Part shown: one piece after another, positions 1 to 64,000 of the stretch
How the letters are laid out: each line of letters begins with the position of its first letter
Position numbering within the stretch: position 1 is the stretch's first letter
Assembly: GCF_002854065.1 (NCBI RefSeq)
Contig: NZ_CP024147.1
Source of the DNA: Escherichia coli
GTDB taxonomy: Bacteria; Pseudomonadota; Gammaproteobacteria; Enterobacterales; Enterobacteriaceae
Strand: one strand, 5' to 3'
Length of the DNA stretch: 64,000 nt
Notes under the pieces: model-generated
What the model was told of the DNA's origin: nothing
Database searches by the model: none
Seen by the model: only the letters and a program-made list of their open reading frames with translations
Position numbers and translations under genes: made by a program

Positions 1-1313
1 CAGAGCAGGTCGATGCTGCTGTGCGCGCGGCAGATGCAGCATTTGCCGAATGGGGGCAAACCACGCCGAAAGTGCGTGCGGAATGTCTGCTGAAACTGGC
101 TGATGTTATCGAAGAAAATGGTCAGGTTTTTGCCGAACTGGAGTCCCGTAATTGTGGCAAACCGCTGCATAGTGCGTTCAATGATGAAATCCCGGCGATT
201 GTCGATGTTTTTCGCTTTTTCGCGGGTGCGGCGCGCTGTCTGAATGGTCTGGCGGCAGGTGAATATCTTGAAGGTCATACTTCGATGATCCGTCGCGATC
301 CGTTGGGGGTCGTGGCTTCTATCGCACCGTGGAATTATCCGCTGATGATGGCAGCGTGGAAACTGGCTCCGGCGCTGGCGGCAGGGAACTGCGTAGTGCT
401 TAAACCATCAGAAATTACCCCGCTGACCGCGTTGAAGTTGGCAGAGCTGGCGAAAGATATCTTCCCGGCAGGCGTGATTAACGTACTGTTTGGCAGAGGC
501 AAAACGGTGGGCGATCCGCTGACCGGACATCCTAAAGTGCGGATGGTGTCGCTGACGGGCTCTATCGCCACCGGCGAGCACATCATCAGCCATACCGCGC
601 CGTCCATTAAGCGTACTCATATGGAACTTGGTGGCAAAGCGCCAGTGATTGTTTTTGATGATGCGGATATTGAAGCAGTGGTCGAAGGTGTACGTACATT
701 TGGCTATTACAATGCTGGACAGGATTGTACTGCGGCTTGTCGGATCTACGCGCAAAAAGGCATTTACGATACGCTGGTGGAAAAACTGGGTGCTGCGGTG
801 GCAACGTTAAAATCTGGTGCGCCGGATGACGAGTCTACGGAGCTTGGACCTTTAAGCTCGCTGGCGCATCTCGAACGCGTCAGCAAGGCAGTAGAAGAGG
901 CGAAAGCGACAGGGCACATCAAAGTGATCACTGGCGGTGAAAAGCGCAAGGGTAATGGCTATTACTATGCGCCGACGCTGCTGGCTGGCGCATTACAGGA
1001 CGATGCCATCGTGCAAAAAGAGGTATTTGGTCCAGTAGTGAGTGTTACGCTCTTCGACAACGAAGAACAGGTGGTGAACTGGGCGAATGACAGCCAGTAC
1101 GGACTTGCATCTTCGGTATGGACGAAAGATGTGGGCAGGGCGCATCGCGTCAGTGCACGGCTGCAATATGGTTGTACCTGGGTCAATACCCATTTCATGC
1201 TGGTAAGTGAAATGCCGCACGGTGGGCAGAAACTTTCTGGTTACGGCAAGGATATGTCACTTTATGGGCTGGAGGATTACACCGTCGTCCGCCACGTCAT
1301 GGTTAAACATTAA
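1..1313 (+). CDS. patD: gamma-aminobutyraldehyde dehydrogenase, 5-prime truncated by window edge
   Basis: ORF 21..1313 (430 aa) with aldehyde dehydrogenase motifs (ELGGKAP, catalytic Cys context GQDCTAA); reading frame is open to the window start, so the N-terminus lies upstream. Confidence 0.9.
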
Positions 1314-1323
1314 GTTAGATGTT

Positions 1324-1356
1324 AGTGGCTGTTATAGGACGGCCACTATCGTTTTA
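1324..1356 (+). terminator. rho-independent terminator-like hairpin after patD
   Basis: Inverted repeat AGTGGC...GCCACT followed by a T-run (cgtttt) just after the patD stop. Confidence 0.5.
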
Positions 1357-1522
1357 GGTTCTGAGTTTAATGGCGGTTAAGTATTAGAATGATTACATTA
1401 ATAACTAGCGTAAAAATTAGGCTAAATGTTTGATGGCGATTTTTCATCCTGTCACAGTTGATTAGCATAAGGCTTTAGAGTATCGTTATTAAACTAATAA
1501 TTTATAAGTAGAAGTATTAACA

Positions 1523-2332
1523 ATGAAAGTTCAATTGTACAAATTCACGGAAGATAAAAATAAAACCCTTACCTTCAGATGGACGAAAAAACACTTTGAG
1601 TTTTGTATGGATAATAAAATCTTTTTAAATCATAAGGGGAAGAAGTCGTATAAAGAAAGGAATTTATTTCTTTTCTCAAAAGGTGACAAGATAACAATTG
1701 AAGATAATGTTATTGCTGAAGAATATTCAACAATGCCTGTAAAAAATTTCTCCAGTGTCGGCGCTTTTTCATTTCCGACCTGTCATTTTTCAGGGAATAT
1801 ACGTATAGGTCGATTTTGTAGTATTGCATCAAATGTAAAAATAATGGGTGGAAATCATCCTTTGAATCGTTTTACTACTCACATGATGACTTATAACGGT
1901 GAATTTGATAAGTTTGCTATGAGTGAGTTTGAACGTAGCTGGACATTGAAACCATTCATTACCAAACCTGAAAATCCGATTATAGGAAATGATGTCTGGA
2001 TAGGAAATGATGTTGTATTGAAAGGTGGCATCGCAATAGGTGATGGTGCTGTTATTGCTGCCAATTCCGTTGTTACCAAAGATGTGCCCCCATATGCCAT
2101 AGTTGCAGGAGTTCCTGCAAAAATAATCAGATTTAGGTTTGATTCAAATGTTATTGATGAACTGTTGAGAATAAAATGGTGGAATTATAACTACTCAGAT
2201 CTTCCGGATAATAACAAGTGTGATGATATAAATTATTTTGTTGAAGAGATGAATCGATTGATATCAAATGGAAATATTCAAGAGAGGGACTATAAAAAAT
2301 TCAATCTTTCTGAGGTATTCAGAGGCCTATAA
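1523..2332 (+). CDS. Vat/XAT-family hexapeptide-repeat acetyltransferase (streptogramin A / chloramphenicol acetyltransferase-like)
   Basis: 269 aa ORF; left-handed beta-helix hexapeptide repeats (IGNDVWIGNDVVLKGGIAIGDGAVIAANSVVTKDVPPYAIVAGVPAKIIRFRF), GGNH putative catalytic His segment and C-terminal IKWWNY motif, all typical of Vat(D)/CatB-type xenobiotic acetyltransferases; gene lies in a visibly AT-rich stretch. Confidence 0.75.
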   Translation: MKVQLYKFTEDKNKTLTFRWTKKHFEFCMDNKIFLNHKGKKSYKERNLFLFSKGDKITIEDNVIAEEYSTMPVKNFSSVGAFSFPTCHFSGNIRIGRFCSIASNVKIMGGNHPLNRFTTHMMTYNGEFDKFAMSEFERSWTLKPFITKPENPIIGNDVWIGNDVVLKGGIAIGDGAVIAANSVVTKDVPPYAIVAGVPAKIIRFRFDSNVIDELLRIKWWNYNYSDLPDNNKCDDINYFVEEMNRLISNGNIQERDYKKFNLSEVFRGL

Positions 2333-2678
2333 TTATCTGTTTTGCATGATAAATGGGCAAGATAACCAGGGCGGGGTTTGCAATTTCAATGGGGCAGCGT
2401 CATCAAGGAGGTTGCAAACATCCTGCCATGCATATACTTTACGCCATCTTTTTATATTTGCGTTATTCCTTGAAAGTATAAAGCATTTATAGACTCCCGC
2501 GCGTATAAAGTATTCATGATAGAAAAATGTGAAAACAAGATTCCCTTTGAGTCAGTAAGCTGTTTGTATAGACGACAGTAGGGGGATGTTTTCTACTCAT
2601 TTCAATGTAGATGCCAGCAAAAAGAAGTAAATATTAAGGATAATGTTGTAAACCTGGAGAGTATGAGAAGATCTTGCG

Positions 2679-2709
2679 TACTGTCAGAGAGTTGATTTCT
2701 CTGACAGTA
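2679..2709 (-). terminator. hairpin downstream of yncL
   Basis: Perfect inverted repeat TACTGTCAGAGAG-ttgattt-CTCTGACAGTA immediately 3-prime of the yncL stop; no clear U-tract. Confidence 0.4.
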
Positions 2710-2733
2710 CGTGCTGCGTGCAAAATCACTACA

Positions 2734-2829
2734 TCAAATAAACCAGCCAAATCTCATAGAGATAAGAGTAAACAAACCAACAGCAGCAAAGACATTTATC
2801 AGTACTACAGTTCTACTGGAAACATTCAT
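2734..2829 (-). CDS. yncL: small membrane protein YncL (31 aa)
   Basis: Minus-strand ATG at 2829 to TGA at 2734 encodes MNVSSRTVVLINVFAAVGLFTLISMRFGWFI, a single-TM small protein matching recalled YncL; absent from the ORF track because it is under 60 aa. Confidence 0.7.
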   Translation of the reverse strand: MNVSSRTVVLINVFAAVGLFTLISMRFGWFI

Positions 2830-3023
2830 TTTTGCCACCTTTTATCATTGCCCCTATGTGTATAGTACGGGTTAAGAAAATCCGCAATAATACTCATTCT
2901 GAAGATGGATAAGGGCAAGTTGCTGTTTGATGTTTTTTTCTCAAACCGGTTAAAAAACTTGATGCACGTCAAAAAATGACGCATATTTGCGCGCGTTTTA
3001 TTCATCTGGCTGGACGCCCGTAC

Positions 3024-3197
3024 ATGTCTCTCTATCAACATATGCTTGTTTTTTATGCGGTTATGGCAGCAATCTCATTTCTTATCACCTGGTTTCTTTC
3101 TCACGATAAGAAACGCATCCGTTTCTTAAGCGCCTTTCTGGTGGGGGCAACATGGCCGATGAGTTTCCCGGTGGCGCTGTTGTTTTCACTGTTTTAA
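3024..3197 (+). CDS. ortT: orphan toxin OrtT (YdcX), small membrane protein
   Basis: Internal Met of ORF 2976..3197 gives the 57 aa MSLYQHMLVFYAVMAAISFLITWFLSHDKKRIRFLSAFLVGATWPMSFPVALLFSLF. Confidence 0.8.
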   Translation: MSLYQHMLVFYAVMAAISFLITWFLSHDKKRIRFLSAFLVGATWPMSFPVALLFSLF

Positions 3198-3282
3198 ATC
3201 TTACTCACTGGCTTGACGGCACCACGCAGACTTATATCATTTGGATGAATCGATAAATTTCACAAGTGGCTAAGGAGAAAGT

Positions 3283-3516
3283 ATGTCGCATCTGGATGAA
3301 GTCATCGCGCGCGTGGATGCCGCGATTGAAGAGAGCGTCATTGCCCATATGAACGAATTATTAATCGCCCTGAGCGATGACGCGGAGTTAAGTCGGGAAG
3401 ATCGCTACACCCAGCAGCAACGTCTGCGCACAGCGATCGCCCATCACGGTCGCAAGCATAAAGAAGATATGGAAGCTCGCCACGAACAGTTAACCAAAGG
3501 CGGCACCATCCTGTGA
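3283..3516 (+). CDS. ydcY: uncharacterized protein YdcY
   Basis: 77 aa ORF preceded by AAGGAGAAAG ribosome-binding site; position and size as in K-12. Confidence 0.8.
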   Translation: MSHLDEVIARVDAAIEESVIAHMNELLIALSDDAELSREDRYTQQQRLRTAIAHHGRKHKEDMEARHEQLTKGGTIL

Positions 3517-3966
3517 TTAAAATGAGCGTCTGGCCACCAGCCAGGCGCCAACCACAAGTAAAATTGCGCCACAAATTGGGCCGATCAACGCCCGTAGTGG
3601 TACGCCATGGCTGCGGAAGATATCCAGCACCAGACCGCCAATCAGCTGGCTGGCGACCAATACCGCAATAGTTGTCGCCGCTCCCACATTCTGATATCCG
3701 CTGATACTGGCGAAGACAAAAAACGATCCCAGCAAGCCAGGTATAAGTGTCCACCAGCGCACGCTGGACACCAGTTCGCCAAACCCCGCCATACCTTGTT
3801 TAAACCATAAAATAGAAACAAAGAGCACAATCCCCACCAGTGAGTTCAGCAACATGGCGATGAGAATGGTAGAGGAGGTCTGGGTGATGCGCACCATCAG
3901 CGTGTTCTGGACTACCAGACCAATTCCGGCGGCAATCAAAAAGGCAAGGGTGAGCGACTGATTCAT
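3517..3966 (-). CDS. ydcZ: inner membrane protein YdcZ (DMT-like)
   Basis: 149 aa polytopic hydrophobic ORF; 4-bp overlap with mnaT. Confidence 0.85.
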   Translation of the reverse strand: MNQSLTLAFLIAAGIGLVVQNTLMVRITQTSSTILIAMLLNSLVGIVLFVSILWFKQGMAGFGELVSSVRWWTLIPGLLGSFFVFASISGYQNVGAATTIAVLVASQLIGGLVLDIFRSHGVPLRALIGPICGAILLVVGAWLVARRSF

Positions 3967-4481
3967 CCAATCACGTCCGGTTCAGTGCGTTCGTCGAGTT
4001 GCAACTGCATAAATGTCAGATCCAGCCAGCGCCCAAATTTAGTGCCCACCTGCGGCATTTGTGCGGTGACGACAAATCCCAGCGACTGGTGCAGATGCAG
4101 CGAGGCCTGATTTTGCGATTCGATCCCGGCGACCATGACATGCTTCCCGCAATCCCGCGCTTCATCAATCAATCGGCTTAACAATTTACGCCCCAGACCT
4201 TTGCCCTGATGATCGGGATGGACATAAACCGAATGTTCCACGGTATGGCGAAAACCATCGAAACTACGCCAGTCGCCAAATGAGGCATATCCCGTCACTA
4301 CGCCATCTTCTTCACTTACCAGCACCGGATAACCTGCTATGGTCCGCGCTTCAAACCAGGCAATGCGGTTATCTGCATCCACCGTTTGGTCATTCCAGAT
4401 AGCCGCCGTATACAACACGGCGTGGTTATAAATTTCCGCAATGGCAGCACAGTCGGCTTTGCGGGCAAAACGGATGGACAT
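3963..4481 (-). CDS. mnaT: GNAT N-acetyltransferase MnaT (YncA)
   Basis: Internal start MSIRFARKADCAAIAEIYNH; GNAT motifs (HPDHQGKGLGRKLL); the ORF track's 250 aa form is an N-terminal over-extension. Confidence 0.85.
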   Translation of the reverse strand: MSIRFARKADCAAIAEIYNHAVLYTAAIWNDQTVDADNRIAWFEARTIAGYPVLVSEEDGVVTGYASFGDWRSFDGFRHTVEHSVYVHPDHQGKGLGRKLLSRLIDEARDCGKHVMVAGIESQNQASLHLHQSLGFVVTAQMPQVGTKFGRWLDLTFMQLQLDERTEPDVIG

Positions 4482-4661
4482 GTCTGGCCTCAATAAAATA
4501 ATGATGATGATGTTATCAATACTATCGAAAACAGCCCGAAGCAACGGATTCCTCGATGAAATTATTGCGTGTTGCAGAGGGGATGTGACGGCTGCAAACA
4601 AAACCAATCCCGTGAGCCTGCTACTATTGATGGATTCATGCCAAAAGCACAGGAGAGCATT

Positions 4662-5699
4662 ATGGGGCAACAAAAGCAGCGTAATCGACGTTGGGTTCTG
4701 GCCTCGCGTCCACATGGCGCACCAGTTCCGGAGAATTTCCGTCTTGAAGAAGATGATGTCGCCACACCGGGTGAAGGACAGGTGTTACTGCGCACAGTTT
4801 ATTTGTCCCTGGACCCGTATATGCGTGGACGTATGAGCGATGAGCCATCTTATTCACCGCCGGTTGATATTGGCGGCGTGATGGCCGGCGGTACGGTGAG
4901 CCGTGTCGTGGAGTCGAATCATCCTGATTATCAGCCTGGCGATTGGGTGCTGGGCTACAGTGGATGGCAGGACTATGACATATCCAGTGGTGATGATCTG
5001 GTGAAACTTGGCGATCATCCGCAAAATCCATCGTGGTCGCTGGGTATGCTGGGGATGCCAGGCTTTACCGCTTATATGGGGCTGCTGGATATCGGTCAGC
5101 CTAAAGAGGGCGAAACGTTGGTGGTAGCTGCGGCGACAGGACCAGTGGGGGCGACGGTGGGGCAAATCGGCAAACTTAAAGGTTGCAGAGTGGTGGGGGT
5201 AGCCGGTGGCGCGGATAAATGCCGCCATGCTACCGAGGTGTTAGGCTTCGATGTTTGCCTTGATCACCACGCGGACGATTTTGCCGAACAACTGGCGAAA
5301 GCGTGCCCAAAAGGTATTGATATCTATTATGAAAACGTGGGCGGTAAGGTATTTGATGCAGTGCTACCATTACTTAATACATCTGCGCGCATTCCCGTTT
5401 GTGGCTTAGTGAGCAGCTATAACGCTACAGAGCTACCACCCGGTCCGGATCGTTTACCCCTGTTGATGGCAACGGTGCTGAAAAAACGTATTCGCTTGCA
5501 AGGGTTTATTATCGCCCAGGATTATGGTCATCGCATCCATGAGTTTCAGAAGGAGATGGGGCAATGGGTGAAAGAGGATAAAATCCACTACCGCGAAGAA
5601 ATTACTGACGGTTTAGAGAATGCGCCACAGACGTTTATCGGCCTGCTGAAGGGTAAAAACTTCGGCAAAGTGGTGATCCGCGTGGCGGGTGATGATTAA
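4662..5699 (+). CDS. curA: NADPH-dependent curcumin/dihydrocurcumin reductase (MDR superfamily)
   Basis: Start MGQQKQRNRRWVLASRPHG after AGGAGAG ribosome-binding site; 345 aa; medium-chain dehydrogenase Rossmann motif AAATGPVGATVGQIGK. Confidence 0.85.
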   Translation: MGQQKQRNRRWVLASRPHGAPVPENFRLEEDDVATPGEGQVLLRTVYLSLDPYMRGRMSDEPSYSPPVDIGGVMAGGTVSRVVESNHPDYQPGDWVLGYSGWQDYDISSGDDLVKLGDHPQNPSWSLGMLGMPGFTAYMGLLDIGQPKEGETLVVAAATGPVGATVGQIGKLKGCRVVGVAGGADKCRHATEVLGFDVCLDHHADDFAEQLAKACPKGIDIYYENVGGKVFDAVLPLLNTSARIPVCGLVSSYNATELPPGPDRLPLLMATVLKKRIRLQGFIIAQDYGHRIHEFQKEMGQWVKEDKIHYREEITDGLENAPQTFIGLLKGKNFGKVVIRVAGDD

Positions 5700-5896
5700 A
5701 GTTTCAACGGCGGCGTAAGCCGCCATAAAAATCCAGGCAAAAAGCTTAATTTCAGCTTTAATTAACTAACCACGTTATTGTTATGCTGCTAATAACAACA
5801 AAGGTAAGTGGTTTATGATTATTCACTTTAATACACCAGGTGAACTCCTTCTGCCATGCAGGCAGGGTTGGACAGAAAACACGCGAAGGAATTAAA

Positions 5897-6562
5897 ATGC
5901 CTGGAACGGGAAAAATGAAACATGTCAGTTTGACTCTGCAGGTTGAGAACGACCTGAAACATCAGCTTAGTATTGGCGCACTAAAACCTGGCGCACGCCT
6001 GATTACTAAAAATCTGGCGGAGCAATTAGGTATGAGTATTACACCTGTGCGTGAAGCATTATTACGTCTGGTTTCGGTGAATGCGCTTTCTGTCGCACCA
6101 GCGCAAGCATTTACAGTTCCGGAAGTGGGGAAACGTCAATTAGACGAAATCAATCGGATCCGCTACGAACTGGAATTAATGGCAGTTGCTCTGGCTGTTG
6201 AAAACCTCACCCCGCAAGACCTGGCGGAACTCCAGGAATTGCTCGAGAAATTACAGCAGGCGCAAGAAAAGGGCGACATGGAACAAATCATTAATGTAAA
6301 CAGGCTATTTCGCTTAGCGATTTTTCATCGCTCAAATATGCCCATCCTGTGTGAGATGATTGAGCAAATGTGGGTCAGGATGGGGCCTGGTTTACATTAT
6401 CTCTATGAAGCGATTAATCCAGCGGAATTACGGGAGCATATAGAAAACTATCATCTATTACTCGCCGCGTTAAAAGCAAAAGACAAAGAGGGATGCAGAC
6501 ATTGTCTTGCTGAAATTATGCAACAAAATATTGCTATTTTATACCAGCAATACAATCGTTAA
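5897..6562 (+). CDS. mcbR: GntR-family transcriptional regulator McbR (YncC)
   Basis: 221 aa from MPGTGKMKH; N-terminal winged HTH and FCD-type C-terminal domain. Confidence 0.85.
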   Translation: MPGTGKMKHVSLTLQVENDLKHQLSIGALKPGARLITKNLAEQLGMSITPVREALLRLVSVNALSVAPAQAFTVPEVGKRQLDEINRIRYELELMAVALAVENLTPQDLAELQELLEKLQQAQEKGDMEQIINVNRLFRLAIFHRSNMPILCEMIEQMWVRMGPGLHYLYEAINPAELREHIENYHLLLAALKAKDKEGCRHCLAEIMQQNIAILYQQYNR

Positions 6563-6567
6563 AGTAA

Positions 6568-6589
6568 ATGCCCGGCAAATACCGGGCAT
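6568..6589. terminator. bidirectional hairpin between convergent mcbR and yncD
   Basis: ATGCCCGG-caaat-ACCGGGCAT palindrome between the two stop codons. Confidence 0.5.
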
Positions 6590-6597
6590 CAAGGTAA

Positions 6598-8700
6598 TTA
6601 CTCAAATCGCCATGCGATATTCACGCCGACACCATAATTTCGCCCGGGCGCAGGTTCGTAATATCGCCCGTTTGACTCATTGACAATGACAGAACCAACG
6701 TATTCTTTATCGAATAAATTATCGACACGACCAAATAAGTCCACAGTTAAATTGTGGTAATTGTATTTATACCCGGTGAATAAGCCGACGAGAGTATAAG
6801 ACGGCGCTTTGGCCGTATTTTCATCATCTGCCATAATATCGCCCATATAACGCGCTTCCGTGCCTGCATACCAACCATCTTCCGGTACATAACCTATCGA
6901 CGCAAAGCCCATATTACGGGCGATCCCTGGCATCCGATTACCGTTACAATCCTGTTCGTTGCAAACATTGCTGCGATAGGTCGCATCAAGCCAGGTCCAG
7001 GACGCGTTTACGCGAAAATCTCCCGCGAAACGTTGATCCCATGCCAGTTCAGCGCCTTGACGACGGGTCTTTCCGGCATTTTTGTAAGTCGTACGCCCAC
7101 CGCTACTGCTATCGACAACAATTTCATCATCGGTGTCGGTCTGGAACAATGCGAGACTAAGCAGCCCATCACCAATACGCGTTTTACTGCCGATCTCAAT
7201 TGTATCGTTGGTGGATGGTTTTAAACCAAAGTTCATACCGCTTTGCCCATCAGCGCGATAAGACAGCTCATTAATCGTCGGCGTTTCAAAACCTCGACCA
7301 GCTGCCAGATAGATATTCCAGGCATCAGTCATTGCATATTTTAACGATCCGGCAGGTAGCCATTTGTGATAACTGGCATCACCACTGTCATCGCCGTTAC
7401 CCGGAGTAACGTAATGGTCGTTGGAATCAAACCACACGGAGCTGTAGCGCACGCCAGCATCCAGCGACAGTTTTTCGCTCAGCTGCCACTGCGTTTGTAA
7501 ATAGGGATCGACGTTCCACATCAGATTGCGTTCGTCGCGACGCAACTCACCTTTTTGCCCGTATTCCGGCACGCCGCTATTCAGGCGGAAATTATTGTAG
7601 CCCTTGCGGTTTTCACTCATGTTTTCGTAGTTCAGACCGGTGGTGAACGTGACTGGAACGCCCAGTTCACCTCGGTGTGTCCAGCGACTGTCTATCCCCT
7701 GGTAATGGCGTTGTAGAGTAATCACGCCACCCGCGTGTGACGGGTTAAGTTGTGGTGCCATCGGGATGGACTGGTATTGGGTCGTTTCACGTTCACCTGC
7801 GTACATCATTACACTCATATCATCGCTTGCGCTAAGACTACGCTCATAACGCAACCCAGCCTGAGTTTGCTTGATGGTTTTTCGCGTGTCGTACTGTTCA
7901 GCGCGTGGCGCTTGTTGTGGATTCGCCTTCCATTCTGCTTCGGTTAATCCACCAGGATCATCTGCTTTTATATCCACACTATTGAAAATCAGGCTTAATT
8001 TGCTGACTTCATCAATGCGTACGCCCAGTTTGGCATTGGCTAAATTTTTCTGTGCGCCACTATGGTCACGGTAGCCGTGGGTCGTAAAGCGCGTGGTTGA
8101 GACGGTGTAATCGACATCGCCAGGCTGTGTACCGTCGCCCATTGCGCCCGTTGCTTTCAGCCCATAGCGCCAGCTGCCAAAACTGCCGTAGTAACTGCTG
8201 GCTTCAATGGTTGGTGGCTGTTGCCCGGTCTGGGTGGTGACATTCATTACCCCGCCAGACGCGTTGCCATACAGGGCAGAGAAGGGGCCACGCAGCACTT
8301 CTACATTTTGCACACTGCTTAAATCGATGTTGGATGTTTGCCCTTGTCCGTCGGGCATGGTGGCGGGAATACCGTCTACATACAGGCGAATACCGCGAAT
8401 TCCGTAAGTGGAGCGGGAGCCAAATCCGCGAATCGACAGCTGTAAATCTTGCGCATAGTTCTGCCGGTTTTGTACCTGCAAACCAGGCACGCTGGTCAGA
8501 GATTCAGACAAGTTGATGCGCGGTGTTGCCAGGCGCATCTCCTCGCCATCCACCACGCTTACTGCTGCTGGCGTATCCAGCTCGGAAACCACCTGCGGCG
8601 CGGCACTGACAATCATGGTTTGTTCATCAGCGGCAAAAACGGCGGGGGAAAGGACAAGCAGCGCGGACAAAACGGTCTGTCGGGCGGAAAAAATCTTCAT
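6598..8700 (-). CDS. yncD: TonB-dependent outer membrane receptor YncD
   Basis: 700 aa; signal peptide, plug and beta-barrel; C-terminal aromatic residue (NIAWRFE). Confidence 0.9.
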   Translation of the reverse strand: MKIFSARQTVLSALLVLSPAVFAADEQTMIVSAAPQVVSELDTPAAVSVVDGEEMRLATPRINLSESLTSVPGLQVQNRQNYAQDLQLSIRGFGSRSTYGIRGIRLYVDGIPATMPDGQGQTSNIDLSSVQNVEVLRGPFSALYGNASGGVMNVTTQTGQQPPTIEASSYYGSFGSWRYGLKATGAMGDGTQPGDVDYTVSTTRFTTHGYRDHSGAQKNLANAKLGVRIDEVSKLSLIFNSVDIKADDPGGLTEAEWKANPQQAPRAEQYDTRKTIKQTQAGLRYERSLSASDDMSVMMYAGERETTQYQSIPMAPQLNPSHAGGVITLQRHYQGIDSRWTHRGELGVPVTFTTGLNYENMSENRKGYNNFRLNSGVPEYGQKGELRRDERNLMWNVDPYLQTQWQLSEKLSLDAGVRYSSVWFDSNDHYVTPGNGDDSGDASYHKWLPAGSLKYAMTDAWNIYLAAGRGFETPTINELSYRADGQSGMNFGLKPSTNDTIEIGSKTRIGDGLLSLALFQTDTDDEIVVDSSSGGRTTYKNAGKTRRQGAELAWDQRFAGDFRVNASWTWLDATYRSNVCNEQDCNGNRMPGIARNMGFASIGYVPEDGWYAGTEARYMGDIMADDENTAKAPSYTLVGLFTGYKYNYHNLTVDLFGRVDNLFDKEYVGSVIVNESNGRYYEPAPGRNYGVGVNIAWRFE

Positions 8701-8835
8701 GAAAAAAGCCAGGTTAAGAATGGGAAAACGCTGTCATGGTAATAAAATTGTAAATTTATGGAAAACGAAACGGCACAATACGTTAAGTGTTTGAGAAAAT
8801 TGTAGTCGTAACGGCAAGAAATGCTCCACATTTGA

Positions 8836-8855
8836 GAAAATAATGATTACCATTC
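8836..8855. promoter_or_regulatory. Fur-box-like site in the yncD/yncE divergent promoter region
   Basis: GAAAATAATGATTACCATTC resembles the Fur consensus GATAATGATAATCATTATC; lies roughly 90-105 bp upstream of the yncE ATG. Confidence 0.35.
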
Positions 8856-8941
8856 CCATTTATAACAAGAGCGTAACGAAGATTACGCTCAGCGAAGCAC
8901 TGTGAAGCAGCAAAAATATCGGTTCATTAAAGGGAGTCGTC

Positions 8942-10003
8942 ATGCATTTACGTCATCTGTTTTCATCGCGCCTACATGGTTCATTACTGTTAGGTTCATT
9001 GCTCGTTGCTTCATCATTTAGTACGCAGGCCGCAGAAGAAATGCTGCGTAAAGCGGTAGGTAAAGGTGCCTACGAAATGGCTTATAGCCAGCAGGAGAAC
9101 GCGCTGTGGCTTGCTACTTCGCAAAGCCGCAAACTGGATAAAGGTGGCGTAGTTTATCGTCTCGATCCAGTCACTCTGGAAGTGACTCAGGCGATCCATA
9201 ACGATCTCAAGCCGTTTGGCGCTACCATTAACAACGCTACTCAAACATTGTGGTTTGGTAACACGGTAAATAGCGCGGTTACGGCGATTGATGCCAAAAC
9301 GGGAGCGGTGAAAGGGCGCCTGGTGCTGGATGATCGTAAGCGTACGGAAGAGGTGCGCCCGCTGCAACCGCGTGAGCTGGTCGCAGACGATGCCACAAAC
9401 ACCGTTTACATCAGTGGTATTGGTAAAGAGAGCGTGATTTGGGTCGTTGATGGCGAAAATATCAAACTGAAAACCGCCATCCAGAACACCGGTAAAATGA
9501 GTACCGGTCTGGCGCTGGATAGCAAAGGCAAACGTCTTTACACCACTAACGCTGACGGCGAATTGATTACCATCGACACCGCCGACAATAAAATCCTCAG
9601 CCGTAAAAAGCTGCTGGATGACGGCAAAGAGCACTTCTTTATCAACATCAGCCTTGATACCGCCAGGCAGCGTGCATTTATCACCGATTCTAAAGCGGCA
9701 GAAGTGTTAGTGGTCGATACCCGTAATGGCAATATTCTGGCGAAGGTTGCGGCACCGGAATCACTGGCTGTGCTGTTTAACCCCGCGCGTAATGAAGCCT
9801 ACGTGACGCATCGTCAGGCAGGTAAAGTCAGTGTGATTGACGCGAAAAGCTATAAAGTGGTGAAAACGTTCGATACGCCGACTCATCCGAACAGTCTGGC
9901 TCTTTCTGCCGATGGTAAAACGCTGTATGTCAGTGTGAAACAAAAATCCACTAAACAGCAGGAAGCTACCCAGCCAGACGATGTGATTCGTATAGCGCTG
10001 TAA
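8942..10003 (+). CDS. yncE: secreted beta-propeller protein YncE
   Basis: 353 aa with signal peptide (MHLRHLFSSRLHGSLLLGSLLVASSFSTQA). Confidence 0.9.
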   Translation: MHLRHLFSSRLHGSLLLGSLLVASSFSTQAAEEMLRKAVGKGAYEMAYSQQENALWLATSQSRKLDKGGVVYRLDPVTLEVTQAIHNDLKPFGATINNATQTLWFGNTVNSAVTAIDAKTGAVKGRLVLDDRKRTEEVRPLQPRELVADDATNTVYISGIGKESVIWVVDGENIKLKTAIQNTGKMSTGLALDSKGKRLYTTNADGELITIDTADNKILSRKKLLDDGKEHFFINISLDTARQRAFITDSKAAEVLVVDTRNGNILAKVAAPESLAVLFNPARNEAYVTHRQAGKVSVIDAKSYKVVKTFDTPTHPNSLALSADGKTLYVSVKQKSTKQQEATQPDDVIRIAL

Positions 10004-10031
10004 TAGACATGGGGGAGTTTGTCTTTCGTAG

Positions 10032-10061
10032 GCCAGATAAGGCGCTTGCGCCGCATCCGGC
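10032..10061. repeat. REP (repetitive extragenic palindrome) element
   Basis: GCCAGATAAGGCGCTTGCGCCGCATCCGGC matches the REP-type palindrome class. Confidence 0.5.
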
Positions 10062-10125
10062 ACGAACAAAGAGCACCTCGTCAGCAATATGAATTTGCCC
10101 GGCTCGTAGCCGGGCAATTTTGCAA

Positions 10126-11625
10126 TTAACTCGCCGTTTCAGGCTTAAATGCAATATCCTGTTTTTCTTTATCTACTTCGACTACGGGCGCAGTGCTGTG
10201 AATTTCAGCAACGCGTTTGCGCACACCAAACCAGCCTATAACCAGCAGAATACCGATAATCGGCAGCGCCGCGATAGTATAAGTCCCGTTCGGGTAATCG
10301 AACGCCATCAGCACAAGGACACTCAGTAAAAACAGTAATGTCAGCCAGGAAGTGAAGGGCGCGCCAGGCAGTTTAAAACTGACATCCGCTGCTTTGCCTT
10401 CTTTAATCGCTTTACGCAGGCGCATCTGGCACACGATGATAAACGCCCATGAAGCGATGATTCCCAGCGACGCGAAGTTCAACACAATCTCAAATACGCG
10501 CGACGGCACCAGATAGTTGAGGAATACGCCGACGACATACACAACCAGTGTCGCCAGAATCCCGGCATACGGCACATGCTGACGACTCATTTTCGCCATA
10601 AAACTCGGTGCGGAACCGCCCATCGCCATTGAGCGCAGAATACGTCCGGTGCAGTACAGACCTGAATTCAGGCTGGAGAGGGCAGCGGTCAGCACCACAA
10701 TGTTCATAATGCTGCCGATATATGGCACACCCAGTTTAGAGAAAAACGTCACGAACGGACTTTGCCCCGCCTGATACGCGCTCCACGGCAATAACATAAC
10801 CAGCAACACCACGGAGCCGACGTAAAACAGGCCAATACGCCAAATCACACTGTTAATCGCTTTAGGCACCATGGTCTGCGGATCTTTACATTCTCCGGCA
10901 GCTGTACCCACCATTTCAATGGAGGCAAAAGCAAACACTACGCCCTGAATCAACACCAGCGCAGGCAGCAAACCGTGGGGGAAGAAGCCGCCATTATCGG
11001 TGATTAAATGAAAGCCAGTGGTGTTGCCATCCAGCGGCTGACCACTACCGAGGAACACCGTACCCACGACCAAAAAGGTCACAATGGCGAGCACTTTAAT
11101 AAGCGCAAACCAGAACTCCATCTCGGCGAACCATTTCACGCCGATCATATTCATGGTGCCAACGATGGTAAGTGCAGCGAGCGCAAAGACCCACTGCGGC
11201 ACGCCGCCAAACGCACCCCAGTAATGCATATACAGAGCGACGGCGGTAATATCAACAATCCCGGTCATCGCCCAGTTGATGAAGTACATCCAACCGGCAA
11301 CATAAGCGGCTTTCTCACCCAGAAACTCACGGGCATAGGAGACAAAGCTGCCACTGGAAGGGCGATGCAATACCAGCTCACCCAACGCGCGCAGAATAAA
11401 AAACGAAAACAGGCCGCAGATTAAATAGACCAGTGCCAGCGCCGGCCCCGCCATTTGCAGTCGGGCTCCCGCGCCTAAAAACAAACCAGTACCAATCGCA
11501 CCGCCAATGGCGATCATCTGCACCTGACGATTGCCCATTGCTTTGTGATATCCCTCTTCGTGGGCATTAAGCCAGCGGCGTTTCGCAGCGTGTTGCTCTG
11601 AAGTGTCGGTGTTGTGTTTACTCAT
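10126..11625 (-). CDS. ansP: L-asparagine permease (APC family)
   Basis: Start MSKHNTDTSEQHAAKRRWLN; 499 aa; 12-TM amino acid permease. Confidence 0.9.
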   Translation of the reverse strand: MSKHNTDTSEQHAAKRRWLNAHEEGYHKAMGNRQVQMIAIGGAIGTGLFLGAGARLQMAGPALALVYLICGLFSFFILRALGELVLHRPSSGSFVSYAREFLGEKAAYVAGWMYFINWAMTGIVDITAVALYMHYWGAFGGVPQWVFALAALTIVGTMNMIGVKWFAEMEFWFALIKVLAIVTFLVVGTVFLGSGQPLDGNTTGFHLITDNGGFFPHGLLPALVLIQGVVFAFASIEMVGTAAGECKDPQTMVPKAINSVIWRIGLFYVGSVVLLVMLLPWSAYQAGQSPFVTFFSKLGVPYIGSIMNIVVLTAALSSLNSGLYCTGRILRSMAMGGSAPSFMAKMSRQHVPYAGILATLVVYVVGVFLNYLVPSRVFEIVLNFASLGIIASWAFIIVCQMRLRKAIKEGKAADVSFKLPGAPFTSWLTLLFLLSVLVLMAFDYPNGTYTIAALPIIGILLVIGWFGVRKRVAEIHSTAPVVEVDKEKQDIAFKPETAS

Positions 11626-12599
11626 TGCGCTCCCTGATTGCTTTAATGAAAAAAGTCTTTTATGTCGCCATGAACAATGTTTATTCATCCTGGCGATGAC
11701 AAGATTCACCATTATTCTTTATGGGTATAACTGTCGGCGCAGAATCCTACCTTTTATCGTGTAACGATGCAAAATAATCCCACTATAAATGTGAGGGGAT
11801 AAAGGCAGCTGGCGACAAAATAGCAACCTGATGAAATTATGACGGAAACAACCACTATTGGTTCGATGATACTCGACTGTCGCCGACTCTTTAGCCAATC
11901 GTTTGTCGCTCTGAGCGCAAGTGGTTGCAGTGGACACTGGTGTGGTTGGTTTTCGCTGATTATCATTGAATAGTGAGGGACCAGCGCATGAGTGGTTTCA
12001 GGGGTAATACGCCAAATACCAATACAATTGCTGATTAGAAATGCCAGTTGTCGAGGTCACAGAAAGTGCAAAAAATGTAAGAGTGATATCGGGTGACAAT
12101 TGTGCTATTGCCCAGCAGAAATTTTTTAAATTAGTACTGTTCCAGGGGCATTACAAACCTTAAAACATTACTTCAATATAATTAATGTGTATATCATTCT
12201 TGATATTAATTTATGAAGTGAATTTGATATATTCCGAATTCTTAATTTACATTACTAATGTATGGGACATAACGTTAAGATGGCTATGTGCAGATTAAGA
12301 TATCAGGGTGGGGCGGTAGCGTTTACAGATATTAATTAATTGATGAGAGCTATGTTATCCGCACAATCATTTACATCAGCTATTGATATTGAAGATAGAT
12401 AAATAAATATGCTGAGAATTAATGTTAAGGAATCGTAATGGGAAACTTTGATAACTTGCTTTGATTTCATTCTCTATGAAGATGATGTCATCAACACTGC
12501 ATAAAGTGGAAATATTGAACATCAAAGAGAACCATATTTAATAAATAATAACAGAGCGTTTGTGTTTATCTGAAAAATATCATTTCCAGGAGGTAGGAT

Positions 12600-13130
12600 A
12601 TGTCATTAAGGAGAATGACATCTGGTGAATTAGCATTGGCCAGATCGATTTTTGAAAATACAATTGATTATAGTAAGGTATGGATCCACAATGAAAAATA
12701 TTTGCCGGGTCAAGGGGAAAGAACAGCGATGACCCCAAACGGGGAAATGTATTATCCTGATGCTGTTTATAGTTCAGATTATTCATCGCAAACAATGCCT
12801 GGTGATCGTGAAACAGTAGCAGGTGCTTCTCACTTGTTTATTCATGAAATGATGCATGTTTGGCAATATCAGAAAGGGTATGCAGTTAAGTTGCGTGGTT
12901 TATTTTCCTGGGCGGCAAATTATCATTACGATCTTAATTTACAGTCAATTTCTTCTTATTCCATGGAACAACAAGCATCTATAGTTGCTGATTATTGGCT
13001 ATTGATTAACTATGGACTGGTGGCTGATTTGGCAAATGTTAACTATGTAGGTGATACAACTGAATCCGTTAACACTCTATCGGAAAAATACAAAAAGGTG
13101 CTTAATTTATTTCCTGCGGGTGTCATATGA
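12600..13130 (+). CDS. HExxH zincin-like protein, DUF4157-like (putative effector/toxin)
   Basis: 176 aa; strong AGGAGGTAGG ribosome-binding site; no signal peptide; motif string IDYSKVWIHNE...ERTAMTPNGEMYYP...HLFIHEMMHVWQYQ resembles my recollection of the DUF4157 consensus (DLSxVRVH...AFTxG...LLAHELxHVxQQ); AT-rich context. Confidence 0.55.
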   Translation: MSLRRMTSGELALARSIFENTIDYSKVWIHNEKYLPGQGERTAMTPNGEMYYPDAVYSSDYSSQTMPGDRETVAGASHLFIHEMMHVWQYQKGYAVKLRGLFSWAANYHYDLNLQSISSYSMEQQASIVADYWLLINYGLVADLANVNYVGDTTESVNTLSEKYKKVLNLFPAGVI

Positions 13131-13483
13131 AGAGATTCTTTTTGTTTTTCTTTTTGTCGGGATGCACTGTTGGTGATTATGTTCGCCCATTGTTACCCGG
13201 TAATGTATATTTACAAGATGGACGGGTTTGTTCAAAACCAGACGATGGAGGTATTATTTCAAATTATATTTTATATGAAGGTAAATATGGCAATGCAATA
13301 AAGCTGAAAAGAGTAACAGGTCAGTTCGACCCCGTATGTATTGACATAAGTGAGCTATCTTCAGATGTTATTTATATCGGGCAATATATGCTCTCTTCCG
13401 GAAGTAAAAAAGAATACTATGGTTTTAGAATAATTAGATCCGGAGTACGTATTTTAAGACTTGATGATAACCATATCAAATAA
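13127..13483 (+). CDS. small lipoprotein, translationally coupled partner (putative immunity/inhibitor)
   Basis: 118 aa; ATGA start/stop overlap with the upstream gene; lipobox FLSGC (signal MKRFFLFFFLSGC). Confidence 0.55.
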   Translation: MKRFFLFFFLSGCTVGDYVRPLLPGNVYLQDGRVCSKPDDGGIISNYILYEGKYGNAIKLKRVTGQFDPVCIDISELSSDVIYIGQYMLSSGSKKEYYGFRIIRSGVRILRLDDNHIK

Positions 13484-13703
13484 CAGATTAAAAATTTTAT
13501 TAGTTTCATTAATGTGCTTTAGGTGAATGTTTTCACCAGGTTAACATGACGGTGCATTCTTCAAGGCATATATGGTTGATAGTATCTTCAGTAGCTCGCA
13601 TAAGTATTGAGATGTTTTACGCCAGTTACGAATATATTGCATATTTTATTCTCTGTAAGATTTCTTATTAGCACTTAGCCATTTCTAGTTAAAAGGATTA
13701 ATT

Positions 13704-15191
13704 ATGAGTTTTGCAGCTACAGATTATCCATCCGGCGCACTAACTGGATCGGGTACACATAACGTGACTTTGAGCGGCAGCGCAGTTCCTGATGGAATGT
13801 TACTGTTTGCAAGCTTAGGGGGTACAGAAACAGTAGGGGAACTATTTACTTATTCTATTAAATTAAAAACTCCTGACATCCTGAACCTGGGCTATGTTTC
13901 CCCCGCCGCAAACCTGCAGCTCAAACCGATGGTGGGCAAAGATCTGTGCGTCCATATCGAACTGGATGGCGGCGGAAAACGTTATATCAGCGGGCTGGTG
14001 ACGGCGGCACGCGTGGCTGGTCATCAAGGACGTTCGGTGGTGTATGAACTGCGGCTCGAACCGTGGTTAAAAATACTGACCCACACTAGTGACTACAAAG
14101 CGTTTCAGAATAAAAACGTGGTGGACATCCTGGATGAGGTACTGGATGAGTATCCCTGGCCAGTGGAAAAACGGCTGGTGGAAAATTATCCGACTCGCGC
14201 CTGGCAGATGCAGTACGGTGAAACAGATTTCGCTTTTATTCAGCGCCTGATGCAGGAGTGGGGTATCTACTGGTGGTTTGAGCACAGCGAGAACAGTCAC
14301 ACGTTAGTGCTGGCTGATGCCATTAATGTCCACAAGGCATGCGCAGATTCGCCGCTGGTGTGTTATTACCAGAAAGGGCTGAAACTGGACAAGGAGTTTA
14401 TCCATACCATCACAGCAAATGAAAGTCTGCGCAGCGGACAGTGGGTGCTGAATGATTTCGACTTTATGAAGCCGCGTTCACTGCTGAAGAGCACCGTGGC
14501 TAATCCGCGTGAAACCGGCCTTGCTGAATATGAGCACTACGAATGGCCGGGAGATTACTTCACAAAGAGTGAAGGTGAAATGCTGACACGCATTCGCATG
14601 GAAGAACAGCGTAGCCCCGGTAGTCGGGTACAGGGCAGCGGCAATATTCGTACCCTGATGACAGGTTTTACCTTCACCCTGGAAAACTATCCGACAGCCG
14701 AAGTGAACCGGGAATATCTGCTGGTACAGACCACGCTATTTATACAGGACAATGCGCAACACAGCGGCCAGGAGCAGCATTTCTCTTACTCAACCAGCTT
14801 TGAACTGCATCCCACCAGCGAAGTTTACCGCCCACAACGAACCCTGAGCAAACCCCACACTAAAGGCCCGCAGAGTGCCATCGTCACCGGCCCGGCAGGG
14901 CAGGAAATCTGGACAGATAAATATGGCCGGGTGAAAGTTCAGTTTGGCTGGGATCGTTACGGTAAGAATGACGAAAACAGCTCCTGCTGGGTCCGTGTCA
15001 GTTATCCGTGGGCTGGTAAAGGATTCGGTGGCATTCAGATCCCGCGTATTGGTCAAGAAGTACTGGTGGATTTCAAAAACGGTGATCCGGATTTACCGAT
15101 AATCGTTGGGCGTACCTACAACCAGGACACCATGCCACCGTGGGGACTACCTGAACGGCGTGTACGACAGCACGGGGCACCTGCTGCGTGA
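13704..15191 (+). pseudogene. vgrG: vgrG, N-terminal portion only (T6SS spike protein), truncated
   Basis: 495 aa ORF containing the VgrG gp27/gp5 signature ([39 protein letters not shown]); the frame ends shortly after this motif, well short of a full-length VgrG. Confidence 0.75.
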
Positions 15192-15298
15192 GTTTGCTTA
15201 CGACGAAAACCACTGCATGACGCTGCACCGCCAGCCGGGCGGCGAAGGGTATTATTACCAGTGGGGCTGGTATGACGGTCCGGATGATGCGGCGTGGC
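15145..15298 (+). other. Rhs/YD-repeat-like remnant fused out of frame to the vgrG end
   Basis: Alternative frame reads [44 protein letters not shown], a YD-repeat-like pattern; short and without a proper start. Confidence 0.35.
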
Positions 15299-15513
15299 GG
15301 GCACCCCTCCGAAATCTTCACCGTGACACCCCGCCCGGTATCAAATCCGGCCTCTTTCAGCCAGTCGCCCTTAAGGTTCAGGCTGGGGTGTCGTGAGTAG
15401 TACGTGGTCATGTAGGTTTTGCTGTTTATGTGGCGGGCTCTGACATAGCCGACTTTATAGCGTCGCTGTGTTTTGGAAATGGTGACTTCTGGCGTAATAT
15501 CGTGTTCAGCCAT
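15286..15513 (-). pseudogene. SymE-like (AbrB-fold) type I toxin, N-terminal ~76 aa, 3-prime end replaced
   Basis: AGGAG ribosome-binding site plus ATG at 15513; [34 protein letters not shown] aligns with SymE (...[38 protein letters not shown]); after EGC the frame runs antisense into the Rhs/vgrG remnant. Confidence 0.5.
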
Positions 15514-15826
15514 GATTAACTACTCCTGTTAGTTGCTTGTGGTGAGCGGCTGTTACAGGCGGCCACCTGTAGCAGTCGCGTTAAATATCAACGCATTACC
15601 TTCATTACCTGCTTCATCTTCTCCTGCGTGATCGCCATATCCAGAATACGGCAGATCACTTCCTGATCGTCTGCTTTAAGCTCAGGGAAAGATCATCAGA
15701 AGTTCACTTTTTGTACTAAATAATTCGCATTTTATGTTTAAAAATTGAGATATTCCTCATTACCTGAAGCTGTTTTTTATTGCTTATACATGATCAAATA
15801 CTCCTTACATAATTAAGGAGAACAAA

Positions 15827-16963
15827 ATGGAACTTAAAAAATTGATGGAACATATTTCTATTACCCCCGATTACAGACAAGTCTGGAAAGTGGAACATAA
15901 ATTATCAGATATTCTACTGTTGACTATTTGTGCCGTTATTTCGGGTGCAGAAGGTTGGGAAGATATAGAGGATTTTGGGGAAACACATCTCGATTTTTTG
16001 AAGCAATATGGTGATTTTGAAAATGGTATTCCTGTTCACGATACCATTGCCAGAGTTGTATCCTGTATCAGCCCTACAAAATTTCATGAGTGCTTTATTA
16101 ACTGGATGCGTGATTGTCATTCTTCAGATGATAAAGACGTCATTGCAATTGATGGAAAAACGCTCCGGCATTCTTATGATAAGAGTCGCCGCAGGGGAGC
16201 GATTCATGTCATTAGTGCGTTCTCAACAATGCACAGTCTGTTCATCGGACAGATCAAGACGGATGAGAAATCTAATGAGATTACAGCTATCCCTGAACTT
16301 CTTAACATGCTGGATATTAAAGGGAAAATTATCACAACTGATACGATGGGTTGCCAGAAAGATATCGCAGAGAAGATACAAAAACAGGGCGGTGATTATT
16401 TATTCGCGGTAAAAGGTAACCAGGGGCGGCTTAATAAAGCCTTTGAGGAAAAATTTCCGCTGAAAGAATTAAATAATCCAGAGCATGACAGTTACGCAAT
16501 GAGTGAAAAGAGTCACGGCAGAGAAGAAATCCGTCTTCATATTGTTTGCGATGTCCCTGATGAACTTATTGATTTCACGTTTGAATGGAAATGGCTGAAG
16601 AAATTATGCGTGGCAGTCTCCTTTCGGTCCATAATAGCAGAACAAAAGAAAGAGCCAGAAATGACGGTCAGATATTATATCAGTTCTGATGATTTAACCC
16701 CAGAGAAGTTCGCCAGAGCAATCCGAAACCACTGGCACGTGGAGAATAAGCTGCACTGGCGTCTGGACGTGGTAATGAATGAAGACGACTGCAAAATAAG
16801 AAGAGGAAATGCAGCAGAATTATTTTCAGGGATACGGCACATTGCTATTAATATTTTGACGAATGATAAGGTATTCAAGGCAGGGTTAAGACGTAAGATG
16901 CGAAAAGCAGCCATGGACAGAAACTATCTGGCGTCAGTCCTTGCGGGGAGCGGGCTTTCGTAA
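15827..16963 (+). mobile_element. ISAs1-family transposase (Rhs-associated H-repeat protein, YdcC/YhhI-like), intact ORF
   Basis: 378 aa ORF with AAGGAGAACAAA ribosome-binding site; H-repeat protein hallmarks ([12 protein letters not shown]..., ...[32 protein letters not shown]...); inverted-repeat ends not delimited. Confidence 0.85.
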
Positions 16964-17273
16964 TCTTGCCCTGGTTCGTTGAGTTTTACTGCATTGTCGG
17001 TAATTTAGGCATCTCCTTTGTCCGTAGCTTGTTTCAGCGTCTATAATGGGCGTTAATAAATTGGCAAGTCGGGAACTAGATGTTTTCTTAATGGTATGTT
17101 GGCAGAAGAATATGTTCTGCAAGTTGAAGATTTGTTGGTGCTTTATTTAAAAGGGTGTAGTGCAAATATCTACAATTTCAAGCAGGCATTATTGTCGTAA
17201 AAACGCTTTACCGGACACACGACATTCACAATGTGTGTTAATTTTACTGACATCTTTCAAAAGGAGCGTAATC

Positions 17274-17501
17274 ATGCCGCACATCGACATTAAATGTTTT
17301 CCGCGTGAACTGGACGAACAACAAAAAGCAGCACTTGCTGCAGATATTACCGACGTTATTATTCGCCATTTGAACAGTAAAGACAGTTCGATAAGCATTG
17401 CTCTACAGCAGATTCAACCAGAATCTTGGCAAGCTATCTGGGATGCCGAAATCGCGCCCCAAATGGAGGCTTTGATAAAGAAACCCGGTTACAGCATGTA
17501 A
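17274..17501 (+). CDS. pptA: tautomerase PptA (4-oxalocrotonate tautomerase family)
   Basis: AAGGAG ribosome-binding site then [30 protein letters not shown]-terminal Pro after Met; 75 aa. Confidence 0.8.
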
Positions 17502-17504
17502 TGC

Positions 17505-18074
17505 TTAACCTGCCGTAACTCGCTTGCCGCTGGTAACAAACGTGCCAGCACCTAAATGATGCAACGTATTGAGCTTATCATCATCAAACTGCCAGCGGCC
17601 TTCGACAAATACCTGTGCGTCTGCCGCTGCTGATACTACCTCGCCAAACAGTGTGTCGTATTTTTCTTGCGCGGAAGTCGCAGGTAGCAAGCGGCACTCC
17701 ATCCACGCCAGACATTTTGCCTCGACCAGAGGCAAACCAAGTACCGGACCTTTCACAACCGGAATGCCATAGCAATTAAATTTATCTTCATCACGCCCCG
17801 ACACACTTCCCACCGCCCACGTCCAGTTAGTTGCTGCAACGCCCGGGATAACGATGCCAAATTTACCGTTATGTTCAATCAACTCCCTGGTCCATGTCGA
17901 TTTATCTACCACAATCGCCACGCGTGGAGGTTCAAACTCCACCGGCATTGACCAGGCTGCAGCCATAATGTTACGCCGCTGGGATTGCTCATCGAAACTG
18001 GTGATCAAGACCGTTGGGCCATGATTTAACAGACGGCTGGCATGGTGTAATTCTATGGGGATGAATCGGCTCAT
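17505..18074 (-). CDS. yddH: flavin reductase-like protein YddH
   Basis: Start MSRFIPIELHHASRLLNHGPTVLITS; 189 aa. Confidence 0.8.
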   Translation of the reverse strand: MSRFIPIELHHASRLLNHGPTVLITSFDEQSQRRNIMAAAWSMPVEFEPPRVAIVVDKSTWTRELIEHNGKFGIVIPGVAATNWTWAVGSVSGRDEDKFNCYGIPVVKGPVLGLPLVEAKCLAWMECRLLPATSAQEKYDTLFGEVVSAAADAQVFVEGRWQFDDDKLNTLHHLGAGTFVTSGKRVTAG

Positions 18075-18246
18075 GGTATCGCCTCGCGAAGAAGGTTTTT
18101 TTAAGCGTAGTCCGTAACGCAATAAGTAACGAAATTAACGGGATTGGCGATTTGCGAACGTGATGCATGTCCGCGATCGCACAAAATAGCCGGTGCGGCG
18201 TCTATTCCAGGTTATAAGTTGAGAAAACCACTAAGGGAAACGCCTG

Positions 18247-19092
18247 ATGACGCCCATTCTGAATCACTATTTTGCCCGTATTATCTGGTCGGGAGCTGCT
18301 GCGGTCAATATTGATACGCTTCGTGCATTGCACCTGAAACACAATTGCACCATTCCGTTTGAAAACCTCGACGTTTTGCTGCCGAGGGAAATACAGCTTG
18401 ATGATCAATCTCTGGAAGAGAAATTGGTGTTCGCCCGGCGTGGCGGTTACTGCTTTGAACAGAATGGTGTGTTTGAGCGGGTATTACGCGAGCTGGGTTT
18501 TCAAGTACGCAGTCTGTTAGGTCGCGTAGTGTTATCTAATCCGCCAGCATTACCGCCGCGTACACATCGTTTGCTGTTGGTGGAGCTGGAAGGAGAAAAA
18601 TGGATTGCTGATGTCGGTTTCGGTGGTCAGACATTGACTGCGCCGATTCGTTTAGTGGCGGATATCGCACAAATAACGCCACATGGCGAATATCGGCTTT
18701 TACAGGAAGGGGATGACTGGATTTTGCAGTTTAATCATCATCAGCACTGGCAGTCGATGTACCTTTTTGATCTCTGCGAGCAACAACAAAGCGATTATGT
18801 GATGGGTAATTTCTGGTCGGCACACTGGCCGCAATCGCATTTTCGCCATCATTTGCTGATGTGCCGCCATTTGCCGGACGGTGGCAAGCTAACGCTGACC
18901 AATTTTCATTTCACCCATTATGAAAATGGGCACGCGGTGGAGCAGCGAAATCTACCTGATGTGGCGTCGTTATATGCTGTGATGCAGGAACAGTTTGGTC
19001 TGGGCGTAGATGACGCAAAGCATGGCTTTACCGTGGATGAACTGGCGTTGGTGATGGCGGCGTTTGATACGCACCCGGAGGCGGGAAAATAA
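18247..19092 (+). CDS. nhoA: arylamine N-acetyltransferase / N-hydroxyarylamine O-acetyltransferase
   Basis: 281 aa; NAT catalytic Cys context (RGGYCFEQN). Confidence 0.9.
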   Translation: MTPILNHYFARIIWSGAAAVNIDTLRALHLKHNCTIPFENLDVLLPREIQLDDQSLEEKLVFARRGGYCFEQNGVFERVLRELGFQVRSLLGRVVLSNPPALPPRTHRLLLVELEGEKWIADVGFGGQTLTAPIRLVADIAQITPHGEYRLLQEGDDWILQFNHHQHWQSMYLFDLCEQQQSDYVMGNFWSAHWPQSHFRHHLLMCRHLPDGGKLTLTNFHFTHYENGHAVEQRNLPDVASLYAVMQEQFGLGVDDAKHGFTVDELALVMAAFDTHPEAGK

Positions 19093-19096
19093 TTTA

Positions 19097-19180
19097 TGTC
19101 AGGTTGCCGGATGCGGCGTAAACGCCTTATCCGGCATACATTAGCCCGGTTGTAGACCTGATAAGCGAAGCGCATCAGGC
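19097..19180. repeat. REP/BIME cluster
   Basis: Two inverted REP units (GCCGGATGCGGCGTAAACGCCTTATCCGGC ... GACCTGATAAGCGAAGCGCATCAGGCA). Confidence 0.6.
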
Positions 19181-19187
19181 AACGGTT

Positions 19188-20081
19188 TCAGAGTTTAATT
19201 GCCCATTCGGCATGAAACAAAATCACCGCCGCGCCAGAAATGGTGACTTTTTCCGGTTGGTTATCACGAATTGTCACCGTCACTTCAATCACGCCGTCAC
19301 GCCCCAATGCGCGCCCCTGATGGCCTTTAACACGCAGCACCTTGCCATCGTGGGGCAATACGTTGTGATGTACCAACCATGCACCCATCGGGCCATTGGC
19401 ATTGCCAGTTACCGGATCTTCCACAATACCAATCGCAGGCGAGAACATGCGACCATCGGTTTCGTTTTTGCCTGGGCGGATCTGGAACGGGAAGAAACCA
19501 TTGCAGCCAATCTGTTTGCTGATAGCGCTCAGCGCAGCAAGATCAGGCGAAAGGGCGTCGATATCCACTTCTGATTTCAACGGGATCATCACTTTTGAGT
19601 GTCCTGTTGTTGCCACCTGAATTGGCAAGCCTGGCAGAATATCGTCCTCAGTGAGATGAAGCGCGTTGATAATCGCCGCACGTGTTTCACCTTCCAGCGG
19701 TGGCTCAAAGCCCGGCGTACCTTGTTCCAGCGAAATACGATAACCATCGTGGTGCTTTTCGATAGTCACGCGATGTTTTCCTGCCAGCGATGTTTGCCAG
19801 ACCGTGCAATTTCCTAAACCTAACACCTTCGCACGTACATAGTGCGCAGCTACTGTCGCGTGACCGCAAATAGGCACTTCAACTGTTGGCGTAAAGTAGC
19901 GGATGCGCACATCGCTGTCGTCGCTGTGCAGCAGAAAAGCGGTTTCCGAATGACCTAATTCGCGGGCGATAAGCTGCATTTGCGCTTCGCTAAGATTATC
20001 GGCGGGGAAAACAACACCGGCAGAATTGCCGCGAAATGGTTGAGAGGTAAAAGCATCGACGTGGTAAACCTGCGGTTTCAT
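19188..20081 (-). CDS. yddE: PhzF-family isomerase YddE
   Basis: 297 aa; PhzF-like fold motifs. Confidence 0.85.
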   Translation of the reverse strand: MKPQVYHVDAFTSQPFRGNSAGVVFPADNLSEAQMQLIARELGHSETAFLLHSDDSDVRIRYFTPTVEVPICGHATVAAHYVRAKVLGLGNCTVWQTSLAGKHRVTIEKHHDGYRISLEQGTPGFEPPLEGETRAAIINALHLTEDDILPGLPIQVATTGHSKVMIPLKSEVDIDALSPDLAALSAISKQIGCNGFFPFQIRPGKNETDGRMFSPAIGIVEDPVTGNANGPMGAWLVHHNVLPHDGKVLRVKGHQGRALGRDGVIEVTVTIRDNQPEKVTISGAAVILFHAEWAIKL

Positions 20082-20159
20082 TAACGTTCTCCTGTGACTG
20101 GAGAACTATCATAGCCTGCAAGTGGCCGGAGAGCGAAGGGCTATCCGGCCAGGGTGAAA

Positions 20160-31350: not shown

Positions 31351-32451
31351 TTAGAACTGATAGGTAATGCCCGTAGCGACGATGTTATCGGTGCGAATAT
31401 CTACGGCACGGGTAAAGTCGCTTTCATCAATCAGGTTGATTTTATAATCAACATAGGTCGACATATTTTTGTTGAAGAAATACGTCGCACCAACGTCGAT
31501 ATACTCAATCATGTCCTGGTCGCCGTAGCGGCCCAGATCTTTGCCTTTCGATTTCAGGTAAGCGAGTGAGGGGCGCAAGCCGAAGTCGAATTGATATTGC
31601 GCCACCACTTCAAAACTTTGTGCTTTGTTAGAAATATAACCATCGCCATAGGTGGTCATGTTTAATGTTTCAGCGTAATTAGCTGCAAAGTAGATGTTGT
31701 TGGCATCATATTTTATACCTGTAGCCCACAGTTCTGCATTCTTACCGGAGGCATTGAGAGGATTAGCAGCGGCTCTTTCCTGCGCATTTGTCCGATCGGA
31801 TTTGGTATATACCGCACCGATACCAAAGCCATCATAAACATAAGTTGAGGAGATACCGAAACCGTCACCGTTGGCACGCGTGTAGTCAGCACCATAAAGA
31901 TGACTGTTGTCAGTACGTTCATTTTTGCCTTGATATTGCGCGGCAAAGTTCAGCCCTTCAATTAAGCCAAAGAAATCGTAGTTGCGATAGGTTGCCACAC
32001 CGGTGGTACGGTATGTCATGAAGACATCTTTCTGACTCCAGGTATCGCCACCAAATTCTGGCAACATATCAGTCCATGAACCAATGTCATAGCCGACACC
32101 GTAGTTACGGCCATAGTCCAGAGAGCCAAATTCACTAATTTTTAAACCAGCATAGGCCAGACGGGTCTTGTTGCCGCGCGAGCCGTTGGCTTCATCGTTA
32201 TAGCCTTTAAAATCATATTCCCAGTGACCAAAACCAATCATTTGATCATTGATTTGCGTTTCTCCTTTAAAGCCGAGACGGGCATAAGTTTTATCACCAT
32301 CGTCACGCTTATCATCAGTAAAATAACGTAGAGCGGTAACCTTGCCATAAAGGTCGAGTTTATTACCATCCTTGTTATAGACTTCGGCAGCGTGTGCTAC
32401 GTTCGCAGCTAACAAACCAGTTACAACCACCGCAACTATTTTTAATTTCAT
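31351..32451 (-). CDS. OmpC/OmpF-family general porin, intact (corresponds to the yddL position)
   Basis: 366 aa; signal peptide [38 protein letters not shown]-terminal ...GITYQF; classical 16-strand porin pattern. Confidence 0.85.
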
Positions 32452-32680
32452 TTAACAGAATCCTTTTAATTATCGTTAAACGTATTTTCTAAACGAATTT
32501 TAAACGGCGTCATTTATAAACGACATACTGTTTTTAAATTAGAATGGTGATTAAAAACAATGAGAAAAATAGATGAAATAATATTATTTATCGATATGTG
32601 ATCGAAGTCTAAATGAGATATAAGGTGAATTACTGGTATTTGAAATTTATTTTTTAATATTGTCGGAGTTTATCTGATTA

Positions 32681-32705
32681 ATTGCCGGGCCGTAGACCCG
32701 GCAAT
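32681..32705. terminator. hairpin immediately downstream of yddG
   Basis: ATTGCCGGGC-cgtaga-CCCGGCAAT perfect palindrome abutting the yddG stop. Confidence 0.45.
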
Positions 32706-32709
32706 TATT

Positions 32710-33591
32710 TTAGCCACGACGTGTCGCCAGCCAGCAGAGCAGGGAACCGCCGCAGACCATCAGCGCGCCTTGCCAGAACGAGAACGACAGCGGGGCGCTG
32801 AGCAGCACGGCTGCAAGCGCTGAGGAAAGTACGGGCGTAAAATACGAACCTACCGCCATAATGGTGACGTTGCCATGCAATATACCGACATTCCATGCAG
32901 CATAAGCAAATCCTAAGGTAAATGCCGCAGAGATGAGTTTAATTATGACGGGCATGCTAAATACCATTTCTGGTTGTGGCGTGAGAAAATAGTAAACCCA
33001 CAGACTTGCTCCCGTTAGCAGGACAAAAACGGTAATTCCGTTAAATCCGCGTGCGTATTTATTCGTTACTGTGCAGTAGGCTGCCCAGATAAACGCACCA
33101 ATGAACGCCAGGAAATAACTCAATGGGCTGGTGGTGATATTATTGATGATTTCATCATAATGTAACCCATTGTCACCGCCTAACACCCAGCAGACGCCGA
33201 CGAGGGCTAATAATAATCCTGGTACAATCAGCCAGTTGGTTTTCTGACCATTAAACAGAATGGCAAAGAGAATTGTCAGGCTGGGCCACAGATAGTTCAC
33301 CATACCCACTTCAATCGCCTGATGACGGGTCGCCGCATACCCTAAGGAAAGCGCCAGACAGATTTCATAGCTGACGAATAACAGACTCCCGGCGAGTAAA
33401 TAGCCTTTCGGGATTTGCCGAATACGCGGAAATCCAACCGTGAAGATTAACAGCAGCCCGCTTAATGAATAGATAGCAGCTGCGCCACCGACCGGGCCGA
33501 GCCCCTCACTGACACCGCGAATCAATCCTACCATCGTGCTCCACAGGACGATCGCTATTAGCCCTATGAGCGTTGCTTTTTGTCGTGTCAT
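32710..33591 (-). CDS. yddG: aromatic amino acid exporter (DMT/EamA family)
   Basis: 293 aa, 10-TM EamA-type membrane protein. Confidence 0.85.
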   Translation of the reverse strand: MTRQKATLIGLIAIVLWSTMVGLIRGVSEGLGPVGGAAAIYSLSGLLLIFTVGFPRIRQIPKGYLLAGSLLFVSYEICLALSLGYAATRHQAIEVGMVNYLWPSLTILFAILFNGQKTNWLIVPGLLLALVGVCWVLGGDNGLHYDEIINNITTSPLSYFLAFIGAFIWAAYCTVTNKYARGFNGITVFVLLTGASLWVYYFLTPQPEMVFSMPVIIKLISAAFTLGFAYAAWNVGILHGNVTIMAVGSYFTPVLSSALAAVLLSAPLSFSFWQGALMVCGGSLLCWLATRRG

Positions 33592-33744
33592 GCTCGCTGT
33601 TTTGTCTCTCTTGCCGTTAAAAATTAAGCTGAATTTTATAGCATTTTTTTAACTGGCCTGTCAGGCAGTGGTGCGTTTTTCTACCGCTATTGAGGTAGGT
33701 CAATTTGCGCAGGCGGATTATTTTGTGGCAAACACGTGTTCTTT

Positions 33745-33758
33745 TTGATTTCGCGCAA
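33745..33758 (+). promoter_or_regulatory. FNR-like site in the fdnG promoter
   Basis: TTGATttcgCGCAA (FNR consensus TTGAT-N4-ATCAA), centred about 70 bp upstream of the fdnG ATG. Confidence 0.4.
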
Positions 33759-33822
33759 AAAGATTCAGAATTTTACTGTTAGTTTCCTCGCGCAGTAATA
33801 CCCCTGAAAAAAGAGGAAAGCA

Positions 33823-36800
33823 ATGGACGTCAGTCGCAGACAATTTTTTAAAATCTGCGCGGGCGGTATGGCTGGAACAACAGTAGCGGCATTGGGCTTT
33901 GCCCCGAAGCAAGCACTGGCTCAGGCGCGAAACTACAAATTATTACGCGCTAAAGAGATCCGTAACACCTGCACATACTGTTCCGTAGGTTGCGGGCTAT
34001 TGATGTATAGCCTGGGTGATGGCGCGAAAAACGCCAGAGAAGCGATTTATCACATTGAAGGTGACCCGGATCATCCGGTAAGCCGTGGTGCGCTGTGCCC
34101 GAAAGGGGCCGGTTTGCTGGATTACGTCAACAGCGAAAACCGTCTGCGCTACCCGGAATATCGTGCGCCAGGTTCTGACAAATGGCAGCGCATTAGCTGG
34201 GAAGAAGCATTCTCCCGTATTGCGAAGCTGATGAAAGCTGACCGTGACGCTAACTTTATTGAAAAGAACGAGCAGGGTGTAACGGTAAACCGTTGGCTTT
34301 CTACCGGTATGCTGTGTGCCTCCGGTGCCAGCAACGAAACCGGGATGCTGACCCAGAAATTTGCCCGCTCCCTCGGGATGCTGGCGGTAGACAACCAGGC
34401 GCGCGTCTGACACGGACCAACGGTAGCAAGTCTTGCTCCAACATTTGGTCGCGGTGCGATGACCAACCACTGGGTGGATATCAAAAACGCTAACGTCGTG
34501 ATGGTGATGGGCGGTAACGCTGCTGAAGCGCATCCCGTCGGTTTCCGCTGGGCGATGGAAGCGAAAAACAACAACGATGCAACCTTGATCGTTGTCGATC
34601 CCCGTTTTACGCGTACCGCATCTGTGGCGGATATCTACGCGCCTATTCGTTCCGGTACGGACATTACGTTCCTGTCTGGCGTTTTGCGCTACCTGATCGA
34701 AAACAACAAAATCAACGCCGAATACGTTAAGCATTACACCAACGCCAGCCTGCTGGTGCGTGATGATTTTGCTTTCGAAGACGGTCTGTTCAGCGGCTAC
34801 GACGCTGAAAAACGCCAGTACGATAAGTCGTCCTGGAACTATCAGTTCGATGAAAACGGCTATGCAAAACGCGATGAAACACTGACTCATCCGCGCTGTG
34901 TGTGGAACCTGCTGAAAGAGCACGTTTCCCGCTACACGCCGGACGTCGTTGAAAACATCTGCGGTACGCCAAAAGCCGACTTCCTGAAAGTGTGTGAAGT
35001 GCTGGCCTCCACCAGCGCACCGGATCGCACAACCACCTTCCTGTACGCGCTGGGCTGGACGCAGCACACCGTGGGAGCGCAGAACATCCGTACTATGGCG
35101 ATGATCCAGTTGCTGCTCGGTAACATGGGTATGGCCGGTGGCGGCGTGAACGCATTGCGTGGTCACTCCAACATTCAGGGGCTGACTGACTTAGGCCTGC
35201 TCTCTACCAGCCTGCCAGGTTATCTGACGCTGCCGTCAGAAAAACAGGTTGATTTGCAGTCGTATCTGGAAGCGAACACGCCGAAAGCGACGCTGGCTGA
35301 TCAGGTGAACTACTGGAGCAACTATCCGAAGTTCTTCGTTAGCCTGATGAAATCTTTCTATGGCGATGCCGCGCAGAAAGAGAACAACTGGGGCTATGAC
35401 TGGCTGCCGAAGTGGGACCAGACCTACGACGTCATCAAGTATTTCAACATGATGGATGAAGGCAAAGTCACCGGTTATTTCTGCCAGGGCTTTAACCCGG
35501 TTGCGTCCTTCCCGGACAAAAACAAAGTGGTGAGCTGCCTGAGCAAGCTGAAGTACATGGTGGTTATCGATCCGCTGGTGACTGAAACCTCTACCTTCTG
35601 GCAGAACCACGGCGAGTCGAACGATGTCGATCCGGCGTCTATTCAGACTGAAGTATTCCGTCTGCCTTCGACCTGCTTTGCTGAAGAGGATGGTTCTATC
35701 GCTAACTCCGGTCGCTGGTTGCAGTGGCACTGGAAAGGTCAGGACGCGCCGGGCGAAGCGCGTAACGACGGCGAAATTCTGGCGGGTATCTACCATCATC
35801 TGCGCGAGTTGTACCAGGCCGAAGGTGGTAAAGGCGTAGAACCGCTGATGAAGATGAGCTGGAACTACAAGCAGCCGCACGAACCGCAATCTGACGAAGT
35901 AGCTAAAGAGAACAACGGCTATGCGCTGGAAGATCTCTATGATGCTAATGGCGTGCTGATTGCGAAGAAAGGTCAGTTGCTGAGTAGCTTTGCGCATCTG
36001 CGTGATGACGGTACAACCGCATCTTCTTGCTGGATCTACACCGGTAGCTGGACAGAGCAGGGCAACCAGATGGCTAACCGCGATAACTCCGACCCGTCTG
36101 GTCTGGGGAATACGCTGGGATGGGCCTGGGCGTGGCCGCTCAACCGTCGCGTGCTGTACAACCGTGCTTCGGCGGATATCAACGGTAAACCGTGGGATCC
36201 GAAACGGATGCTGATCCAGTGGAACGGCAGCAAGTGGACGGGTAACGATATTCCTGACTTCGGCAATGCCGCACCGGGTACGCCAACCGGGCCGTTTATC
36301 ATGCAGCCGGAAGGGATGGGACGCCTGTTTGCCATCAACAAAATGGCGGAAGGTCCGTTCCCGGAACACTACGAGCCGATTGAAACGCCGCTGGGCACTA
36401 ACCCGCTGCATCCGAACGTGGTGTCTAACCCGGTTGTTCGTCTGTATGAACAAGACGCACTGCGGATGGGTAAAAAAGAGCAGTTCCCGTATGTGGGTAC
36501 GACCTATCGTCTGACCGAGCACTTCCACACCTGGACCAAGCACGCCTTGCTCAACGCAATTGCTCAGCCGGAACAGTTTGTGGAAATCAGCGAAACGCTG
36601 GCGGCGGCGAAAGGCATTAATAATGGCGATCGTGTCACTGTCTCCAGCAAGCGTGGATTTATCCGCGCGGTGGCTGTGGTAACGCGCCGTCTGAAGCCGC
36701 TGAATGTAAACGGTCAGCAGGTTGAAACGGTGGGTATTCCAATCCACTGGGGCTTTGAGGGTGTCGCGCGTAAAGGTTATATCGCTAACACTCTGACGCC

Positions 36801-36870
36801 GAATGTCGGTGATGCAAACTCGCAAACGCCGGAATATAAAGCGTTCTTAGTCAACATCGAGAAGGCGTAA
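33823..36870 (+). CDS. fdnG: formate dehydrogenase-N alpha subunit (selenoprotein; UGA at 34408..34410 decoded as Sec)
   Basis: Tat signal MDVSRRQFFKICAGG; ORFs 33823..34410 and 34459..36870 are in the same frame, separated only by the in-frame TGA in ...DNQARV-U-HGPTVASL; total 1015 codons. Confidence 0.95.
34411..34450 (+). promoter_or_regulatory. SECIS element region (mRNA hairpin for SelB-directed Sec insertion)
   Basis: Sequence immediately 3-prime of the fdnG UGA (CACGGACCAACGGTAGCAAGTCTTGCTCC...) contains a GCAAG-TCTTGC stem-loop in the expected position. Confidence 0.5.
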
Positions 36871-36882
36871 GGGGGCGAACAG

Positions 36883-37767
36883 ATGGCTATGGAAACGCAG
36901 GACATTATCAAAAGGTCCGCAACTAACTCCATCACGCCGCCTTCTCAGGTGCGTGATTACAAAGCAGAAGTCGCAAAACTTATCGACGTTTCCACCTGTA
37001 TCGGCTGTAAAGCCTGTCAGGTGGCGTGTTCGGAGTGGAACGACATCCGTGATGAAGTGGGGCACTGCGTCGGGGTTTACGATAACCCCGCCGATCTGAG
37101 CGCCAAGTCCTGGACGGTGATGCGCTTTAGCGAAACCGAACAGAACGGCAAGCTGGAGTGGCTGATCCGTAAAGACGGCTGTATGCACTGTGAAGATCCA
37201 GGCTGCCTGAAGGCGTGCCCGTCTGCTGGTGCAATCATTCAGTACGCTAACGGGATTGTCGATTTCCAGTCGGAAAACTGCATCGGCTGTGGTTACTGCA
37301 TTGCCGGGTGTCCGTTTAATATTCCGCGCCTCAACAAAGAGGATAACCGGGTATATAAATGCACGCTCTGCGTCGATCGCGTCAGCGTCGGCCAGGAACC
37401 GGCTTGTGTGAAAACCTGTCCGACCGGGGCTATCCACTTCGGCACCAAGAAGGAGATGCTGGAGCTGGCGGAACAGCGCGTGGCGAAACTGAAAGCGCGT
37501 GGTTACGAACATGCTGGCGTCTACAACCCGGAAGGGGTCGGTGGTACGCACGTTATGTACGTGCTGCATCACGCCGATCAGCCGGAGCTGTATCACGGTC
37601 TGCCGAAAGATCCGAAGATCGACACCTCGGTAAGCCTGTGGAAAGGCGCGTTGAAACCGCTGGCAGCGGCTGGCTTTATTGCCACTTTTGCAGGGTTGAT
37701 TTTCCATTACATCGGTATTGGCCCGAATAAGGAAGTGGACGATGACGAGGAGGATCATCATGAGTAA
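36883..37767 (+). CDS. fdnH: formate dehydrogenase-N beta subunit (4x[4Fe-4S])
   Basis: 294 aa; four ferredoxin-type Cys clusters; C-terminal TM helix. Confidence 0.95.
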
Positions 37768-38413
37768 GTCGAAAATGATTGTGCGCACCAAATTTATTGA
37801 TCGCGCCTGTCACTGGACCGTGGTGATTTGCTTCTTCCTGGTGGCGCTGTCCGGGATTTCGTTCTTCTTCCCGACGCTGCAATGGCTGACGCAAACCTTC
37901 GGTACGCCGCAGATGGGACGTATTTTGCACCCATTCTTCGGCATTGCGATTTTCGTCGCACTGATGTTTATGTTTGTGCGTTTTGTGCATCACAACATCC
38001 CGGATAAGAAAGATATTCCGTGGCTGTTGAACATTGTCGAAGTATTAAAAGGCAATGAGCACAAAGTGGCGGATGTCGGTAAGTACAACGCCGGGCAAAA
38101 GATGATGTTCTGGTCGATCATGAGCATGATTTTCGTGCTGTTGGTGACCGGGGTGATTATCTGGCGTCCGTACTTTGCGCAGTACTTCCCGATGCAGGTT
38201 GTCCGTTATAGCCTGCTGATCCACGCGGCTGCCGGTATCATCCTGATCCACGCCATCCTGATCCATATGTATATGGCATTCTGGGTGAAAGGATCGATTA
38301 AAGGGATGATCGAAGGGAATGTGAGCCGTCTCTGGGCGAAGAAACACCATCCGCGCTGGTATCGTGAAATCGAGAAGGCAGAAGCGAAAAAAGAGAGTGA
38401 AGAAGGGATATAA
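37760..38413 (+). CDS. fdnI: formate dehydrogenase-N gamma subunit (cytochrome b556)
   Basis: Start [19 protein letters not shown] overlapping the fdnH stop by 8 bp; 217 aa. Confidence 0.9.
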
Positions 38414-38434
38414 TCTCTATTGAACTTTAAGCTG

Positions 38435-38464
38435 AAAATGGCGCTGTAAGAAGCGCCATTTTCA
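38435..38464 (+). terminator. rho-independent terminator of fdnGHI
   Basis: AAAATGGCGCT-gtaaga-AGCGCCATTTT followed by a T-run. Confidence 0.6.
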
Positions 38465-38480
38465 TATTGTAGACAACGTA

Positions 38481-38600
38481 GGCTTTGTTCATGCCGGATG
38501 CGGCGTGAACGCCTTATCCGGCCTACAAACCGTTCAAATCCAATAGATTGCAGTGAACATGTAGGCCTGATAAGCGTAGAGCATCAGGCAATGTTGCATT
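38481..38600. repeat. REP/BIME cluster
   Basis: GCCGGATGCGGCGTGAACGCCTTATCCGGCCTAC ... GTAGGCCTGATAAGCGTAGAGCATCAGGCA. Confidence 0.6.
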
Positions 38601-38640
38601 TGTCATCAGTTTCAAATGGCGCTTTATAAGGTGCCATTTT

Positions 38641-38925
38641 TTATTGCGTAACCAGACGGCGTAATCGCGACACATCCACCGTTTTTTCAGCCTCTGCCAG
38701 ACTCCAGGCGTTTTGCAGATTCAGCCACATTTGCGGCGAACTGCCGATCACCACGGAAAGTTTAATTGCCATTTCTGGCGTCAAAGCTGCTTTTCCGGTC
38801 AGCAATCGGCTTGCCGTTGAGGGCGCAATTTCCATTGCTCTGGCAAACTCGCGCAGGCTGACATTAAGTTCGTCCAGTGATTCCTGAATAATGTCCCCCG
38901 GGCGGGGATGATTGGCCATTTTCAT
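38641..38925 (-). CDS. yddM: HigA-type HTH antitoxin (YddM)
   Basis: 94 aa; XRE-type HTH ([33 protein letters not shown]); start overlaps the higB-like stop. Confidence 0.8.
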
Positions 38926-39203
38926 CAGTGATAGTCCTCGTAATCCAGTATGTATGCATCGCCATTGACGAATTCAAATGTGATTCGCCAGTTGCCCGAG
39001 ACAGATATCGCCCAAATTCCATCGCGATCGCCGCTTAACGGGTGTAGTCGGTAACCGGGCATATCGATATCAGCAAGACAGCTTGCTGCATCAATCACAG
39101 CGAGTCGGTGGCGTAATCGTTTGACTTGCGTCGGTATAACGCCGGAGGTTTTGCCGAGAAGAAACAAGTCACGCAATCCCTTGTGTCTGAAATTCATTAT
39201 CAT
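38925..39203 (-). CDS. HigB-like toxin (RelE/ParE superfamily, killer-protein family)
   Basis: 92 aa [14 protein letters not shown]...[39 protein letters not shown]; toxin-then-antitoxin order typical of hig loci. Confidence 0.75.
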
Positions 39204-39388
39204 CTCTTCATCCTTGTTCCCTCGAAAGGAACACTATCACTATTGTTCCGTGCAGCGCAACAAATTTCGCTACGTTTTCGCGAATTGTGAGGGGAAAGAT
39301 GGCGGAGGAAAAGAAGAAGAATGAAATTGCGGAAAGCGTCTCGCAAAACAGGCTGCGACCCGAACATGGGAGTCGCAGCAAAGGCCTC

Positions 39389-40399
39389 TTAGCGACGGAA
39401 ATCAATCACCATACGGGCACGGATTTTGCCTTCTTCCATCTCGGTAAAGATGGTGTTGATGTCCGCTAACGGACGCAGGGCGACTTTCGGCACCACTTTG
39501 CCTTCGGCCGCAAACTGGAAGGCTTCGGTTAGATCCTGGCGCGTGCCGACCAGCGAACCGACCACTTCAATACCATCCAGCACAAGGCGTGGGATGTCCA
39601 GGCTCATAGATTCCAGCGGTAGACCGACAGCCACAACACGACCGCCTGCACGGACAGCATCAACTGCCGAGTTAAACGCCGCTTTAGCTACCGCTGTCAC
39701 CACCGCGGCGTGAGCGCCACCGGTTTTATCCTGCACAATTTTGGCGGCGTCTTCGGTGCGTGAGTTAATCGCTAAATCTGCGCCCATTTCGGTTGCCAGT
39801 TTTAACTGCTCATCATTGACATCAATGGCGATCACTTTCGCGTTAAAGACATTCTTCGCGTATTGCAGGGCGAGGTTACCCAGACCGCCAAGACCGTAGA
39901 TAGCAATCCACTGACCGGGACGAATTTTTGACAGTTTAACGGCTTTGTAGGTGGTGACCCCCGCACAGGTAATGCTGCTGGCCGCCGCCGAGTCCAGACC
40001 ATCTGGCACTTTTACCGCGTAATCGGCGACCACGATGCACTCTTCCGCCATCCCGCCATCAACGCTGTATCCGGCATTTTTAACTGAACGGCAGAGCGTT
40101 TCGTTACCACTGTTACAGTATTCGCAATGACCGCATCCTTCGTAAAACCACGCCACGCTGGCACGATCGCCTGGTTTTAATGAAGTAACACCAGGGCCAA
40201 CTTCTGCCACCACACCGATGCCTTCATGGCCCAGAATTACGCCAGTTTTGTCACCAAAATCGCCATTCTTAACATGAAGATCGGTATGACATACACCACA
40301 ACACTCCATTTTCAGCAGGGCTTCGCCATGTTTCAGTGAGCGCAGTGTTTTATCCGTAACGTCAACATGATGATCCTTCGTAACAACTGCAGCCTTCAT
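39389..40399 (-). CDS. adhP: alcohol dehydrogenase, propanol-preferring (Zn-dependent)
   Basis: AGGAGGAAC ribosome-binding site then [13 protein letters not shown]; 336 aa; Zn-ADH motifs ([17 protein letters not shown]). Confidence 0.9.
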
Positions 40400-40532
40400 A
40401 GTTCCTCCTTTTCGGATGATGTTCTGCATAGCAGGTGAGGCAAATGAGATTTATTCGCCACTACCCAGTATGGATGAGATCTGAAAAAGGGAGAGGGAAA
40501 TAGCCCGGTAGCCTTCACTACCGGGCGCAGGC

Positions 40533-42230
40533 TTAGATGGAGGTACGGCGGTAGTCGCGGTATTCGGCTTGCCAGAAATTATCGTCAATGGCTTGTTGCA
40601 AAGCTTCGGCAGACGTTTTCACCGCCACGCCTTGCTGCTGCGCCATTTTGCCAACCGCAAACGCAATTGCGCGGGAGACTTTCTGAATATCTTTTAGTTC
40701 CGGTAGTACCAGACCTTCGCCGTTCAGCACCAATGGTGAATACTGCGCCAGCGTCTCACTTGCCGACATCAGCATCTCATCGGTGATACGTGACGCGCCG
40801 GAAGCAATAACACCCAGCCCGATGCCTGGGAAAATAAAGGCGTTGTTACACTGGGCGATAGGGTAGATTTTATCTTTCCATACCACTGGATTAAACGGGC
40901 TGCCCGTGGCGACCAGCGCGTTACCTTCGGTCCAGGCGATAATGTCCTGCGGTGTGGCTTCCACGCGTGACGTCGGGTTAGACAGTGGCATCACGATCGG
41001 ACGCGGACAGTGTTTATGCATCTCACGGATGATCTCTTCCGTAAACAGCCCGGTCTGTCCTGAGACGCCAATCAGAATATCTGGTTTTACATTGCGCACC
41101 ACATCCAGCAGTGACAACACATCGCTGTCGGTATCCCAGTCACTGAGGTTTTCGCGCTTCTGCACCAGTTTGGTCTGGAAAGGCAGCAGGTTCGGCATCT
41201 TGTCGGTCAGCAAGCCAAAGCGATCGACCATAAAGACTTTCTGCCGCGCCGCTTCCTCGCTTAATCCTTCGCGCTGGGTCTGGGCGATGATCATTTCGGC
41301 AATGCCGCATCCCGCTGAACCTGCGCCAAGGAAGACGATTTTTTTCTCGCTTAACTGACCACCTGCCGCGCGGCTTGCTGCGATCAGGGTGCCGACTGTT
41401 ACCGCCGCAGTGCCCTGAATGTCATCGTTAAAGGAACAAATTTCATTGCGATAGCGGTTAAGTAACGGCATCGCATTTTTTTGTGCGAAGTCTTCAAACT
41501 GCAACAGCACGTCCGGCCAGCGTTGTTTCACAGCCTGGATAAATTCATCAACGAATTCATAGTATTCGTCGTCAGTGATACGCGGATTACGCCAGCCCAT
41601 ATACAGCGGATCGTTAAGCAGCTGTTGGTTGTTGGTGCCGACATCCAGCACCACCGGAAGGGTATACGCCGGGCTGATGCCGCCACAGGCGGTATAGAGC
41701 GACAGTTTACCGATCGGAATGCCCATCCCGCCGATGCCCTGGTCACCAAGCCCCAGAATACGTTCACCGTCAGTCACCACAATCACTTTAATATTATGGT
41801 TCGGCACGTTTTGCAGAATATCGTCCATATTGTGGCGGTTCTGGTAAGAGATAAACACGCCGCGTGAACGGCGGTAGATCTCAGAAAAACGCTCACAGGC
41901 TGCGCCGACGGTTGGGGTATAAATAACAGGCATCATCTCATCAAGATGATTGTTTACCAGACGGTAGAAGAGGGTTTCGTTGGTGTCCTGGATGTTACGC
42001 AGGTAGATGTGTTTGTCGATTTCGGTTTTGAATCCCTGATACTGGATCCATGCTCGTTCCGCTTGTTCTTCGATGGTTTCGACCACTTCCGGCAGTAACC
42101 CCAGCAGGTTGAAGTTACGGCGTTCTTCCATGCTGAAGGCACTGCCTTTATTCAACAACGGAAATTCCAGCAGTACAGGGCCAGCGTAAGGGATATAAAG
42201 CGAACGCTGTTTTTTTGTTTTTGGTTCCAT
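40533..42230 (-). CDS. maeA: NAD-dependent malic enzyme
   Basis: Start [23 protein letters not shown]; 565 aa. Confidence 0.9.
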
Positions 42231-42385
42231 GTCACTCACTCTTTTTTGAATATCCATCCCTGGGGGCTTTTATCGTCTTTGCTTTACCGCCAGGGCGTCG
42301 GCCCCAAGTATAAAGCAGATAAAAACAAAAACACCATTGCGCAGGCAATGGTGTTTAATCGTCATTGAGGACTGATGGTTATGAA

Positions 42386-42523
42386 TTACTTTTCAGCGGG
42401 GCGTTTTCTGCCGGTTGGGTTATTTACCACGCTAGATTTGTCACCTTCGGTAACTATTTTGCGCTGGTTAGATATTTTATGGTCCAGTCCAAGAATATGA
42501 CGTGCCTGACGGTTCGATTTCAT
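42386..42523 (-). CDS. sra: stationary-phase-induced ribosome-associated protein (45 aa)
   Basis: Minus-strand ORF encoding [45 protein letters not shown]; under 60 aa so absent from the ORF track. Confidence 0.85.
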
Positions 42524-42624
42524 TTTAACTCCTCAATCCTGTTGCTAGTTTTAAGGACAACATCGCCGTAGCGAAGAAACACGTGCTAAACCCCTAAATT
42601 AGGTTGCCGATCAAGCATAGCACC

Positions 42625-42840
42625 TTAAAGCGTAGGGTGCTGGCCACTGACCACATAATTGATCGTTTGCTGGTAGATATCACTGAGGATGTCGTTATCA
42701 GAAGCTTCCACCCATTTGGTCAGCTCCATGAGAATGTCATCTTCAGTGACAACACCGTGCTCTGCCAGAAGGCCTTGCTCAATGGCATTAACCAGAGCGG
42801 GTTCTGCTGTTGAATTTTCTGCCTGATAATAAGTAAACAT
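42625..42840 (-). CDS. bdm: biofilm-dependent modulation protein
   Basis: GGAGA ribosome-binding site then MFTYYQAENSTAEPALVNAIEQG; 71 aa. Confidence 0.8.
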   Translation of the reverse strand: MFTYYQAENSTAEPALVNAIEQGLLAEHGVVTEDDILMELTKWVEASDNDILSDIYQQTINYVVSGQHPTL

Positions 42841-43185
42841 AGTGATTCTCCGTGTCTGTGTATTTATGGTGTCTGCTACGGATCGCAGATTTATAAAGCA
42901 CATTCAGCATGGCAAATATTTGCCGCTTCGTTGTTGAGATTAGTCCTGGTTGATGATTTTTATATTTTAACCCTATGATATTGATAGGTATTATTATTGT
43001 GGTGAGTTGATTGATATTGATGCAATATCTCTTGAGATATATATTCCCGGTTATCTATTGTGGGAATTTAATTTAAGTGCAGAAGTAATATTTTCTGCCG
43101 GATTTTATTCGGAATATCCTGCTTATCCTCGTGCTGTTTCTCACGTAGTCTATAATTTCCTTTTTAAGCCCACAGGAGAGCAACA

Positions 43186-43617
43186 ATGACAATCCATAAG
43201 AAAGGTCAGGCACACTGGGAAGGCGATATCAAACGCGGGAAGGGAACAGTATCCACCGAGAGTGGCGTGCTGAACCAACAGCCGTATGGATTTAACACGC
43301 GTTTTGAAGGCGAAAAAGGAACCAACCCTGAAGAACTGATTGGCGCAGCGCATGCCGCATGTTTCTCAATGGCGCTTTCATTAATGCTGGGGGAAGCGGG
43401 ATTCACGCCAACATCGATTGATACCATCGCCGATGTGTCGCTGGATAAAGTGGATGCCGGTTTTGCGATTACGAAAATCGCACTGAAGAGTGAAGTTGCG
43501 GTGCCGGGTATTGATGCCTCTACCTTTGACGGCATCATCCAGAAAGCAAAAGCAGGATGCCCGGTCTCTCAGGTACTGAAAGCGGAAATTACGCTGGATT
43601 ACCAGTTGAAATCGTAA
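43186..43617 (+). CDS. osmC: osmotically inducible peroxiredoxin OsmC
   Basis: 143 aa; OsmC/Ohr fold with the two conserved Cys (AACFSMAL, GCPVSQ). Confidence 0.9.
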   Translation: MTIHKKGQAHWEGDIKRGKGTVSTESGVLNQQPYGFNTRFEGEKGTNPEELIGAAHAACFSMALSLMLGEAGFTPTSIDTIADVSLDKVDAGFAITKIALKSEVAVPGIDASTFDGIIQKAKAGCPVSQVLKAEITLDYQLKS

Positions 43618-43632
43618 AGCGTTGCAGGATGA

Positions 43633-43660
43633 CGCGTCAGGCGCGTGAATGCCTGATGCG
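43633..43660. repeat. REP-like palindrome / terminator between osmC and ddpF
   Basis: CGCGTCAGGC-gcgtgaat-GCCTGATGCG. Confidence 0.4.
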
Positions 43661-43672
43661 TTGTTAGCATCT

Positions 43673-44599
43673 CTACAGCGCCCGCCAGCACCGGAGCTCA
43701 CGTCCGTCCTCCCTTATTGCTAATGATTGCCGGACTTCGCATCCGCTGGTTGCAAGGGGGCAACGTTCGCGGAAAAAACAGCCTTGCGGCAACGTGCGGT
43801 TTCCCGGCAGTTCCGTTTTACGTAATGCCCATTCTTCCTCCAGCGGTTTATCAATGGCGGGGAGGGAGTCCAGCAATAATCGGGTGTACGGATGTGCCGG
43901 AGCCGTCAGTACCTGTTGCGCGTCGCCCAGTTCTACAATCTGCCCGAGATACATCACCGCTACCCGATCGCTCATATGACGAATCACCGAGACATTGTGT
44001 GAGATCAGCACATAGGTCAGCCTGCGATTTACCTGTAGCGTTATCAGTAAATTGAGGATCTGCGCCTGCACGGAGATATCCAGCGCCGAGGTTGGCTCAT
44101 CAAGCACAATCACGTCAGGCTGCGAAGAGAGTGCTCTGGCAATGGCGATGCGTTGCCGCTGCCCGCCGGAGAACGCATGAGGCAGGCGGTCGAGATACTC
44201 CGGACGAATACCCACCTGCACAGCCAGCTCCTCTGCCAACGCTCGCCGCTGTTGTTCACTACTACGCTTAGCTATCCAGAGCGGTTCTGTGATGATGCGC
44301 CACACCGGTAAGCGCGGATTGAGCGAAGAGAGCGGGTCCTGAAACACCATCTGCATAATGCGTTGTGAGCCAGAACGGATGTACTGCCCGTGGCTCGGTT
44401 GCAGCATACCCATTAAAAGCTGTGCGAGGGTGCTTTTGCCGCAGCCTGACTCGCCGACGATCCCTAAGGTTTCACCACGGCGGATCTGTAAATCAATACC
44501 ATTAATGGCATGAACATGTTCCGTAGTTTTACCAAGCCAGTTTTTACGGGCCGGGAAATTGATATGGACGTCGCGTAACGTTAATAACGTGTCAGACAC
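43673..44599 (-). CDS. ddpF: D,D-dipeptide ABC transporter ATPase
   Basis: 308 aa; Walker A GESGCGKST. Confidence 0.9.
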   Translation of the reverse strand: MSDTLLTLRDVHINFPARKNWLGKTTEHVHAINGIDLQIRRGETLGIVGESGCGKSTLAQLLMGMLQPSHGQYIRSGSQRIMQMVFQDPLSSLNPRLPVWRIITEPLWIAKRSSEQQRRALAEELAVQVGIRPEYLDRLPHAFSGGQRQRIAIARALSSQPDVIVLDEPTSALDISVQAQILNLLITLQVNRRLTYVLISHNVSVIRHMSDRVAVMYLGQIVELGDAQQVLTAPAHPYTRLLLDSLPAIDKPLEEEWALRKTELPGNRTLPQGCFFRERCPLATSGCEVRQSLAIREDGRELRCWRAL

Positions 44600-45578
44600 T
44601 TATGACCTCCTGCTGCGGATACCAACAGGCGCAGCGCTGGTTGTTGTCACCACACGCTGTCAGCGCCGGGACGTTTTCACACTGTGCACCTGCCGCATAG
44701 CAACGATCGCGAAAAGCGCAGCCGTCAGGCAAATGGGTGAGGTTTGGTACCGTCCCTGGAATGGCGGGTAATGGCTGGCGTGGTACTCCATGTTCTGGTG
44801 CGCATTGCAGCAAACCAATGGTATACGGATGCCGGGGATGATGGATAACGTCTGCCGTCACGCCGCTTTCAATTACGCTTCCGGCATACATCACGTAAAC
44901 GCTATCGCACAGTTGCGACACCACGGCCATATCATGGCTGATGAACAGTACCGCAGTTCCACTAGCGCGGGCTTTATGTTTAAGCAAACGCAGTACCTGC
45001 AACTGTACCGTGACGTCCAGCGCCGTAGTCGGTTCGTCGGCAATAATCAATTGCGGCTCGCAGGAGAATGCCAGCGCAATCATTACCCGCTGGCGCATAC
45101 CACCTGAAAGCTCAAACGGATAGCGCGACATAACTTCCACGGCATCCGGGATTTGCATCTCTTCCAGCAGGGCAATCGCTTTAGCTCTGGCTTCCCGACG
45201 ACTTATTGGTTGATGATGGCGGATCACGTCCATCATCTGAAGACCTATTCGACGTGTCGGATTGAGGGCGGTCATCGGTTCCTGAAAGATCATCGCCACT
45301 CGTGCGCCGCGCCACTGACGAAGCTGTTTTTCCCGAGCGTTAAGAACATCGTCTCCCAGCAGTGAAATCTGCCCCCGATGTACGCAATAACTGCCCGTCG
45401 GTAGCAGACGCATAATCAGCATTGCGGTGACTGATTTACCTGAGCCGGATTCTCCCACCAGACCGACAATTTCACCGCGGTTAATCTGCAAGGACACATT
45501 GTTGAGCGCGTGTACATCACCGTTAAAACCGGGGAAACTCAAATGCAGTTGTTGAATGTCCAGAACGGGTTGGGTCAT
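44592..45578 (-). CDS. ddpD: D,D-dipeptide ABC transporter ATPase
   Basis: 328 aa; Walker A GESGSGKS; overlaps ddpF and ddpC. Confidence 0.9.
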   Translation of the reverse strand: MTQPVLDIQQLHLSFPGFNGDVHALNNVSLQINRGEIVGLVGESGSGKSVTAMLIMRLLPTGSYCVHRGQISLLGDDVLNAREKQLRQWRGARVAMIFQEPMTALNPTRRIGLQMMDVIRHHQPISRREARAKAIALLEEMQIPDAVEVMSRYPFELSGGMRQRVMIALAFSCEPQLIIADEPTTALDVTVQLQVLRLLKHKARASGTAVLFISHDMAVVSQLCDSVYVMYAGSVIESGVTADVIHHPRHPYTIGLLQCAPEHGVPRQPLPAIPGTVPNLTHLPDGCAFRDRCYAAGAQCENVPALTACGDNNQRCACWYPQQEVISV

Positions 45579-46471
45579 GACTGCTTTCCTCCTGCTTTCG
45601 GGTCAAGCAGATCGCGAATACCATCACCAAAGAGATTAAACCCGACGGCGGTAAGCAAAATCGCTGTCCCCGGAAATGCGCAATACCACCACTGATCGAG
45701 TACATAGTTGCGACCATTCGCTACCATCGCGCCCCATTCAGCACTCGGTTGTTGAGCACCCAGGCCAATAAATCCCAACGTGGCGGCCATTAAAATCGCG
45801 CTACCGATATCCAGCGATGCCTGCACGATCAGCGACGGCAGGGAGTTACGTAAAATATGCCAGTTGATCAGATGCCAACGCGACGCGCCAAAGGTTTTCG
45901 CCGCCTGAACATAGGTATACTGGCGTACAACTAATGCTTGCCCCCGCGCCAGGCGCACATAAAAGGGAATTCGCACAATAGCAATCGCCAGCATGGCGTT
46001 AAATAAACTCGGCCCGAGAGCGGCAGCCAGTGCCATTGTCAGTACCAACGAAGGAATCGACAGCATAATGTCCATGATGCGCATGATGATGGCGTCTGCG
46101 CGTCCGCCAAGCACACCGGATAGACATCCGAGTAGCGAACCAATCATACCCGCAATGGCGACCACCACTAATCCGGCGAGAATTGATTGCTGACTGCCGA
46201 CCAGTACGCGGCTGAACAGATCGCGTCCCACTTCATCGGTGCCAAACCAGTGCGCCGCAGAAGGCGGCAAAAGGCGGGCGGTTAAATCAATGGCGTTGGG
46301 ATCATGCGTCGCAAGCCACGGTGAAAAAATCATCATCAATAGCATTAATACAATGATGACTGCGCCGGTCACGGTGAGCGGACTGCCTTTCAGCATCCAT
46401 ACCAGTTTTGCACCGTTAAATCGCGTTTGTTTTTGTGGGCGTACGGCGGACGTTTCCTCGCTTAGCATCAT
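45575..46471 (-). CDS. ddpC: D,D-dipeptide ABC transporter permease
   Basis: 298 aa membrane permease. Confidence 0.9.
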   Translation of the reverse strand: MMLSEETSAVRPQKQTRFNGAKLVWMLKGSPLTVTGAVIIVLMLLMMIFSPWLATHDPNAIDLTARLLPPSAAHWFGTDEVGRDLFSRVLVGSQQSILAGLVVVAIAGMIGSLLGCLSGVLGGRADAIIMRIMDIMLSIPSLVLTMALAAALGPSLFNAMLAIAIVRIPFYVRLARGQALVVRQYTYVQAAKTFGASRWHLINWHILRNSLPSLIVQASLDIGSAILMAATLGFIGLGAQQPSAEWGAMVANGRNYVLDQWWYCAFPGTAILLTAVGFNLFGDGIRDLLDPKAGGKQS

Positions 46472-47490
46472 TCACCACCTCCACGTCCGATACGCGGATC
46501 AATCCACAAATAGAGCAAATCCACCACCAGGTTGACCAGCACATAAGCAAATGAAACCACGACGGCAAAGCCCATCACTGCCGGGAAGTCGAGCGCCTGT
46601 ATTGATGTTACTACCCATGCCCCCATTCCGGGCCAGGCAAAAACGGTTTCGGTGAGCACTGCGCCATACAACAAATCGCCCAGCGCCAGACCCAATACGG
46701 TAATCGATGGGATCAACGCATTGGGTAGCGCATAACATAAAACGATATACCAGCCGGGCAAGCCGCTGGCCCGGGCGGTACGAATGTAGTCTTCACTCAA
46801 TTGTTCCAGCATCGCTGAGCGGATCTGGCGAGCGACAATTCCCAGGTGAACGAACGCCAGCGTTAATGCCGGTAAGATGAGATGTTGCAACGCATTGAAG
46901 AAGACTTCACTGTTGCCTTCAAGCAACGCATCGAGCAGATAAAAGCCGGTAACGTGCGTTGGTGGATCCAGCCAGTCATCAAGCCTTCCGCCGCCGGGAA
47001 GTATTTGCAGATGACCATAAAACAGCACAATGACGCCCAGCCCAAGCCAGAACGCAGGTGTGGAGATTCCGGTAATGGCCATTATTCGCACCAGATGATC
47101 CAGCCAGCGATTTCGCCAGACTGCAGAGAGTATGCCCAGCGGGATGCCAATCAAGAGTGCCAGCAGCAGGACACAAAAAGCCAGCTCCAGCGTCGCCGGG
47201 AAAAATATACGCAACTCTTCCAGCACCGGACGCCCGGTACGAATGGATGTCCCCAGGTCACCATGAAACAGATCGCTGACGTAGCGGTAAAACTGTACGT
47301 ACAGTGGCTGGTCCAGCCCCAGTTGCTGGCGAATATTTTCCACGATAGCATCGCTGGCGCGGTCACCTGCCAATAACCGCGCCGGATCGCCGGGGATCAG
47401 ATGCGAGATAATAAACGTAATCACACAGACCCCCGCCATCACGAGCACCAGCCCCCAACAGCGTTGGCGTAAAATACTCCAGAAGGTCAC
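46468..47490 (-). CDS. ddpB: D,D-dipeptide ABC transporter permease
   Basis: 340 aa membrane permease. Confidence 0.9.
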   Translation of the reverse strand: MTFWSILRQRCWGLVLVMAGVCVITFIISHLIPGDPARLLAGDRASDAIVENIRQQLGLDQPLYVQFYRYVSDLFHGDLGTSIRTGRPVLEELRIFFPATLELAFCVLLLALLIGIPLGILSAVWRNRWLDHLVRIMAITGISTPAFWLGLGVIVLFYGHLQILPGGGRLDDWLDPPTHVTGFYLLDALLEGNSEVFFNALQHLILPALTLAFVHLGIVARQIRSAMLEQLSEDYIRTARASGLPGWYIVLCYALPNALIPSITVLGLALGDLLYGAVLTETVFAWPGMGAWVVTSIQALDFPAVMGFAVVVSFAYVLVNLVVDLLYLWIDPRIGRGGGE

Positions 47491-47491
47491 G

Positions 47492-49042
47492 TTATTTACT
47501 CATGGTATTGATATTGAAGACCTGTTCCAGCATGGGATTGAACACAAAGCCTTTCACCTCTTTGTTCATCGCCAGTTGGTAGTTTTTCTGGAACAGGTAC
47601 ACATAAGCAGCGTCATCAATGACGATTTTCTGTGCCTGCTGGTAGTTCCGGGTACGCTGCGTCTGGTCGGTGGTCGCGAGCGCATTGCGCAGTAACTTAT
47701 CAACCTCACTGTTTTCATAGAACGAGCGGTTACCCGGCAGACCTTTTTTGTCGGACTCAAACCAGTAATTCATAAACATATACGGGTCGGCAAAATCCGG
47801 ACTCCAGTTGCCAATCGCAATGTCGTAATCACCTTTACCCACTCTGTCGCGCATGGTGGCGTTCGCCAGCTTTTCCAGCTTCACATTGATGCCCAGCTTG
47901 TTGAGACTGGATTGTGTCGCTAGAGCAATAGGCTCCCAGTTCGGATCATTATCAGAATAGAGAAACGTCAGGCTGGTGGGTTTGCTCTTCACTTTATCCC
48001 ATTCGGCTTTGGCTTTCGTTTCGTCATGGTTGTATTGCATTGCCGTCGCATCGTAGCCCCACATGCCTTCCGGAATCGGGCCGCGCATTTGTTTTCCGTT
48101 ACCACTCAGAATGCCGTTAACCATGCCCTGATAATCGGTAGACCAGGAAATGGCCCGCCGCAGCTCCGCCTGATTAAGTGGCGCTTTGCTGTTATTCAGA
48201 TACAGATAGGTGACGCGCAGTGACGGATACTCTGCCACATTGACTTTATTTTCCTACTTCAGGGCGTTGAGTTGATCCACCGGCAGCGCATCGGCAATGT
48301 CAATGTCGCCACGGGAGAGCTGCAGGCGACGGGAGGCACTTTCACCGATAATTTTTACCGATACTCGCTTAAAGTTCGGTTTATTGCCGGGGTAATGCGG
48401 ATTTGGCACCAGAACTAATTGCTGACCTTTTTGCCAGCTTTTCAGCATAAATGGTCCGGAACCGGCGGTATTTTGCGCGAGGAAGCCGCGGGCATCATCC
48501 GCCGCATGTTCCTTTAACACCGCCGGATTGATAATGGATGCACCGTCATTCGCCAGCGTGTAGAGGAACGGTGCGAATGGTTGGCTAAGGGTAAACTTCA
48601 CCGTATGTTCGTCGGGAGCATCAATCTTTAAATCTTTGGGAAATGCTTCTGCTGGCCCCTGGCCGATTTTTAGTAGCCGCTCAAAAGAAAGTTTTACTGC
48701 TTCGGCAGTGACAGGTGTGCCATCGGCAAATTTAGCATTATCTTTCAGGGTGAACGTCCACTCTTTTTGATCGTCAGACGCTTTCCAGCTACTTGCCAGA
48801 TCGCCTTCAACGTCGGTTGAGCCTTTATCACCGTCCGTTTTGTACTGAACCAGTCGCTGATAAGACGGGTAGGTCACCGTCCAGTCGTTATTATCTATTG
48901 TTACCGCCGGGTCGAGGGTTTGTGGATCGGCGGCCTTACCAATCACCAGCATATCTTTCGGTACGGCGGCGTGCGCAACCGGGAAAGTTGTGGCAAGGAC
49001 GAGCGCGAGCAATGTGGGACGAAACGATATCGATCTCTTCAT
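47492..49042 (-). pseudogene. ddpA: D,D-dipeptide periplasmic binding protein gene with an in-frame amber (TAG) codon at 48254..48256
   Basis: ORFs 48254..49180 (signal peptide MKRSISFRPTLLALVLATTFPVAHA) and 47492..48238 are in the same frame: ...PVDQLNALK-TAG-ENKVNVAEYPSLRV...; 517 codons in total. Confidence 0.8.
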
Positions 49043-49055
49043 GACAGTTTCCTGA

Positions 49056-49637
49056 TTAACTGACGTGCTGTGTGCCAGGGGATATAAAACAAGAGAATTG
49101 ATCAGCGAGCAGTGGGTAACTCGCTGCCTGGGGTAATTCGAAGTGCCACCATTCGCTGGAGATACCGACAAAACCGCCACCAGTCATAATCGCATTCAGC
49201 AACAGCCGATTGCGCTGAGCGGCGGGCGGGACGGAAGGATGGTAAGCATGGGAGCGCTCGTGCATTTCATCGAACCCTGCGCCCATATCGAGGATGTTCC
49301 CGTGCTCATCACGAAGCGTCAGGTCGATCGCCGTGCCACGGCTGTGATTAGAACCGACCGTCACATCAACAACATATTGCGGGTCTGGGCAGGCTTGCCA
49401 CAACATCGCCTGCGCTTGTTGTGGGCGATACGCATCGTAAATCACCAGTTGTAAGCCTGAGAGCTGGGCGATACTGATACTTTTCGCCAGCGCGGTAATC
49501 GCATCCTTGTGTAACAGACAACGCGCTTGCTGATAAATAGCTTTACCTGTGATGTTATCAGCGCAGGCGTATTTCAATTCGATCTCCAGATCAGGGAAGA
49601 TTACGGCTAAATCAACCAGTTCGGTGGTATCCGACAT
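49056..49637 (-). CDS. ddpX: D-Ala-D-Ala dipeptidase (VanX homolog)
   Basis: 193 aa; VanX-type Zn motifs (SNHSRGTAIDLT; WWHFE). Confidence 0.9.
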   Translation of the reverse strand: MSDTTELVDLAVIFPDLEIELKYACADNITGKAIYQQARCLLHKDAITALAKSISIAQLSGLQLVIYDAYRPQQAQAMLWQACPDPQYVVDVTVGSNHSRGTAIDLTLRDEHGNILDMGAGFDEMHERSHAYHPSVPPAAQRNRLLLNAIMTGGGFVGISSEWWHFELPQAASYPLLADQFSCFISPGTQHVS

Positions 49638-49861
49638 AAACGGTTCCTGTATAAGACAAAAATTGCTGCGCTTTCCGCTTATGCAGATCTCATGCCATGC
49701 CGGGATAAGCGCCAGAATGCTGGCTTAAAGTTATATTTTTTAACTTTTGATCAACATTTGTGCAGCGTAGTGCAGTTTTGGTGCAAGAGGGGAAGTTAAG
49801 GAAGGAATCTCCCGGAATCGTAGCTGAAATCACAGTATTTAAGTGACAGTGTCACGTTAAA

Positions 49862-49881
49862 TGAAAACCCGCGAGTGCGGG
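49862..49881 (-). terminator. rho-independent terminator of dosCP
   Basis: CCCGCACTCGCGGG stem followed by TTTTCATTT on the minus strand, just after the dosP stop. Confidence 0.5.
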
Positions 49882-49894
49882 CGAGAGGAATTTG

Positions 49895-52294
49895 TCAGAT
49901 TTTCAGCGGTAACACGCTGCTCATCCAGCCTGGAATTTCTTCGGCGGGCAGGGGGCGGGAAAAGAAATATCCCTGAATAACGCGACAGTGGATCTTGCGT
50001 AGCATCTCAAATTGCTCTTTGGTTTCGACGCCTTCCGCCACGACGGTTAAATTGAGGCTTTGCCCAATGCTGGTAATGGCTTCAAGTAAGGCAAGGATGC
50101 GTTTTTCCGTCAGACAACGATCGACAAAACTTTTGTCAATTTTGATTTCCGTTACCGGAAGACTGACTAAGCGGGATAATCCGGAAAAGCCCGTGCCAAA
50201 ATCATCTACCGATAAACCCACGCCCATATCACGCAGGATCTGAATGCGCTTAAAGATTTCGGTATCGTGTTCCATCATCATGCTTTCCGTGATTTCCACC
50301 GTCAGCTGGTGGCCGTCAATACCCCAGGCTTGCATTGCATCAGACACCTGATTAGGCAGTTGATTACTGCGAAAGTGCAGCGCCGACAAGTTCACGGATA
50401 ACGCCGGGATATGAATATTCTGGCTACGCCATTCTGCTAACTGACGGCAAGCTTCCGCGATGACCCTGCGCCCAATATTTTCGATTTCACCAATCTCTTC
50501 TGCGAGAGGAATAAACCGTGAAGGGGGCACATGACCATGCTGGGGATCGTGCCAGCGAGCAAGGGCTTCGATGCCGTACAGTTCACCCGTTTCTGCGAAG
50601 ATTTGCGGCTGGTAAACCAGTTTCAGTTGGTTATTGCTAATCGCTTCTTTCAGCGCTGCGCCTAAAACCAAACGCTCTTTTACCATTTCGTTCATCGCCG
50701 GGCTGAAGAACTGCCAGCCGTTACCGCCATTCTTGCGAATATAATCCATTGCATTGTGAGCAGTGGAGAGCAGGTAATCGCGGTTTTTACCCACGTCGTA
50801 GCTGATGCCAATACTCAAGGTAAGCGGGAAGGGTTTATCGTCAATCATTATCGGCTTGCTGACCACATTCCGTAGCTCATCGGCGATTTGGGTAATGTTA
50901 CTGACGTCGTTTTCCAGGCTCACGAGGACAAACTGCGTACCTTCGATACGACAGAGATACTGATCCGGTTTGAGTTTTTCACGAAAGCGATTGACCACTT
51001 CCAGCAATGCCTGATCGGCCCACGCATAGCCAAGGCTATCAATCACATCCTGAATATGGTCAACACCGATGAGATACACCACCGGAGAGACGGCTTTGTC
51101 GACCAGGTCATCGAGGTAATTGTGCAGGTTATTGCGATTTGGCAGACCGGTCATCGGATCAAATTGGATGAGTTGTTCAATATGCTGACGGCTTTTTTCC
51201 TGTTCCAGCGCCAGCGCGGCCATATGCTGGCTGATATCTGCCACGCGTTCGATAAAGGCGCTGGTTTCTGCTCCTGACGAGGTTTTAATTTGCAGGATCC
51301 CCGCAGGCGCACCATCACGCTGACGAATGGTCGCTGACCAGCTTTGCGCATTTTGAACTTCTGCACCGTGCGAAGATGACGCCCAGTGTATCGGCATCCC
51401 GTTGCGCAGTGCGAACAGCGAAACATGCGATTCGTTGAGAACAGATTCGATATTACGACAAATGATTTCCCCCATTTCATGAAATGGCGGGCTGCTGCAC
51501 ATGGCGGCGAGAATATTGCCTTCAAGCTGGCGGATCTGCCGTTCTTCGGTGATATCCGAGAAAGTCATTACCAGGTTCTGCAGATGCGCGAGCACGTCAT
51601 AAACCGGGCTGATAGAGGCTTTAATCCAGATTTTTTCACCGGTGCGCGTCAACAGCAGAAATTCGTCCTGATCGCGGGCGGTTTTCCATAGCAACTGTTG
51701 TAAACGAATGCGGTTATCGGCAGGGAATTCAGGAATGTTCAGGAGTGTATCGGGCTGCATACCGCTGGCTTCGCTAATGCAGTAACCAAACATTTCGGTA
51801 AATGCGCGATTGCACTGCACAATATGGCGTTCCGGATCGAGGACAATCACCGGTCGGTCGAGATGGTCAACGGCAATAATCAATTGTCTGGTCTGTTCTT
51901 TTTGCGCCATTTCTACGCTGGCATCCCGTACCAGCGCCAGGTAATAAACTTTCCCCTCGGCGCTCACTTTCGATAGCGCAAAACGGGTCCAGATTTTACT
52001 GCCGTCTTTTTTCTCCAGCTGCAGCTCCCGACTCATCCCCTCAACACGCGCTTTACCGCCTTCACGGTTATGACGAATGTATTCAGGATGCGCAGGACGC
52101 AAATCCCGCGGAATCAGCATATCAATGTTATTGCCAATGACTTCTTCACGTTTGTATCCCCAGAGCTTCTCTGCGGCGGGGTTGAAAAACATCACTTCAT
52201 CATTTTCGTTAATTAACACCGCACCCATCATATTTTGCTCAAGGGCGGGGAAAAAAATGCCATCGGCGGCATTATCCGCATCGGTTAGCTTCAT
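49895..52294 (-). CDS. dosP: oxygen-sensing c-di-GMP phosphodiesterase (PAS-GGDEF-EAL)
   Basis: Start MKLTDADNAADGIFFPA; 799 aa; EAL motif region. Confidence 0.9.
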   Translation of the reverse strand: MKLTDADNAADGIFFPALEQNMMGAVLINENDEVMFFNPAAEKLWGYKREEVIGNNIDMLIPRDLRPAHPEYIRHNREGGKARVEGMSRELQLEKKDGSKIWTRFALSKVSAEGKVYYLALVRDASVEMAQKEQTRQLIIAVDHLDRPVIVLDPERHIVQCNRAFTEMFGYCISEASGMQPDTLLNIPEFPADNRIRLQQLLWKTARDQDEFLLLTRTGEKIWIKASISPVYDVLAHLQNLVMTFSDITEERQIRQLEGNILAAMCSSPPFHEMGEIICRNIESVLNESHVSLFALRNGMPIHWASSSHGAEVQNAQSWSATIRQRDGAPAGILQIKTSSGAETSAFIERVADISQHMAALALEQEKSRQHIEQLIQFDPMTGLPNRNNLHNYLDDLVDKAVSPVVYLIGVDHIQDVIDSLGYAWADQALLEVVNRFREKLKPDQYLCRIEGTQFVLVSLENDVSNITQIADELRNVVSKPIMIDDKPFPLTLSIGISYDVGKNRDYLLSTAHNAMDYIRKNGGNGWQFFSPAMNEMVKERLVLGAALKEAISNNQLKLVYQPQIFAETGELYGIEALARWHDPQHGHVPPSRFIPLAEEIGEIENIGRRVIAEACRQLAEWRSQNIHIPALSVNLSALHFRSNQLPNQVSDAMQAWGIDGHQLTVEITESMMMEHDTEIFKRIQILRDMGVGLSVDDFGTGFSGLSRLVSLPVTEIKIDKSFVDRCLTEKRILALLEAITSIGQSLNLTVVAEGVETKEQFEMLRKIHCRVIQGYFFSRPLPAEEIPGWMSSVLPLKI

Positions 52295-52318
52295 GATTAC
52301 CTCTGCATCCTGGCGCAT

Positions 52319-53701
52319 CTAAAGACTGGCTTTCCAGAGTTCAACACGGTTTCTACCTCGTCTTTTGGCGATATACAGAGCTTCATCGGCTATTTGAATG
52401 AGGCGCTCATAGTCAGGATGACCATTAAACATGGCGGCACCGATGGAAAGTGAGAGGGCAATATCTTCGCCGTTTGCGGCTTTCAGTTTGGTTTTCTCCA
52501 CCCGACTGCGAATACGTTCTGCGGTACGTAACGTTTCGTTTTCAGAAGCTTCAGTCAAAACAATGATAAATTCATCGCCCCCGTAGCGGAAAACATAATC
52601 ACTACTGCGGACGTTGTCATAAAAGGCCTGAGAGACTTTACGCAGAATTTCATCGCCAGTGTTATGGCCCCACGTATCGTTGATCTCTTTGAATTTATCA
52701 ACGTCAATAATCAGCACTGACAGCGGTGTACCGGTCCGGTTGGCATGGGCAATTTCGCGTTTGAAGATAGTCGGCAGGAAACGGCGGTTAAGTAATTTCG
52801 TCAGTACATCCATACCGACTTCGTGGCGCGATACTTCTTCAAACAATTCACGCAGCAAGGTAATAATTTGCGATACGGTATTTCTTATCTGTAATAAAAA
52901 TTTCACCCGCAGACTTCTGTTATTCAAATTCCTGGTGTTACGCATGGTTTGATTGAAAATACCGTCGAAATCCTGAATCAGACGGGAGATATGGCCTACT
53001 TCGGCAATGCCACTAAAATAATGTCGACCTTTATGGTTAAACCACAGGCCAAAATCAGCCTGGCTTAAAGGCAAACTACTGCCTAAATCAGAATCCAGCA
53101 GGATTTTATAGATGATATCTATTTCCCATGAAAGTATTGAGGCTATTTGCCGTTCTTTTTCTTCTTCGGCGTTTTCCAGTAACGAGAAGATACGATAGTT
53201 TTCATCTTCTTTTGAGGCACTACTGTCACTAAAGGTAAACGCGCGGGTCATCACTTCCATAGCGATATCAATACTGTTAATCGAGAAATGGTAGACCTGA
53301 AGTTTTTCTGCGGCAGAATAATCCGAAGAGAAGATTACCGGATAGAGGATCTTTTTCAGCACCCGAAACCCCATCTCGACAATTTCTACCGGAATTCCTA
53401 TGCGGGCATGCACTTCCGCGACGGTATGCTGGATTTGTATTAGCCTTTCGGCATCGTCAACCTGGGCAGAAAGCACGTTAATAATCCAGCGTTCCATCGC
53501 ACTTTTCAACTGCCGCTCAACTTGTTCATTACCCAAGAATTCTTCGGCATGCGGGTCGATGCGGACAATTCGATAAAACTCGATACTCAGATAATGAGCA
53601 TGCGCAACGGCAATTTCCGCGGCTTTAGCACGAATGGGCGGATCTGCCTGCTCGACAAGTCCGGTCCACTCATCTTTCATTCTTTTAAAATACATCTCCA
53701 T
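52319..53701 (-). CDS. dosC: oxygen-sensing diguanylate cyclase (globin-GGDEF)
   Basis: 460 aa; GGDEF active site (RYGGDEF). Confidence 0.9.
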   Translation of the reverse strand: MEMYFKRMKDEWTGLVEQADPPIRAKAAEIAVAHAHYLSIEFYRIVRIDPHAEEFLGNEQVERQLKSAMERWIINVLSAQVDDAERLIQIQHTVAEVHARIGIPVEIVEMGFRVLKKILYPVIFSSDYSAAEKLQVYHFSINSIDIAMEVMTRAFTFSDSSASKEDENYRIFSLLENAEEEKERQIASILSWEIDIIYKILLDSDLGSSLPLSQADFGLWFNHKGRHYFSGIAEVGHISRLIQDFDGIFNQTMRNTRNLNNRSLRVKFLLQIRNTVSQIITLLRELFEEVSRHEVGMDVLTKLLNRRFLPTIFKREIAHANRTGTPLSVLIIDVDKFKEINDTWGHNTGDEILRKVSQAFYDNVRSSDYVFRYGGDEFIIVLTEASENETLRTAERIRSRVEKTKLKAANGEDIALSLSIGAAMFNGHPDYERLIQIADEALYIAKRRGRNRVELWKASL

Positions 53702-54027
53702 AATTCACACCCTTATAAGGCTGGGAAATCAGACGGAATCAAAATGAAACGCAACGTGCGAGATCGACTAACTGCACCATATTCTCCTGAAATATGAAGA
53801 TATACTGAAAAGAAATAAGCGACTTAGGACAGTTTCAATCTACGCTACTGTTCTTCAGAAGAGTATAGCCCATCGTAATTATTTTTCGGTGACTGCGAAT
53901 ATCGTATGGTTTTTCATATTCATACATTTTTATTAGGGGGATTATGGCTGTTTAACTAAGTGTGGTTAATTGTGTGGTTAATTTGACTTATGTAAGCATG
54001 ATTACTAGTGGGATATTTCAAGAGGGT

Positions 54028-54062
54028 AACAAGCCAGTGGGTAAAGCACTGGCTTGTTACAA
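54028..54062 (-). terminator. hairpin downstream of yddW
   Basis: GTAACAAGCCAGTG-ggtaaag-CACTGGCTTGTTAC perfect palindrome 16 bp after the yddW stop; no strong U-tract. Confidence 0.4.
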
Positions 54063-54077
54063 AGTAAAAATGGGAGT

Positions 54078-64000: not shown

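Follow-up and report, generated by a model that had tools for sequence, protein, structure and literature searches.

What is the AT-rich DNA that separates patD from yncL in some Escherichia coli chromosomes, and does the acetyltransferase that it encodes act on antibiotics? We addressed this in a window of 64,000 nucleotides of the E. coli contig NZ_CP024147.1. The gene already carries a RefSeq annotation as "CatB-related O-acetyltransferase", and a first-pass annotation of the window had compared its product with streptogramin A (Vat) and CatB-type acetyltransferases. In the literature, we found no paper mentioning the protein (WP_000867989) and none that links a virginiamycin acetyltransferase to E. 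coli phylogroups.

Boundaries and composition of the islet

In the K-12 derivative XL1-Blue, patD and yncL are separated by 96 bp, compared with 1420 bp (1314-2733) in the window. When this empty site is aligned to the window and the sequence is read directly, the extra DNA comes to 1324 bp (1315-2638), which bears out the earlier claim of a segment of more than 1 kb at the patD-yncL junction that is absent from K-12. The description of this segment as AT-rich and compositionally foreign holds as well. Its GC content is 0.34 against about 0.53 in the flanks; along the sequence, GC drops to 0.28-0.40 over approximately 1300-2900, with patD at about 0.53 and the region beyond 3300 at about 0.55. 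The features of the locus are as follows.

21..1313, + strand: 3' part of patD (aminobutyraldehyde dehydrogenase), an open reading frame that the identical record NZ_CM128593.1 annotates as patD
1311-1313, + strand: patD stop codon TAA, belonging to the core flanking gene and outside the islet
1305..1314: left repeat copy AAACATTAAG, the left islet junction from the K-12 alignment, which includes the patD stop codon
1315..2658: AT-rich islet, made up of the 1324 bp missing from empty sites and 20 replaced nucleotides
1323..1358, + strand: terminator-like hairpin from a consensus scan, consisting of an 11-bp stem (1323-1348) and a T-rich tail 3' of it
1474..1501, + strand: sigma-70-like promoter candidate (TTTAGA, 16-nt spacer, AATAAT), 22 nt 5' of the ATG
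1523..2332, + strand: coding sequence of the XAT-class acetyltransferase (269 aa, left-handed beta-helix; RefSeq WP_000867989.1)
2333..2638, no strand: non-coding islet tail, GC 0.38
2629..2638, no strand: right direct-repeat copy AAATATTAAG
2677..2711: perfect 14-bp inverted repeat CGTACTGTCAGAGA / TCTCTGACAGTACG, outside the islet and common to K-12
2734..2829, - strand: yncL, a 31-aa stress-response membrane protein and core flanking gene, from its open reading frame and the annotation of the identical record

The two repeat copies form an imperfect 10-bp direct repeat (9/10) that bounds the extra DNA. The 20 nucleotides at 2639-2658 differ too, reading GATAATGTTGTAAACCTGGA in occupied sites and GATAATATTGCAGATCGTAA in empty sites, so the event that separates the two haplotypes is a replacement of approximately 1344 bp for 20 bp. 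Due to this difference at the right junction, neither a simple insertion nor a simple repeat-mediated deletion reproduces the other haplotype, and both were rejected. The junctions are identical within all four occupied and within all four empty genomes inspected.

The hairpin lies directly after the patD stop codon, within the islet, and is kept with one substitution in a second E. coli allele of 95.5% identity; in strains with the islet, it probably terminates patD. The inverted repeat on the other side is likely to act as a bidirectional terminator between patD and yncL. The promoter candidate shows 9/12 consensus matches, a score no commoner here than in shuffled sequence, and thus constitutes weak evidence. 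No Rfam match was found between 1200 and 3400 at E<=1, the non-coding tail included, and this tail does not resemble the loci of Citrobacter or Cedecea.

The islet has no recognisable mobility machinery. It holds a single open reading frame with no transposase or integrase gene, and we found no terminal inverted repeats and no IS- or MITE-type ends. Together with the imperfect repeat, the 20 replaced nucleotides and the one fixed chromosomal site, this sets it apart from insertion sequences, transposons, integron cassettes and integrative islands. Plasmid carriage was rejected, as the sole full-length match in PLSDB (NZ_CP141089.1) is a mislabelled 4.9-Mb chromosome. No close relative was found in 50,697 phage genomes, and interpretation as a phage gene was rejected because only PHROG 16087, of unknown function, matches. 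A role as a defence system was likewise dismissed, given that PADLOC returned no match.

Distribution, age and selection

The islet is present in about a fifth of complete E. coli genomes (1158/5426), always at the same chromosomal site, and is missing from approximately 79%. At least 80% of its length is held by 1148 of the 1158 matching genomes, and in a few strains the acetyltransferase gene is interrupted by IS1. The gene is found in strains of several O-serotypes and also in the Shigella flexneri chromosome. No representative genome of another Escherichia species yielded it in a search of one genome per species with exact 8-residue peptide seeds, and on this basis ancestral presence in the genus was rejected.

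Comparison of two E. coli alleles gives an islet identity of 95.5%, with 13 gap positions across the islet, against 96.0% and 96.8% in the flanks. As the islet has diverged to about the same extent as its surroundings, it is old at this site. The first-pass annotation was right about the extra DNA, but its term "insertion" is too simple for a long-standing presence/absence polymorphism that has been maintained in E. coli. Furthermore, the AT content of the islet exceeds that of every enterobacterial host examined, and the similarity that it shares at the nucleotide level with the loci of Citrobacter and Raoultella starts approximately 85 bp 5' of the ATG.

The frame of 269 codons is unbroken in alleles that differ by 4.5% in nucleotides and across genera. 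Between the two E. coli alleles, with 12 synonymous and 6 non-synonymous changes, the dN/dS ratio is 0.12; between the E. coli gene and Citrobacter it is 0.05-0.08. An intact frame in diverged homologues, combined with low dN/dS, indicates that the open reading frame is not a chance occurrence, and purifying selection at a ratio of about 0.1 indicates that the gene is functional. As a whole, this is a real, ordinary accessory gene, and the locus illustrates cleanly how a single gene can persist for a long time as a presence/absence polymorphism.

Architecture of the acetyltransferase

The intact 269-aa frame contains the motifs that had been quoted for a hexapeptide acetyltransferase, with GGNH at residues 109-112 and IGNDVWIGNDVV at 154-165, as well as GDGAVIAANSVV and KWWNY. 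Residues 1-60 form an N-terminal extension, followed by a hexapeptide-repeat left-handed beta-helix domain (approximately 60-205) and a helical C-terminal region (206-269). A loop at 113-150 is inserted into the beta-helix directly after the catalytic His, with a helix predicted at 127-136; it aligns with the insert of Vat(D) and is about 10 residues longer. The N-terminal extension noted earlier in comparison with Vat(D) is borne out, since residue 61 of the query pairs with Vat(D) residue 28, and at the other end the protein continues for approximately 20 residues beyond Vat(D).

A direct alignment to Vat(D), proposed earlier as a check of the active site, pairs His112 with the catalytic His82, the position that corresponds to His135 in ApmA. 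This residue is invariant in 34 homologues, and all catalytic and structural invariants are kept in the E. coli protein. Helices are predicted at 208-217, 236-248 and 262-268, in agreement with the C-terminal alpha-helical region regarded as a criterion of the xenobiotic acetyltransferase (XAT) class (PMC7885111). The nearest solved structures are those of Vat(D), VatA and CatB. Sequence comparison and predicted secondary structure thus place the protein among the XAT-class left-handed beta-helix acetyltransferases with a conserved His.

Relationship to Vat, CatB and ApmA

Membership in the individual resistance families was assessed with the curated NCBIfam cut-offs. The islet protein scores 125.3 bits against Vat (NF000311, cut-off 300), 106.3 bits against CatB, the type B chloramphenicol O-acetyltransferases (NF000490, cut-off 350), 83 bits against ApmA (NF000084, cut-off 550) and 131 bits against TIGR03308 (cut-off 202), and thus falls short in every case. 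Neighbour joining with 200 bootstraps places the protein outside a clade of Vat and CatB that has 100% support. The Vat motifs G-x-Y-S-Y-Y and N-G-A-N-H-R-M-D-G are absent from the protein and replaced by EEYSTM and GGNHPLNRF. The resemblance to Vat and CatB on which the first-pass annotation relied therefore extends to the fold, the closest structures and the catalytic His, but not to family membership. By these sequence measures the protein lies outside the Vat and CatB resistance families, and its reading as an antibiotic-resistance determinant is unsupported.

We nevertheless considered whether the enzyme modifies an antibiotic or another xenobiotic, be it by low-level O-acetylation of chloramphenicol or streptogramin A or as an ApmA-like enzyme that has moved to another drug class. 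The closest solved structures all belong to drug-modifying XATs, whose catalytic His and architecture are conserved here. In most hosts the gene is solitary and preceded by a promoter-like region, as is often the case for resistance and detoxification genes. ApmA illustrates that an added N-terminal region, by reshaping the substrate pocket, can retarget the fold (PMC7885111). The extension of the islet protein is unlike the ApmA N-terminal domain, however, and both the scores far below the curated thresholds and the replacement of the Vat/CatB-specific YSYY and H-R-x-D motifs argue against a drug substrate. Neither a real plasmid nor a deposited phage genome was found to carry the gene. Where it does occur in PLSDB, in the record NZ_CP141089.1, no annotated feature lies under the match and neither AMRFinderPlus nor RGI calls a resistance gene there. 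Moreover, E. coli is intrinsically insensitive to streptogramins and would gain little from Vat activity, and genotype-phenotype surveys would probably have picked up chloramphenicol resistance if approximately 21% of E. coli had it. Taken together, we regard a drug-modifying role as doubtful. Although the generic name "CatB-related O-acetyltransferase" and the Vat resemblance invite a resistance reading, the gene does not belong in counts of Vat or CatB determinants.

An XAT-like subclass that includes Orf11

Among characterised enzymes, the highest score in like-for-like BLASTP was obtained for Orf11 of Campylobacter jejuni (143 bits, 40% identity over 195 aa), against 112 bits for Vat(D) and 101 for CatB3; the C. 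lari homologue reached 167 bits. Orf11 is a characterised sialate O-acetyltransferase (PMC8319020, PMC3513307). The protein P0271 sits in the orf11 slot, with the gene order cgtA-cgtB-cst-neuB-neuC-neuA-[gene]. Houliston et al. (2006, J Biol Chem 281:11480) are reported to have identified Orf11 as the SOAT encoded by lipo-oligosaccharide loci of classes A and B. The first-pass annotation had named sugar or capsule O-acetyltransferases as the best homologues that would speak against its reading. This is half the case: a sugar O-acetyltransferase does lead the characterised BLASTP matches, but Orf11 is itself XAT-like and the deep part of the tree is unsupported.

The islet protein carries the Orf11-type signature H-P-x-x-R-[FIV]-[ST]-T...T-Y together with GAFS[FY] and a homologous C-terminal extension. 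C-terminal extensions were compared by hhalign, giving probabilities of 83-95% (83% and E 9e-6 against Orf11), whereas the N-terminal extensions of the islet protein and Orf11 gave 1.5%, at which homology is not demonstrated. The signature is also common to many uncharacterised proteins and accordingly marks a broad subclass rather than sialate specificity. Approximately 700 clusters at the 50% identity level match the islet protein with E<1e-30, a figure that counts similarity and not carriers of the motif. Orf11 is the only experimentally characterised member of the subclass found in this analysis.

In the tree, support is 81% for an Enterobacterales clade and 100% for a Campylobacter clade, with every node that joins the two below 50%. 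Distances in the core alignment are 1.23 to Vat(D) and 1.24-1.42 to the Campylobacter enzymes, so that the islet protein is equally distant from both. With this deep branching unsupported, the acceptor is not assignable from the tree. The islet protein belongs to an uncharacterised Enterobacterales clade of the large XAT-like subclass that carries the H-P-x-x-R-[FIV]-[ST]-T...T-Y signature after the catalytic His. The same generic annotation is found on the Campylobacter sialate O-acetyltransferase and on the islet protein, which makes the label uninformative on substrate. As a widespread and easily cloned member from E. coli, the islet gene would be a good starting point for finding out what enzymes of the subclass acetylate.

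Genomic neighbourhoods

The E. coli gene lies among patD, yncL, ortT, ydcY, ydcZ, mnaT and curA, and none of the nine features flanking it is annotated for sialic-acid synthesis. Linkage to sialic-acid synthesis or sialyltransferase genes is present in C. jejuni and C. lari but not in E. coli. In E. coli and five other Enterobacterales the gene is solitary, with no glycan genes nearby; such placement is typical of detoxifying or resistance acetyltransferases. Other relatives lie within glycan loci or at cargo positions next to prophage tail-fibre genes, surroundings that speak for the link to the sugar enzyme. An Enterococcus relative is located in a cell-wall polysaccharide locus, and the one in Kluyvera lies directly 3' of P2-like tail-fibre genes. 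A relative in a Providencia prophage adjoins a GT52 glycosyltransferase and is the sole homologue with such a neighbour; this GT52 protein and the adjacent 250-aa protein have no NCBIfam or PDB match. Among distant relatives, fusions to GT8 in one protein and to ATP-grasp in another give a mixed and weak picture.

Proposed function

By analogy with solved XATs, the islet would encode a soluble acetyl-CoA-dependent O-acetyltransferase, composed of the left-handed beta-helix, the inserted loop and the helical C-terminus, and assembled as a homotrimer with active sites at the subunit interfaces. Acetyl-CoA would occupy a tunnel between neighbouring beta-helices, and His112 would act as the general base on the acceptor hydroxyl. 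The acceptor pocket may be formed by loop 113-150 of one subunit and the beta-helix face of the next, possibly with a contribution from the N-terminal extension. For the acceptor, our best guess is not streptogramin A or chloramphenicol but a carbohydrate hydroxyl, either on a sugar or on an intermediate of a cell-surface glycan; it follows from Orf11 being the subclass member with a characterised activity. To our knowledge, all solved XAT-class structures act on small molecules, which counts against a glycan acceptor, as does the spread of the gene over several O-serotypes. The full explanation that we favour, namely an old, horizontally acquired, single-gene accessory islet encoding an XAT-class enzyme that is neither Vat nor CatB and uses a sugar-type acceptor, has in our judgement about an even chance of being right in all its parts.

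A more far-reaching proposal, which we consider unlikely, is that the Enterobacterales clade has an unrecognised acceptor. The enzyme could then be a silent resistance enzyme for a drug class new to this fold, as ApmA was for apramycin, present in approximately 1 in 5 E. coli. Alternatively, it could be a serotype-independent enzyme that O-acetylates a conserved envelope glycan (LPS core or ECA) and thereby alter phage or immune recognition, a version that fits the prophage tail-fibre cargo positions in Kluyvera and Providencia.

The enzyme might also be a housekeeping-type detoxifier of a non-antibiotic small metabolite or free sugar, comparable to LacA or Maa and with no link to surface glycans or drugs. 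A soluble, solitary, serotype-independent protein under purifying selection is consistent with such a role, its best NCBIfam score is to a phosphonate-metabolism family of small-molecule hexapeptide transferases, if below the cut-off, and the conserved Arg116, adjacent to the catalytic His, could accommodate a small anionic substrate. However, similarity to LacA and Maa is confined to approximately 50 beta-helix residues, no conserved metabolic neighbour appears in any genome examined, and prophage cargo positions and glycan-locus homologues are unexpected for a metabolic enzyme; a detoxifying role therefore seems improbable. Least of all do we expect a leftover of foreign DNA, silent or in decay, that no longer has a function in E. 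coli: its low GC may suggest H-NS silencing, its promoter match is weak, IS1 interrupts it in a few strains and most genomes are without it, but the intact and selectively constrained frame, the near-complete islet in almost all carriers and the preserved invariants make this very improbable.

Comparison with known systems

ApmA, an aminocyclitol N-acetyltransferase (PDB 7jm0), shares with the islet protein the XAT class, the possession of an additional N-terminal region and a similar length (274 aa), with an E-value of 6e-23; the difference lies at the N-terminus, where the extension fails to match the ApmA domain. The CatB group (CatB2, CatB3, CatB8, PaXAT and V. cholerae VCA0300) is separated by the score of 106 bits against a cut-off of 350 and by the sequence around the His, which reads AGNQGHRYDW in CatB and GGNHPLNRF in the islet protein. 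Moreover, the islet gene is neither an integron cassette nor a called resistance gene.

The Vat enzymes (Vat(D), PDB 1khr; VatA, PDB 4hur) are the best solved-structure matches by both sequence and fold, with 34-37% identity over 170-204 residues and with the GNDVWIG and WW motifs and the XAT architecture in common. The islet protein differs in lacking the YSYY motif and the H-R-M-D-G loop, in having approximately 33 additional N-terminal and 20 additional C-terminal residues as well as the longer insert, and in being encoded on the chromosome and never on a plasmid.

For Orf11, the E. coli gene is without annotated neuBCA or sialyltransferase neighbours, and at about 40% identity the acceptor is not transferable from one enzyme to the other. 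The two proteins nevertheless resemble each other in length (276 and 269 aa), in the longer inserted loop, in the WWxYxFxD motif and in the PGAP name that they share. They also have in common the active-site motifs H-P-x-x-R-[FI]-[ST]-T...T-Y and GAFS[FY] and the long C-terminal extension, none of which they share with Vat or CatB.

The patD-yncL islet is a replacement

The AT-rich islet between patD and yncL stands out from its surroundings, with a GC content of 0.28-0.40 over ~1300-2900 against ~0.53 in patD and ~0.55 past 3300. Alignment of occupied and empty sites places 1324 bp of extra DNA at 1315-2638, while the patD-yncL spacing in the K-12 derivative XL1-Blue is only 96 bp. This bears out the extra AT-rich segment of more than 1 kb described in the first-pass annotation, and the motifs quoted there are all present in the 1523-2332 ORF.

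Features of the islet and its flanks
21-1313: patD 3' end, stop codon within the 1305-1314 repeat copy
1305-1314: direct repeat, left copy AAACATTAAG, including the patD stop codon
1323-1348: terminator-like hairpin supplied by the islet, just 3' of the patD stop
1474-1501: weak promoter-like site within the islet
1523-2332, + strand: intact acetyltransferase ORF, 269 aa
2629-2638: direct repeat, right copy AAATATTAAG, an imperfect match to the left copy
2734-2829, - strand: yncL

To characterize the junctions, four occupied sites (the window, strain 100416, MS14387 and GF43) were compared with four empty ones (K-12, O157:H7, ATCC 11775 and S931B). All four empty sites have one junction in common, and all four occupied sites another. 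Despite flanks that are up to 99.4% identical, 8 of the 20 positions to the right of the repeat (2639-2658) differ between the four occupied and the four empty sites (GATAATGTTGTAAACCTGGA versus GATAATATTGCAGATCGTAA). Because of these differences, a plain insertion would not convert the empty into the occupied haplotype, nor would a plain repeat-mediated deletion convert the occupied into the empty one. The change is therefore a replacement of 20 nt by ~1344 nt (1315-2658) rather than a simple indel, which supersedes the insertion originally proposed. The islet showed neither a transposase or integrase gene nor terminal inverted repeats or a tRNA target, and no Rfam family matched within 1200-3400.

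Two further AT-rich patches were observed in the window. The first, at 12000-15200 (GC 0.34-0.38), contains the two features below, together with a small hypothetical protein, followed by a SymE toxin fragment and an ISAs1 transposase (ydcC).

Features annotated in the identical record NZ_CM128593.1
12600-13130: Rhs-family protein ORF
~13704-15152: truncated T6SS Vgr pseudogene

The other patch, at 28600-32450 (GC 0.33-0.37), contains a pseudogene fragment and two genes with leucine-rich-repeat domains, and adjoins a porin gene annotated ompC (31351-32451), downstream of narU-narZ-narH-narW-narI. At mnaT, the mechanically called ORF (3963-4715, - strand) has 250 aa and the annotated gene 172 aa (3963-4481); translation of the upstream extension is unlikely.

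Distribution and history of the islet

With the islet alone as megablast query, 1158 of 5426 complete E. coli genomes proved to be carriers, and patD and yncL adjoin it in every one. Identity is at least 99% in 945 of them; a second allele, at ~95.5%, is present in 207. Real plasmid carriage was not found, the sole full-length "plasmid" match being a 4.9-Mb record, clearly chromosomal. PLSDB files this E. coli record (NZ_CP141089.1, 4.94 Mb) as a plasmid, and no annotated feature lies under the islet match. No close relative was found in deposited phage genomes, and scanning bacteria with one genome per species gave no copy in any other Escherichia species. The identical protein sequence occurs on at least 1000 public contigs, some with Shigella flexneri given as the source. 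A "Collinsella sp." MAG contig (JAIJJM010000727.1, 1576 bp) encodes a protein 100% identical to that of E. coli and in all likelihood reflects a bin contaminated with E. coli DNA.

Compared with MS14387, the window has 95.5% identity in the islet, 96.0% in the patD flank and 96.8% in the downstream genes. The islet has thus diverged together with its flanks, and is either old at this site or moves with them through homologous recombination. In the one-genome-per-species scan, amino-acid identity was highest for relatives in Citrobacter (79-80%), in a MAG of Raoultella (77%) and in Enterobacter sp. Ag1 (70%). At the nucleotide level, the Citrobacter and Raoultella loci resemble the islet from ~85 bp before the ATG to near the stop codon, which suggests that what they share is the gene together with its promoter region. 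The gene is AT-richer than its host in all enterobacterial genomes examined (GC 0.33-0.44 versus 0.47-0.59).

The two E. coli alleles differ by 12 synonymous and 6 non-synonymous changes (dN/dS 0.12), and dN/dS against Citrobacter is 0.05-0.08; the gene is under purifying selection. IS1 disrupts it in a few E. coli strains. NZ_AP021893.1 (1009-2594) has an IS1A within the gene, both halves of which PGAP calls pseudogene fragments, and in NZ_CM176588.1 26% of the islet is left, adjoining an IS1.

The protein belongs to the XAT class but not to curated resistance families

Pfam reports hexapeptide repeats only. The best match among PDB sequences is Vat(D) (6.6e-30, query 61-230), and other leading matches are VatA, several CatB enzymes, ApmA and PaXAT; those to the sugar O-acetyltransferases LacA and Maa are confined to ~50 residues of the beta-helix. 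The alignment to Vat(D) proposed for locating the catalytic histidine pairs His112 with His82. An AlphaFold model (34 homologues, pLDDT 88) predicts a left-handed beta-helix with a helix-containing insert at 113-150 and three C-terminal helices, the canonical XAT architecture (PMC7885111). Together, these matches, the aligned histidine and the modelled architecture assign the protein to the XAT class of acetyltransferases. For its first 60 residues, no counterpart could be detected in any solved structure.

The protein lies outside the curated Vat, CatB and ApmA resistance families, scoring 125 bits against a cut-off of 300, 106 against 350 and 83 against 550, respectively. Even the top-scoring model, TIGR03308, reaches only 131 bits against 202. 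Of the earlier Vat/XAT-family reading, an XAT-like gene in an acquired segment is retained and membership of Vat or CatB is not. There is no support for treating the gene as a resistance determinant of the Vat or CatB type, and it should not be counted among them.

Relatives and their genomic contexts

Database searches gave numerous relatives, 255-290 aa long and comparable in layout; ~700 clusters formed at 50% identity score E<1e-30. Identities are 77% in Citrobacter, 71% in Cedecea, 55% in Providencia, 53% in Kluyvera, 46-50% in Pectobacterium, Rahnella and Dickeya, and 36-40% in several Firmicutes and Campylobacter.

The gene is solitary in E. coli, Citrobacter, Cedecea, Rahnella, Apirhabdus, a gammaproteobacterium and Mammaliicoccus, and its neighbours differ from one to the next. 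In Kluyvera it lies immediately 3' of P2-like tail-fibre and tail-fibre-assembly genes, in Providencia rettgeri at a prophage end adjoining a GT52 glycosyltransferase, and in Enterococcus thailandicus within a cell-wall polysaccharide locus. Distant relatives are fused to a GT8 LPS-glycosyltransferase-like domain in one case and to ATP-grasp domains in another. For part of the subclass, these contexts point somewhat towards modification of surface glycans; they say nothing about the E. coli gene itself. The P. rettgeri homologue (55% identical) sits in a cargo region between tail-fibre gene and integrase, which also holds the GT52 gene, a 250-aa protein of no assigned function, and either DarT/NADAR (DarTG-like) genes or a reverse transcriptase with an AAA_21 ATPase (retron-like).

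In Campylobacter lari, the homologue belongs to the operon cst-neuB-neuC-neuA-[gene], and for its C. jejuni counterpart P0271 (276 aa) the gene order is cgtA-cgtB-cst-neuB-neuC-neuA-[gene]-GT2-waaF. This is the orf11 position of lipo-oligosaccharide locus classes A and B, and we equate P0271 with Orf11 by gene order and length rather than by sequence comparison with the published enzyme. According to PMC8319020, citing Houliston 2006, Orf11 is a characterised sialate O-acetyltransferase acting on C-9 of terminal sialic acid; the enzyme was put to use in PMC3513307.

The islet gene is already annotated in public genomes, its product (WP_000867989.1) being named "CatB-related O-acetyltransferase" in RefSeq; we found no paper mentioning this protein. 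Since the P0271 gene (7001-7831), in the sialate O-acetyltransferase slot, is publicly named only "CatB-related O-acetyltransferase" or "antibiotic acetyltransferase", the name carries no substrate information. The generic name recurs at another glycan locus, the E. coli ST131 capsule-locus variant KL112, for an ORF beside a second kpsS (bioRxiv 10.64898/2025.12.15.689991).

Proposed mechanism and acceptor

The enzyme would act as a trimer using acetyl-CoA, with His112 as the putative general base and an acceptor pocket formed by the 113-150 loop, perhaps together with the N-terminal extension. For the acceptor we favour a carbohydrate hydroxyl, giving this reading about an even chance. The active-site signature is shared with a sugar O-acetyltransferase. 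The distribution of the islet is old, chromosomal and single-locus. An antibiotic or xenobiotic acceptor is unlikely, and a non-antibiotic small metabolite quite improbable. That the gene has no function is very hard to credit, given the purifying selection on it.

Comparison with Orf11, Vat and CatB

Compared by BLASTP on a single scale, the E. coli protein reaches 167 bits with the C. lari homologue and 143 with Orf11 (40% over 195 aa), compared with 112 for Vat(D), 101 for CatB3, 95 for Vat(E) and 90 for CatB2. A neighbour-joining tree (200 bootstraps) recovers Enterobacterales (81%), Campylobacter (100%), Firmicutes (97%) and Vat plus CatB (100%), with the branching order among these four clades not supported, and core-alignment distances place Vat(D) as far from the E. 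coli protein as the C. lari enzyme. Profile comparison of the isolated extensions backs homology of the Enterobacterales C-terminal extension, at a probability of 83% with Campylobacter and 95% with Firmicutes; for the N-terminal extension, homology to Orf11 is unsupported (1.5%), with 37% for Firmicutes.

Discrete characters are more telling than tree or distances. Orf11 and most other non-Vat/CatB sequences resemble the E. coli protein in carrying M-G-x-x-H-P-x-x-R-[FIV]-[ST]-T-x-x-x-T-Y after the catalytic histidine, a GAFS[FY] motif, an insert ~10 residues longer and W-W-x-Y-x-[FY]-x-D. In contrast, Vat and CatB have Y-S-Y-Y, I-M-x-G-x-x-H-R-x-D and the shorter insert.

Follow-up and report, generated by a model that had tools for sequence, protein, structure and literature searches.

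The divergent small membrane protein genes yncL and ortT in an Escherichia coli chromosomal locus and the open reading frames that obscure them

Introduction

The closest described relatives of the locus considered here are two neighbouring genes of Escherichia coli K-12, yncL (b4598) and ortT (ydcX; b1445). According to a passage in PMC12542507 that cites Hemm et al. 2008 and 2010, YncL is induced by minimal medium, heat shock and stationary phase, and the same paper reports that production of the protein leads to a sublethal, partial depolarisation of the membrane and to nucleoid condensation (PMC12542507). In vivo cleavage of YncL depends on RseP (PMC10470546), a RIL-seq-based study identified yncL as a target of KilS, a predicted sRNA derived from kilR (PMC8175672), and the convergent patD-yncL pair of K-12 has been listed as an excludon (PMC12288877). 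[quoted passage not shown]

OrtT is predicted to possess two transmembrane domains (residues 6-26 and 34-54) and its identity to GhoT, the toxin of the GhoT/GhoS type V toxin-antitoxin system, is given as 63% (PMC4344625). Overproduction of OrtT results in membrane damage, lysis and lower ATP, replacement of F38 abolishes the toxicity of both GhoT and OrtT, and mutation of the ATG start of the 57-amino-acid (aa) ortT construct to ACG was used to test whether OrtT acts at the protein level (PMC4344625). The gene is induced by trimethoprim, RelA, mupirocin and serine hydroxamate and acts during the stringent response, and the toxin is not neutralised by YdcY, GhoS or flanking RNA; a genomic-library screen likewise gave no antitoxin (PMC4344625). 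Here we describe how the corresponding genes are arranged in a 64,000-nucleotide stretch of E. coli DNA (contig NZ_CP024147.1, RefSeq assembly GCF_002854065.1; hereafter the window), in which an initial annotation made from the sequence alone had placed both of them.

Results

Identity of the locus

Positions 2500..3600 of the window are matched at 95-100% identity (megablast) in 5415 of 5426 complete E. coli genomes. Among the best 25 of these 5415 matching genomes, yncL, ortT and ydcY are annotated in every record, and the DMT-family transporter gene adjoining ydcY is named ydcZ in 24. The RefSeq annotation of strain CUWW06, whose sequence shows 100% identity to 2500..3600, places yncL at 2734..2829 on the minus strand, with ortT at 3024..3197 and ydcY at 3283..3516 on the plus strand. 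The gene order and gene lengths are identical in K-12 MG1655 (b4598, b1445 and b1446 for yncL, ortT and ydcY, respectively), with the ATG starts of yncL and ortT at K-12 positions 1517194 (minus strand) and 1517389, respectively, and YdcY (DUF2526) is identical to its K-12 counterpart. The comparison of both peptides with the annotated K-12 proteins, which had been suggested together with the initial annotation, yielded 30 identical residues out of 31 for YncL and 56 out of 57 for OrtT. The sole differences are F13V in YncL, where V13 is also found in two other Escherichia lineages, and A18S in OrtT, where S18 is shared with one other Escherichia lineage and with the aligned position 18 of K-12 GhoT; both are conservative changes within hydrophobic helices. 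We found no evidence against the identification of the two genes as yncL and ortT, and the initial annotation agrees in this respect with curated annotation, hidden Markov models, comparative analysis and the literature. It is practically certain that the region, patD-(insertion)-yncL-ortT-ydcY-ydcZ, represents an ordinary locus of the E. coli chromosome, with two divergent, independently described genes for small inner-membrane proteins.

For the comparative analyses described below, a YdcY-anchored search provided 80 species-level loci, and six Escherichia lineages were aligned with the window and K-12 (8 sequences in total); other genera were reached via OrtT homologues and the contigs carrying them.

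yncL encodes a 31-aa protein with a single hydrophobic segment

The yncL coding sequence (2734..2829, minus strand) comprises 31 aa plus stop (MNVSSRTVVLINVFAAVGLFTLISMRFGWFI), encodes a single-helix small membrane protein and has the same RefSeq boundaries in CUWW06 and K-12. The initial annotation had proposed that a gene of this length and strand was lost below the length threshold of the open reading frame (ORF) listing; the default cutoff of that listing is indeed 60 aa, and we relisted the ORFs at lengths of at least 20 aa. The minus-strand ORF 2734..2838 spans 34 aa from a GTG, and the ATG at 2829, annotated as the start of yncL, is the fourth of its codons. The GTG taken as the start by the listing (2838..2836) sits within the yncL Shine-Dalgarno sequence AAGGTGG (2835..2841, minus strand), which can be read from the sequence 5 nt upstream of the ATG and is invariant in all aligned Escherichia, Salmonella and Citrobacter sequences. 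YncL matches the NCBIfam equivalog NF000537 with 72.5 bits (cutoff 35), residues 1-30 covering model positions 1-30 of 30. The protein had also been described as single-helix, in keeping with a Kyte-Doolittle hydropathy profile that displays one segment, with the best 19-residue window at residues 7-25 (mean 2.22), between R6 and R26. Counted in the minus frame across the 8 Escherichia sequences, the variable sites of yncL number 3, 1 and 8 at the first, second and third codon positions, revealing purifying selection in this frame.

Compared with K-12 YncL (NF000537/Pfam PF28073), the gene described here has the same length of 31 aa, position between patD and ortT, strand, Shine-Dalgarno sequence and single hydrophobic helix, but differs by the F13V replacement and by a 1.3-kb insertion that parts yncL from patD in the present strain. 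The orthologous position downstream of patD and divergent from ortT is nevertheless retained, with patD 1.4 kb away owing to this insertion. The Salmonella orthologue, STnc1110/STM14_1932, first listed as an sRNA, belongs to the same 31-aa family (83% identical over 30 residues), likewise has ortT as its neighbour and exhibits the same GTG mis-start three codons upstream, but the right flank of the Salmonella locus is a Virul_Fac/SrfB gene and not ydcY. By analogy with K-12 and Salmonella, the yncL product would be a 31-aa single-helix, stress-induced membrane protein with the depolarising role that the literature ascribes to YncL. Upstream of the gene, a putative promoter (TTGCGG, 16 nt, CTATAC(A); 2860..2887, minus strand) coincides with a block that hardly changes between Escherichia, Salmonella and Citrobacter, and its candidate -10 element would fit the sigma-S type; transcription would be predicted to begin near 2853 (minus strand).

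A conserved hairpin and an antisense reading frame 3' of yncL

A conserved 14-bp stem-loop (2677..2711, minus strand) is located 3' of yncL. The 74-nt stretch that holds it (2660..2733) folds with -28.5 kcal/mol (z = -5.1), and in the alignment of 8 Escherichia sequences 97.3% of the cells are paired and 4 of the 14 pairs change on both sides, compared with only 22-52% pairing in slid controls. Salmonella and Citrobacter possess hairpins of different sequence at the same place 3' of yncL. Since the E. coli hairpin has no canonical U-tract, a role as the 3' end or terminator of the yncL transcript is plausible rather than firmly indicated; it may alternatively be a 3'-end stabiliser or an element shared by patD and yncL. 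The yncL transcript would be predicted to end near 2670, shortly beyond the hairpin. No Rfam match was obtained for 1200..4000 at E<=1.

The 5' end of a 63-aa plus-strand ORF with a TTG start (2674..2865), which runs antisense to yncL, falls inside this hairpin. Its reading frame is open in the window and in K-12, as it would be if the ORF were a real gene, either alone or beside yncL. In five of the six other Escherichia lineages, however, the frame is disrupted by a stop codon at the start position, a 2-nt indel and internal stops; the predicted product has no match in Pfam or NCBIfam and no hydrophobic segment, and the ORF is annotated in none of the best 25 RefSeq records. When the variable sites of yncL are counted in the frame of this ORF, they are distributed as 8, 1 and 3 over the three codon positions and thus mirror the 3, 1 and 8 of yncL, as is expected for the complement of yncL third positions in a non-coding antisense frame. 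We give the interpretation as a real gene next to no credence; as judged from its sequence, the ORF is an artefact of mechanical ORF listing, and its loss in five of six lineages together with the substitution pattern bears out the earlier assessment that it is spurious. An artefact of the same type is found in Citrobacter, where an 81-aa ORF has been called antisense to yncL (L085 2624..2869).

The ortT start codon

The ortT coding sequence (3024..3197, plus strand) comprises 57 aa plus stop (MSLYQHMLVFYAVMAAISFLITWFLSHDKKRIRFLSAFLVGATWPMSFPVALLFSLF), encodes a two-helix membrane toxin and again has the same RefSeq boundaries in CUWW06 and K-12. The ORF listing instead returned a 73-aa frame, 2976..3197, and the initial annotation had argued that ortT begins at an internal methionine of that frame. 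This methionine is Met17, at position 3024, in accordance with RefSeq, K-12 and the comparative data presented here, and the preceding 16 codons (2976..3023, plus strand; MTHICARFIHLAGRPY) constitute a non-coding 5' extension outside OrtT.

The competing reading, adopted by some gene callers, is that ortT encodes a 73-aa protein starting at ATG 2976. In line with such a protein, no in-frame stop occurs between 2976 and 3024 in any of the aligned Escherichia sequences, both candidate starts have weak ribosome-binding sites, including the Shine-Dalgarno sequence at 3024, and public calls range from 73 to 97 aa, for example a 73-aa 'GhoT/OrtT family toxin' of Shigella flexneri. The upstream ATG, on the other hand, is replaced by ATA in two Escherichia lineages and is absent in Salmonella and Citrobacter, where indels shift the frame, whereas ATG 3024 is kept in both of these genera. 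The variable sites of the extension, distributed as 9, 5 and 5 over the three codon positions, lack a third-position bias, in contrast to the 13, 9 and 40 observed for ortT itself in the same 8 Escherichia sequences, which reveal purifying selection in the annotated frame. ATG 2976 moreover lies in the spacer of a putative promoter ((C)TTGATG, 17 nt, CATATT; 2959..2987, plus strand): the motif (C)TTGAT/TTGCT ... GCATATT upstream of ortT is kept in six genera (Escherichia, Salmonella, Citrobacter, Intestinirhabdus, Buttiauxella and Kosakonia) while its surroundings diverge, and it looks like an ortT promoter, with a predicted transcription start near 2994-2996 (plus strand). Both the Pfam model and GhoT, which itself has 57 aa, fit the shorter form end to end, with OrtT scoring 97.1 bits against PF10753 Toxin_GhoT_OrtT (cutoff 22.1) and residues 4-57 covering model positions 1-55 of 55. 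Finally, the curated K-12 and RefSeq entries use 3024, and the published toxicity test was performed with a plasmid carrying His-tagged 57-aa ortT (PMC4344625). We consider a 73-aa OrtT, a reading already largely refuted, very improbable, and on sequence grounds the 16-codon extension is an artefact of mechanical ORF listing.

A simple sigma-70 promoter/terminator scan detected no more sites than chance expects and none at the conserved blocks 2860..2887 and 2959..2987. Its lone terminator-like match (2996..2979, minus strand), inside the ortT leader, was set aside as probably due to chance. In public databases, ortT is often over-extended at the 5' end, with calls of 73, 77, 82, 87, 88 and 97 aa, some of them oddly named, such as the JGI entry '4-hydroxybenzoate polyprenyltransferase'.

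OrtT is a two-helix relative of GhoT

The initial annotation had described OrtT, like YncL, as a single-helix protein, which our analysis contradicts. The hydropathy profile features two hydrophobic segments, one spanning approximately residues 6-26 and the other 34-57, with the charged loop D28-K-K-R-I-R33 between them, and an AlphaFold2 model of moderate confidence (mean pLDDT 73, pTM 0.39), computed from a shallow alignment of 9 OrtT and GhoT sequences, places helices at residues 3-27 and 29-56; two transmembrane domains had also been predicted previously (PMC4344625). The designation as a described orphan toxin, by contrast, holds, as supported by the literature (PMC4344625) and by the match to PF10753. 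NCBIfam returned no match for either OrtT or YdcY.

Over 57 of 57 residues, the OrtT sequence is 98% identical to K-12 OrtT but 65% identical to K-12 GhoT (b4559), identifying the gene as the orthologue of ortT and not of ghoT. With K-12 OrtT/YdcX (PF10753), it has in common the length of 57 aa, the start, the neighbours yncL and ydcY, the two hydrophobic helices and F38, and it differs only by A18S; F38 is invariant in the 8 OrtT sequences and in GhoT. GhoT of the type V system shares the length of 57 aa, the membership of PF10753 and the two-helix layout, but no ghoS-like gene adjoins ortT. More generally, no antitoxin gene is found next to ortT, as the gaps of 194 nt towards yncL and 85 nt towards ydcY contain no annotated gene. 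The ortT product is a 57-aa two-helix hairpin protein and a GhoT paralogue, reported to lack a cognate antitoxin (PMC4344625).

The divergent yncL-ortT pair is conserved in at least four genera

Among the 80 species-level loci of the YdcY-anchored search, ydcY adjoins yncL-ortT only in Escherichia. Viewed from ydcY, the pair appeared to be restricted to this genus, an idea that was overturned by contigs from Salmonella, Citrobacter and Intestinirhabdus carrying the pair (L084 2707..3174, L085 2713..3174 and L088 2216..2674, respectively). OrtT orthologues of 82-91% identity are present in Salmonella, Citrobacter, Intestinirhabdus, Buttiauxella and Kosakonia, and in the first three of these genera yncL, labelled PF28073:YncL in the precomputed annotations of the contigs, lies divergently 189-198 nt upstream of ortT, the same arrangement as in Escherichia. 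The right flank of the pair in these three genera is a Virul_Fac/SrfB gene instead of ydcY, and in Intestinirhabdus the left flank is a Glyco_hydro_25 gene instead of patD. In Kosakonia, no yncL is detectable beside ortT and two GhoT/OrtT-family genes occur in tandem (L087 3001..3183 and 3270..3443), while in Buttiauxella (L089) ortT lacks an adjacent yncL and a DUF1508 gene occupies that place. As a separate observation, ydcY follows a periplasmic solute-binding-protein gene in the genera other than Escherichia.

The persistence of the divergent arrangement and of its 189-198 nt spacing in at least four genera, despite changed flanks, raises the question of whether the two genes form one functional module, that is, a divergent membrane-depolarising pair with a shared bidirectional stress-control region of about 190 nt in which YncL modulates OrtT, for example through heteromeric contacts within the membrane. 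Loss of membrane potential or membrane damage has been reported for both proteins (PMC12542507, PMC4344625). In addition, judging by a forward primer placed just inside the 5' end of yncL, the published 'UTR' construct did not contain the full yncL gene (PMC4344625), so that YncL has not been directly tested as a partner of OrtT. The genera concerned are closely related, however, and inherited synteny suffices to explain the linkage, while Kosakonia and Buttiauxella have ortT without an adjoining yncL. A genomic-library screen gave no antitoxin for OrtT (PMC4344625), yncL and ortT have separate conserved promoter-like blocks, and the reported regulators differ, with sigma-S and heat shock for yncL but predicted sigma-E and sigma-H promoters for ortT. 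Taken together, we regard such a module as unlikely and favour the interpretation of two independently described genes in conserved linkage.

An insertion between patD and yncL and other neighbouring features

Between patD and yncL, the window carries an inserted segment of 1313 bp (1315..2627), whose GC content of 34% is low compared with the 49-54% of the flanking DNA; the insertion splits this convergent gene pair. It contains the annotated gene of a CatB-related O-acetyltransferase (1523..2332, plus strand), a hexapeptide-repeat protein of 269 aa that is 99.6% identical at the protein level to the acetyltransferase of CUWW06. Of 5426 complete E. coli genomes, 1158 carry the insertion. It is missing in K-12 as well as in L003, L004, L007 and L008 (four of the six other Escherichia lineages), where patD abuts yncL; the remaining two Escherichia loci provide no patD match. 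The hexanucleotide ATTAAG is common to both junctions.

To the right of the insertion, the window is colinear with K-12 from 2628 to 5635. CUWW06 carries an IS2 element between mnaT and curA (L001 5207..6435), which is absent at the equivalent place in the window, at about 4700; the window, whose acetyltransferase also differs slightly, therefore stems from another strain. The mechanically listed 250-aa ORF 3963..4715 (minus strand) over-extends mnaT, which is annotated with 172 aa (3963..4481), and represents another artefact of taking the first start after a stop.

Discussion

Both yncL and ortT are already described and curated, and nothing central to their identification is new. What the present analysis establishes is their identity and boundaries in this strain, purifying selection in the annotated frames, the two hydrophobic helices of OrtT and the conserved linkage of the pair. 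Its importance beyond annotation hygiene is slight. Within that scope, the locus provides a case in which a real gene of 31 aa falls below a length threshold and is masked by a longer but spurious ORF on the opposite strand, and a second one in which a toxin gene is called too long because the first start after a stop is taken.

In terms of the biology of the organism, the literature on K-12 OrtT suggests that the protein encoded here would damage the membrane, lower ATP and slow growth in the stringent response. The only mildly interesting by-product is that yncL and the orphan toxin gene ortT have stayed linked across genera.

Follow-up and report, generated by a model that had tools for sequence, protein, structure and literature searches.

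A conserved Fur box in the divergent pqqU–yncE spacer of Escherichia coli as the very likely operator of the yncE promoter

Introduction

The Fur boxes of fhuF, fepB-entC, fepD-entS, fiu, cirA, and fecI are 19-bp, AT-rich, inverted-repeat-like sequences of the GATAATGATAATCATTATC type that lie on a sigma70 promoter, and they score 17–23 bits with the Fur position weight matrix (PWM) described below. Fur ordinarily represses its targets by excluding RNA polymerase. Clusters of Fur sites with a spacing of 6 bp have also been described (PMC2189734). At some loci the arrangement is more elaborate: cirA combines transcriptional repression by Fur with post-transcriptional activation by the small RNA RyhB, and in the fepA-fes locus a gene encoding a TonB-dependent receptor adjoins a Fur box in a divergent spacer.

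The yncE locus of E. coli can be compared with each of these systems. Its Fur box scores 20.4 bits, within the range of the classical boxes; like them, it lies on the (predicted) −10 and spacer region of a promoter, is occupied only in iron-replete cells, and controls a gene that is derepressed in fur mutants, and a second site overlaps it at +6 bp, as in the described site clusters. Unlike the classical boxes, its right half is degenerate in E. coli (CATTCCC instead of CATTATC), and unlike the products of classical Fur targets, YncE, a periplasmic (or secreted) 7-bladed beta-propeller, is recognised neither as an iron transporter nor as a siderophore enzyme. As with cirA, Fur repression is combined with RyhB activation, and yncE resembles cirA and shiA in the structured 5′ leader that precedes its ribosome binding site (RBS). 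The divergent neighbor of yncE, pqqU (formerly yncD), encodes a TonB-dependent receptor, as in fepA-fes; however, unlike FepA, FhuA, FhuE, Fiu, CirA, and FecA, PqqU imports pyrroloquinoline quinone (PQQ), its gene shows no Fur response in MG1655, and the box lies on the promoter of the other gene.

Since 2003, yncE has been recognised as belonging to the direct, core-like part of the E. coli Fur regulon, and published work covers the Fur box, the ChIP peaks, and the control by RyhB: a Fur box in the promoter has been noted (PMC8896160), and in an ExPEC strain the PRODORIC matrix predicted one upstream of yncE (PMC4145685). The main text of the information-theory paper on Fur by Chen et al. (2007) does not mention yncE, and a literal search of the literature for the box sequence gave no match. 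In this report, we locate the operator base by base, follow it across enterobacterial genera, and weigh its relation to yncE, pqqU, and RyhB.

Results

Identification of the Fur box

The window analysed here, a stretch of 64 kb of the E. coli chromosome, contains the 241-bp divergent spacer between pqqU and yncE, and the initial annotation had placed a Fur-like, AT-rich site of 19–20 bp in this spacer, upstream of yncE. The gene positions bear this placement out. The 451 bp around the site were found in 5411 of 5426 complete E. coli genomes, where the flanking genes are annotated pqqU and yncE, and the gene pair is bordered on either side by ansP and mcbR. The two coding sequences are as follows.

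6598–8700, minus strand: pqqU (formerly yncD) coding sequence (NF041535 TonB_rec_PqqU, 1311 bits), the divergent neighbor, not consistently under the yncE operator
8942–10003, plus strand: yncE coding sequence (NF052280 7_blade_YncE, 562 bits), the gene regulated by Fur, annotated yncE in E. coli genomes

The site had been proposed at 8836–8855, which reads GAAAATAATGATTACCATTC. The best register proved to be shifted by +3 bp, to 8839–8857, and the site extends to about 8863. In this register the box AATAATGATTACCATTCCC matches the classical consensus at 14 of 19 positions on the plus strand and at 15 of 19 on the minus strand, and it is the sole position in the window with a match of at least 15/19. 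The 15-bp core ATAATGATAATCATT, searched with at most two mismatches, likewise occurs a single time in the window, at the yncE box. A search of the window for the full 19-mer consensus with at most three mismatches returned no match; because the yncE site, with four to five mismatches, exceeds this limit, we used a PWM. The matrix was built from 12 other Fur-repressed promoters of MG1655 (the intergenic regions of fepA-fes, fepD-entS, fepB-entC, fhuA, fiu, tonB, cirA, exbB, fecI, fhuE, feoA, and fhuF) by expectation maximisation (EM) seeded with the consensus and was then symmetrised; yncE was excluded from training. About 190 kb in all were scanned with it. Two overlapping sites were detected.

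8839–8857, no strand: primary 19-bp Fur box AATAATGATTACCATTCCC, approximately −19 to −1 from the probable yncE start; 20.4 bits, 15/19 to consensus, core present in 78/78 loci
8845–8863, no strand: secondary, overlapping Fur site GATTACCATTCCCATTTAT, offset by +6 bp; weaker, 11.8 bits

The score of the primary box falls among those of the training sites (9.7–22.7 bits) and is the highest in the window, where the runner-up reaches 14.75 bits; its probability per position, from the exact score distribution, is approximately 6.7e-8. The initial annotation had named a low matrix score relative to the background as the outcome that would speak against the site, and the box stands far above that background. 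Could the match nonetheless be due to chance? Intergenic DNA is AT-rich, and a consensus match of at least 15/19 arose in 15% of mononucleotide-shuffled 64-kb windows. The PWM score is far harder to reach: 20.4 bits occurred in 2 of 100 windows of 64 kb simulated with a first-order Markov model and in none of 5000 simulations matched in composition to the 241-bp intergenic region, which argues against a chance match.

Elsewhere in the window, the matrix gave a match of 12.0 bits at 40440–40458 (GCAAATGAGATTTATTCGC), 41–59 bp upstream of adhP (minus strand). adhP is a published Fur ChIP-exo target whose peak position coincides with this match, which, as a check on the matrix, speaks for its validity.

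Conservation of the Fur box

The 43-bp stretch 8824–8866 shows 100% identity in 4998 of 5392 matching E. coli records, and the box is identical in MG1655, where it occupies 1,523,204–1,523,222. For a comparison across genera, we scanned for the YncE protein with one genome per species, which gave 80 loci (Escherichia, Citrobacter, Salmonella, Enterobacter, Leclercia, Lelliottia, Klebsiella, Raoultella, Kluyvera, Atlantibacter, Trabulsiella, and others); 78 of these, spanning more than 20 genera, were usable, and a 79th has too little upstream sequence. The core TAATGATTAYYATTC lies approximately 100 bp upstream of yncE in all 78 usable loci, as does the pattern TAATGATT[AG]YYATTC, and the conserved Fur-box half-site TAATGATTA corresponds to 8841–8849 of the window. 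A PWM match was present in every one of the 78 upstream regions (median 18.2 bits; 68 at 15 bits or more), nearly always 93–107 bp from the yncE ATG, and the best score in the remaining ~2.5 kb of each locus had a median of 5.9 bits. The register of the secondary site, weak in E. coli, scores 18.2–20.4 bits in several Enterobacter and Lelliottia loci. In an alignment of 23 genera, and leaving the RBS aside, conservation within the spacer was highest in TAATGATTAYYATTC.CA, and most of the surrounding DNA was unalignable.

Two other sequences in the spacer are recorded here. The sequence ACGGCACAATACGTTAAGT at 8770–8788 has one mismatch to the marbox consensus of MarA/SoxS/Rob and falls in a spacer block, TAAC.GCAC....GTTAA, that is conserved across genera; it fits the listing of MarA as a regulator of yncE in RegulonDB-derived tables, and marbox patterns are no more frequent in the window than expected by chance (2 versus 1.3). 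An 11-bp direct repeat, TTTGAGAAAAT, whose conservation does not extend beyond Escherichia, is found at 8790–8800 and 8831–8841, its second copy abutting the Fur box.

The yncE promoter

By convention, the insert of a pXG10 reporter begins at the mapped 5′ end of the transcript. The primer for the pXG10 reporter of the yncE 5′ region begins with ATTTATAACAAG, that is, at position 8858 of the window (PMC8896160 supplement). Together with the conserved sequences around the box, this position suggests the following promoter.

8825–8830, plus strand: predicted yncE −35 hexamer TCCACA (TCCAC[AT] in 67/78 loci), at a fixed distance of 17 bp from the −10 candidate
8848–8853, plus strand: predicted yncE −10 hexamer TACCAT (TA[CT][CT]AT in 77/78 loci), inside the Fur box and 5 nt upstream of the probable start
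8858, plus strand: probable yncE transcription start, inferred from the 5′ end of the reporter primer

The −10 candidate reads TACTAT or TATTAT in other genera, and CTCCAC[AT]TT is conserved directly upstream of the Fur box. A sigma70 promoter scan of 8600–9050 at a threshold of 9/12 found no promoter; in E. coli, the proposed pair matches the consensus at 8 of 12 positions, and despite this score we accept TCCAC[AT] and TA[CT][CT]AT as a plausible −35/−10 pair because they are conserved across the loci. With the start at 8858, the −10 hexamer would occupy −10 to −5, closer than usual, the strong box would cover −19 to −1, and the weak box −13 to +6. The box thus overlaps the predicted core promoter: it holds the −10 candidate and stops 1 bp short of the reporter's 5′ end.

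Two other promoter candidates were rejected. TATAAC at 8861–8866, considered as a −10 element, is represented by 37 different hexamers among the 78 loci and lacks a usable −35 element, and a sigma32-like promoter (TTGAGA ... CCCATTTA) is not conserved outside Escherichia.

The presence of the −10 hexamer inside the box raises the question of whether the sequence is conserved merely as a −10 region. Part of the conservation could indeed reflect the −10 element, but the block that is invariant in 78/78 loci measures 15–17 bp, far more than a hexamer.

Fur occupancy and expression in fur mutants

Published in vivo data bear directly on the function of the box. In a ChIP-exo study of strain W3110, peak P54, which was detected in iron-replete cells only, spans 1,524,928–1,524,940 of NC_007779.1 (PMC10164565). 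We took this peak from the W3110 sheet of the supplement and checked its coordinates against the sequence; it reads ACCATTCCCATTT, lies inside AATAATGATTACCATTCCCATTTAT, and corresponds to 8849–8861 of the window, within the operator. In the MG1655 sheet of the same supplement (Dataset 2), the gene and transcription unit columns appear to be one row off the coordinates from P37 onward: P37 at 1,309,033 adjoins tonB yet is labelled acnA, and the peak in the yncE intergenic region is P44 (1,521,238–1,521,250), not P43 as printed. Because of this apparent row shift, the peak–gene pairing of the MG1655 sheet was not used. Fur binding upstream of yncE was also detected by ChIP-seq by Beauchene et al., who in addition found that RyhB raises yncE RNA levels (PMC4676285), and Banerjee et al. 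counted yncE among the direct Fur targets in CFT073 as well as in MG1655, with a ChIP peak height of 845 (PMC7157518). ChIP-seq peaks upstream of the gene have been reported for MG1655 and for CFT073. We found no in vitro footprint or electrophoretic mobility shift assay with Fur on the exact yncE site in the accessible literature.

Expression data agree with the occupancy. yncE is up 147-fold in a fur mutant of CFT073 (PMC7157518), and in a pan-regulon study of nine strains its log2 fold change (log2FC) between fur mutant and wild type was 3.10 in MG1655 and 8.14 in W3110; the gene was Fur-regulated in 8 of the 9 strains and was placed in both Fur iModulons (PMC10164565). The published rise in fur mutants thus spans 8- to 280-fold. 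Loss of fur leads to overproduction of the YncE protein (PMC5120174), and the transcript is up 16-fold under iron limitation (PMC8896160). Fur ChIP and expression under iron limitation had been suggested as further checks on the site, and the published ChIP-exo and ChIP-seq peaks and the derepression in fur mutants are in agreement with Fur control.

An iron-replete-specific ChIP-exo peak on these very bases and the strong derepression of yncE in the fur mutants of many strains effectively refute a reading in which the box has no Fur function. Whether framed as a chance AT-rich match or as a sequence kept only for its −10 region, we regard that reading as hardly credible. Taken together, the PWM score, the conservation across genera, the mapped ChIP-exo peak, and the expression in fur mutants support iron regulation of yncE through an upstream Fur box. 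Very likely, the site serves as the Fur operator for the yncE promoter and comprises two overlapping Fur-dimer sites, a strong one at 8839–8857 and a weak one at 8845–8863.

The yncE leader and RyhB

Counted from the inferred start, the yncE leader comprises 84 nt (8858–8941). Two conserved elements were identified in it.

8869–8890, plus strand: conserved stem-loop GAGCGTAAC GAAG ATTACGCTC, with compensatory changes at 7/7 pairs across 21 genera
8894–8906, plus strand: conserved block GAAGCACTGTGAA, which reads GGAAGC.ATGT in most genera, with complementarity to the seed of RyhB (approximately nt 43–60)

In the stem-loop, 93% of cells are paired, versus 33–47% when the partners are slid, and none of 500 shuffles reached the observed score; an Rfam search of the leader gave no family match. 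The stem-loop and the block that follows it are deleted in Pseudescherichia vulneris and Escherichia sp. ESNIH1. When duplexes were predicted with nt 37–69 of RyhB, they fell on the GAAGCACTGTGAA block in 20 of 22 genera, with energies of −17 to −27.5 kcal/mol, the two exceptions being the genomes that carry the deletion in the leader. For E. coli taken by itself, the seed duplex is not significant (its energy is matched by 7% of shuffles and 14% of genomic tiles), and predictions with full-length RyhB stay at background level. The unremarkable energy in E. coli agrees with the poor rank that CopraRNA gives the RyhB–yncE interaction (approximately −5 kcal/mol). Judged from complementarity and conservation, 8894–8906 is a candidate RyhB pairing site for the published activation of yncE. 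The accessible literature yielded no validation of a RyhB–yncE pairing site by compensatory mutation, and in this respect the candidate site, proposed from conservation and complementarity, is unlike those of cirA and shiA.

RyhB activation of yncE has been published on the basis of Ribo-seq, a lacZ fusion, RIL-seq, and a GFP reporter, and together with the RyhB-complementary block and the hairpin in the leader it could suggest that yncE responds to iron mainly at the post-transcriptional level, or indirectly, with the box in a minor role. However, only approximately 3-fold of the 16-fold iron response has been ascribed to RyhB, and the rest to RyhB-independent factors, for example relief of Fur repression (PMC8896160), and substantial induction by iron chelation remains in a ryhB deletion (beta1 of 2.34 log2; PMC8896160 supplement). 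Fur, moreover, occupies the yncE promoter in vivo. A response carried mainly by RyhB is therefore very unlikely, and we favor transcriptional control through the Fur operator, to which RyhB adds.

The divergent gene pqqU

The initial annotation had considered iron regulation plausible on the ground that yncD encodes a TonB-dependent receptor. Iron regulation at the site stands for yncE, but this rationale does not: YncD is PqqU, a high-affinity importer of PQQ and not of iron, and yncD does not respond to the loss of fur in MG1655 (log2FC 0.12, P 0.39, not significant; PMC10164565). With this substrate and this expression, pqqU does not behave as a Fur-regulated gene for a TonB-dependent iron receptor, and Grinter and Lithgow as well as Hantke reported that YncD/PqqU is neither Fur-regulated nor iron-induced (PMC7193533; Hantke 2022).

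The operator might still be shared, repressing the divergent pqqU as well. In fur mutants yncD rises in W3110 (log2FC 2.95, P 2.7e-51) and in strain 042 (log2FC 2.02), it is counted in the accessory Fur regulon for these two strains (PMC10164565, Datasets 3 and 4), and the Fur peaks of W3110 and CFT073 were assigned to both yncE and yncD. The intergenic sequences of MG1655 and W3110 are near-identical, though the fur response of yncD differs between them. We compared these data with the conserved blocks upstream of pqqU, which lie at 8734–8790, at least 49 bp from the Fur box.

8734–8765: conserved blocks CATGKTAA, TTTGTAAA, and TTGAAAA, 35–65 bp upstream of the pqqU start codon
8764–8759, minus strand: candidate pqqU −35 hexamer TTTCCA
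8741–8736, minus strand: candidate pqqU −10 hexamer TACCAT

From their position and conservation, the blocks at 8734–8765 are probably the pqqU promoter, and Fur bound at 8839–8863 would miss a core promoter placed there. Only 2 of the 9 strains are affected, and the effect could be indirect, through read-through, changed supercoiling, or strong divergent transcription of yncE. Given these points, the flat response in MG1655, the two reports of missing Fur and iron regulation, and PQQ as the substrate, a shared bidirectional operator appears unlikely, and the preferred reading remains an operator of the yncE promoter.

Discussion

The operator described here lies on the spacer of the predicted yncE promoter, its −10 hexamer (8848–8853), and its probable start (8858). 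As the box would cover both the −10 element and the start, promoter occlusion suggests itself as the mechanism. When iron is sufficient, Fe2+-Fur on the operator would block RNA polymerase and keep yncE expression low; when iron is scarce, Fur would leave the operator and yncE would be transcribed. Iron scarcity also derepresses RyhB, which may raise yncE further through its 84-nt leader, and Fur and RyhB would then act on yncE as a coherent feed-forward loop. The conserved, structured leader may explain the activation by RyhB.

A further proposal, speculative and quite improbable in our judgment, is that the operator has a second, strain-dependent output, whereby the loss of Fur raises pqqU (in W3110 and 042) and ties PQQ scavenging to iron starvation, and that the leader hairpin and the RyhB-complementary block form a RyhB-responsive translational switch. 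If this were true, PQQ-dependent periplasmic sugar oxidation and acid production would be linked to iron starvation, along with the Fur- and RyhB-controlled YncE.

For a gene long assigned to the Fur regulon, the operator is now pinned to exact bases (8839–8863) that are invariant across more than 20 enterobacterial genera. The regulatory logic of the locus is corrected as well: the iron-regulated gene is yncE, whose product is a vaccine and diagnostic antigen, and not the gene for the neighboring TonB-dependent receptor.

Follow-up and report, generated by a model that had tools for sequence, protein, structure and literature searches.

H-NS-silenced AT-rich promoter regions of the Enterobacteriaceae have a GC content 15-20 points under the genome average, and xenogeneic silenced regions, including type VI secretion system (T6SS) clusters, present strain-variable DNA upstream of T6SS cargo genes. 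The K-12 yncH-rhsE spacer and the cusS-vgrG spacer hold a leader of ~510 nt. The K-12 yncH-rhsE spacer has been listed by genomic SELEX as bound by the sigma-70 (RpoD) holoenzyme and by H-NS (PMC3946193), and Table 1 of a further study, citing Kahramanoglou 2011, gives it as H-NS-bound in vivo on ChIP-seq-derived evidence (PMC10294691). Another long non-coding region, EHEC h3R (hcp3-vgrG3), lies directly upstream of a vgrG-type unit; it holds the unit's own promoter and lowers downstream expression, and its locus is also under H-NS control (PMC13141884). Among effectors, the closest family is Tpe-Tpi, in which the VgrG2b C-terminal metallopeptidase is paired with the immunity protein PA0261, whose enterobacterial homologues are stated to be predicted lipoproteins (PMC6899460).

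Here we describe an AT-rich gap between ansP and a gene for an HExxH protein in Escherichia coli (assembly GCF_002854065.1, contig NZ_CP024147.1; the window is the whole stretch of 64,000 nucleotides that was analysed). Overall, the gap is an intergenic composite, situated at the RhsE locus in a divergent lineage of Escherichia coli, and it comprises, together with the genes that follow it, these features:

11626-12599: the full gap, 974 bp counted from the ansP start codon, in five parts
11626-11828, minus strand: ansP upstream and promoter region (backbone), GC 0.404
11829-12090, plus strand: decayed yncG (glutathione S-transferase) pseudogene, recognised by blastn and tblastn
12091-12162, no strand assigned: spacer a, 72 bp of fast-diverging backbone between the yncG remnant and the islet
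12163-12345, plus strand: conserved module of 183 bp at the islet's left end, GC 0.284
12209-12240, no strand assigned: conserved block 2 of the module, 81-91% identical between leader types
12224-12253, plus strand: best sigma-70-like site (TTGATA-18-TACATT), a candidate with score 10.1
12272-12322, no strand assigned: conserved block 3 of the module, ACGTTAAGATGGCTATGTGCAGATTAAGATATCAGGGTGGGGCGGTAGCGT, 51 nt, a GC island at 0.49
12346-12599, plus strand: spacer b, a cassette-specific, hypervariable AT-rich leader that ends in a Shine-Dalgarno sequence
12600-13130, plus strand: HExxH gene, 176 aa, a stand-alone zinc metallopeptidase T6SS effector of the Tpe/VgrG2b-C-terminal type
13127-13483, plus strand: lipoprotein gene with lipobox LSGC, a probable cognate immunity gene (Tpi-like)
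13704-15191, plus strand: truncated vgrG, 495 aa, C-terminus missing, the downstream member of a probable operon

The gap resembles the silenced promoter regions in its low GC content and in its position within strain-variable DNA upstream of T6SS cargo genes. Unlike xenogeneic silenced regions, it is partly non-foreign, as it includes the decayed core gene yncG, and it shows no curvature signal. With the K-12 and cusS leaders it has the first ~150 nt (12178-12325) in common, at the same extreme left-edge position, but the distal ~360 nt that run into the vgrG start codon are absent from the window, where their place is taken by spacer b, which is unrelated to them, and by an effector-immunity pair with a vgrG from another family. 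Unlike the gap, h3R lies inside the main T6SS cluster, behind hcp, has a terminator and acts post-transcriptionally. A search for the leader in O157 genomes found only two places, which are probably the cusS and rhsE sites, and h3R is probably not homologous to the leader. In contrast to VgrG2b, the metallopeptidase domain in the window is free-standing and is encoded upstream of vgrG, rather than being fused to the VgrG C-terminus.

The AT-rich gap between ansP and the HExxH gene is genuine, and it is a composite patchwork rather than a single uniform leader. A preliminary description had placed an AT-rich, gene-free leader of about 650 bp at 11950-12599. Its base composition was borne out, with a GC content of 0.329 against a window mean of 0.485 (sd 0.062, 650-bp windows); in a windowed GC calculation across the whole window, only 2% of 650-bp windows were as low. 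The gap is indeed unusually long, being the fourth largest between long ORFs of the window (median 159 bp), but its size is 974 bp, not 650. The term leader suits the AT-rich non-coding remainder but not the first ~140 bp (11950-12090), which are the decayed yncG pseudogene. GC content differs accordingly between parts: 0.30 at 12100-12599 and 44% at 11950-12090, compared with 0.52 in the ansP gene. The low-GC block (~30-37% GC, ~2 kb) spans ~11881-13911 and so continues past 12599, through both genes and the next spacer. The "many A/T tracts" hold loosely only, with five homopolymer runs of A or T of at least 4 nt and 12 mixed A/T runs of at least 7 nt. TpA steps in the AT-rich stretch are twice as frequent as across the window (0.100 vs 0.053). 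Curvature had also been named as a check, and with AA/TT periodicity as the proxy it gave no signal: AA/TT steps in the gap lack 10-11 bp helical phasing (p = 0.75).

The absence of a credible ORF was likewise confirmed. No ORF of at least 30 aa in the gap keeps an intact, stable frame in all eight strains compared, and the longest stop-free run in 12091-12599, at 53 aa, is not longer than in shuffles, which average 58. Pfam returned a single chance-level match for the gap ORFs (E 0.05, well below cut-off). Thus, the GC content of the stretch is unlike that of the flanking core genes, and no conserved coding gene was found across it.

The left part of the gap, 11626-12162, is chromosomal backbone made up of the ansP control region, a dead yncG and a fast-diverging spacer. 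Positions 11626-11821 match 5388 of 5426 E. coli genomes at ~83% identity, and across the ansP upstream region the window lineage differs from cassette-bearing E. coli by 0.069. Against K-12 yncG, blastn gave two colinear matches (11829-11951 at 68.8%, E 7e-7; 11977-12035 at 76.3%, E 8e-6), and tblastn matched YncG residues 61-113 and 164-200 in three frames, with frameshifts and one stop; missing are the N-terminal 60 codons and codons ~114-163. Because the homology is partial and spread over three frames with a stop, we identify yncG as a pseudogene remnant. Its divergence is 0.152 with 14 indel columns, and a 44-aa ORF (11839-11973) that is part of the remnant is broken in E. coli strains. 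Spacer a shows no homology to the K-12 yncH region, and its divergence, 0.214, is at the level of ansP third codon positions (0.206). It also contains an IS1 target site, at which the sister strain CUWW06 carries IS1 (12096-12104).

A strain-variable type VI secretion islet begins at ~12163, and the rest of the gap is its left end. At this position, the divergence that separates the window lineage from E. coli falls ~6-fold, which marks the islet's left edge. Across the parts, divergence is 0.214 in spacer a, 0.032 in the module, 0.139 in spacer b and 0.029 in the HExxH gene, and it amounts to 0.05 at HExxH third positions and 0.038 in spacer c. Of 5426 complete E. coli genomes, 229 carry the effector cassette, in every case at the ansP locus, and about 787 carry the window-type module. 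The proposal that the DNA was acquired horizontally thus applies to the strain-variable islet from ~12163, but not to 11950-12162, which is backbone and in part the decayed core gene.

The two genes behind the gap are probably a Tpe/Tpi-type effector-immunity pair, with toxicity and immunity predicted from sequence. A phmmer search matched the HExxH protein to PDB 6H56, the VgrG2b effector domain of P. aeruginosa (E 2e-20); no Pfam or NCBIfam family match was found for it. It has 144 homologues across Enterobacterales, and the loci sampled lie within T6SS, vgrG or hcp gene groups. The gene carries the annotation "type IV secretion protein Rhs", a misnomer for a T6SS effector of the Tpe type. 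The lipoprotein gene overlaps the effector stop codon by 4 nt, and its product matches NF045617, "putative T6SS immunity periplasmic lipoprotein", at E 2.8e-7 with 30.7 bits, under the cut-off of 43. In the vgrG that follows, Pfam recognises Phage_GPD (2e-98) and also Phage_base_V; a 100%-identical strain has it annotated as an incomplete Vgr pseudogene, and in HD12481 vgrG is intact and is followed by dcrB-like and rhs genes. In other genera, the upstream gaps of HExxH homologues measure 20-190 bp, or the genes lie directly behind T6SS genes. A long leader is thus no inherent trait of the HExxH gene.

The islet opens with the module, which in divergence (0.032) stands apart from its flanking spacers (0.21 and 0.14; Fisher p 2e-7 to 4e-6) and, judged by sequence identity, corresponds to the 5' part of the leader, ~510 nt long, that precedes orphan vgrG-rhs islands in E. 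coli. Over 12178-12325, identity is 74-77% to the copies found ahead of vgrG in two places, the rhsE locus and the region downstream of cusS. This leader is present in 4614 of 5426 complete E. coli genomes (~85%), at two chromosomal sites and in up to 4 places per genome, with ~7100 copies in all. Its hallmark, an inverted-repeat block together with a ACGTTAAGAT...GGTAGCGT block, was found in the window at the island's left edge. The pattern is footprint-like: between leader types, blocks 2 and 3 (32 and 51 nt) are 81-91% identical, compared with 44-50% in the 31-32-nt linker and ~30% in the flanks, and outside these two blocks the types are not alignable.

Direct reading of the sequence revealed an inverted repeat in block 2, GAATTT-N3-AtATTC (12220-12234), which is perfect (GAATTT-N3-AAATTC) in the other leader types. 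Overlapping the block, TTGATATATT (12224-12233) agrees at 8 of 10 positions with the H-NS nucleation motif TCGATAAATT, and the K-12 and cusS types agree at 9 of 10 there. Block 3 is 82-87% identical to the K-12 and cusS types, which are 100% identical to each other, and shows neither a fold signal nor covariation; homology to other vgrG leaders stops at its end (12322-12325). Within block 3, the 7-nt unit ATGTGCA is found twice in strain B and five times in ETEC4079, a variation in copy number that argues against a rigid binding site there. In ~15 A25-type genomes, most of block 3 (12274 onward) and 78 bp of spacer b (12346-12423) are deleted with the effector gene intact. The module sits before two unrelated vgrG types, with different intervening DNA, and because it is in this sense independent of the downstream genes, it appears to be a portable unit rather than a piece of one gene's leader.

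Outside complete E. coli genomes, a strict pattern run on one genome per species, and probably too strict, matched just two genomes, Escherichia sp. E1V33 and a MAG that is labelled Citrobacter but resembles Escherichia. A metagenome scan yielded 58 true module copies, all of three E. coli types, and 63 chance matches in GC-rich genes, and a viral scan with the module pattern gave one match.

Spacer b, by comparison, is hypervariable. It has diverged by 0.139 and shows 33 indel columns, among them those of a 27-bp indel at 12526-12552, and its diversity within E. coli (0.078) is the highest among all segments. It ends in the Shine-Dalgarno sequence AGGAGG (12587-12592), 7 nt ahead of the HExxH ATG. 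No homologue of spacer b was found at other E. coli loci, nor ahead of the HExxH genes of other genera. Since Pseudomonas has the effector domain as a VgrG fusion and Citrobacter has it behind a vgrG fragment, spacer b was considered as a decayed vgrG, for which tblastn came back empty. Spacers b and c were also considered as a displaced distal vgrG leader, but alignment of 12326-12599 and 13484-13703 scored within the shuffle range; a 15/16 match between the two ribosome-binding regions in the leader comparison was not significant.

With ansP transcribed divergently and yncG no longer functional, a promoter for the HExxH-lipoprotein(-vgrG) genes should lie within the gap, as the preliminary description had suggested, though none could be pinpointed. 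A sigma-70 scan of the gap performed at chance (9 sites vs 10.1 expected), and the best candidate scores 10.1 by our own weight matrix, no different from shuffles, whose best scores average 10.1 (sd 1.4); the -10 hexamer of this site falls in the non-conserved linker. Consensus sequences of 12 regulators (Fur, Fis, IHF, CRP, LexA, PhoP, RcsAB, ArgR, SlyA, Lrp, OmpR and sigma-54) gave nothing in the gap above shuffles, a weak negative.

With regard to H-NS, sites within two mismatches of TCGATAAATT number 5 compared with 1.7 in shuffles (p ~0.03), and 0 lie within one mismatch. The earlier proposal of H-NS silencing thus draws support from the low GC content, the variable islet, this mild motif enrichment and the H-NS-bound K-12 spacer, while the lack of a curvature signal speaks against it. 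By analogy with the homologous spacer of K-12, this locus may bind H-NS and RNA polymerase. The promoter predicted in K-12 (TTGACT-17-TATTAC) and a PhoB ChIP site both lie in the distal leader, which is absent from the window, so the published K-12 binding data do not map onto the shared module. Most likely, the gap carries an H-NS-silenced promoter of the toxin/immunity pair.

Taken together, we hold with moderate confidence that the gap consists of chromosomal backbone followed by the left end of an islet, with a vgrG-leader module, a cassette-specific spacer and an H-NS-silenced promoter. The islet opens with a 183-bp module inherited from the common orphan vgrG-rhs leader, followed by a fast-changing AT-rich spacer and a strong ribosome-binding site. 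In the mechanism that we propose, transcription of the effector-immunity(-vgrG) genes would begin inside 12163-12599, and the ~2-kb low-GC block (~11881-13911) would be coated and silenced by H-NS. Blocks 2 and 3 may serve as control sites at the DNA level, for H-NS nucleation, as an anti-silencer or for binding of a regulator, and as they would travel with vgrG islands, dispersed islands may respond together. The anatomy of the gap, its homologies, its pattern of conservation and its lack of coding or RNA-structure signals are results of the analysis; where the promoter lies and what blocks 2 and 3 do are inferences.

Several other explanations of the gap and its module were weighed. The module could be a functionless relic, a piece of an ancestral vgrG leader whose remainder gave way to the effector-immunity cassette and another vgrG. 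Its apparent conservation would then come from the islet's younger age relative to the backbone or from a role as a homologous-recombination anchor, and the promoter could lie anywhere in the AT-rich DNA. The module's divergence of 0.032 is close to that of HExxH third positions (0.05) and spacer c (0.038), a similarity that could reflect recent islet ancestry rather than selection and so counts against our main reading, as does the intact effector gene of the ~15 A25-type genomes that lack most of block 3. The homology to other leaders also breaks off abruptly at 12322-12325, much as at a recombination junction, and block 3 has natural A25-type deletions and a variable 7-nt repeat, with an ISEc1 junction inside the module as well. 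However, in leader types too diverged to be aligned elsewhere, identity is 81-91% in the two blocks and only 44-50% in the 31-nt linker that separates them, and neutral decay should not spare the blocks; moreover, the divergence of spacer b, from the same islet, is 4-fold that of the module. We therefore regard the relic explanation as unlikely, but as a possibility to be kept in mind. A long upstream region could also point to a small regulatory RNA, which the preliminary description had considered, or to a structured cis-acting 5' UTR element such as a riboswitch, a thermosensor or an sRNA target platform: block 3 would be in the 5' UTR if transcription started near 12260, and the EHEC hcp3-vgrG3 spacer is a long vgrG-proximal region that acts on mRNA and translation (PMC13141884). 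Rfam, folding, covariation and a search for a plus-strand terminator were, however, all negative. An Rfam scan of 11400-13800 at permissive thresholds gave three chance-level matches (snoRNA, viral), all at E of at least 0.5. Fold z-scores against shuffles were -0.12 (plus) and -1.0 (minus) for the module, -0.11 and -1.21 for spacer b, -0.13 for the start region and 0.03 for the full K-12/cusS-type leader; alignment folds held 0 compensatory pairs, and no intrinsic terminator was found on the plus strand of the gap. Such an RNA is very unlikely.

The module's place exactly on the island's left boundary in three different contexts would fit a mobile unit that moves vgrG islands and has the module as its terminal recognition sequence, be it an attachment site or the end of an IS, and the module does contain CAGGG, the terminal pentamer of the ISAs1-family element ISEc1, which is fused there in AVS0655-type genomes. 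Yet the likeness of block 3 to the ISAs1/ISEc1 end extends over 5 nt only, no second or inverted copy stands at the island's other end, and the module has a single place in a 100%-identical genome. With no associated integrase or transposase other than the unrelated ISEc1, and with just two chromosomal sites across 5426 genomes, this explanation is more improbable still. We give least credence of all to a small protein, although three ORFs are present in the sequence: 37 aa at 12185-12298, 19 aa from the ATG at 12280 in block 3, and 44 aa on the minus strand at 12336-12470. The block 3 ORF starts MAMCR..YQGGAVA in the window and K-12 types, but no ribosome-binding site is suitably spaced from it, a +1 insertion shifts its frame in the cusS B-type, and HD12481 no longer has its first ATG. 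The 37-aa ORF has an internal stop in HD12481 and M3, and the minus-strand ORF has lost its start codon or its frame in two strains and shows many residue changes. None has a Pfam match, and a 39-aa hypothetical protein that is annotated in the gap of one strain is a product of the yncG remnant.

Under the reading that we prefer, the gap is an ordinary xenogeneic promoter region, and the conserved module is a modest feature. An AT-rich, probably H-NS-silenced region upstream of a horizontally exchanged toxin-immunity islet is, as such, an ordinary finding. More speculatively, and in our view doubtful, blocks 2 and 3 could be the operator of a novel regulator, perhaps an anti-silencer that activates the dispersed orphan vgrG islands together with the main T6SS, in which case the module would be a portable "regulatory plug" joined to new effector cassettes by recombination; that the blocks may be an unstructured RNA target is a less likely variant of this idea.

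For annotation, the value of the locus is that the gap hides a dead yncG. The module marks a recombination boundary at which alternative cargo islands swap at the RhsE locus. If its blocks are regulatory, they would offer a handle on the switching-on of the notoriously silent T6SS cargo islands of E. coli.

The window includes the RhsE locus of a genome that resembles Escherichia coli. In K-12-type genomes the gene order is ansP, yncG, yncH, a spacer of ~820 bp and then vgrG or an rhsE remnant, and in the window the region is arranged as follows:

8942-10003, + strand: yncE
10126-11625, - strand: ansP
11626-12599: gap of 974 bp between ansP and the HExxH gene, made up of the next five segments
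11626-11828: ansP upstream region; its 11626-11821 part has matches in 5388 of 5426 complete E. coli genomes
11829-12090: decayed yncG, from blastn and tblastn to K-12 yncG/YncG
12091-12162: fast-diverging segment (divergence 0.214, against 0.206 at ansP third codon positions)
12163-12345: conserved module (divergence 0.032)
12346-12599: cassette-specific spacer b, the most variable segment (divergence 0.139, 33 indel columns)
12600-13130: HExxH gene
13127-13483: lipoprotein gene
13704-15191: vgrG, truncated

Downstream of vgrG lie a fragment of symE (SymE-family toxin; 15304-15513) and then an intact ISAs1-family transposase/element. The islet has neither the dcrB-like nor the rhs gene, both of which are present in HD12481; with its vgrG also truncated it is therefore degenerate, though both the effector and the immunity gene are intact. 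E. coli CUWW06 has the same gap sequence (100% identity) with an extra IS1 at 12096-12104, the region is 96% identical in Escherichia sp. E1V33, and the window ansP is 96-97% identical to that of typical E. coli (3-4% diverged). The islet-adjoining 300 bp at the 5' end of ansP (11326-11625) differ from cassette-bearing E. coli by 7.8% (0.21 at third positions), far more than ansP as a whole, and the flank of this variable island may thus belong to an old linked haplotype.

The preliminary description had singled out 11950-12599 as an AT-rich stretch free of genes, and both observations hold. Its GC content is 0.329 against a window mean of 0.485, with only 2% of 650-bp windows equally low, and TpA steps occur at double the whole-window frequency. 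Every ORF of at least 30 aa in the gap is broken, start-less or frame-changed in at least one of eight strains, and no frame in 12091-12599 stays open for more than 53 aa, a length that shuffled sequence also gives. The low GC does not respect the proposed bounds, however: the low-GC block runs from about 11881 to 13911 and includes both genes, while the left edge of the proposed interval cuts through a pseudogene. Helically phased A-tracts are absent. The gap ranks fourth in size within the window (median gap 159 bp), and 650-bp GC of 0.36 or below, comparable to the islet, is also found at 1151-2801, 28341-31411 and 58351-59301.

The interpretation of the stretch as AT-rich, acquired DNA was sound, but it had missed the pseudogene and the composite nature of the gap, and its small-RNA option found no support. 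The yncG remnant gives two colinear blastn matches to the K-12 coding sequence (69% and 76% identity), and by tblastn YncG residues 61-113 and 164-200 are matched in three frames with one stop. Searches for an RNA were without signal throughout: neither module nor gap matched an Rfam family, folding of either strand gave z-scores of -1.2 to +0.03, alignments of three to five leader types contained no compensatory pairs, and no + strand terminator bounding the gap was found. On the - strand (the ansP strand), a terminator-like hairpin with T-run (CTCACATTTATAGTGGG ATTATTTTGC) at 11779-11795, ~150 bp upstream of the ansP start, falls within the segment that almost every E. coli keeps; it might terminate transcription running leftward into ansP or belong to the ansP leader.

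When 11950-12599 was used in a distant blastn search, matches were found in 4614 of 5426 genomes, at no more than three places each and confined to window 12178-12325. The other module copies are found at two sites, one ahead of vgrG at the rhsE locus and one downstream of cusS. At both, the module makes up the opening ~150 nt of a ~510-nt leader that reaches the vgrG start codon and is itself 76-100% identical between loci. This leader of E. coli orphan vgrG-rhs islands is the closest sequence relative of the gap, and the window keeps just its 5' module: homology ends at GGTAGCGT (12322), and nothing in spacer b or in the spacer before vgrG resembles the remainder. By its N-terminus, which differs from that of the vgrG behind the ~510-nt leader, the window vgrG is of another family. 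Within the genomes and metagenomes searched, the module was seen only in Escherichia. Between leader types, its conservation falls into two blocks:

12209-12240: first block, 81-91% identity
between the blocks: linker of 31-32 nt, 44-50% identity
12272-12322: second block (block 3), 82-87% identity
either flank of the blocks: about 30% identity

The first block holds an inverted repeat, GAATTT-N3-AAATTC, with perfect arms in the K-12 and cusS types and a 5/6 match in the window; a near-match to the H-NS nucleation motif TCGATAAATT overlaps it. The second is an island of 49% GC within 28% GC DNA. Between the window lineage and cassette-bearing E. coli, the module differs by 0.032 and its adjacent spacers by 0.214 and 0.139 (Fisher p about 1e-6), but effector third positions (0.05) and the spacer ahead of vgrG (0.038) are also low, so this contrast may partly reflect younger islet ancestry rather than selection. 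Diversity within E. coli is highest in 12346-12599 of all gap segments. One metagenome contig (L109) carries block 3 of the cusS B-type from AACGTTAAGATG onward, preceded on the left by GC-rich DNA that is unrelated to it; the contig is either chimeric through assembly or shows a further junction at the module.

With ansP divergent and yncG dead, transcription of the effector-immunity(-vgrG) unit must start inside the gap, most plausibly in the islet's own DNA (12163-12599). Indirect support comes from published genome-wide K-12 screens, in which the homologous yncH-rhsE spacer is listed among the targets bound in vitro by sigma-70 holoenzyme and H-NS (PMC3946193), and in vivo it lies in an H-NS-bound region with a weak PhoB ChIP peak (PMC10294691). 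Both the predicted K-12 promoter and the PhoB site map to the distal leader, which is absent from the window; the ChIP-seq site upstream of rhsE (TATCAGAAAAATGTCATG; PMC10294691), at 4363-4380 of the K-12-type locus L004, is kept in rhsE-locus and JBE cusS copies and has diverged in GTEN97/B-type cusS copies. Within 11950-12599, H-NS-motif-like sites are mildly enriched (5 against 1.7 expected). A promoter scan of the gap gave a best site (12224-12253) that scored at shuffle expectation, with a -10 hexamer not conserved between leader types.

The HExxH protein matches the effector domain (solved structure) of Pseudomonas aeruginosa VgrG2b (E 2e-20), a periplasm-acting zinc metallopeptidase toxin of the Tpe-Tpi family that is neutralised by PA0261, whose enterobacterial homologues are predicted lipoproteins (PMC6899460). 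The lipoprotein gene overlaps the effector stop codon, encodes the lipobox LSGC and scores weakly, below the cut-off, against an NCBIfam 'T6SS immunity lipoprotein' model. Given this domain match and partner, the HExxH gene's database label, 'type IV secretion protein Rhs', is misleading. Spacer b ends in AGGAGG, 7 nt ahead of the effector ATG. The start codon itself sits in a perfect 8-bp inverted repeat, ATGTCATT-AAGGAG-AATGACAT (12600-12621), with a Shine-Dalgarno-like loop and an in-frame ATG at codon 6; the stem is kept in E. coli variants with one loop change, and folding of the start region gives a stability like that of shuffles (z = -0.13). In Citrobacter farmeri (L007 4000-5962), an effector homologue begins 20 bp beyond an N-terminal vgrG fragment of 326 aa, with a full vgrG-dcrB-rhs set downstream, an arrangement that looks like an intermediate between the VgrG-fused toxin of Pseudomonas and the free-standing form of Escherichia.

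Several other identities for the gap were set aside. It is not intrinsic to the HExxH gene, as homologues in Citrobacter, Enterobacter and Atlantibacter have gaps of 20-190 bp or lie directly behind T6SS genes, with coding sequence alone in common with the window. A small protein gene has neither a family match nor ORFs stable across the eight strains; the short ORF in block 3 has no ribosome-binding site that could serve it, and a frameshift disrupts it in one leader type. Nothing in spacer b supports a vgrG remnant. A mobile-element end is not convincing, with only CAGGG common to the module and ISEc1. In AVS0655-type genomes, ~550 in number, the whole islet is nevertheless lost and ISEc1 (ends CAGGGAAAGAT...) is fused to the module exactly at its own CAGGG (L003 6660-6680; window 12301-12308 and 15684-15700), which suggests IS-mediated adjacent deletion or recombination at the 5-nt microhomology.

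We lean towards an islet that would be silenced by H-NS, with a promoter that may sit within the module or just past its end and two conserved blocks that would act as DNA-level control sites carried along with vgrG islands. Under the main rival the module would be a relic without function or an anchor for recombination; set against the block conservation between leader types, this strikes us as rather unlikely. In its favour, a natural 150-bp deletion (12274-12423; L031, strain A25) has taken out the greater part of block 3 and the beginning of spacer b in ~15 complete genomes, in which the effector gene is still annotated intact. The heptamer ATGTGCA in block 3 (window 12280-12292) also varies, from 1.5 copies in the window and K-12 to 2 in strain B and GTEN97 (L005, L032) and 5 in ETEC4079 (L033 about 3131-3170), in what looks like slippage.

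In kind, the gap is a xenogeneic AT-rich promoter region of H-NS type. A functional analogue is the EHEC hcp3-vgrG3 'h3R' region, a long spacer that carries a promoter of its own, acts negatively on vgrG3 and is under additional H-NS control (PMC13141884). In the leader search O157 genomes have just two places, presumably those at cusS and rhsE, and h3R is therefore probably not a homologue. The AT-rich gap is real but ordinary, probably H-NS-silenced and promoter-bearing DNA as first proposed. Its one memorable feature is the conserved module, with two blocks, at the left edge of vgrG islands, and the strains that carry the 12274-12423 deletion are ready-made material bearing on whether it matters.

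Follow-up and report, generated by a model that had tools for sequence, protein, structure and literature searches.

Two overlapping genes in the 64,000-nucleotide stretch of Escherichia coli DNA analysed here (the window) very probably make up a T6SS antibacterial effector/immunity module of the Tpe-Tpi type, in the stand-alone 'cargo' form and most likely left as a relic at this place. This reading draws on sequence comparison, on predicted structures and on analogy with pairs tested elsewhere. The Tpe family, its stand-alone enterobacterial form and the immunity by a lipoprotein have already been published (PMC6899460, PMC12992299). The coordinates of the pair and of the surrounding island are collected in Table 1. 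A sequence-only reading of this DNA had described a coupled HExxH protein and lipoprotein, and both open reading frames, the ATGA overlap, the HEMMH motif with two flanking peptides, the lack of a signal peptide on the first product and the lipobox on the second were all recovered at their positions.

Table 1. Features of the gene pair and its island in the window.
Feature	Position	Strand	Basis
AT-rich accessory islet bearing the pair	11822..13700	.	composition profile; blastn vs K-12
Shine-Dalgarno AGGAGGT	12588..12594	+	5 bases 5' of effector ATG; read from sequence
tpe-like effector gene	12600..13130	+	ORF call; 176 aa, 20 kDa
HExxH codons H82-E83-M-M-H86 (zinc-binding, catalytic)	12843..12857	+	invariant in 36 homologues
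E123 codon (in MEQQ), predicted third gluzincin zinc ligand	12966..12968	+	invariant; aligned to VgrG2b E983
tpi-like immunity gene (putative), 118-aa lipoprotein	13127..13483	+	ORF; start codon within ATGA overlap
Lipoprotein signal peptide, MKRFFLFFFLSG before C	13127..13165	+	sequence; Cys13 = acylated residue
vgrG remnant, first ~482/665 codons	13704..15151	+	TIGR03361 E 2.5e-146
Rhs toxin gene internal fragment, 153 nt, fused to vgrG stump	15149..15301	+	blastn
symE-family toxin remnant, island right edge	15304..15513	-	strain 100416 RefSeq annotation mapped; ORF list
ISAs1-family (H-repeat, ydcC) transposase, island end before pptA	15827..16963	+	ORF; annotated in 100416, K-12

The probable effector and its partner lipoprotein

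HEMMH occupies residues 82-86 of the first protein, and the peptides IDYSKVWIH and AMTPNGEMYYP were confirmed in the translation. Its N-terminus, MSLRRMTSGELALARS, lacks a hydrophobic stretch, and neither a signal peptide nor another export signal was recognised. A phmmer search of the PDB returned 6H56_A, the VgrG2b domain, as the sole match at E<=10 (E 2e-20), with effector residues 4-138 aligned to residues 99-233 of the chain; identity to the VgrG2b domain is 31-32% across ~160 residues. In the phmmer alignment, H82, E83, H86 and E123 of the effector pair with H935, E936, H939 and E983 of the VgrG2b zinc site as described in PMC6899460. The AF2 model of the effector (pLDDT 90.3, pTM 0.89), which is a predicted structure, again has 6H56 as its top Foldseek match in the PDB (E 4e-9, probability 1.00, TM 0.63). 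No other match is significant, the second-best having an E of 1.2.

The effector has 144 homologues spread over the Enterobacterales, and 21 residues are invariant among the 36 that were aligned. With more than 140 homologues that keep such a set of residues, and with a lipoprotein gene downstream in relatives, both ORFs are genuine genes and not chance reading frames. Sequence and predicted fold both place the 176-aa protein in the Tpe / VgrG2b C-terminal family of gluzincin effectors, as one of its stand-alone forms. This homology to the effector domain of VgrG2b, whose structure has been solved, bears out the earlier suggestion of an HExxH zincin toxin. No NCBIfam model matched the effector. 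The RefSeq label is 'type IV secretion protein Rhs' for the effector and 'hypothetical protein' for the lipoprotein.

The ATGA at 13127-13130 is common to both genes, providing the effector stop and the lipoprotein start (translational coupling). The leader of the second protein has a basic n-region, a hydrophobic core and the lipobox FLSG followed by the acylated Cys, with Thr at +2. This Thr, where no Asp is found, predicts sorting to the outer membrane; the +2 rule, as well as an S. arizonae orthologue enriched in the outer membrane, is described in PMC6899460.

Against the NF045617 model ('putative T6SS immunity periplasmic lipoprotein') the 118-aa protein scores 30.7 bits (E 2.8e-7), short of the curated cut-off of 43 bits. 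The other E. coli allele reaches 34.3 bits and that from Citrobacter 31.1, a further five effector-homologue partners lie at 52-102 bits, and the six genome-derived downstream lipoproteins span 31-102 bits. A Pfam scan of the lipoprotein at E<=10 gave no match, DUF7480 (PF24295) included; precomputed PF24295 matches exist for the partners of 140-154 aa (loci L005, L008 and L010) and for none of those of 117-126 aa. L10, G12, C13, G16, D17, C35 and C71 are invariant among 10 aligned lipoproteins, some of which pass NF045617, and the G-D motif just past the acylated Cys together with two cysteines is common to the seven aligned lipoproteins from outside the window. Aligned with accepted members by hhalign, the lipoprotein obtains 96.6% probability and E 5.7e-10 when signal peptides are included, and 42% probability and P 2.6e-4 for the mature parts alone, in unchanged register.

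A lipoprotein gene follows or overlaps the effector gene in all six genome-derived relatives and in eight relatives on viral contigs; at 13 other viral-contig effector loci, a regex scan detected no downstream lipoprotein. With the lipoprotein as query, a word-index search returned E. coli alleles only (85-97% identity), and phmmer with this single sequence found no credible distant relative among 1.84 billion representatives. Its phmmer matches in proteins of 600-3000 aa were short, multi-stretch and compositional-looking, and were discounted; a PDB sequence search gave matches at chance level (E>0.5). A linker-fused AF2 model of the effector and the mature lipoprotein (paired alignment, 15 pairs) reached pLDDT 70.3 and pTM 0.56 with no confident interface, and Foldseek of this model gave generic Fn3/Ig-like matches for the lipoprotein part (E ~6e-3).

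Although it stays below the curated cut-off, the second protein has the lipobox, the G-D motif, the two cysteines and the gene position in common with Tpi lipoproteins. We assign it to the Tpi type (NF045617/DUF7480), as a probable but divergent relation of the cognate immunity lipoproteins. The existence of a low-scoring subgroup implies that present family models under-call such proteins.

Island decay and distribution

The GC content is 0.30-0.38 over ~12000 to 13700, compared with 0.50-0.55 on either side, and DNA in common with K-12 stops at 11821 (blastn). K-12 carries ansP-yncG-yncH-rhsE' at the same locus, in line with the sequence-only reading; the AT-rich islet next to a truncated vgrG, also described there, is evident from the GC profile and from a TIGR03361 match that covers only part of the gene. 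A promoter and terminator scan of 11700-13750 gave a number of sites no higher than in shuffled sequence.

In an intact E. coli island (L001) the gene order is E-I-vgrG-Eag-PAAR-Rhs-RhsI. In the window, vgrG starts 220 bp downstream of the pair and is cut short: its ORF extends from 15151 to 15191 into unrelated sequence, the blastn match to the intact island of strain KCJ3K291 ends at 15151, and in strain 100416, which is near-identical, the RefSeq annotation makes the gene a pseudogene. The rhs fragment fused to it is 98.7% identical (blastn) to positions 14988-15140 of L001. Deletion has removed the gene for the Eag/DcrB chaperone and most of the PAAR-Rhs gene; the half of the island meant for delivery has been destroyed, and what is left of it is the short rhs fragment along with an ISAs1 element. 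Taken as a series, such islands show stages of decay: intact, with a vgrG stop codon, with an IS-split effector and the immunity gene kept, and with a vgrG-Rhs deletion.

The closest complete genome, CUWW06, contains the island at 100% identity. Its T6SS cluster at aspV consists of tssA, tssG, tssF, tssE and a tagJ pseudogene only, without tssB/C, hcp, clpV, tssK/L/M and vgrG, and its metZWV site is empty. A second near copy of the window's vgrG type was found neither in CUWW06 nor in strain 100416. With vgrG cut, Eag and Rhs deleted and a mere T6SS remnant in this genome, the module looks orphaned, and is most likely a relic; the T6SS part of this conclusion draws on two canonical sites of CUWW06. 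The T6SS link and the orphaned state that had been proposed are upheld by these findings. The chromosome of KCJ3K291 is rearranged, and its T6SS cluster was not located by synteny. A match in E. coli IH5 (H8) consists of scrambled gene fragments of ~500 bp, an evident assembly artefact, and was ignored.

The pair is accessory: of 5426 complete E. coli genomes, 223 (~4%) contain at least 80% of 12000-13700, and the neighbouring vgrG type occurs in 234 E. coli genomes. A conserved housekeeping operon is ruled out by this frequency and by the absence of the pair from K-12. Both ORFs are intact in the three genomes (3/3) that have the window arrangement. Measured against the KCJ3K291 allele, dN/dS is 0.17 for the effector, a value that stems from ~10 substitutions and speaks of the past rather than of current use, and 0.60 for the immunity gene.

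Among relatives, Citrobacter farmeri repeats the gene order of the intact E. coli island where a T6SS cluster ends, and further effector relatives adjoin vgrG, hcp or tssBC; in Atlantibacter and Serratia the link is to hcp and not to vgrG. The Dryocola pair stands by itself, no T6SS gene lying within 8 kb of it. Relatives also occur in P2-like prophages between tail-completion genes and the baseplate gene V, one lies in a lambdoid prophage and another just past a lysis cassette, and 61 plasmid records contain an effector homologue. A Cor-like match of a prophage-borne lipoprotein was set aside as signal-peptide similarity only. Searches with both window proteins matched no PADLOC family at E<=0.1 and nothing in PHROGs; an anti-phage defence system is ruled out, as there is neither a PADLOC match nor supporting context. 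In the literature, nothing specific was found on this E. coli locus or on the prophage-borne copies.

Relation to tested pairs and alternative readings

VgrG2b-C-ter and Tpe1 of Acinetobacter baylyi are toxic in the periplasm only, their active-site mutants are inert, and a downstream envelope protein immunises; members from enterobacteria occur on their own and have a lipoprotein for immunity (PMC6899460). T6SS-dependent secretion and active-site-dependent periplasmic toxicity are established for homologues (PMC6899460, PMC12992299). The earlier proposal of a toxin with a periplasm-facing lipoprotein accords with these experimentally validated stand-alone pairs, and there is no call for the alternative offered with it, a self-contained two-gene system without a known function.

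We compared the window pair, by published description, with SARI_02727/SARI_02726 from SPI-20 of Salmonella enterica subsp. arizonae, for which a 2026 study provides competition and periplasmic toxicity assays and an AF3 ipTM of 0.87 (PMC12992299). Like SARI_02727 (189 aa), the window effector is a stand-alone protein of ~180 aa with HExxH, a distal Glu and structural likeness to 6H56; like SARI_02726, the window lipoprotein is encoded downstream in an overlapping bicistron, is of the NF045617 type and has no Asp at +2. Both pairs come from an enterobacterial host and are linked to T6SS genes. They differ in that SARI_02726 has 154 aa and passes DUF7480/NF045617, whereas the window lipoprotein is shorter and stays below the cut-off, and in that a complete T6SS cluster surrounds the SARI pair, whereas the window pair is upstream of a decayed vgrG-Eag-Rhs island at ansP-pptA (rhsE).

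With VgrG2b and PA0261 of Pseudomonas aeruginosa (6H56) the window pair has in common the gluzincin fold, the HExxH + E ligands, the logic of a periplasm-acting toxin, and an immunity gene directly downstream with a periplasm-exposed product. In VgrG2b, however, the domain forms the covalently attached C-terminal part of an 'evolved' VgrG and follows DUF2345 and TTR, while the window effector stands apart from VgrG as cargo; PA0261 has a signal peptide and is described as periplasmic, while the enterobacterial immunity proteins are lipoproteins (PMC6899460). VgrG2b also has a reported anti-eukaryotic role, of which there is no evidence for the window effector. Tpe1-Tpi1 (ACIAD0053/0054, A. baylyi ADP1) resembles the window pair in that Tpe1, too, is a T6SS metallopeptidase of this family carried as separate cargo, and its immunity gene lies downstream. 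As far as Ringel et al. (2017) are reported in PMC6899460, Tpi1 is anchored in the inner membrane by an N-terminal transmembrane helix and not by lipid, and Tpe1 is toxic to E. coli at low salt only.

By homology with these tested relatives, we infer the following mechanism. The 20-kDa gluzincin, with a predicted zinc site at H82, H86 and E123 and E83 as catalytic residue, is made with no signal peptide and would be harmless in the cytoplasm of its producer. Given an intact island, the spike from the neighbouring vgrG (Hcp in some relatives) would carry it by non-covalent binding, and it would be fired into the periplasm of a neighbour, where zinc-dependent proteolysis of envelope targets would lead to blebbing and lysis. 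From the coupled second gene would come a beta-sandwich lipoprotein, anchored in the outer membrane and facing the periplasm, that binds and neutralises toxin arriving from sister cells. At the present locus, the immunity gene may still protect against E. coli strains that fire the same toxin, and the toxin gene would be an intact but undeliverable passenger, barring a compatible spike elsewhere in the genome. Against this main reading stand the position of the pair upstream of vgrG, cargo effectors being usually downstream, and those relatives that are without T6SS neighbours (Dryocola, prophages, plasmids). The sub-cut-off NF045617 score of the lipoprotein, its blank Pfam scan and lack of credible distant relatives in phmmer, the low hhalign probability for its mature part and the fused AF2 model also count against it.

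The family itself has been viewed differently. The sequence-only reading had used the label DUF4157 (PF13699, now eCIS_core), a short HExxH-centred zincin segment, and according to Wood et al. (2019) relatives are 'frequently annotated as DUF4157' (PMC6899460). Pfam applied to the 36 aligned effector homologues gave sub-threshold matches only, to PF13699, DUF6782 and M91; 20 of the 36 reach PF13699, with E between 0.005 and 0.1 (best 4.9e-3) and none at E<=0.001. The window effector itself has no Pfam match at E<=10, eCIS genes are absent nearby, and the VgrG2b-C-ter match is specific and far stronger. That the effector should be a strict PF13699 protein, kin to eCIS cargo or polymorphic toxins and not Tpe, is hardly credible; going by its sequence matches, its precise family is Tpe / VgrG2b-C-ter, and the DUF4157 label does not hold. 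A different objection accepts the toxin and its antidote and makes them a mobile module that works without a T6SS, the adjacency to vgrG in E. coli being incidental. One such module would be a 'moron' of prophages or plasmids, with a peptidase that is freed at lysis or attacks the lysogen's own envelope and a lipoprotein that serves as self-protection or exclusion factor. The relatives in the P2-like slot, in the lambdoid prophage and after the lysis cassette, the plasmid records, the lone Dryocola pair, and homologues in Sphingomonadaceae, which rarely bear a T6SS (Wood et al., PMC6899460), speak for it. Yet the effector is devoid of a signal peptide or export signal, tested homologues are T6SS-delivered and toxic in the periplasm only, the E. 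coli pair co-travels with one vgrG type as the nearly equal genome counts indicate, mobile carriage of effector/immunity cassettes is compatible with use by a host T6SS, and PHROGs and PADLOC are blank for both window proteins; we regard this explanation as improbable.

Nor do we give much credence to the pair being an active weapon still, its effector loaded in trans on VgrG or Hcp of a T6SS beyond the 64-kb window. Effectors carried by Hcp are generally reported in a size range into which 20 kDa fits, and hcp-linked relatives exist in Atlantibacter and Serratia; both ORFs are intact behind a strong Shine-Dalgarno sequence, and the effector dN/dS indicates purifying selection between lineages. 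Against this, the aspV cluster of CUWW06 is gutted and metZWV is empty there, no other near vgrG copy exists in CUWW06 or 100416, and the few substitutions behind the dN/dS record history rather than current use. A broader proposal regards the Tpe/Tpi cassette as an autonomous mobile unit, the short lipoprotein as a class of its own and the pair beside the dead vgrG as maintained and no relic. It would mean that prophages and megaplasmids have captured the cassette repeatedly, P2-like phages among them at a fixed slot beside the baseplate spike gene V; the ~118-aa lipoproteins of E. coli and Citrobacter would form a separate immunity specificity class missed by current models; and the pair would be kept through use in trans or through a T6SS-independent role (exclusion, protection, lysis release). 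We hold this to be unlikely, and retain the Tpe-Tpi cargo module in a relic state as the preferred reading.

The window pair leaves the understanding of T6SS biology unchanged. What the assignment does offer is a specific replacement for the uninformative or wrong annotation of both genes, and it gives the pair a place as an E. coli member of the family at the rhsE/ansP-pptA hotspot, in a T6SS auxiliary island.

Gene pair and effector family

The two open reading frames picked out in the sequence-only reading are both present as described there, as are the HEMMH motif of the first product (residues 82-86), the ATGA overlap, which couples translation of the two genes, the lipoprotein signal, the AT-rich islet and the vgrG remnant. 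A strong Shine-Dalgarno sequence precedes the first (effector) gene, whose product has no hydrophobic stretch at its N-terminus. The product of the second (immunity) gene starts with a lipoprotein signal peptide, MKRFFLFFFLSG, followed by Cys and, at +2, Thr. GC content dips to 0.30-0.38 over approximately 12000-13700, against 0.50-0.55 on both flanks.

Features of the decayed island in the window and of prophage-borne cassettes
Feature	Location	Strand	Remarks
Shine-Dalgarno of effector gene	12588-12594	+	AGGAGGT
Effector ORF	12600-13130	+	176 aa
Immunity ORF	13127-13483	+	118 aa
vgrG, N-terminal three quarters	ORF 13704-15191	+	TIGR03361, E 2.5e-146
End of vgrG homology	15151		nt 1448 of 1998; joined to rhs fragment
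Internal rhs fragment	15149-15301		153 nt, fused to vgrG
symE-family remnant	15304-15513		
isrA Hfq-binding sRNA, full-length	15314-15442	+	RF01385, 119 bits vs gathering score 51
SymR, sub-threshold match	15508-15582	+	39 bits vs 61
Prophage cassettes	L013 5917-6917		also L014, L018, L020, L021, L031
Further prophage cassettes	L017 5980-6920; L010/L016 8001-8958		

Profile searches against Pfam and NCBIfam returned no match for the effector. Its earlier assignment by eye to DUF4157 was not borne out by Pfam. Among 36 effector relatives, 20 reach the corresponding model PF13699 (now eCIS_core), but only with E-values of 0.005-0.1; no relative gets to E<=0.001. Relatives frequently carry a DUF4157 annotation (PMC6899460), and the lead was thus a reasonable one. 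A phmmer search of PDB sequences yielded a single strong match, 6H56 (E 2e-20, residues 4-138), which is the effector domain of Pseudomonas aeruginosa VgrG2b, a thermolysin-like gluzincin, MA(E), whose structure was solved by Wood et al. in 2019 (PMC6899460). The AlphaFold2 model of the effector, built from 36 homologues, is confident (pLDDT 90.3, pTM 0.89); searched against the PDB with Foldseek, it recovered 6H56 as the sole significant match (E 4e-9, TM 0.63, 31% identity), every other match lying at E>1. The zinc ligands of VgrG2b are H935, H939 and E983, and its catalytic residue is E936 (PMC6899460). In the phmmer alignment they correspond to H82, H86, E123 and E83 of the effector, all four invariant across a 36-sequence effector alignment. 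Judged by homology, this conserved zinc site and the predicted fold, the effector belongs to the Tpe/VgrG2b-C-ter family of T6SS zinc metallopeptidases, a correct and far stronger assignment than DUF4157. The name that RefSeq/PGAP gives to the effectors of this family, 'type IV secretion protein Rhs', is wrong on both counts, type IV and Rhs.

The C-terminal domain of VgrG2b kills from the periplasm, causing blebbing, rounding and lysis, and is harmless in the cytoplasm; the mutants E936A, H935A and H939A are inert (PMC6899460). No peptidoglycan hydrolase activity was found, and Wood et al. suggested that the toxin frees lipoproteins from membranes. The immunity protein, which is periplasmic and binds the toxin, is the product of the downstream gene PA0261. 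Wood et al. proposed the name Tpe-Tpi for the family, after A. baylyi Tpe1/Tpi1, and described VgrG-fused, PAAR-fused and stand-alone 'cargo' forms (PMC6899460). Among the last, SARI_02727 (189 aa) and SARI_02726 (a 154-aa lipoprotein; DUF7480, NF045617) of S. arizonae were validated as an effector/immunity pair in 2026 by competition assays and by periplasmic toxicity with partial rescue, with an AF3 ipTM of 0.87 (PMC12992299). Like SARI_02727, the effector studied here is stand-alone and has a lipoprotein partner.

The partner lipoprotein

The immunity protein, whose gene carries the RefSeq label 'hypothetical protein' in E. coli, is far more divergent than the effector. A word-index search retrieved only E. 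coli alleles (85-97% identity), an exhaustive phmmer search of 1.84 billion representatives gave no credible distant relative, and Pfam gave no match. The NCBIfam model NF045617 ('putative T6SS immunity periplasmic lipoprotein') matches it at E 2.8e-7 and 30.7 bits, short of the cut-off of 43 bits; in this, in its Pfam silence and in its length it differs from SARI_02726.

As an independent test, the downstream genes of six effector homologues were taken from Citrobacter, Enterobacter, Atlantibacter, Serratia, Dryocola and a Kosakonia-like contig. All six encode lipoproteins (117-154 aa) and overlap or abut the effector gene; they score 31-102 bits with NF045617, five of them above the cut-off. 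Together with the E. coli alleles they share invariant columns, namely the lipobox (L, G, C13), a G16-D17 motif, C35 and C71. A profile-profile comparison of the E. coli/Citrobacter group with the group passing NF045617 gave 96.6% probability, and 42% (P 2.6e-4) in an unchanged register once signal peptides were removed. Given that it is a lipoprotein with the conserved motifs in a conserved gene position, and given the profile comparison, we treat the immunity protein as a putative divergent, short-form Tpi-type lipoprotein that would work as the family does and that lies below the curated threshold.

According to the Lol sorting rule, a +2 residue other than Asp leads to outer-membrane anchoring. 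None of 17 partners examined has Asp at +2, and the immunity lipoprotein is hence predicted to be anchored in the outer membrane with its body towards the periplasm. [quoted passage not shown] In a fused AF2 model of both proteins (pTM 0.56), the immunity part is all-beta and Fn3/Ig-like at moderate confidence, and is not confidently placed relative to the effector.

Island decay and distribution in E. coli

DNA shared with K-12 stops at 11821. In strain KCJ3K291 the intact island reads ansP, effector, immunity, vgrG (665 aa), DcrB/Eag chaperone, PAAR-Rhs toxin, Rhs immunity, symE, pptA. In the window the pair is linked to vgrG and the delivery genes are truncated; the rhs fragment is followed by a symE remnant and an ISAs1 element. 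The isrA match lies antisense to the symE remnant and is followed by the SymR match, which points to a type I toxin-antitoxin remnant surviving at the right edge of the island. In K-12, ansP-yncG-yncH-rhsE' occupies the same locus. Ahead of the effector gene, 122 nt (12204-12325) are 77% identical to K-12 DNA between yncH and the rhsE pseudogene (NC_000913.3 1527491-1527614). This suggests that the K-12 rhsE locus descends from such an island, minus the effector, immunity, vgrG and Eag genes and 5' rhs.

A comparison across E. coli genomes, which had been proposed earlier, identified the pair as accessory: at least 80% of 12000-13700 is present in 223 of 5426 complete genomes, and this vgrG type in nearly the same number (234). 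The window arrangement is common to two listed complete genomes, CUWW06 and strain 100416, and three records in all match it at >=99% identity. Other decay states are a vgrG with an internal stop codon (Z1323HEC0475) and an IS1 insertion upstream (CUWW06). In A31 (NZ_CP028744.1, 3861-6043), ISAs1 splits the effector gene, and the immunity gene and full-length vgrG are intact; this strain exemplifies immunity kept without toxin. The chromosome end of IH5 (NZ_CP168949.1, 5165251-5178330) is a mosaic of unrelated gene fragments of ~200-600 bp (flagellar, T6SS, phage, pdu and others), with part of the pair among them, and is almost certainly an assembly artefact in the public record.

CUWW06 is the closest genome to the window. 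Of its aspV-linked T6SS cluster (NZ_CP182139.1, 1082053-1091444) only tssA, tssG, tssF, tssE and a tagJ pseudogene are left; beyond them come IS3, an rhs fragment and symE, a decay of the same style as that at the ansP locus. Its metZWV site is empty. Comparison of the window alleles with those of KCJ3K291 gave dN/dS values of 0.17 (effector), 0.60 (immunity gene) and 0.05 (N-terminal part of vgrG), all from small counts (approximately 13 substitutions in the immunity comparison, with L001, i.e. KCJ3K291, 10103-10465). At face value, such a contrast between a conserved toxin and a rapidly evolving immunity partner is the usual one. The two immunity alleles differ in signal-peptide length (proteins of 118 versus 120 aa).

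Mobile copies and proposed role

In Citrobacter farmeri a full T6SS cluster ends with genes in the identical effector-immunity-vgrG-Eag-Rhs order, and other effector relatives adjoin tssBC remnants or hcp genes. Tpe/Tpi-like cassettes of an HExxH protein and a lipoprotein also occur inside prophages. In P2-like (Peduovirus) prophages the pair is encoded on the opposite strand, with the tail-completion genes on one side and the baseplate spike/assembly gene V on the other, and megablast of P2-like phages against the cassette-bearing stretch gave similarity in two separate pieces. A lambdoid prophage copy is flanked by the NinB/Q region and a cI-like repressor, and a third setting directly follows a holin-lysozyme-Rz cassette. 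Among the cultured enterobacterial phages of INPHARED, none has such a cassette. Effector homologues are further encoded in 61 plasmid records, mostly megaplasmids of Pantoea, Cronobacter and Rahnella. On the 72.6-kb Escherichia marmotae plasmid NZ_CP099346.1, the homologue (6534-7031) has a neighbour annotated 'putative T6SS immunity periplasmic lipoprotein'.

By analogy with the tested homologues, the effector would be carried by the spike or tube of a T6SS and injected into the periplasm of neighbouring cells, killing them by zinc-dependent proteolysis of envelope targets, and the outer-membrane-anchored lipoprotein would bind and block kin-derived toxin. In this strain the toxin would be undeliverable, since the spike gene, the chaperone, PAAR-Rhs and apparently the T6SS are missing. 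The immunity gene by itself would still be of obvious value. The pair probably persists as a relic, use in trans being less likely.

The family, its stand-alone enterobacterial form, lipoprotein immunity and antibacterial function are already published, and the pair adds an E. coli member, currently mis-annotated, in a decayed auxiliary island. What remains new is the short, sub-threshold immunity subgroup and the fact that prophages and plasmids have apparently captured the cassette repeatedly.

Follow-up and report, generated by a model that had tools for sequence, protein, structure and literature searches.

In Escherichia coli, the interval between ansP and pptA is a site which carries the RhsE element in strain K-12, and defective Rhs elements are an already known kind of decay for which no new mechanism is needed. 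The C-terminal domain of Pseudomonas aeruginosa VgrG2b is a metallopeptidase toxin which acts in the periplasm and is neutralised by a lipoprotein, and the K-12 symE gene lies in the hsd region. A vgrG-rhsE island is known in EHEC EDL933 (PMC7216683), and symE has been found adjoining orphan hcp genes in Pantoea (PMC3942780). At ansP–pptA, the intact islands of strains A37, SCU-113 and APEC E12049 begin with a metallopeptidase effector gene, a lipoprotein immunity gene, vgrG, a DcrB/EagR chaperone gene and a gene for a PAAR-DUF6531-Rhs toxin, and continue with one or more immunity genes, orphan cassettes, symE on the opposite strand, an HTH gene with further genes, an ISAs1 element and finally pptA. 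In all three strains this auxiliary vgrG-eagR-rhs module is found by itself in the ansP–pptA interval.

The stretch of E. coli DNA analysed here, hereafter the window, is 64,000 nucleotides long and holds an island at this same site, in the order pqqU, yncE, ansP, island, pptA, yddH, nhoA, yddE and narV/W/Y/Z. From 11700 to 15151 it is orthologous to the intact loci of A37, SCU-113 and APEC E12049 (92.8-94.4% identity), with identical gene order as far as vgrG codon 483. We consider it highly probable that the region is a recently decayed auxiliary T6SS vgrG-Rhs island which cannot work as a T6SS module. Two sister genomes share the allele: across the island-spanning 5.5 kb at 11700-17200, strain 100416 (human stool, Gambia) is 99.9% identical to the window and strain CUWW06 (wastewater, Thailand) is 100% identical apart from an extra IS1, with 2-5 base differences between the window and each of them, which makes the source of the window a third strain, closely related to both.

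The G+C content is 32-39% over 11750-13700, a segment comprising the ansP-proximal spacer and the HExxH pair discussed below, and 50-56% in the truncated vgrG and the flanking core genes. In the spacer of about 0.9 kb that separates ansP from the HExxH gene, no ORF exceeds 72 aa; in CUWW06 this spacer contains an IS1B copy (CUWW06 locus 2905-3674; window 12096-12104) around which the flanking homology overlaps by 9 bp. Further away, between a porin gene and narU according to the sister-genome annotation, the minus-strand region 28604-31187 encodes a 425-aa leucine-rich-repeat protein (LRR_4, LRR_8) and two adjoining ORFs without a Pfam match; it is presumably the K-12 yddK/yddL region, and ordinary. 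A promoter and terminator consensus scan of 13400-15850 returned sites no more frequent than in shuffled sequence.

The largest remnant of the island is vgrG' (13704..15151, plus strand), a pseudogene retaining codons 1-483 of a 664-codon gene. It makes up most of a 495-aa plus-strand ORF (13704-15191), the last 12 residues of which are junction read-through, encoded by a tail at 15152..15191 (plus strand) of 12 non-native codons and a stop where Rhs DNA is read in the vgrG frame. The product carries the gp27-like hub domain Phage_GPD (Pfam PF05954, aa 41-350, E 2e-98) and the gp5-like OB-fold Phage_base_V (Pfam PF04717, aa 405-472, E 1.6e-13), and the whole ORF covers profile positions 8-460 of 513 in the NCBIfam VgrG model TIGR03361. 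An earlier, sequence-only reading of this DNA had described a vgrG frame with the canonical spike motif that ends at 495 aa, and such a truncated vgrG frame is what we find. Residues 1-483 align gap-free with the 664-aa VgrG of APEC E12049 (478/483 identical, 99%) and nothing matches beyond them, while DNA homology to three intact vgrG genes stops exactly at 15151. In the intact orthologue the Gp5_trimer_C needle (PF22178) occupies aa 489-594; both this needle and the C-terminal tail involved in PAAR/effector loading are absent from the VgrG of the window, where native residues stop at 483. In 100416 and CUWW06 the gene is labelled by PGAP as an incomplete pseudogene with its C-terminus missing. 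Beyond the truncation, the 483 kept codons show neither stops nor frameshifts. Comparison with four intact orthologues gives dN/dS values of 0.04-0.10; it follows that purifying selection acted on vgrG through almost all of its divergence and that the gene was truncated recently.

The vgrG homology gives way to Rhs DNA at a first junction, J1, where vgrG (...GGGGACTACC) is matched up to 15151 and Rhs (...ACCTGAACGG) from 15149, the two sharing ACC (3 bp). Relative to intact loci, 2,856 bp (SCU-113) or 2,857 bp (APEC E12049) are missing at this point. The lost DNA encoded the C-terminal part of VgrG, the DcrB-family chaperone of the EagR type, and Rhs up to codon ~595; PAAR and DUF6531, which lie at aa 291-473 in the intact orthologue, have thus gone as well. 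What follows is rhs' (15149..15301, plus strand), a fragment of 153 bp corresponding to codons ~597-646 of the PAAR-DUF6531-Rhs protein, whose intact versions measure 1458-1543 aa; the extended YD-repeat shell is thereby reduced to about 50 codons. The fragment is 99.3%, 97.4% and 94.8% identical to the interior of the Rhs genes of SCU-113, A37 and APEC E12049, respectively, and it is read in a frame other than that of vgrG', namely the frame of a 96-aa ORF at 15106-15396. The Pfam RHS_repeat profile has no match on this piece of ~51 codons alone, even at E<=10, and the matching 141-aa stretch of an intact Rhs protein does score with it. The identity of the fragment as Rhs is consequently taken from DNA orthology, because the fragment gives no profile match by itself.

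These results bear on several points of the sequence-only reading. Its proposal that a deletion had fused a truncated vgrG to an Rhs remnant is borne out at base-pair resolution, and the alignment to full-length VgrG and Rhs proteins which it suggested does map the breakpoint, with vgrG homology to 15151 and Rhs homology from 15149. Its end coordinate, 15298, is only 3 bp short of 15301, where Rhs homology really ends. As for the short YD-repeat-like segment in a different frame, the presence of Rhs DNA in another frame holds (99.3% identity), and the YD-repeat character finds no counterpart in an RHS_repeat profile match. Its single vgrG-Rhs breakpoint corresponds to J1, but the locus bears at least three scars rather than one: J1, a second junction J2, and the point where an HTH stub meets the end of an ISAs1 element.

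Upstream of vgrG', two genes are intact. The first (12600..13130, plus strand) encodes a 176-aa HExxH protein, a free-standing homologue of the VgrG2b C-terminal metallopeptidase domain: it has no Pfam or NCBIfam family match and is matched by PDB 6H56 (6h56_A) over aa 4-138 with E 2e-20, the HEMxHVWQ motif included. Its public annotation as a 'type IV secretion protein Rhs' is misleading. The second (13127..13483, plus strand), which overlaps the effector gene by 4 bp, encodes a candidate immunity lipoprotein of 118 aa with a lipobox in its N-terminus (MKRFFLFFFLSGC); NCBIfam NF045617, 'putative T6SS immunity periplasmic lipoprotein', hits it weakly, at E 2.8e-7, with a score of 30.7 bits that does not reach the cut-off of 43. 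An HExxH gene of equal length (531 nt) precedes vgrG in A37, SCU-113 and APEC E12049. In A31, an independent ISAs1 insertion interrupts the HExxH gene (A31 locus 3491-4781; window 12721-12729); the homology on its two sides overlaps by 9 bp, as a target duplication would produce.

The sequence-only reading had called such loci reservoirs of orphan toxin/immunity cassettes and had considered this relevant to the HExxH pair. For the present locus this does not hold. All intact loci examined have the pair, unchanged in length, ahead of vgrG, and it therefore represents conserved cargo and not an orphan Rhs cassette; no orphan cassette survives downstream, because the whole downstream part has been deleted. 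On the basis of homology and position, the HExxH gene and the lipoprotein gene are the predicted effector and immunity cargo of the island. A working spike is no longer available to them, and we infer that the pair would now matter at most through its immunity gene.

According to the annotation of a near-identical genome, the 64-kb window contains no T6SS structural genes. Their absence had been noted from the sequence, where it was attributed to an orphaned, decayed island. The absence itself is confirmed; decay as its cause is not, since intact islands also stand alone at this site and the lack of adjacent structural genes is thus no consequence of the decay. The T6SS core was sought at the tRNA-Asp locus of the two sister genomes. 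In CUWW06, the cluster next to tRNA-Asp (aspV site) consists of tssA, tssG, tssF and tssE with a tagJ pseudogene, is cut by an IS3 element, and is followed by an Rhs fragment and another symE (CUWW06 locus 10053-19444). In 100416, the same site (locus 9399-41759) has no tss genes at all; it holds an island for copper/silver resistance (sil/pco), in which there are also IS66 and ISAs1 elements and a fragment of Rhs. The islands at tRNA-Asp thus differ between two strains which are nearly identical at ansP–pptA, indicating rapid turnover. Between the vgrG', rhs' and symE' sequences of the window and the tRNA-Asp islands of both genomes, the only match is one of 62 bp in symE, and each genome has a second vgrG- or Rhs-like match elsewhere. 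Seen at one site in two sister genomes, these observations fit a lineage which has lost its T6SS and is now shedding the accessories.

Against this background, the possibility that the 495-aa ORF is a natural short VgrG, still working as a spike or as the carrier of the HExxH effector, can be weighed. In its favour, vgrG' has an undamaged start codon and complete gp27 and OB domains, the kept part has a low dN/dS and the upstream effector/immunity pair is undamaged. A low dN/dS is, however, expected anyway with a recent truncation, the Gp5_trimer_C needle is gone, the T6SS core at tRNA-Asp is a stub in one sister genome and missing from the other, and only 2 of 5,426 genomes carry the allele. 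A naturally short but complete VgrG is ruled out by the orthologues at the same locus in A37, SCU-113 and APEC E12049, which measure 663-665 aa and are 99% identical up to residue 483, after which the DNA homology switches abruptly to Rhs. We therefore regard a functional short VgrG as very improbable. The recently decayed island remains the preferred reading, although vgrG', in which the start and the gp27 and OB domains persist, might still yield a stable truncated protein.

At J2, Rhs homology (...GTGGCGGG) extends to 15301 and homology to the symE region (...GGCACCCC) starts at 15300, with GG (2 bp) in common. The missing DNA amounts to 3,187 bp in comparison with APEC E12049 and to more in comparison with strains that have orphan cassettes. 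Inside this segment of at least 3.19 kb lay the remaining Rhs shell, the RHS core end (PxxxxDPxGL), the C-terminal toxin tip, the immunity genes, among them the cognate one, and the 3' third of symE. The surviving symE' (15300..15513, minus strand) is a pseudogene with codons 1-71 of a 109-codon gene for a SymE-family type I toxin. Its DNA homology begins at 15300-15302, with 98% identity to the APEC E12049 copy; at the protein level 70 of 71 residues are identical to intact 109-aa SymE and the alignment stops at residue 71. A complete SymE toxin ORF is absent, 71 of 109 residues being kept, and PGAP labels symE' as an incomplete pseudogene in both sister genomes. The frame runs on through the junction as a chimeric minus-strand ORF (15073-15513) of 146 aa, in which SymE residues 1-71 are followed by 75 residues from antisense rhs'/vgrG'; Pfam SymE_toxin matches it with E 1e-17 at profile positions 1-49 of 54.

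Two RNA matches accompany symE'. A SymR-like antisense RNA candidate at 15508..15582 (plus strand; Rfam RF01809, model 1-77, E 6e-5) scores 39.2 bits, below the gathering score of 61; this sub-threshold match overlaps the symE' start codon on the expected strand. An isrA-family sRNA match at 15314..15442 (plus strand) covers the full model RF01385 (1-129) with 119.3 bits against a gathering score of 51 (E 4e-27). It begins 14 nt past the Rhs/symE junction and is exactly antisense to the symE' coding body. This arrangement suggests that the isrA family may be an antisense transcript of symE paralogues from Rhs arrays.

Whether the rearrangement has created a new functional gene, either a VgrG-Rhs fusion that depends on frameshifting or the minus-strand ORF of 146 aa at 15073-15513, has to be considered, as both reading frames are open and symE' still covers 49 of 54 positions of the SymE_toxin profile and has both its start and the SymR-like antisense element. 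Nevertheless, the Rhs frame adds only ~80 residues without a toxin domain before running into antisense symE, sequence read from antisense DNA takes the place of the last 38 SymE residues, and an allele of such rarity and youth cannot be expected to show selection. A novel gene of either kind seems scarcely probable in comparison with the decay of an auxiliary island.

Next to symE', a 97-bp stub at 15588..15684 (minus strand) corresponds to the last ~32 codons of the HTH gene that follows symE in intact arrays. The segment 15302-15684, which holds both stubs, is 94% identical to positions 9001-9383 of the RhsC locus of strain d1-58, where the HTH CDS lies at 9287-9685 on the minus strand. The HTH stub is abutted by the left end of an ISAs1-family element, or H-repeat (15683..16974, plus strand), the limits of which were set by comparison with a copy of 1291 bp that strain A31 carries at another position. 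Imperfect inverted repeats mark its ends at 15683 and 16974, and it includes an intact ydcC transposase gene (15827-16963, plus strand; 378 aa) with Pfam DDE_Tnp_1 and a match to NCBIfam transpos_ISAs1 (NF033564) at E 4e-122. K-12 homology spans 15671-16974, and on its right side the element continues into pptA through the same ydcC–pptA junction as in K-12. No target-site duplication flanks the element at 15683-16974, which would fit an IS-adjacent deletion or an IS-IS recombination better than a simple insertion.

Relatives of the two stubs were seen in a tandem arrangement. In the d1-58 RhsC locus (2334-14776) and in the SCU-113 ansP-pptA locus, a tandem unit of ~6.57 kb is found 3' of the Rhs genes, comprising symE and HTH genes, both on the minus strand, a CHC2 primase, a XerC-like recombinase, a spacer of ~0.9 kb, and an Rhs core end with a variable toxin and immunity gene. 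Of the Rhs core, the unit contains the final ~75 nt, to which the variable toxin is fused. Two copies of the unit are 94.7% identical over 5.9 kb, with similarity stopping inside the Rhs core-end motif. Of such a unit the window keeps only the stubs of symE' and the HTH gene, at 15300-15684. The repetition of the unit and the conserved backbone ending in the Rhs core-end motif would be compatible with an integrative element of ~6.6 kb bringing new Rhs toxin tips to Rhs loci, the loss of which the window might record, although we regard this as rather unlikely. In the limited literature searched, nothing specific was found to link symE and a primase/integrase unit with Rhs arrays.

Among 5,426 complete E. 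coli genomes, queries spanning the junctions found exactly two, 100416 and CUWW06, that have both J1 and J2, and no genome in this set has only one of them. Islands of this type are carried by 215 genomes. The three carriers, the window included, show zero base differences across 13704-15683. That J1 and J2 are assembly or chimera artefacts has a negligible probability, for even though Rhs, vgrG and ISAs1 are multi-copy sequences which often confuse assemblers (the median genome has 5 matching places), the sequence around the junctions is unique and outside long repeats, the overlaps are of 2-3 bp only, and the junctions recur identically in the window and in two independent complete assemblies from different continents, which rules the artefact out.

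The homologies, exact breakpoints, frames, domain losses and rarity of the allele are observed directly; the mechanism and order of the deletions and the loss of function are inferred. In the decay of the auxiliary island, one deletion would have removed 2.86 kb, from vgrG codon 483 to Rhs codon ~596, and another at least 3.19 kb, from Rhs codon ~646 to symE codon 71; an ISAs1-adjacent loss may then have taken all the DNA that lay between ydcC and what is now the 3' stub of the HTH gene. The overlaps of 2-3 bp at J1 and J2 point to illegitimate (microhomology) deletion as their probable origin. No intermediates were found among the 5,426 genomes, and the two junctions may reflect either two separate deletions or one complex event. 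T6SS function would not be expected of the remnant, because the needle, the effector-binding tail, the chaperone, PAAR, the Rhs shell, the toxin tip and the immunity genes of the Rhs toxin are gone.

The locus offers a base-pair-resolved example of how vgrG-Rhs islands may erode through short-microhomology deletions and IS-adjacent loss after the firing apparatus has gone. The upstream effector/immunity pair, outlasting the weapon, is in line with the common view on immunity genes. The significance of the locus is mostly limited to annotation, as it represents ordinary gene decay whose pseudogenes are already annotated in public genomes; the 495-aa 'VgrG', the 96-aa 'YD-like' ORF and the 146-aa minus-strand ORF are not to be counted as functional genes.

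Compared with the known systems, each part of the locus has a recognisable counterpart. With P. aeruginosa VgrG2b (PDB 6H56), the window protein shares a conserved HExxH motif and a partner with a lipobox; the domain is fused to VgrG in VgrG2b, whereas the predicted effector of the window is encoded by a free-standing gene upstream of vgrG. With SymE/SymR of K-12 and with IsrA, a Salmonella island sRNA, the window has in common the SymE_toxin domain, a candidate SymR-like element at the start codon and the antisense isrA-family match. Unlike in SymE/SymR, the toxin is cut at 71/109, the SymR match is below the Rfam gathering score, and the symE concerned is a paralogue belonging to Rhs arrays and not to the hsd region. 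In relation to the intact vgrG-eagR(DcrB/DUF1795)-PAAR-Rhs islands, the window is without the VgrG C-terminus, the chaperone and 96% of Rhs, and likewise has no toxin tip, no immunity genes and no orphan cassettes from the part downstream of vgrG. Strain A31 provides another decayed version, in which ISAs1 copies sit inside the HExxH gene and the chaperone gene. The closest parallel is the K-12 RhsE element (rhsE', ydcD, yncI', ydcC), which is at the same site, has the same ydcC beside pptA and is likewise defective as an Rhs element. In K-12 the part of rhsE that survives is its C-terminal 2 kb, together with ydcD, whereas the window keeps 153 bp from the middle of the Rhs core; and K-12 has yncG/yncH where the window has the HExxH pair and vgrG, 73% of which is kept. 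K-12 and the window are independent decay paths at one locus.

Follow-up and report, generated by a model that had tools for sequence, protein, structure and literature searches.

Remnant of a SymE-family gene, with a SymR-like antisense RNA gene, in a decayed Rhs region of Escherichia coli

Does a gene resembling the type I toxin gene symE, lying among vgrG and Rhs remnants, still specify a toxin, or is it a by-product of the decay around it? The locus studied here lies in a 64,000-nucleotide stretch of Escherichia coli DNA (contig NZ_CP024147.1; hereafter the window, to which coordinates refer unless another locus is named). We conclude, with a probability of roughly 90%, that the symE feature is a decayed relic and not a working toxin gene. 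Two parts of the minus-strand open frame have to be told apart:

15300-15513, minus strand: truncated 5' fragment of a SymE-family gene, codons 1-71 of about 109 (Pfam, BLASTP, PGAP, alignment with intact copies)
15073-15299, minus strand: non-homologous tail of the same open frame, 75 codons (ORF list; divergence from intact copies after GGGTGCC)

The complete frame, 15513..15073 in the ORF list, comprises 146 aa, and an AGGAG ribosome-binding site (RBS) lies 9 nt 5' of the start ATG at 15513. A preliminary description had called this ORF SymE-like, and formal alignment, which could have returned no similarity to SymE or AbrB-fold proteins, bore it out: Pfam SymE_toxin (PF08845) matched residues 16-71 with E=2.2e-17 and 63.3 bits over model positions 1-49 of 54, and BLASTP aligned the fragment with K-12 SymE at E=1e-14, 20 of 33 residues (61%) being identical across the LKGxWLxxAGFxxGxxVxVKxxEGC core. 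DNA identity to intact, 109-aa copies is 98-99% up to 15300, runs to GGGTGCC and is followed by complete divergence. The same description's view of the gene as a 3'-truncated SymE fragment thus stands, while its extent of about 76 aa, ending at 15286, has to be shortened, homology stopping at 15300/15301 after 71 codons. Automated annotation agrees: in strain 100416, PGAP has a 210-bp pseudogene here (window 15304-15513), named SymE family type I addiction module toxin and marked as incomplete, with its C-terminus missing.

The fragment, which stops at ...VKISEGC, retains the tail at its N-terminus and the greater part of the AbrB/MazE-like domain and has lost the last β-strand, the C-terminal helical region and the last 38 codons; a complete domain plus C-terminal region, as in the intact gene of about 97-113 aa, was looked for in the fragment and is absent. 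In the account of SymE given in a review (PMC11894785), which cites Thompson et al. 2022 and sets out the domain layout, the protein binds DNA and condenses the nucleoid and is not an RNase, and its C-terminal region serves oligomerisation. The product of the fragment would be inactive, because its end falls within the final strand of the domain that binds DNA and its C-terminal region is gone.

The 3' truncation coincides with a rearrangement of the convergent Rhs and vgrG remnants:

13704-15151, plus strand: vgrG pseudogene, codons 1-483 of 664 (478 of 483 residues identical to WP_000006344.1; pseudogene in PGAP)
15149-15301, plus strand: Rhs core scrap of 51 codons, aa 597-647 of a 1571-aa Rhs protein (BLASTP, 49 of 51 identical, E=8e-35; junction alignment)

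As had been proposed, symE ends at a deletion junction (15300/15301) that leaves it convergent with these remnants. The codons that follow EGC in the 146-aa frame are not SymE and do run antisense, as first read, into the Rhs scrap and only then into vgrG, an order that the earlier reading had not spelled out. Its further suggestion that one and the same rearrangement had cut symE and fused vgrG to Rhs fails, as junction alignments separate two events. The out-of-frame vgrG/Rhs junction carries a 3-nt microhomology (ACC, 15149-15151) and that between Rhs and symE one of 2 nt (GG, 15300-15301), and comparison with strain 06-00048 gives two separate deletions of about 2.9 kb and 3.3 kb. Between them, these took away the 3' end of vgrG, a DcrB/Eag-like chaperone gene, the greater part of Rhs along with the toxin tip (CT), the immunity gene and 38 codons at the end of symE. 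An intact T6SS VgrG-Rhs effector locus was looked for in the window; vgrG is cut, Rhs is a scrap, and neither chaperone nor toxin tip nor immunity gene is present. Just 5' of vgrG (12600-13483, plus strand), a 176-aa protein with an HEMMH motif carries the PGAP name type IV secretion protein Rhs and precedes one of 118 aa that weakly resembles a family of putative T6SS immunity lipoproteins (30.7 bits, cut-off 43); these two probably constitute another effector/immunity pair.

Upstream of symE, a second gene has been reduced to a remnant:

15588-15683, minus strand: remnant of an XRE/Cro-cI (RstR-like) HTH gene, ELKADDQEVICRILDMAITQEKMKQVMKVMR*, the last 31 codons and stop of a 132-aa gene (31 of 31 residues identical to residues 102-132 of WP_001401944.1)
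~15686 to at least 16963, plus strand: ISAs1-family element (H-repeat, ydcC) that interrupts the HTH gene (NCBIfam transpos_ISAs1, 407 bits, cut-off 70)

The earlier guess that a short C-terminal remnant upstream could be what is left of a partner gene was right in substance, the partner being the RstR-like HTH gene, and off in position, the remnant lying about 45 nt from 15541-15640, where it had been placed. The HTH_3 domain, residues 20-74 of the intact protein (Pfam, 7e-12), was tested for in the remnant and is absent. In 45 E. coli genomes, the gene for this protein immediately precedes that for SymE. The ISAs1 transposase ORF occupies 15827-16963, and the left end of the element is placed at about 15686; IS-proximal sequence is common to other loci up to GATCTTTCC, and an inverted-repeat search returned no clean terminal inverted repeats for the element. 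Relative to the ISAs1-truncated remnant of 06-00048, a further 132 bp are gone from the window's HTH remnant (15681-15690 versus L003 6140-6280), a loss of 44 codons that is in frame and has a GA microhomology. Over about 12 nt, the window's ISAs1 end differs from other copies.

Comparison with intact loci in other strains, which the preliminary description had proposed, allowed a probable ancestral gene order to be recovered. At the window's own chromosomal site, the intact comparators were APEC 102026, 06-00048 and SCU-111; further ones came from the rhsC/ybgA site. In strain 100416 the locus is flanked by ansP/yncE on one side and by ydcC, pptA, yddH and nhoA on the other. Judging from intact ansP-pptA loci, the ancestor would have carried, in order, vgrG, an Eag/DcrB-like chaperone gene, Rhs, the immunity gene and a convergent SymE gene preceded by an RstR-like HTH gene, with a SymR-like antisense RNA starting within symE and reading over the start codon and RBS of that gene. 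Three events separate the window from this state: loss of about 2.9 kb joined vgrG codon 483 to Rhs codon 597 (at ACC, out of frame); loss of about 3.3 kb joined Rhs codon 647 to symE codon 71 (at GG), at the cost of the toxin tip, the immunity gene and 38 symE codons; and an ISAs1 element plus the further 132-bp deletion left just 31 HTH codons. The sequence of these three events and the co-transcription of the HTH gene with symE are inferred. The idea that the locus marks a former toxin cassette is borne out by the same comparison, in which the Rhs toxin tip and immunity gene of the intact loci prove to have been deleted.

In its intact form, the module would comprise a DNA-binding, nucleoid-condensing SymE toxin whose translation is stopped by pairing with SymR; symE would be transcribed together with the HTH repressor gene and not from a LexA-controlled promoter, and the whole may serve as a maintenance (addiction) module of a mobile unit bearing Rhs CT/immunity cassettes. 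At the window locus, active SymE is presumably no longer made, because the upstream operon promoter has been lost and the SymR-like repressor RNA is intact. The sole part that could still function is the SymR-like RNA of about 75 nt.

A search at the 5' end of symE for a SymR-like antisense gene, again proposed at the outset, identified a candidate for such a gene together with a putative promoter:

15508-15582, plus strand: SymR-like cis-antisense RNA gene with two hairpins (Rfam RF01809, fold, K-12 geometry)
15473-15500, plus strand: putative symR promoter, TTGGAA, a 16-nt spacer and TAATAT, 7 nt to A15508 (read from the sequence)

The match to Rfam symR (RF01809) spans the full model, 1-77, with E=5.5e-5 and 39.2 bits, which is under the gathering score of 61; as controls, K-12 symR scored 95.3 bits and other Rhs-linked copies 48-54 bits. 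The gene overlaps the symE start codon by 6 nt, as does K-12 symR, and spans the RBS and 5'UTR. Its RNA has a predicted minimum free energy of -36 kcal/mol (z=-4.5, 0/200 shuffles) and the two-hairpin shape of K-12 SymR; the opposite strand folds with z=-1.1. Moreover, the 3' stem of 14-16 bp pairs in four sequence types, that of K-12 and three Rhs-linked ones, with most positions differing: changes occur on both sides of pairs, and G-U pairs valid on the SymR strand are mismatched on the mRNA strand. Several independent features support the view that the gene is probably a real SymR homolog. The putative promoter lies within the symE coding sequence and agrees with the consensus at 8 of 12 positions. 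In K-12, the -10 candidate TAGAAT is also 7 nt from the annotated symR +1, in the same register as TAATAT in the window; this register is what we argue from, because a formal promoter/terminator scan of 15250-15850 at a threshold of 9/12 called none for either symE or symR.

A block of about 95 nt (window ~15451-15548; loci L002, L003, L005, L010, L012 and L013), which begins at the foot of the SymR 3' hairpin, takes in the RBS and ATG and stops near symE codon 20, is nearly invariant among paralogs, with flanks that are 50-80% identical; the HTH genes and symE bodies of copies sharing it have diverged. The putative symR promoter and predicted 5' hairpin inside the block are enough to explain its conservation, and the block could be a recombination site as well. 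The SymE copy on the ybgA side (L005 590-675, L007 ~6960-7045) is without the SymR 3' hairpin and folds with z=+0.35, and the sequence upstream of it resembles the ISAs1 3' end (CTTTCGTAATCTTGCCCTG; window 16953-16976), a likeness suggesting that this portion of symR was replaced by an IS end.

A second Rfam family also matches the plus strand of the fragment:

15314-15442, plus strand: isrA match, antisense to symE codons ~24-66 (RF01385; 119.3 bits versus a gathering score of 51, E=3e-27, model 1-129)

The isrA match is also present on intact symE copies. IsrA is a 423-nt sRNA of a Salmonella island, cis-antisense to STM0294.1n and expressed inversely to it (Padalon-Brauch et al. 2008; PMC2330248). 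Because the isrA model matches the antisense strand of a symE coding region, we infer that Salmonella STM0294.1n is probably a SymE-family gene, which would make IsrA/STM0294.1n a sense/antisense pair of that family. The likeness to IsrA is that the 119-bit match lies antisense to the symE coding region, as IsrA does to its overlapping gene; the differences are that the Salmonella RNA measures 423 nt and that the match in the window starts 14 nt from the deletion junction at 15300. No sigma-70-like -10 is visible upstream of 15314. In addition, Rfam Ssr1 (Shigella sRNA 1) gave partial, sub-threshold matches antisense to SymE copies in other loci, so that three Rfam sRNA families (symR, isrA and Ssr1) all lie antisense to SymE-family genes.

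These RNAs give rise to the alternative that survives best, namely that the locus persists as an RNA locus whose orphan SymR-like RNA, perhaps along with an IsrA-like RNA, would repress, in trans, intact symE paralogs elsewhere in the genome. The SymR-like gene is complete and its product predicted to be well folded; the block with the putative symR promoter and 5' hairpin is nearly invariant between diverged flanks, and the RNA, being perfectly complementary to this block in symE paralogs, might act in trans, a second matching place in the source genome being a candidate copy. Yet the putative symR promoter is weak by consensus, the isrA region has probably lost its own promoter, given the junction 14 nt away, and retention of the locus may reflect nothing other than a recent deletion. 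We regard this alternative as unlikely.

Far less probable is a functional chimera, in which the 146-aa ORF would combine the SymE N-terminus with a new C-terminus and might be a dominant-negative or attenuated SymE. Such a protein would account for a frame that is open for 146 codons behind a strong AGGAG RBS, for the recognition of 49 of 54 domain positions by Pfam and for an allele common to two genomes. However, its tail is antisense Rhs/vgrG and places two prolines at the expected last β-strand, the C-terminal oligomerisation region is absent, the upstream HTH gene and promoter are destroyed, the minus strand has no promoter-like site upstream, the SymR-like repressor is intact and PGAP calls the gene a pseudogene. 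The segment 15100-15830 is 100% identical in strains 100416 and CUWW06, and among 5426 complete E. coli genomes these two alone have the whole arrangement, a rarity that argues against selection.

The preliminary description had also called SymE SOS-induced. For the window copy, this label does not apply, because it has no LexA box: the full LexA consensus, allowing up to 3 mismatches, had no match near the symE locus, CTGT-N8-ACAG with at most 1 mismatch was absent from 15300-15830, and the K-12 LexA box TACTGATGATATATACAGGTA aligns to unrelated sequence here. Against the SymE equivalog model of NCBIfam (NF010128; cut-off 132 bits), the fragment scored 42.3 bits and intact paralogs 47-51 bits. 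Because of this score and the 42% identity of an intact paralog to K-12 SymE, the fragment is, by sequence comparison, a paralog and not an ortholog of K-12 SymE. That it is instead the true K-12 symE/symR ortholog, an SOS-induced, LexA-controlled type I pair that has been relocated, can be dismissed as most improbable: the shared Pfam family and the like SymR geometry and fold speak for it, and these scores, the missing LexA box and the HTH gene that paralogs have upstream in its place speak against it.

Several known systems come close to the window locus. K-12 symE/symR (b4347/b4625) shares with it the AbrB/MazE-like SymE_toxin domain, the EGC core motif, an antisense RNA of 75-77 nt (predicted in the window) starting 6 nt inside the ORF, the two-hairpin fold and the register of the -10 candidate; the present annotation of the K-12 protein is that of a nucleoid-associated DNA-binding protein. 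The K-12 pair adjoins the hsd/mcr region, whereas the window paralog is tied to an HTH repressor and Rhs cassettes, lacks a LexA box and is cut after codon 71. In K-12, the chromosomal site of the window holds rhsE-ydcD-yncI-ydcC, and the two loci resemble each other in their position (ansP...ydcC-pptA), their degraded Rhs and an ISAs1/H-repeat at the distal edge; they differ in that no SymE remnant is annotated at this site in K-12 and that, where K-12 has rhsE', the window has kept vgrG' and the Rhs scrap of 51 codons. As in the Rhs orphan arrays of E. coli and Salmonella, related strains carry orphan cassettes consisting of a core end, CT and immunity gene. Over its whole length, the HTH partner in its intact form can be aligned with RstR of CTX-phi/RS1 (NCBIfam NF041951), and both are divergent from replication/integration genes; its score of 78.9 bits lies below the cut-off of 80, and its predicted neighbours are a primase-helicase and an XerC-like recombinase, not rstA/rstB.

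A SymE homolog in an Rhs/vgrG island had been considered unusual at first. It is not: SymE is convergent to, and adjoins, a CT/immunity pair (main Rhs tip, orphan cassette or element-borne cassette) in 19 of 19 copies inspected, which came from nine genomes of E. coli and a single record each of Shigella and Lonsdalea, and the neighbourhood was published in 2007. SymE genes were described there in predicted operons with Cro/cI HTH regulators, near a primase-helicase and in haemagglutinin/RHS neighbourhoods (Kawano et al. 2007, Fig. 7; PMC1891008), and later genome papers place SymE genes within Rhs, CDI and orphan-hcp clusters of Erwinia, Dickeya and Pantoea. The likeness to these cHTH-SymE operons extends to the upstream Cro/cI HTH gene, the nearby DnaG-type primase-helicase and the RHS context; the window differs in keeping its HTH gene only as scraps. 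Kawano et al. 2007 further proposed that control by an sRNA displaced that by a transcription factor (PMC1891008). HTH-linked SymE copies keep the SymR-like gene, in both E. coli and Lonsdalea, a co-occurrence that does not fit the simple displacement reading. The window-type subfamily is a minority accessory gene, with 374 copies among 199 of the 5426 E. coli genomes. SCU-111 has, at the chromosomal site of the window, a third, shorter SymE gene (L013 1-443; 81 aa) next to IS200; it shares 40 bp with the beginning of a divergent pseudogene that bears the name type IV secretion protein Rhs, and this region is another decayed array end.

Intact loci place the HTH and SymE genes in a larger context, as one end of a unit of about 6.6 kb found in strains D6, EC554, PEC395 and SCU-111:

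L005 1800-7600 and 8430-14230; also L006, L010, L012 and L013: ~6.6-kb units, in 0-2 tandem copies at two Rhs loci

The backbone of the unit has 60-70% GC and encodes an XerC-like recombinase (533 bits against PRK01287) as well as a DnaG-type primase-helicase of 910 aa, both divergent from the HTH gene. In its AT-rich cargo, no more than the last ~27 codons of an Rhs core (DPIGL...DPLGL) accompany a toxin tip with its immunity gene, and the junction between backbone and core end is identical in two units with different cargo. At the ybgA-rhsC site, SBF45 has no unit, EC554 one and D6 two; the window's own site holds two in SCU-111. Of 5426 E. coli genomes, 60 have the backbone, always on the chromosome. 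The same architecture appears in two circular records labelled as plasmids, an 8758-bp one from Shigella flexneri (NZ_CP055112.1, L014) and an 11289-bp one with two units from Lonsdalea populi (NZ_CP072857.1, L015), which could represent the element in episomal form or be tandem arrays that collapsed during assembly. None of the papers searched describes a primase/XerC element carrying Rhs tip cassettes.

We tentatively entertain, as a possibility that falls well short of probable, that the HTH'-symR-symE' scrap in the window is the scar of such ~6.6-kb elements, which would deliver new Rhs toxin tips by C-terminal displacement, with SymE/SymR as their addiction module and with the 78-bp Rhs core end or the ~95-nt symE 5' block as their att site. 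The comparisons of sites with no, one and two units are compatible with either location of the att site, within symE or at the end of the Rhs core.

In itself, the window symE is a known family pseudogene that RefSeq/PGAP had already annotated, in a neighbourhood published in 2007; as one more pseudogene at a decaying Rhs locus it is of little importance, and its value is that of a pointer. It points to a SymE subfamily that is a constant companion of Rhs toxin-tip/immunity cassettes, to the SymR-like gene retained by HTH-linked copies, to the three Rfam sRNA families that lie antisense to SymE-family genes and to the linked primase/XerC element, a more interesting lead than the fragment. If that element does act as a shuttle, it would provide a concrete mechanism by which Rhs loci gain new toxins.

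Follow-up and report, generated by a model that had tools for sequence, protein, structure and literature searches.

The insertion sequence at positions 15,683 to 16,973 of the window (the whole stretch of 64,000 nucleotides of Escherichia coli DNA analysed here) is ydcC, the H-repeat of the E. coli RhsE locus, an ISEc1/ISEc5-like element that was already known. The explanation that best accommodates the observations as a whole, and which we consider highly probable, is that this H-repeat is an old resident of its position and a likely past sculptor of the surrounding toxin-cassette island, through deletions whose endpoints lie flush with the ends of the insertion sequence (IS).

Identity and genomic setting of the element

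The segment 12096-19000 of the window is 99.97% identical to E. coli strain CUWW06, whose RefSeq annotation gives the order ansP, Rhs tip, hypothetical, vgrG (partial), symE (partial), ydcC, pptA, yddH, nhoA, yddE, narI/W/H/Z and names the corresponding copy (~99.9% identical) ydcC, with the product 'ISAs1 family transposase'. The gene order in the window runs ansP, Rhs tip, immunity gene, truncated vgrG, truncated symE, ydcC, pptA, yddH and nhoA, with ydcC at the distal edge of the RhsE/vgrG island, and the locus is fixed as RhsE/ydcC by the following gene:

17274..17501, + strand: pptA, the conserved core gene nearest the element on its right side

In K-12, YdcC (b1460, 'H repeat-associated putative transposase') likewise lies directly upstream of pptA-yddH-nhoA-yddE-narV, and it shares with the window the 1291-bp element, the termini and the 378-aa open reading frame (ORF). 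The two elements are 97.06% identical at the DNA level over positions 1-1291 and their proteins differ at 15 amino acids, A173T, G256W and A292P being among the replacements that set the window allele apart from K-12 YdcC. The K-12 yhhI copy at RhsB (ISEc1/ISEc5) is 97.29% identical to the window element over the full 1291 bp, and resembles it in its CAGGG...CCCTG ends, its Rhs association and the lack of direct repeats; the window element thus falls within the H-repeat group, delimited as at least 95% nucleotide identity to the K-12 H-repeats at full length. The PGAP label of the window-lineage protein is 'ISAs1 family transposase' only, not ISEc1 or ISEc5, the ISfinder names that PGAP applies to E. 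coli H-repeats, and among close relatives these labels vary between ISEc1, ISEc5 and plain ISAs1. The cataloguing of H-repeats, ydcC among them, goes back to the 1990s, and exactly this gene is already labeled in RefSeq, so the value of the present identification for annotation is small.

Boundaries and termini

The boundaries of the IS were set by comparing copies with differing flanks, namely K-12 ydcC, K-12 yhhI (RhsB), SCU-113 and ST131 strain 81009, and homology to the H-repeat copies begins and ends at identical nucleotides in every comparison, which yields an element of exactly 1291 bp:

15683..16973, + strand: complete H-repeat / ISEc1-like IS of the ISAs1 family, 1291 bp, delimited by the start and stop of homology among copies
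15683..15695, + strand: left terminal inverted repeat, CAGGGAAAGATCA
16961..16973, + strand: right terminal inverted repeat, TAATCTTGCCCTG (reverse complement CAGGGCAAGATTA), overlapping the transposase stop codon

The initial annotation had bracketed the element at 15700-17000, an interval that holds it except for its left end, 15683 lying 17 bp outside. An apparent 12-bp leftward extension of the K-12 homology (15671-15682) was rejected as BLAST over-extension, only 8 of its 12 positions matching. The left tip of the element reads CAGGGAAAG... and the right tip ...CTTGCCCTG; the left repeat and the reverse-complemented right repeat agree at 11 of 13 positions, or 14 of 20 over a longer stretch, and because of this imperfection the repeat search of the window did not pick them up. 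The repeats of the window element are more imperfect than the ISAs1 examples described in PMC11946415 and PMC6305408. The G+C content of the element is ~40%, versus ~50% for the flanking core genes.

Members of the ISAs1 family are elements of ~1.3 kb with a 10-bp direct repeat (PMC11946415, PMC6305408) whose inverted repeats, 14-22 bp in length, start with CAGGG (PMC11946415). At 1291 bp and with CAGGG-type ends, the window element lies within the family range of ~1.2-1.5 kb with CAGGG-start repeats of 14-22 bp. It shares with ISArsp11, ISPmar4 and the Frankia elements Francci3_2330/2941 a single two-domain ORF, a length of ~1.3 kb and CAGGG repeats; those elements, however, carry 10-bp direct repeats and were captured during transposition, neither of which holds for the window copy. 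No target-site duplication (~10 bp) is present at the window element, whose left flank ends ...GCTTTAAGCT and whose right flank begins GTTCGTTGAG..., and a duplication was absent from all six copies inspected (window, K-12 ydcC, K-12 yhhI, SCU-113, pF138-4 and an IncX4 plasmid), so that none of them displayed the classical footprint of transposition. Because such a duplication is the mark of a newly inserted element, which subsequent rearrangement removes, its absence argues against recent insertion and leaves membership in the ISAs1 family untouched.

An intact transposase gene with altered conserved positions

The proposal in the initial annotation that the element encodes a full-length, 378-aa H-repeat protein of the ISAs1 family with its own ribosome-binding site is corroborated throughout, and neither a frameshift nor a missing DDE region, either of which would have told against it, was found. 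The relevant features are as follows:

15827..16963, + strand: ydcC transposase ORF, ATG start, 378 codons, no internal stop
15815-15820: Shine-Dalgarno sequence AAGGAG of ydcC, 6 nt upstream of the ATG
15801..15820, + strand: perfect 7-bp hairpin CTCCTTA-cataat-TAAGGAG, whose 3' arm includes the Shine-Dalgarno sequence
16151-16153, 16340-16342 and 16742-16744, + strand: ydcC catalytic codons D109, D172 and E306

The protein matches the NCBIfam equivalog NF033564 (transpos_ISAs1, 'ISAs1 family transposase') with 407.4 bits (E = 3.9e-122) against a cut-off of 70 bits, and the alignment spans model positions 1-314 of 314. In Pfam, DDE_Tnp_1_assoc (PF13808) covers residues 8-94 with 111 bits and DDE_Tnp_1 (PF01609) residues 102-343 with 107 bits, an order of two domains within a single 378-aa ORF that constitutes the architecture of the ISAs1 family. 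When the window protein was aligned with 39 representatives of 35-53% identity drawn from a library of 1.8 billion proteins, D109, D172 and E306 proved unchanged in all 40 sequences, down to 35% identity, and all three are present in the window protein. A PDB sequence search with the YdcC protein returned no relative, the top match (E = 0.22) being spurious.

An intact ydcC ORF does not necessarily amount to an active transposase, since five of the nine replacements specific to the window lineage fall on columns conserved among the 39 distant relatives. A173T adjoins the catalytic D172 at a position where alanine is found in 38 of the 39; I13T affects a position that is hydrophobic in 39 of 39; and V139F, G256W and A292P are the remaining changes at conserved columns.

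Upstream of the gene, the hairpin folds with -8 kcal/mol (z = -1.67), a value that is not significant given that 14 of 200 shuffled sequences fold equally well; in read-through transcripts it may sequester the ribosome-binding site and could damp translation. The sole promoter candidate in the 5' region (15785-15813, 9/12) is unconvincing, as transcription from it would begin at or after the Shine-Dalgarno sequence.

An old resident under purifying selection

Several observations bear on how long the element has occupied this site. The window contains one H-repeat copy and the closest complete genome, CUWW06, carries the element in one place; across the species, 5,342 of 5,426 complete E. coli genomes match it somewhere (4,936 of them near-full-length), the median number of places per genome being five. 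In 2,978 of the 5,426 genomes the 3' 1 kb of the IS and 1 kb of pptA-yddH occur in one place with at least 80% of the query covered, so that the element sits at the exact pptA position in more than half of the complete E. coli genomes. Compared with K-12 and SCU-113, ydcC shows dS values of 0.06-0.10 and dN/dS of 0.14-0.20, next to dS of 0.04-0.19 and dN/dS of 0.10-0.31 for its neighbors yddH and yddE, and the branch leading to the window copy accumulated 13 synonymous and 9 nonsynonymous changes (P = 9e-5 against neutrality). The gene therefore diverges about as much as the genes around it and is under purifying selection. Given its shared position, neighbor-like divergence, lack of a duplication and single copy in the closest genome, the window ydcC is an old, vertically inherited resident and not a fresh insertion.

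These very data invite the reading that YdcC at pptA is a domesticated transposase kept by selection at the level of the host, for instance for the turnover of orphan Rhs/SymE cassettes. Its syntenic position in K-12, ST131, SCU-113 and the divergent window lineage would agree with this, as would dN/dS values similar to those of the host genes yddE and yddH and the single copy found in CUWW06, U13A and ST131 strains. We nevertheless regard domestication as very improbable. The gene is lost or broken in many lineages: in E. coli B ATCC 11303 the copy is truncated by the loss of 413 bp that takes the 3' end of the IS, the copy of strain 2009C-3378 is frameshifted, and a 144-bp remnant alone remains in GN02323. 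Some 45% of complete genomes are without the 3' kilobase of the IS beside pptA/yddH, counted as one place with at least 80% of the query covered, and ydcC is not universally maintained in E. coli. Moreover, IS transposases normally show low dN/dS as well, the terminal repeats have been kept as in a mobile element, and no ydcC phenotype was found in the literature.

Decayed neighbors and shifting left junctions

To the left of the element, the initial annotation described decayed vgrG, Rhs and SymE neighbors, and this description stands: vgrG is truncated and followed by a YD-repeat fragment, symE is partial, and the Rhs tip and its immunity gene are orphans. The features of this flank are:

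12600..13130: Rhs C-terminal tip, 176 aa, without an Rhs core
13127..13483: immunity lipoprotein gene, 118 aa, without an Rhs core
13704..15191: vgrG, C-terminus missing, running into a YD-repeat Rhs fragment
15304..15513, - strand: symE remnant, N-terminal part only (CUWW06 RefSeq: C-terminus missing)
15314..15442, + strand: Rfam isrA match, antisense to the symE remnant
15588..15680, - strand: remnant of a helix-turn-helix (HTH) gene, last 30 codons plus stop, cut at most 2 bp from the left end of the IS

The HTH gene, 132 aa at full length, is cut at codon 102 in the window and is intact in strain d1-58, where it forms part of a repeated symE-HTH-primase-XerC module. The flanks of K-12 ydcC differ from those of the window right at the IS ends on both sides: on the left, K-12 has a second, decayed H-repeat (yncI), ydcD and the rhsE pseudogene, where the window has the Rhs-tip/immunity pair, the truncated vgrG and the symE and HTH remnants; on the right, positions 16974-17184 of the window are missing from K-12. 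More generally, the truncated sequence abutting the left CAGGG differs in every lineage examined. A simple insertion, according to which the left flank of the window would equal the SCU-113 sequence preceding 16974, was considered and dismissed, the only similarity found being 64 bp of symE-coding sequence.

Strain XJ34 is without positions 13826..15646 of the window. In ST131, the interval from 12309 of the window to the IS is gone and the left junction displays a 5-bp CAGGG microhomology, on account of which this particular deletion need not involve the transposase.

A nested series of probable deletions on the right

Immediately beyond the right end of the element lies a short segment, and four states of this flank can be told apart across strains:

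16974..17184, + strand: right flank, 211 bp of pptA-upstream DNA, present in the window and SCU-113, absent from K-12
SCU-113 state: full, the IS being separated from the pptA upstream region by a hypothetical gene and symE
Window state: minus the first 1211 bp relative to SCU-113
K-12 state: minus 1422 bp relative to SCU-113
ST131 state (strain 81009): minus 1681 bp relative to SCU-113, including most of pptA

All four states resume directly after the identical terminal G of ...CTTGCCCTG, and at the three right-hand breakpoints (window, K-12 and ST131) no microhomology was found. The polarity of the nested series, that is deletion as opposed to insertion, is deduced from collinearity and is not anchored by an outgroup. 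The E. albertii copy was tried as such and set aside, as it occupies a different locus (cusS ... CdiI_N orphan cassettes) and is silent on the ancestral pptA flank. By junction type, ~1,860 genomes carry that of K-12, ~500 that of ST131, 48 that of SCU-113 and no more than 29 that of the window. These figures, obtained with 100-bp queries, are approximate and inflated because pieces up to 550 bp apart were joined, on account of which the ST131-type query also takes in genomes of the K-12 type. SCU-113 further carries two H-repeat copies in direct orientation, 8.6 kb apart and with different right flanks; the two copies have one protein accession in common and show no difference across the 548 bp compared.

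Deletions anchored at one terminus, with variable distal ends and without duplication, are the classical product of intramolecular transposition, and an equivalent route takes two steps, the element first hopping locally and the two IS copies then recombining. Such adjacent deletions are known for IS1, IS903 and IS26-type elements, which the present case resembles in its fixed endpoint at the IS terminus, its variable distal ends and the lack of microhomology or duplication; unlike those, the H-repeat case is drawn from strain comparison alone, and no description of IS-adjacent deletions by H-repeats was found in the literature. In the proposed mechanism, the N-terminal domain of the transposase would bind and recognize the terminal repeats, and the DDE domain would cut at the termini and join the tips to a staggered target, active members of the family leaving a duplication of 10 bp; were that target to lie in adjacent DNA, the outcome would be a deletion free of any duplication, with one endpoint precisely at the tip of the IS.

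Has the element shaped the island, and does it still?

The suggestion made at the outset that local rearrangements could be owed to an active IS can be divided. As a statement about the evolutionary past it finds indirect support in both flanks, whose endpoints are flush with the IS, and in the four-step series on the right; as a statement about present activity it is conjectural, and the missing duplication, the single copy in the closest genome, the substitutions at conserved positions and the published record (PMC3032704) weigh against it. According to the E. coli W genome paper, transposition of H-rpt has not been observed (PMC3032704), and our literature search on ydcC function or phenotype and on H-rpt activity returned nothing beyond this statement. 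A K-12 mobilome study reports no ISAs1 circles (bioRxiv 10.1101/2024.07.17.603846), and transposition has been caught for other members of the ISAs1 family (PMC3281130, PMC11946415). Plasmids are nearly free of the element, with 24 of 72,556 plasmid records matching. Plasmid matches were discarded as a proxy for mobility, one of the three examined being a chromosomal fragment filed as a plasmid ('pBone4_4', ansP-ydcC-yddH). One H-repeat copy was found on a genuine IncX4 plasmid.

It could thus be argued that the element is an inert relic, that is, an intact ORF in an element that has ceased to transpose, if indeed it ever did so in E. coli, and that its flanks were produced by homologous recombination between H-repeats at Rhs loci, by imported Rhs/toxin cassettes and by illegitimate deletions. 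The absence of a target-site duplication from six of six copies, the published failure to observe transposition (PMC3032704), the near-absence from plasmids, the single copy in the closest genome and the window ydcC substitutions at conserved columns are all in keeping with this explanation, and ordinary deletions do occur at the locus, as exemplified by the 413 bp at the right end of the IS in E. coli B, the loss of 13826..15646 in XJ34 and the ST131 left junction with its 5-bp microhomology. We consider this explanation rather unlikely, however. On the right, three independent deletions have the final nucleotide of the IS as their exact starting point and show no microhomology, which is not expected of random illegitimate events; homologous exchange, for its part, moves junctions and cannot create them. 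In addition, the ORF has been under purifying selection in the window lineage (13 synonymous to 9 nonsynonymous changes, P = 9e-5), and the two SCU-113 copies, identical over the 548 bp compared, have different flanks.

Most likely, then, judging from the comparison of sequences among strains, the element or close copies of it sculpted the Rhs/VgrG island in the past. A bolder version, to which we would assign somewhat less than an even chance, is that the H-repeat transposase has acted repeatedly on its own termini, and possibly still does, giving rise to one-ended deletions and local duplications; this version draws on the three or more nested deletions from the terminal nucleotide, the multiple flush left junctions and the direct copies in SCU-113. 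Such activity of YdcC may prune and reshuffle the adjacent cassettes of orphan Rhs tips, immunity genes and SymE.

Implications

Within a highly plastic island of toxin cassettes, the element is the sole constant anchor, and the series of deletions flush with its termini is a footprint of the type left by a working transposase, even though H-repeat transposition has reportedly never been seen. If the repeated action of YdcC were true, the behavior of RhsE as a 'rearrangement hot spot' would be partly due to the enzymatic activity of this protein. Experimental confirmation would explain part of the variation among strains at Rhs loci, the loss of pptA in ST131 being one example. The ISAs1 family, which has been little studied and is without detectable sequence relatives among solved structures, would also gain a substrate suited to assays.

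Divergence of the window's lineage

Comparison of window positions 9001..19000 with K-12 and ST131 reveals core genes whose divergence from mainstream E. coli is unusually high, with identities of 91.8% over the 5' part of ansP and the DNA preceding it, about 93-94% over the wider yncE-ansP stretch and about 95% across pptA-nhoA. Only four of 5,426 complete genomes reach at least 99% identity over the region of the ISAs1-family H-repeat (the IS), and the window's lineage appears to be a rare, deep-branching one within E. coli. The gene nhoA (18247..19092) displays dS values of 0.36-0.38 against K-12 and SCU-113, compared with 0.04-0.19 in its flanking genes yddH, yddE and ydcC; the nhoA allele of this lineage was probably acquired by recombination with a divergent lineage of Escherichia. 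CUWW06, the complete genome closest to the window, carries an IS1B inserted at window position 12096..12104; the alignment blocks on either side of it share 9 bp, consistent with an IS1 target duplication. The insertion is absent from the window, which therefore derives from a strain other than CUWW06.

The segment upstream of pptA carries the best sigma-70-like site of the region:

17018..17047, + strand, TTGTCC-18-TATAAT, 10/12

This site falls within the 211-bp segment that has been lost from K-12, so transcription of pptA may be under different control in the two lineages. Elsewhere in the window, an Rfam match to SECIS_3 (34405..34463, + strand, 84 bits) lies just upstream of an 803-aa ORF (34459..36870, + strand) and is consistent with an ordinary selenocysteine insertion element.

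The IS and its Rhs-locus context

ST131-type genomes have lost the Rhs/vgrG island entirely, along with most of pptA, and their IS is flanked immediately by the ansP intergenic region on one side and yddH on the other (2710..4001 of the locus from strain 81009); the left end of that copy has a variant internal sequence, CAGGGAAAGATCACGTAACGCTGC..., and a similar left-end variant is also found on an IncX4 plasmid copy. At the RhsC/ybgA locus of strain d1-58, deletion of the element has left only 34 bp from its right end (14654..14687), directly adjoining a symE start.

Repeated modules at Rhs loci of the comparison strains
SCU-113, 1346..7015
d1-58, 678..5988
d1-58, 6927..12554

These modules comprise a toxin tip or papain-fold toxin, a small immunity-like ORF, symE and an HTH gene (both on the - strand), a large, primase-like CHC2 zinc-finger gene and a XerC-type tyrosine recombinase. 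In the window, the stump of such a module forms the left flank of the IS (15304..15682). Taken as a group, the modules resemble integrative cassettes for the delivery of orphan toxin/immunity pairs.

The stump also harbors a full-length Rfam match to an Hfq-binding sRNA:

15314..15442, + strand, isrA (RF01385), 119 bits against a gathering score of 51

The match overlaps, in antisense orientation, the coding part of the symE remnant, itself truncated (15304..15513, - strand). This arrangement suggests that, in Rhs/T6SS islands, toxin genes of the SymE family may have RNAs of the isrA type as antisense partners.
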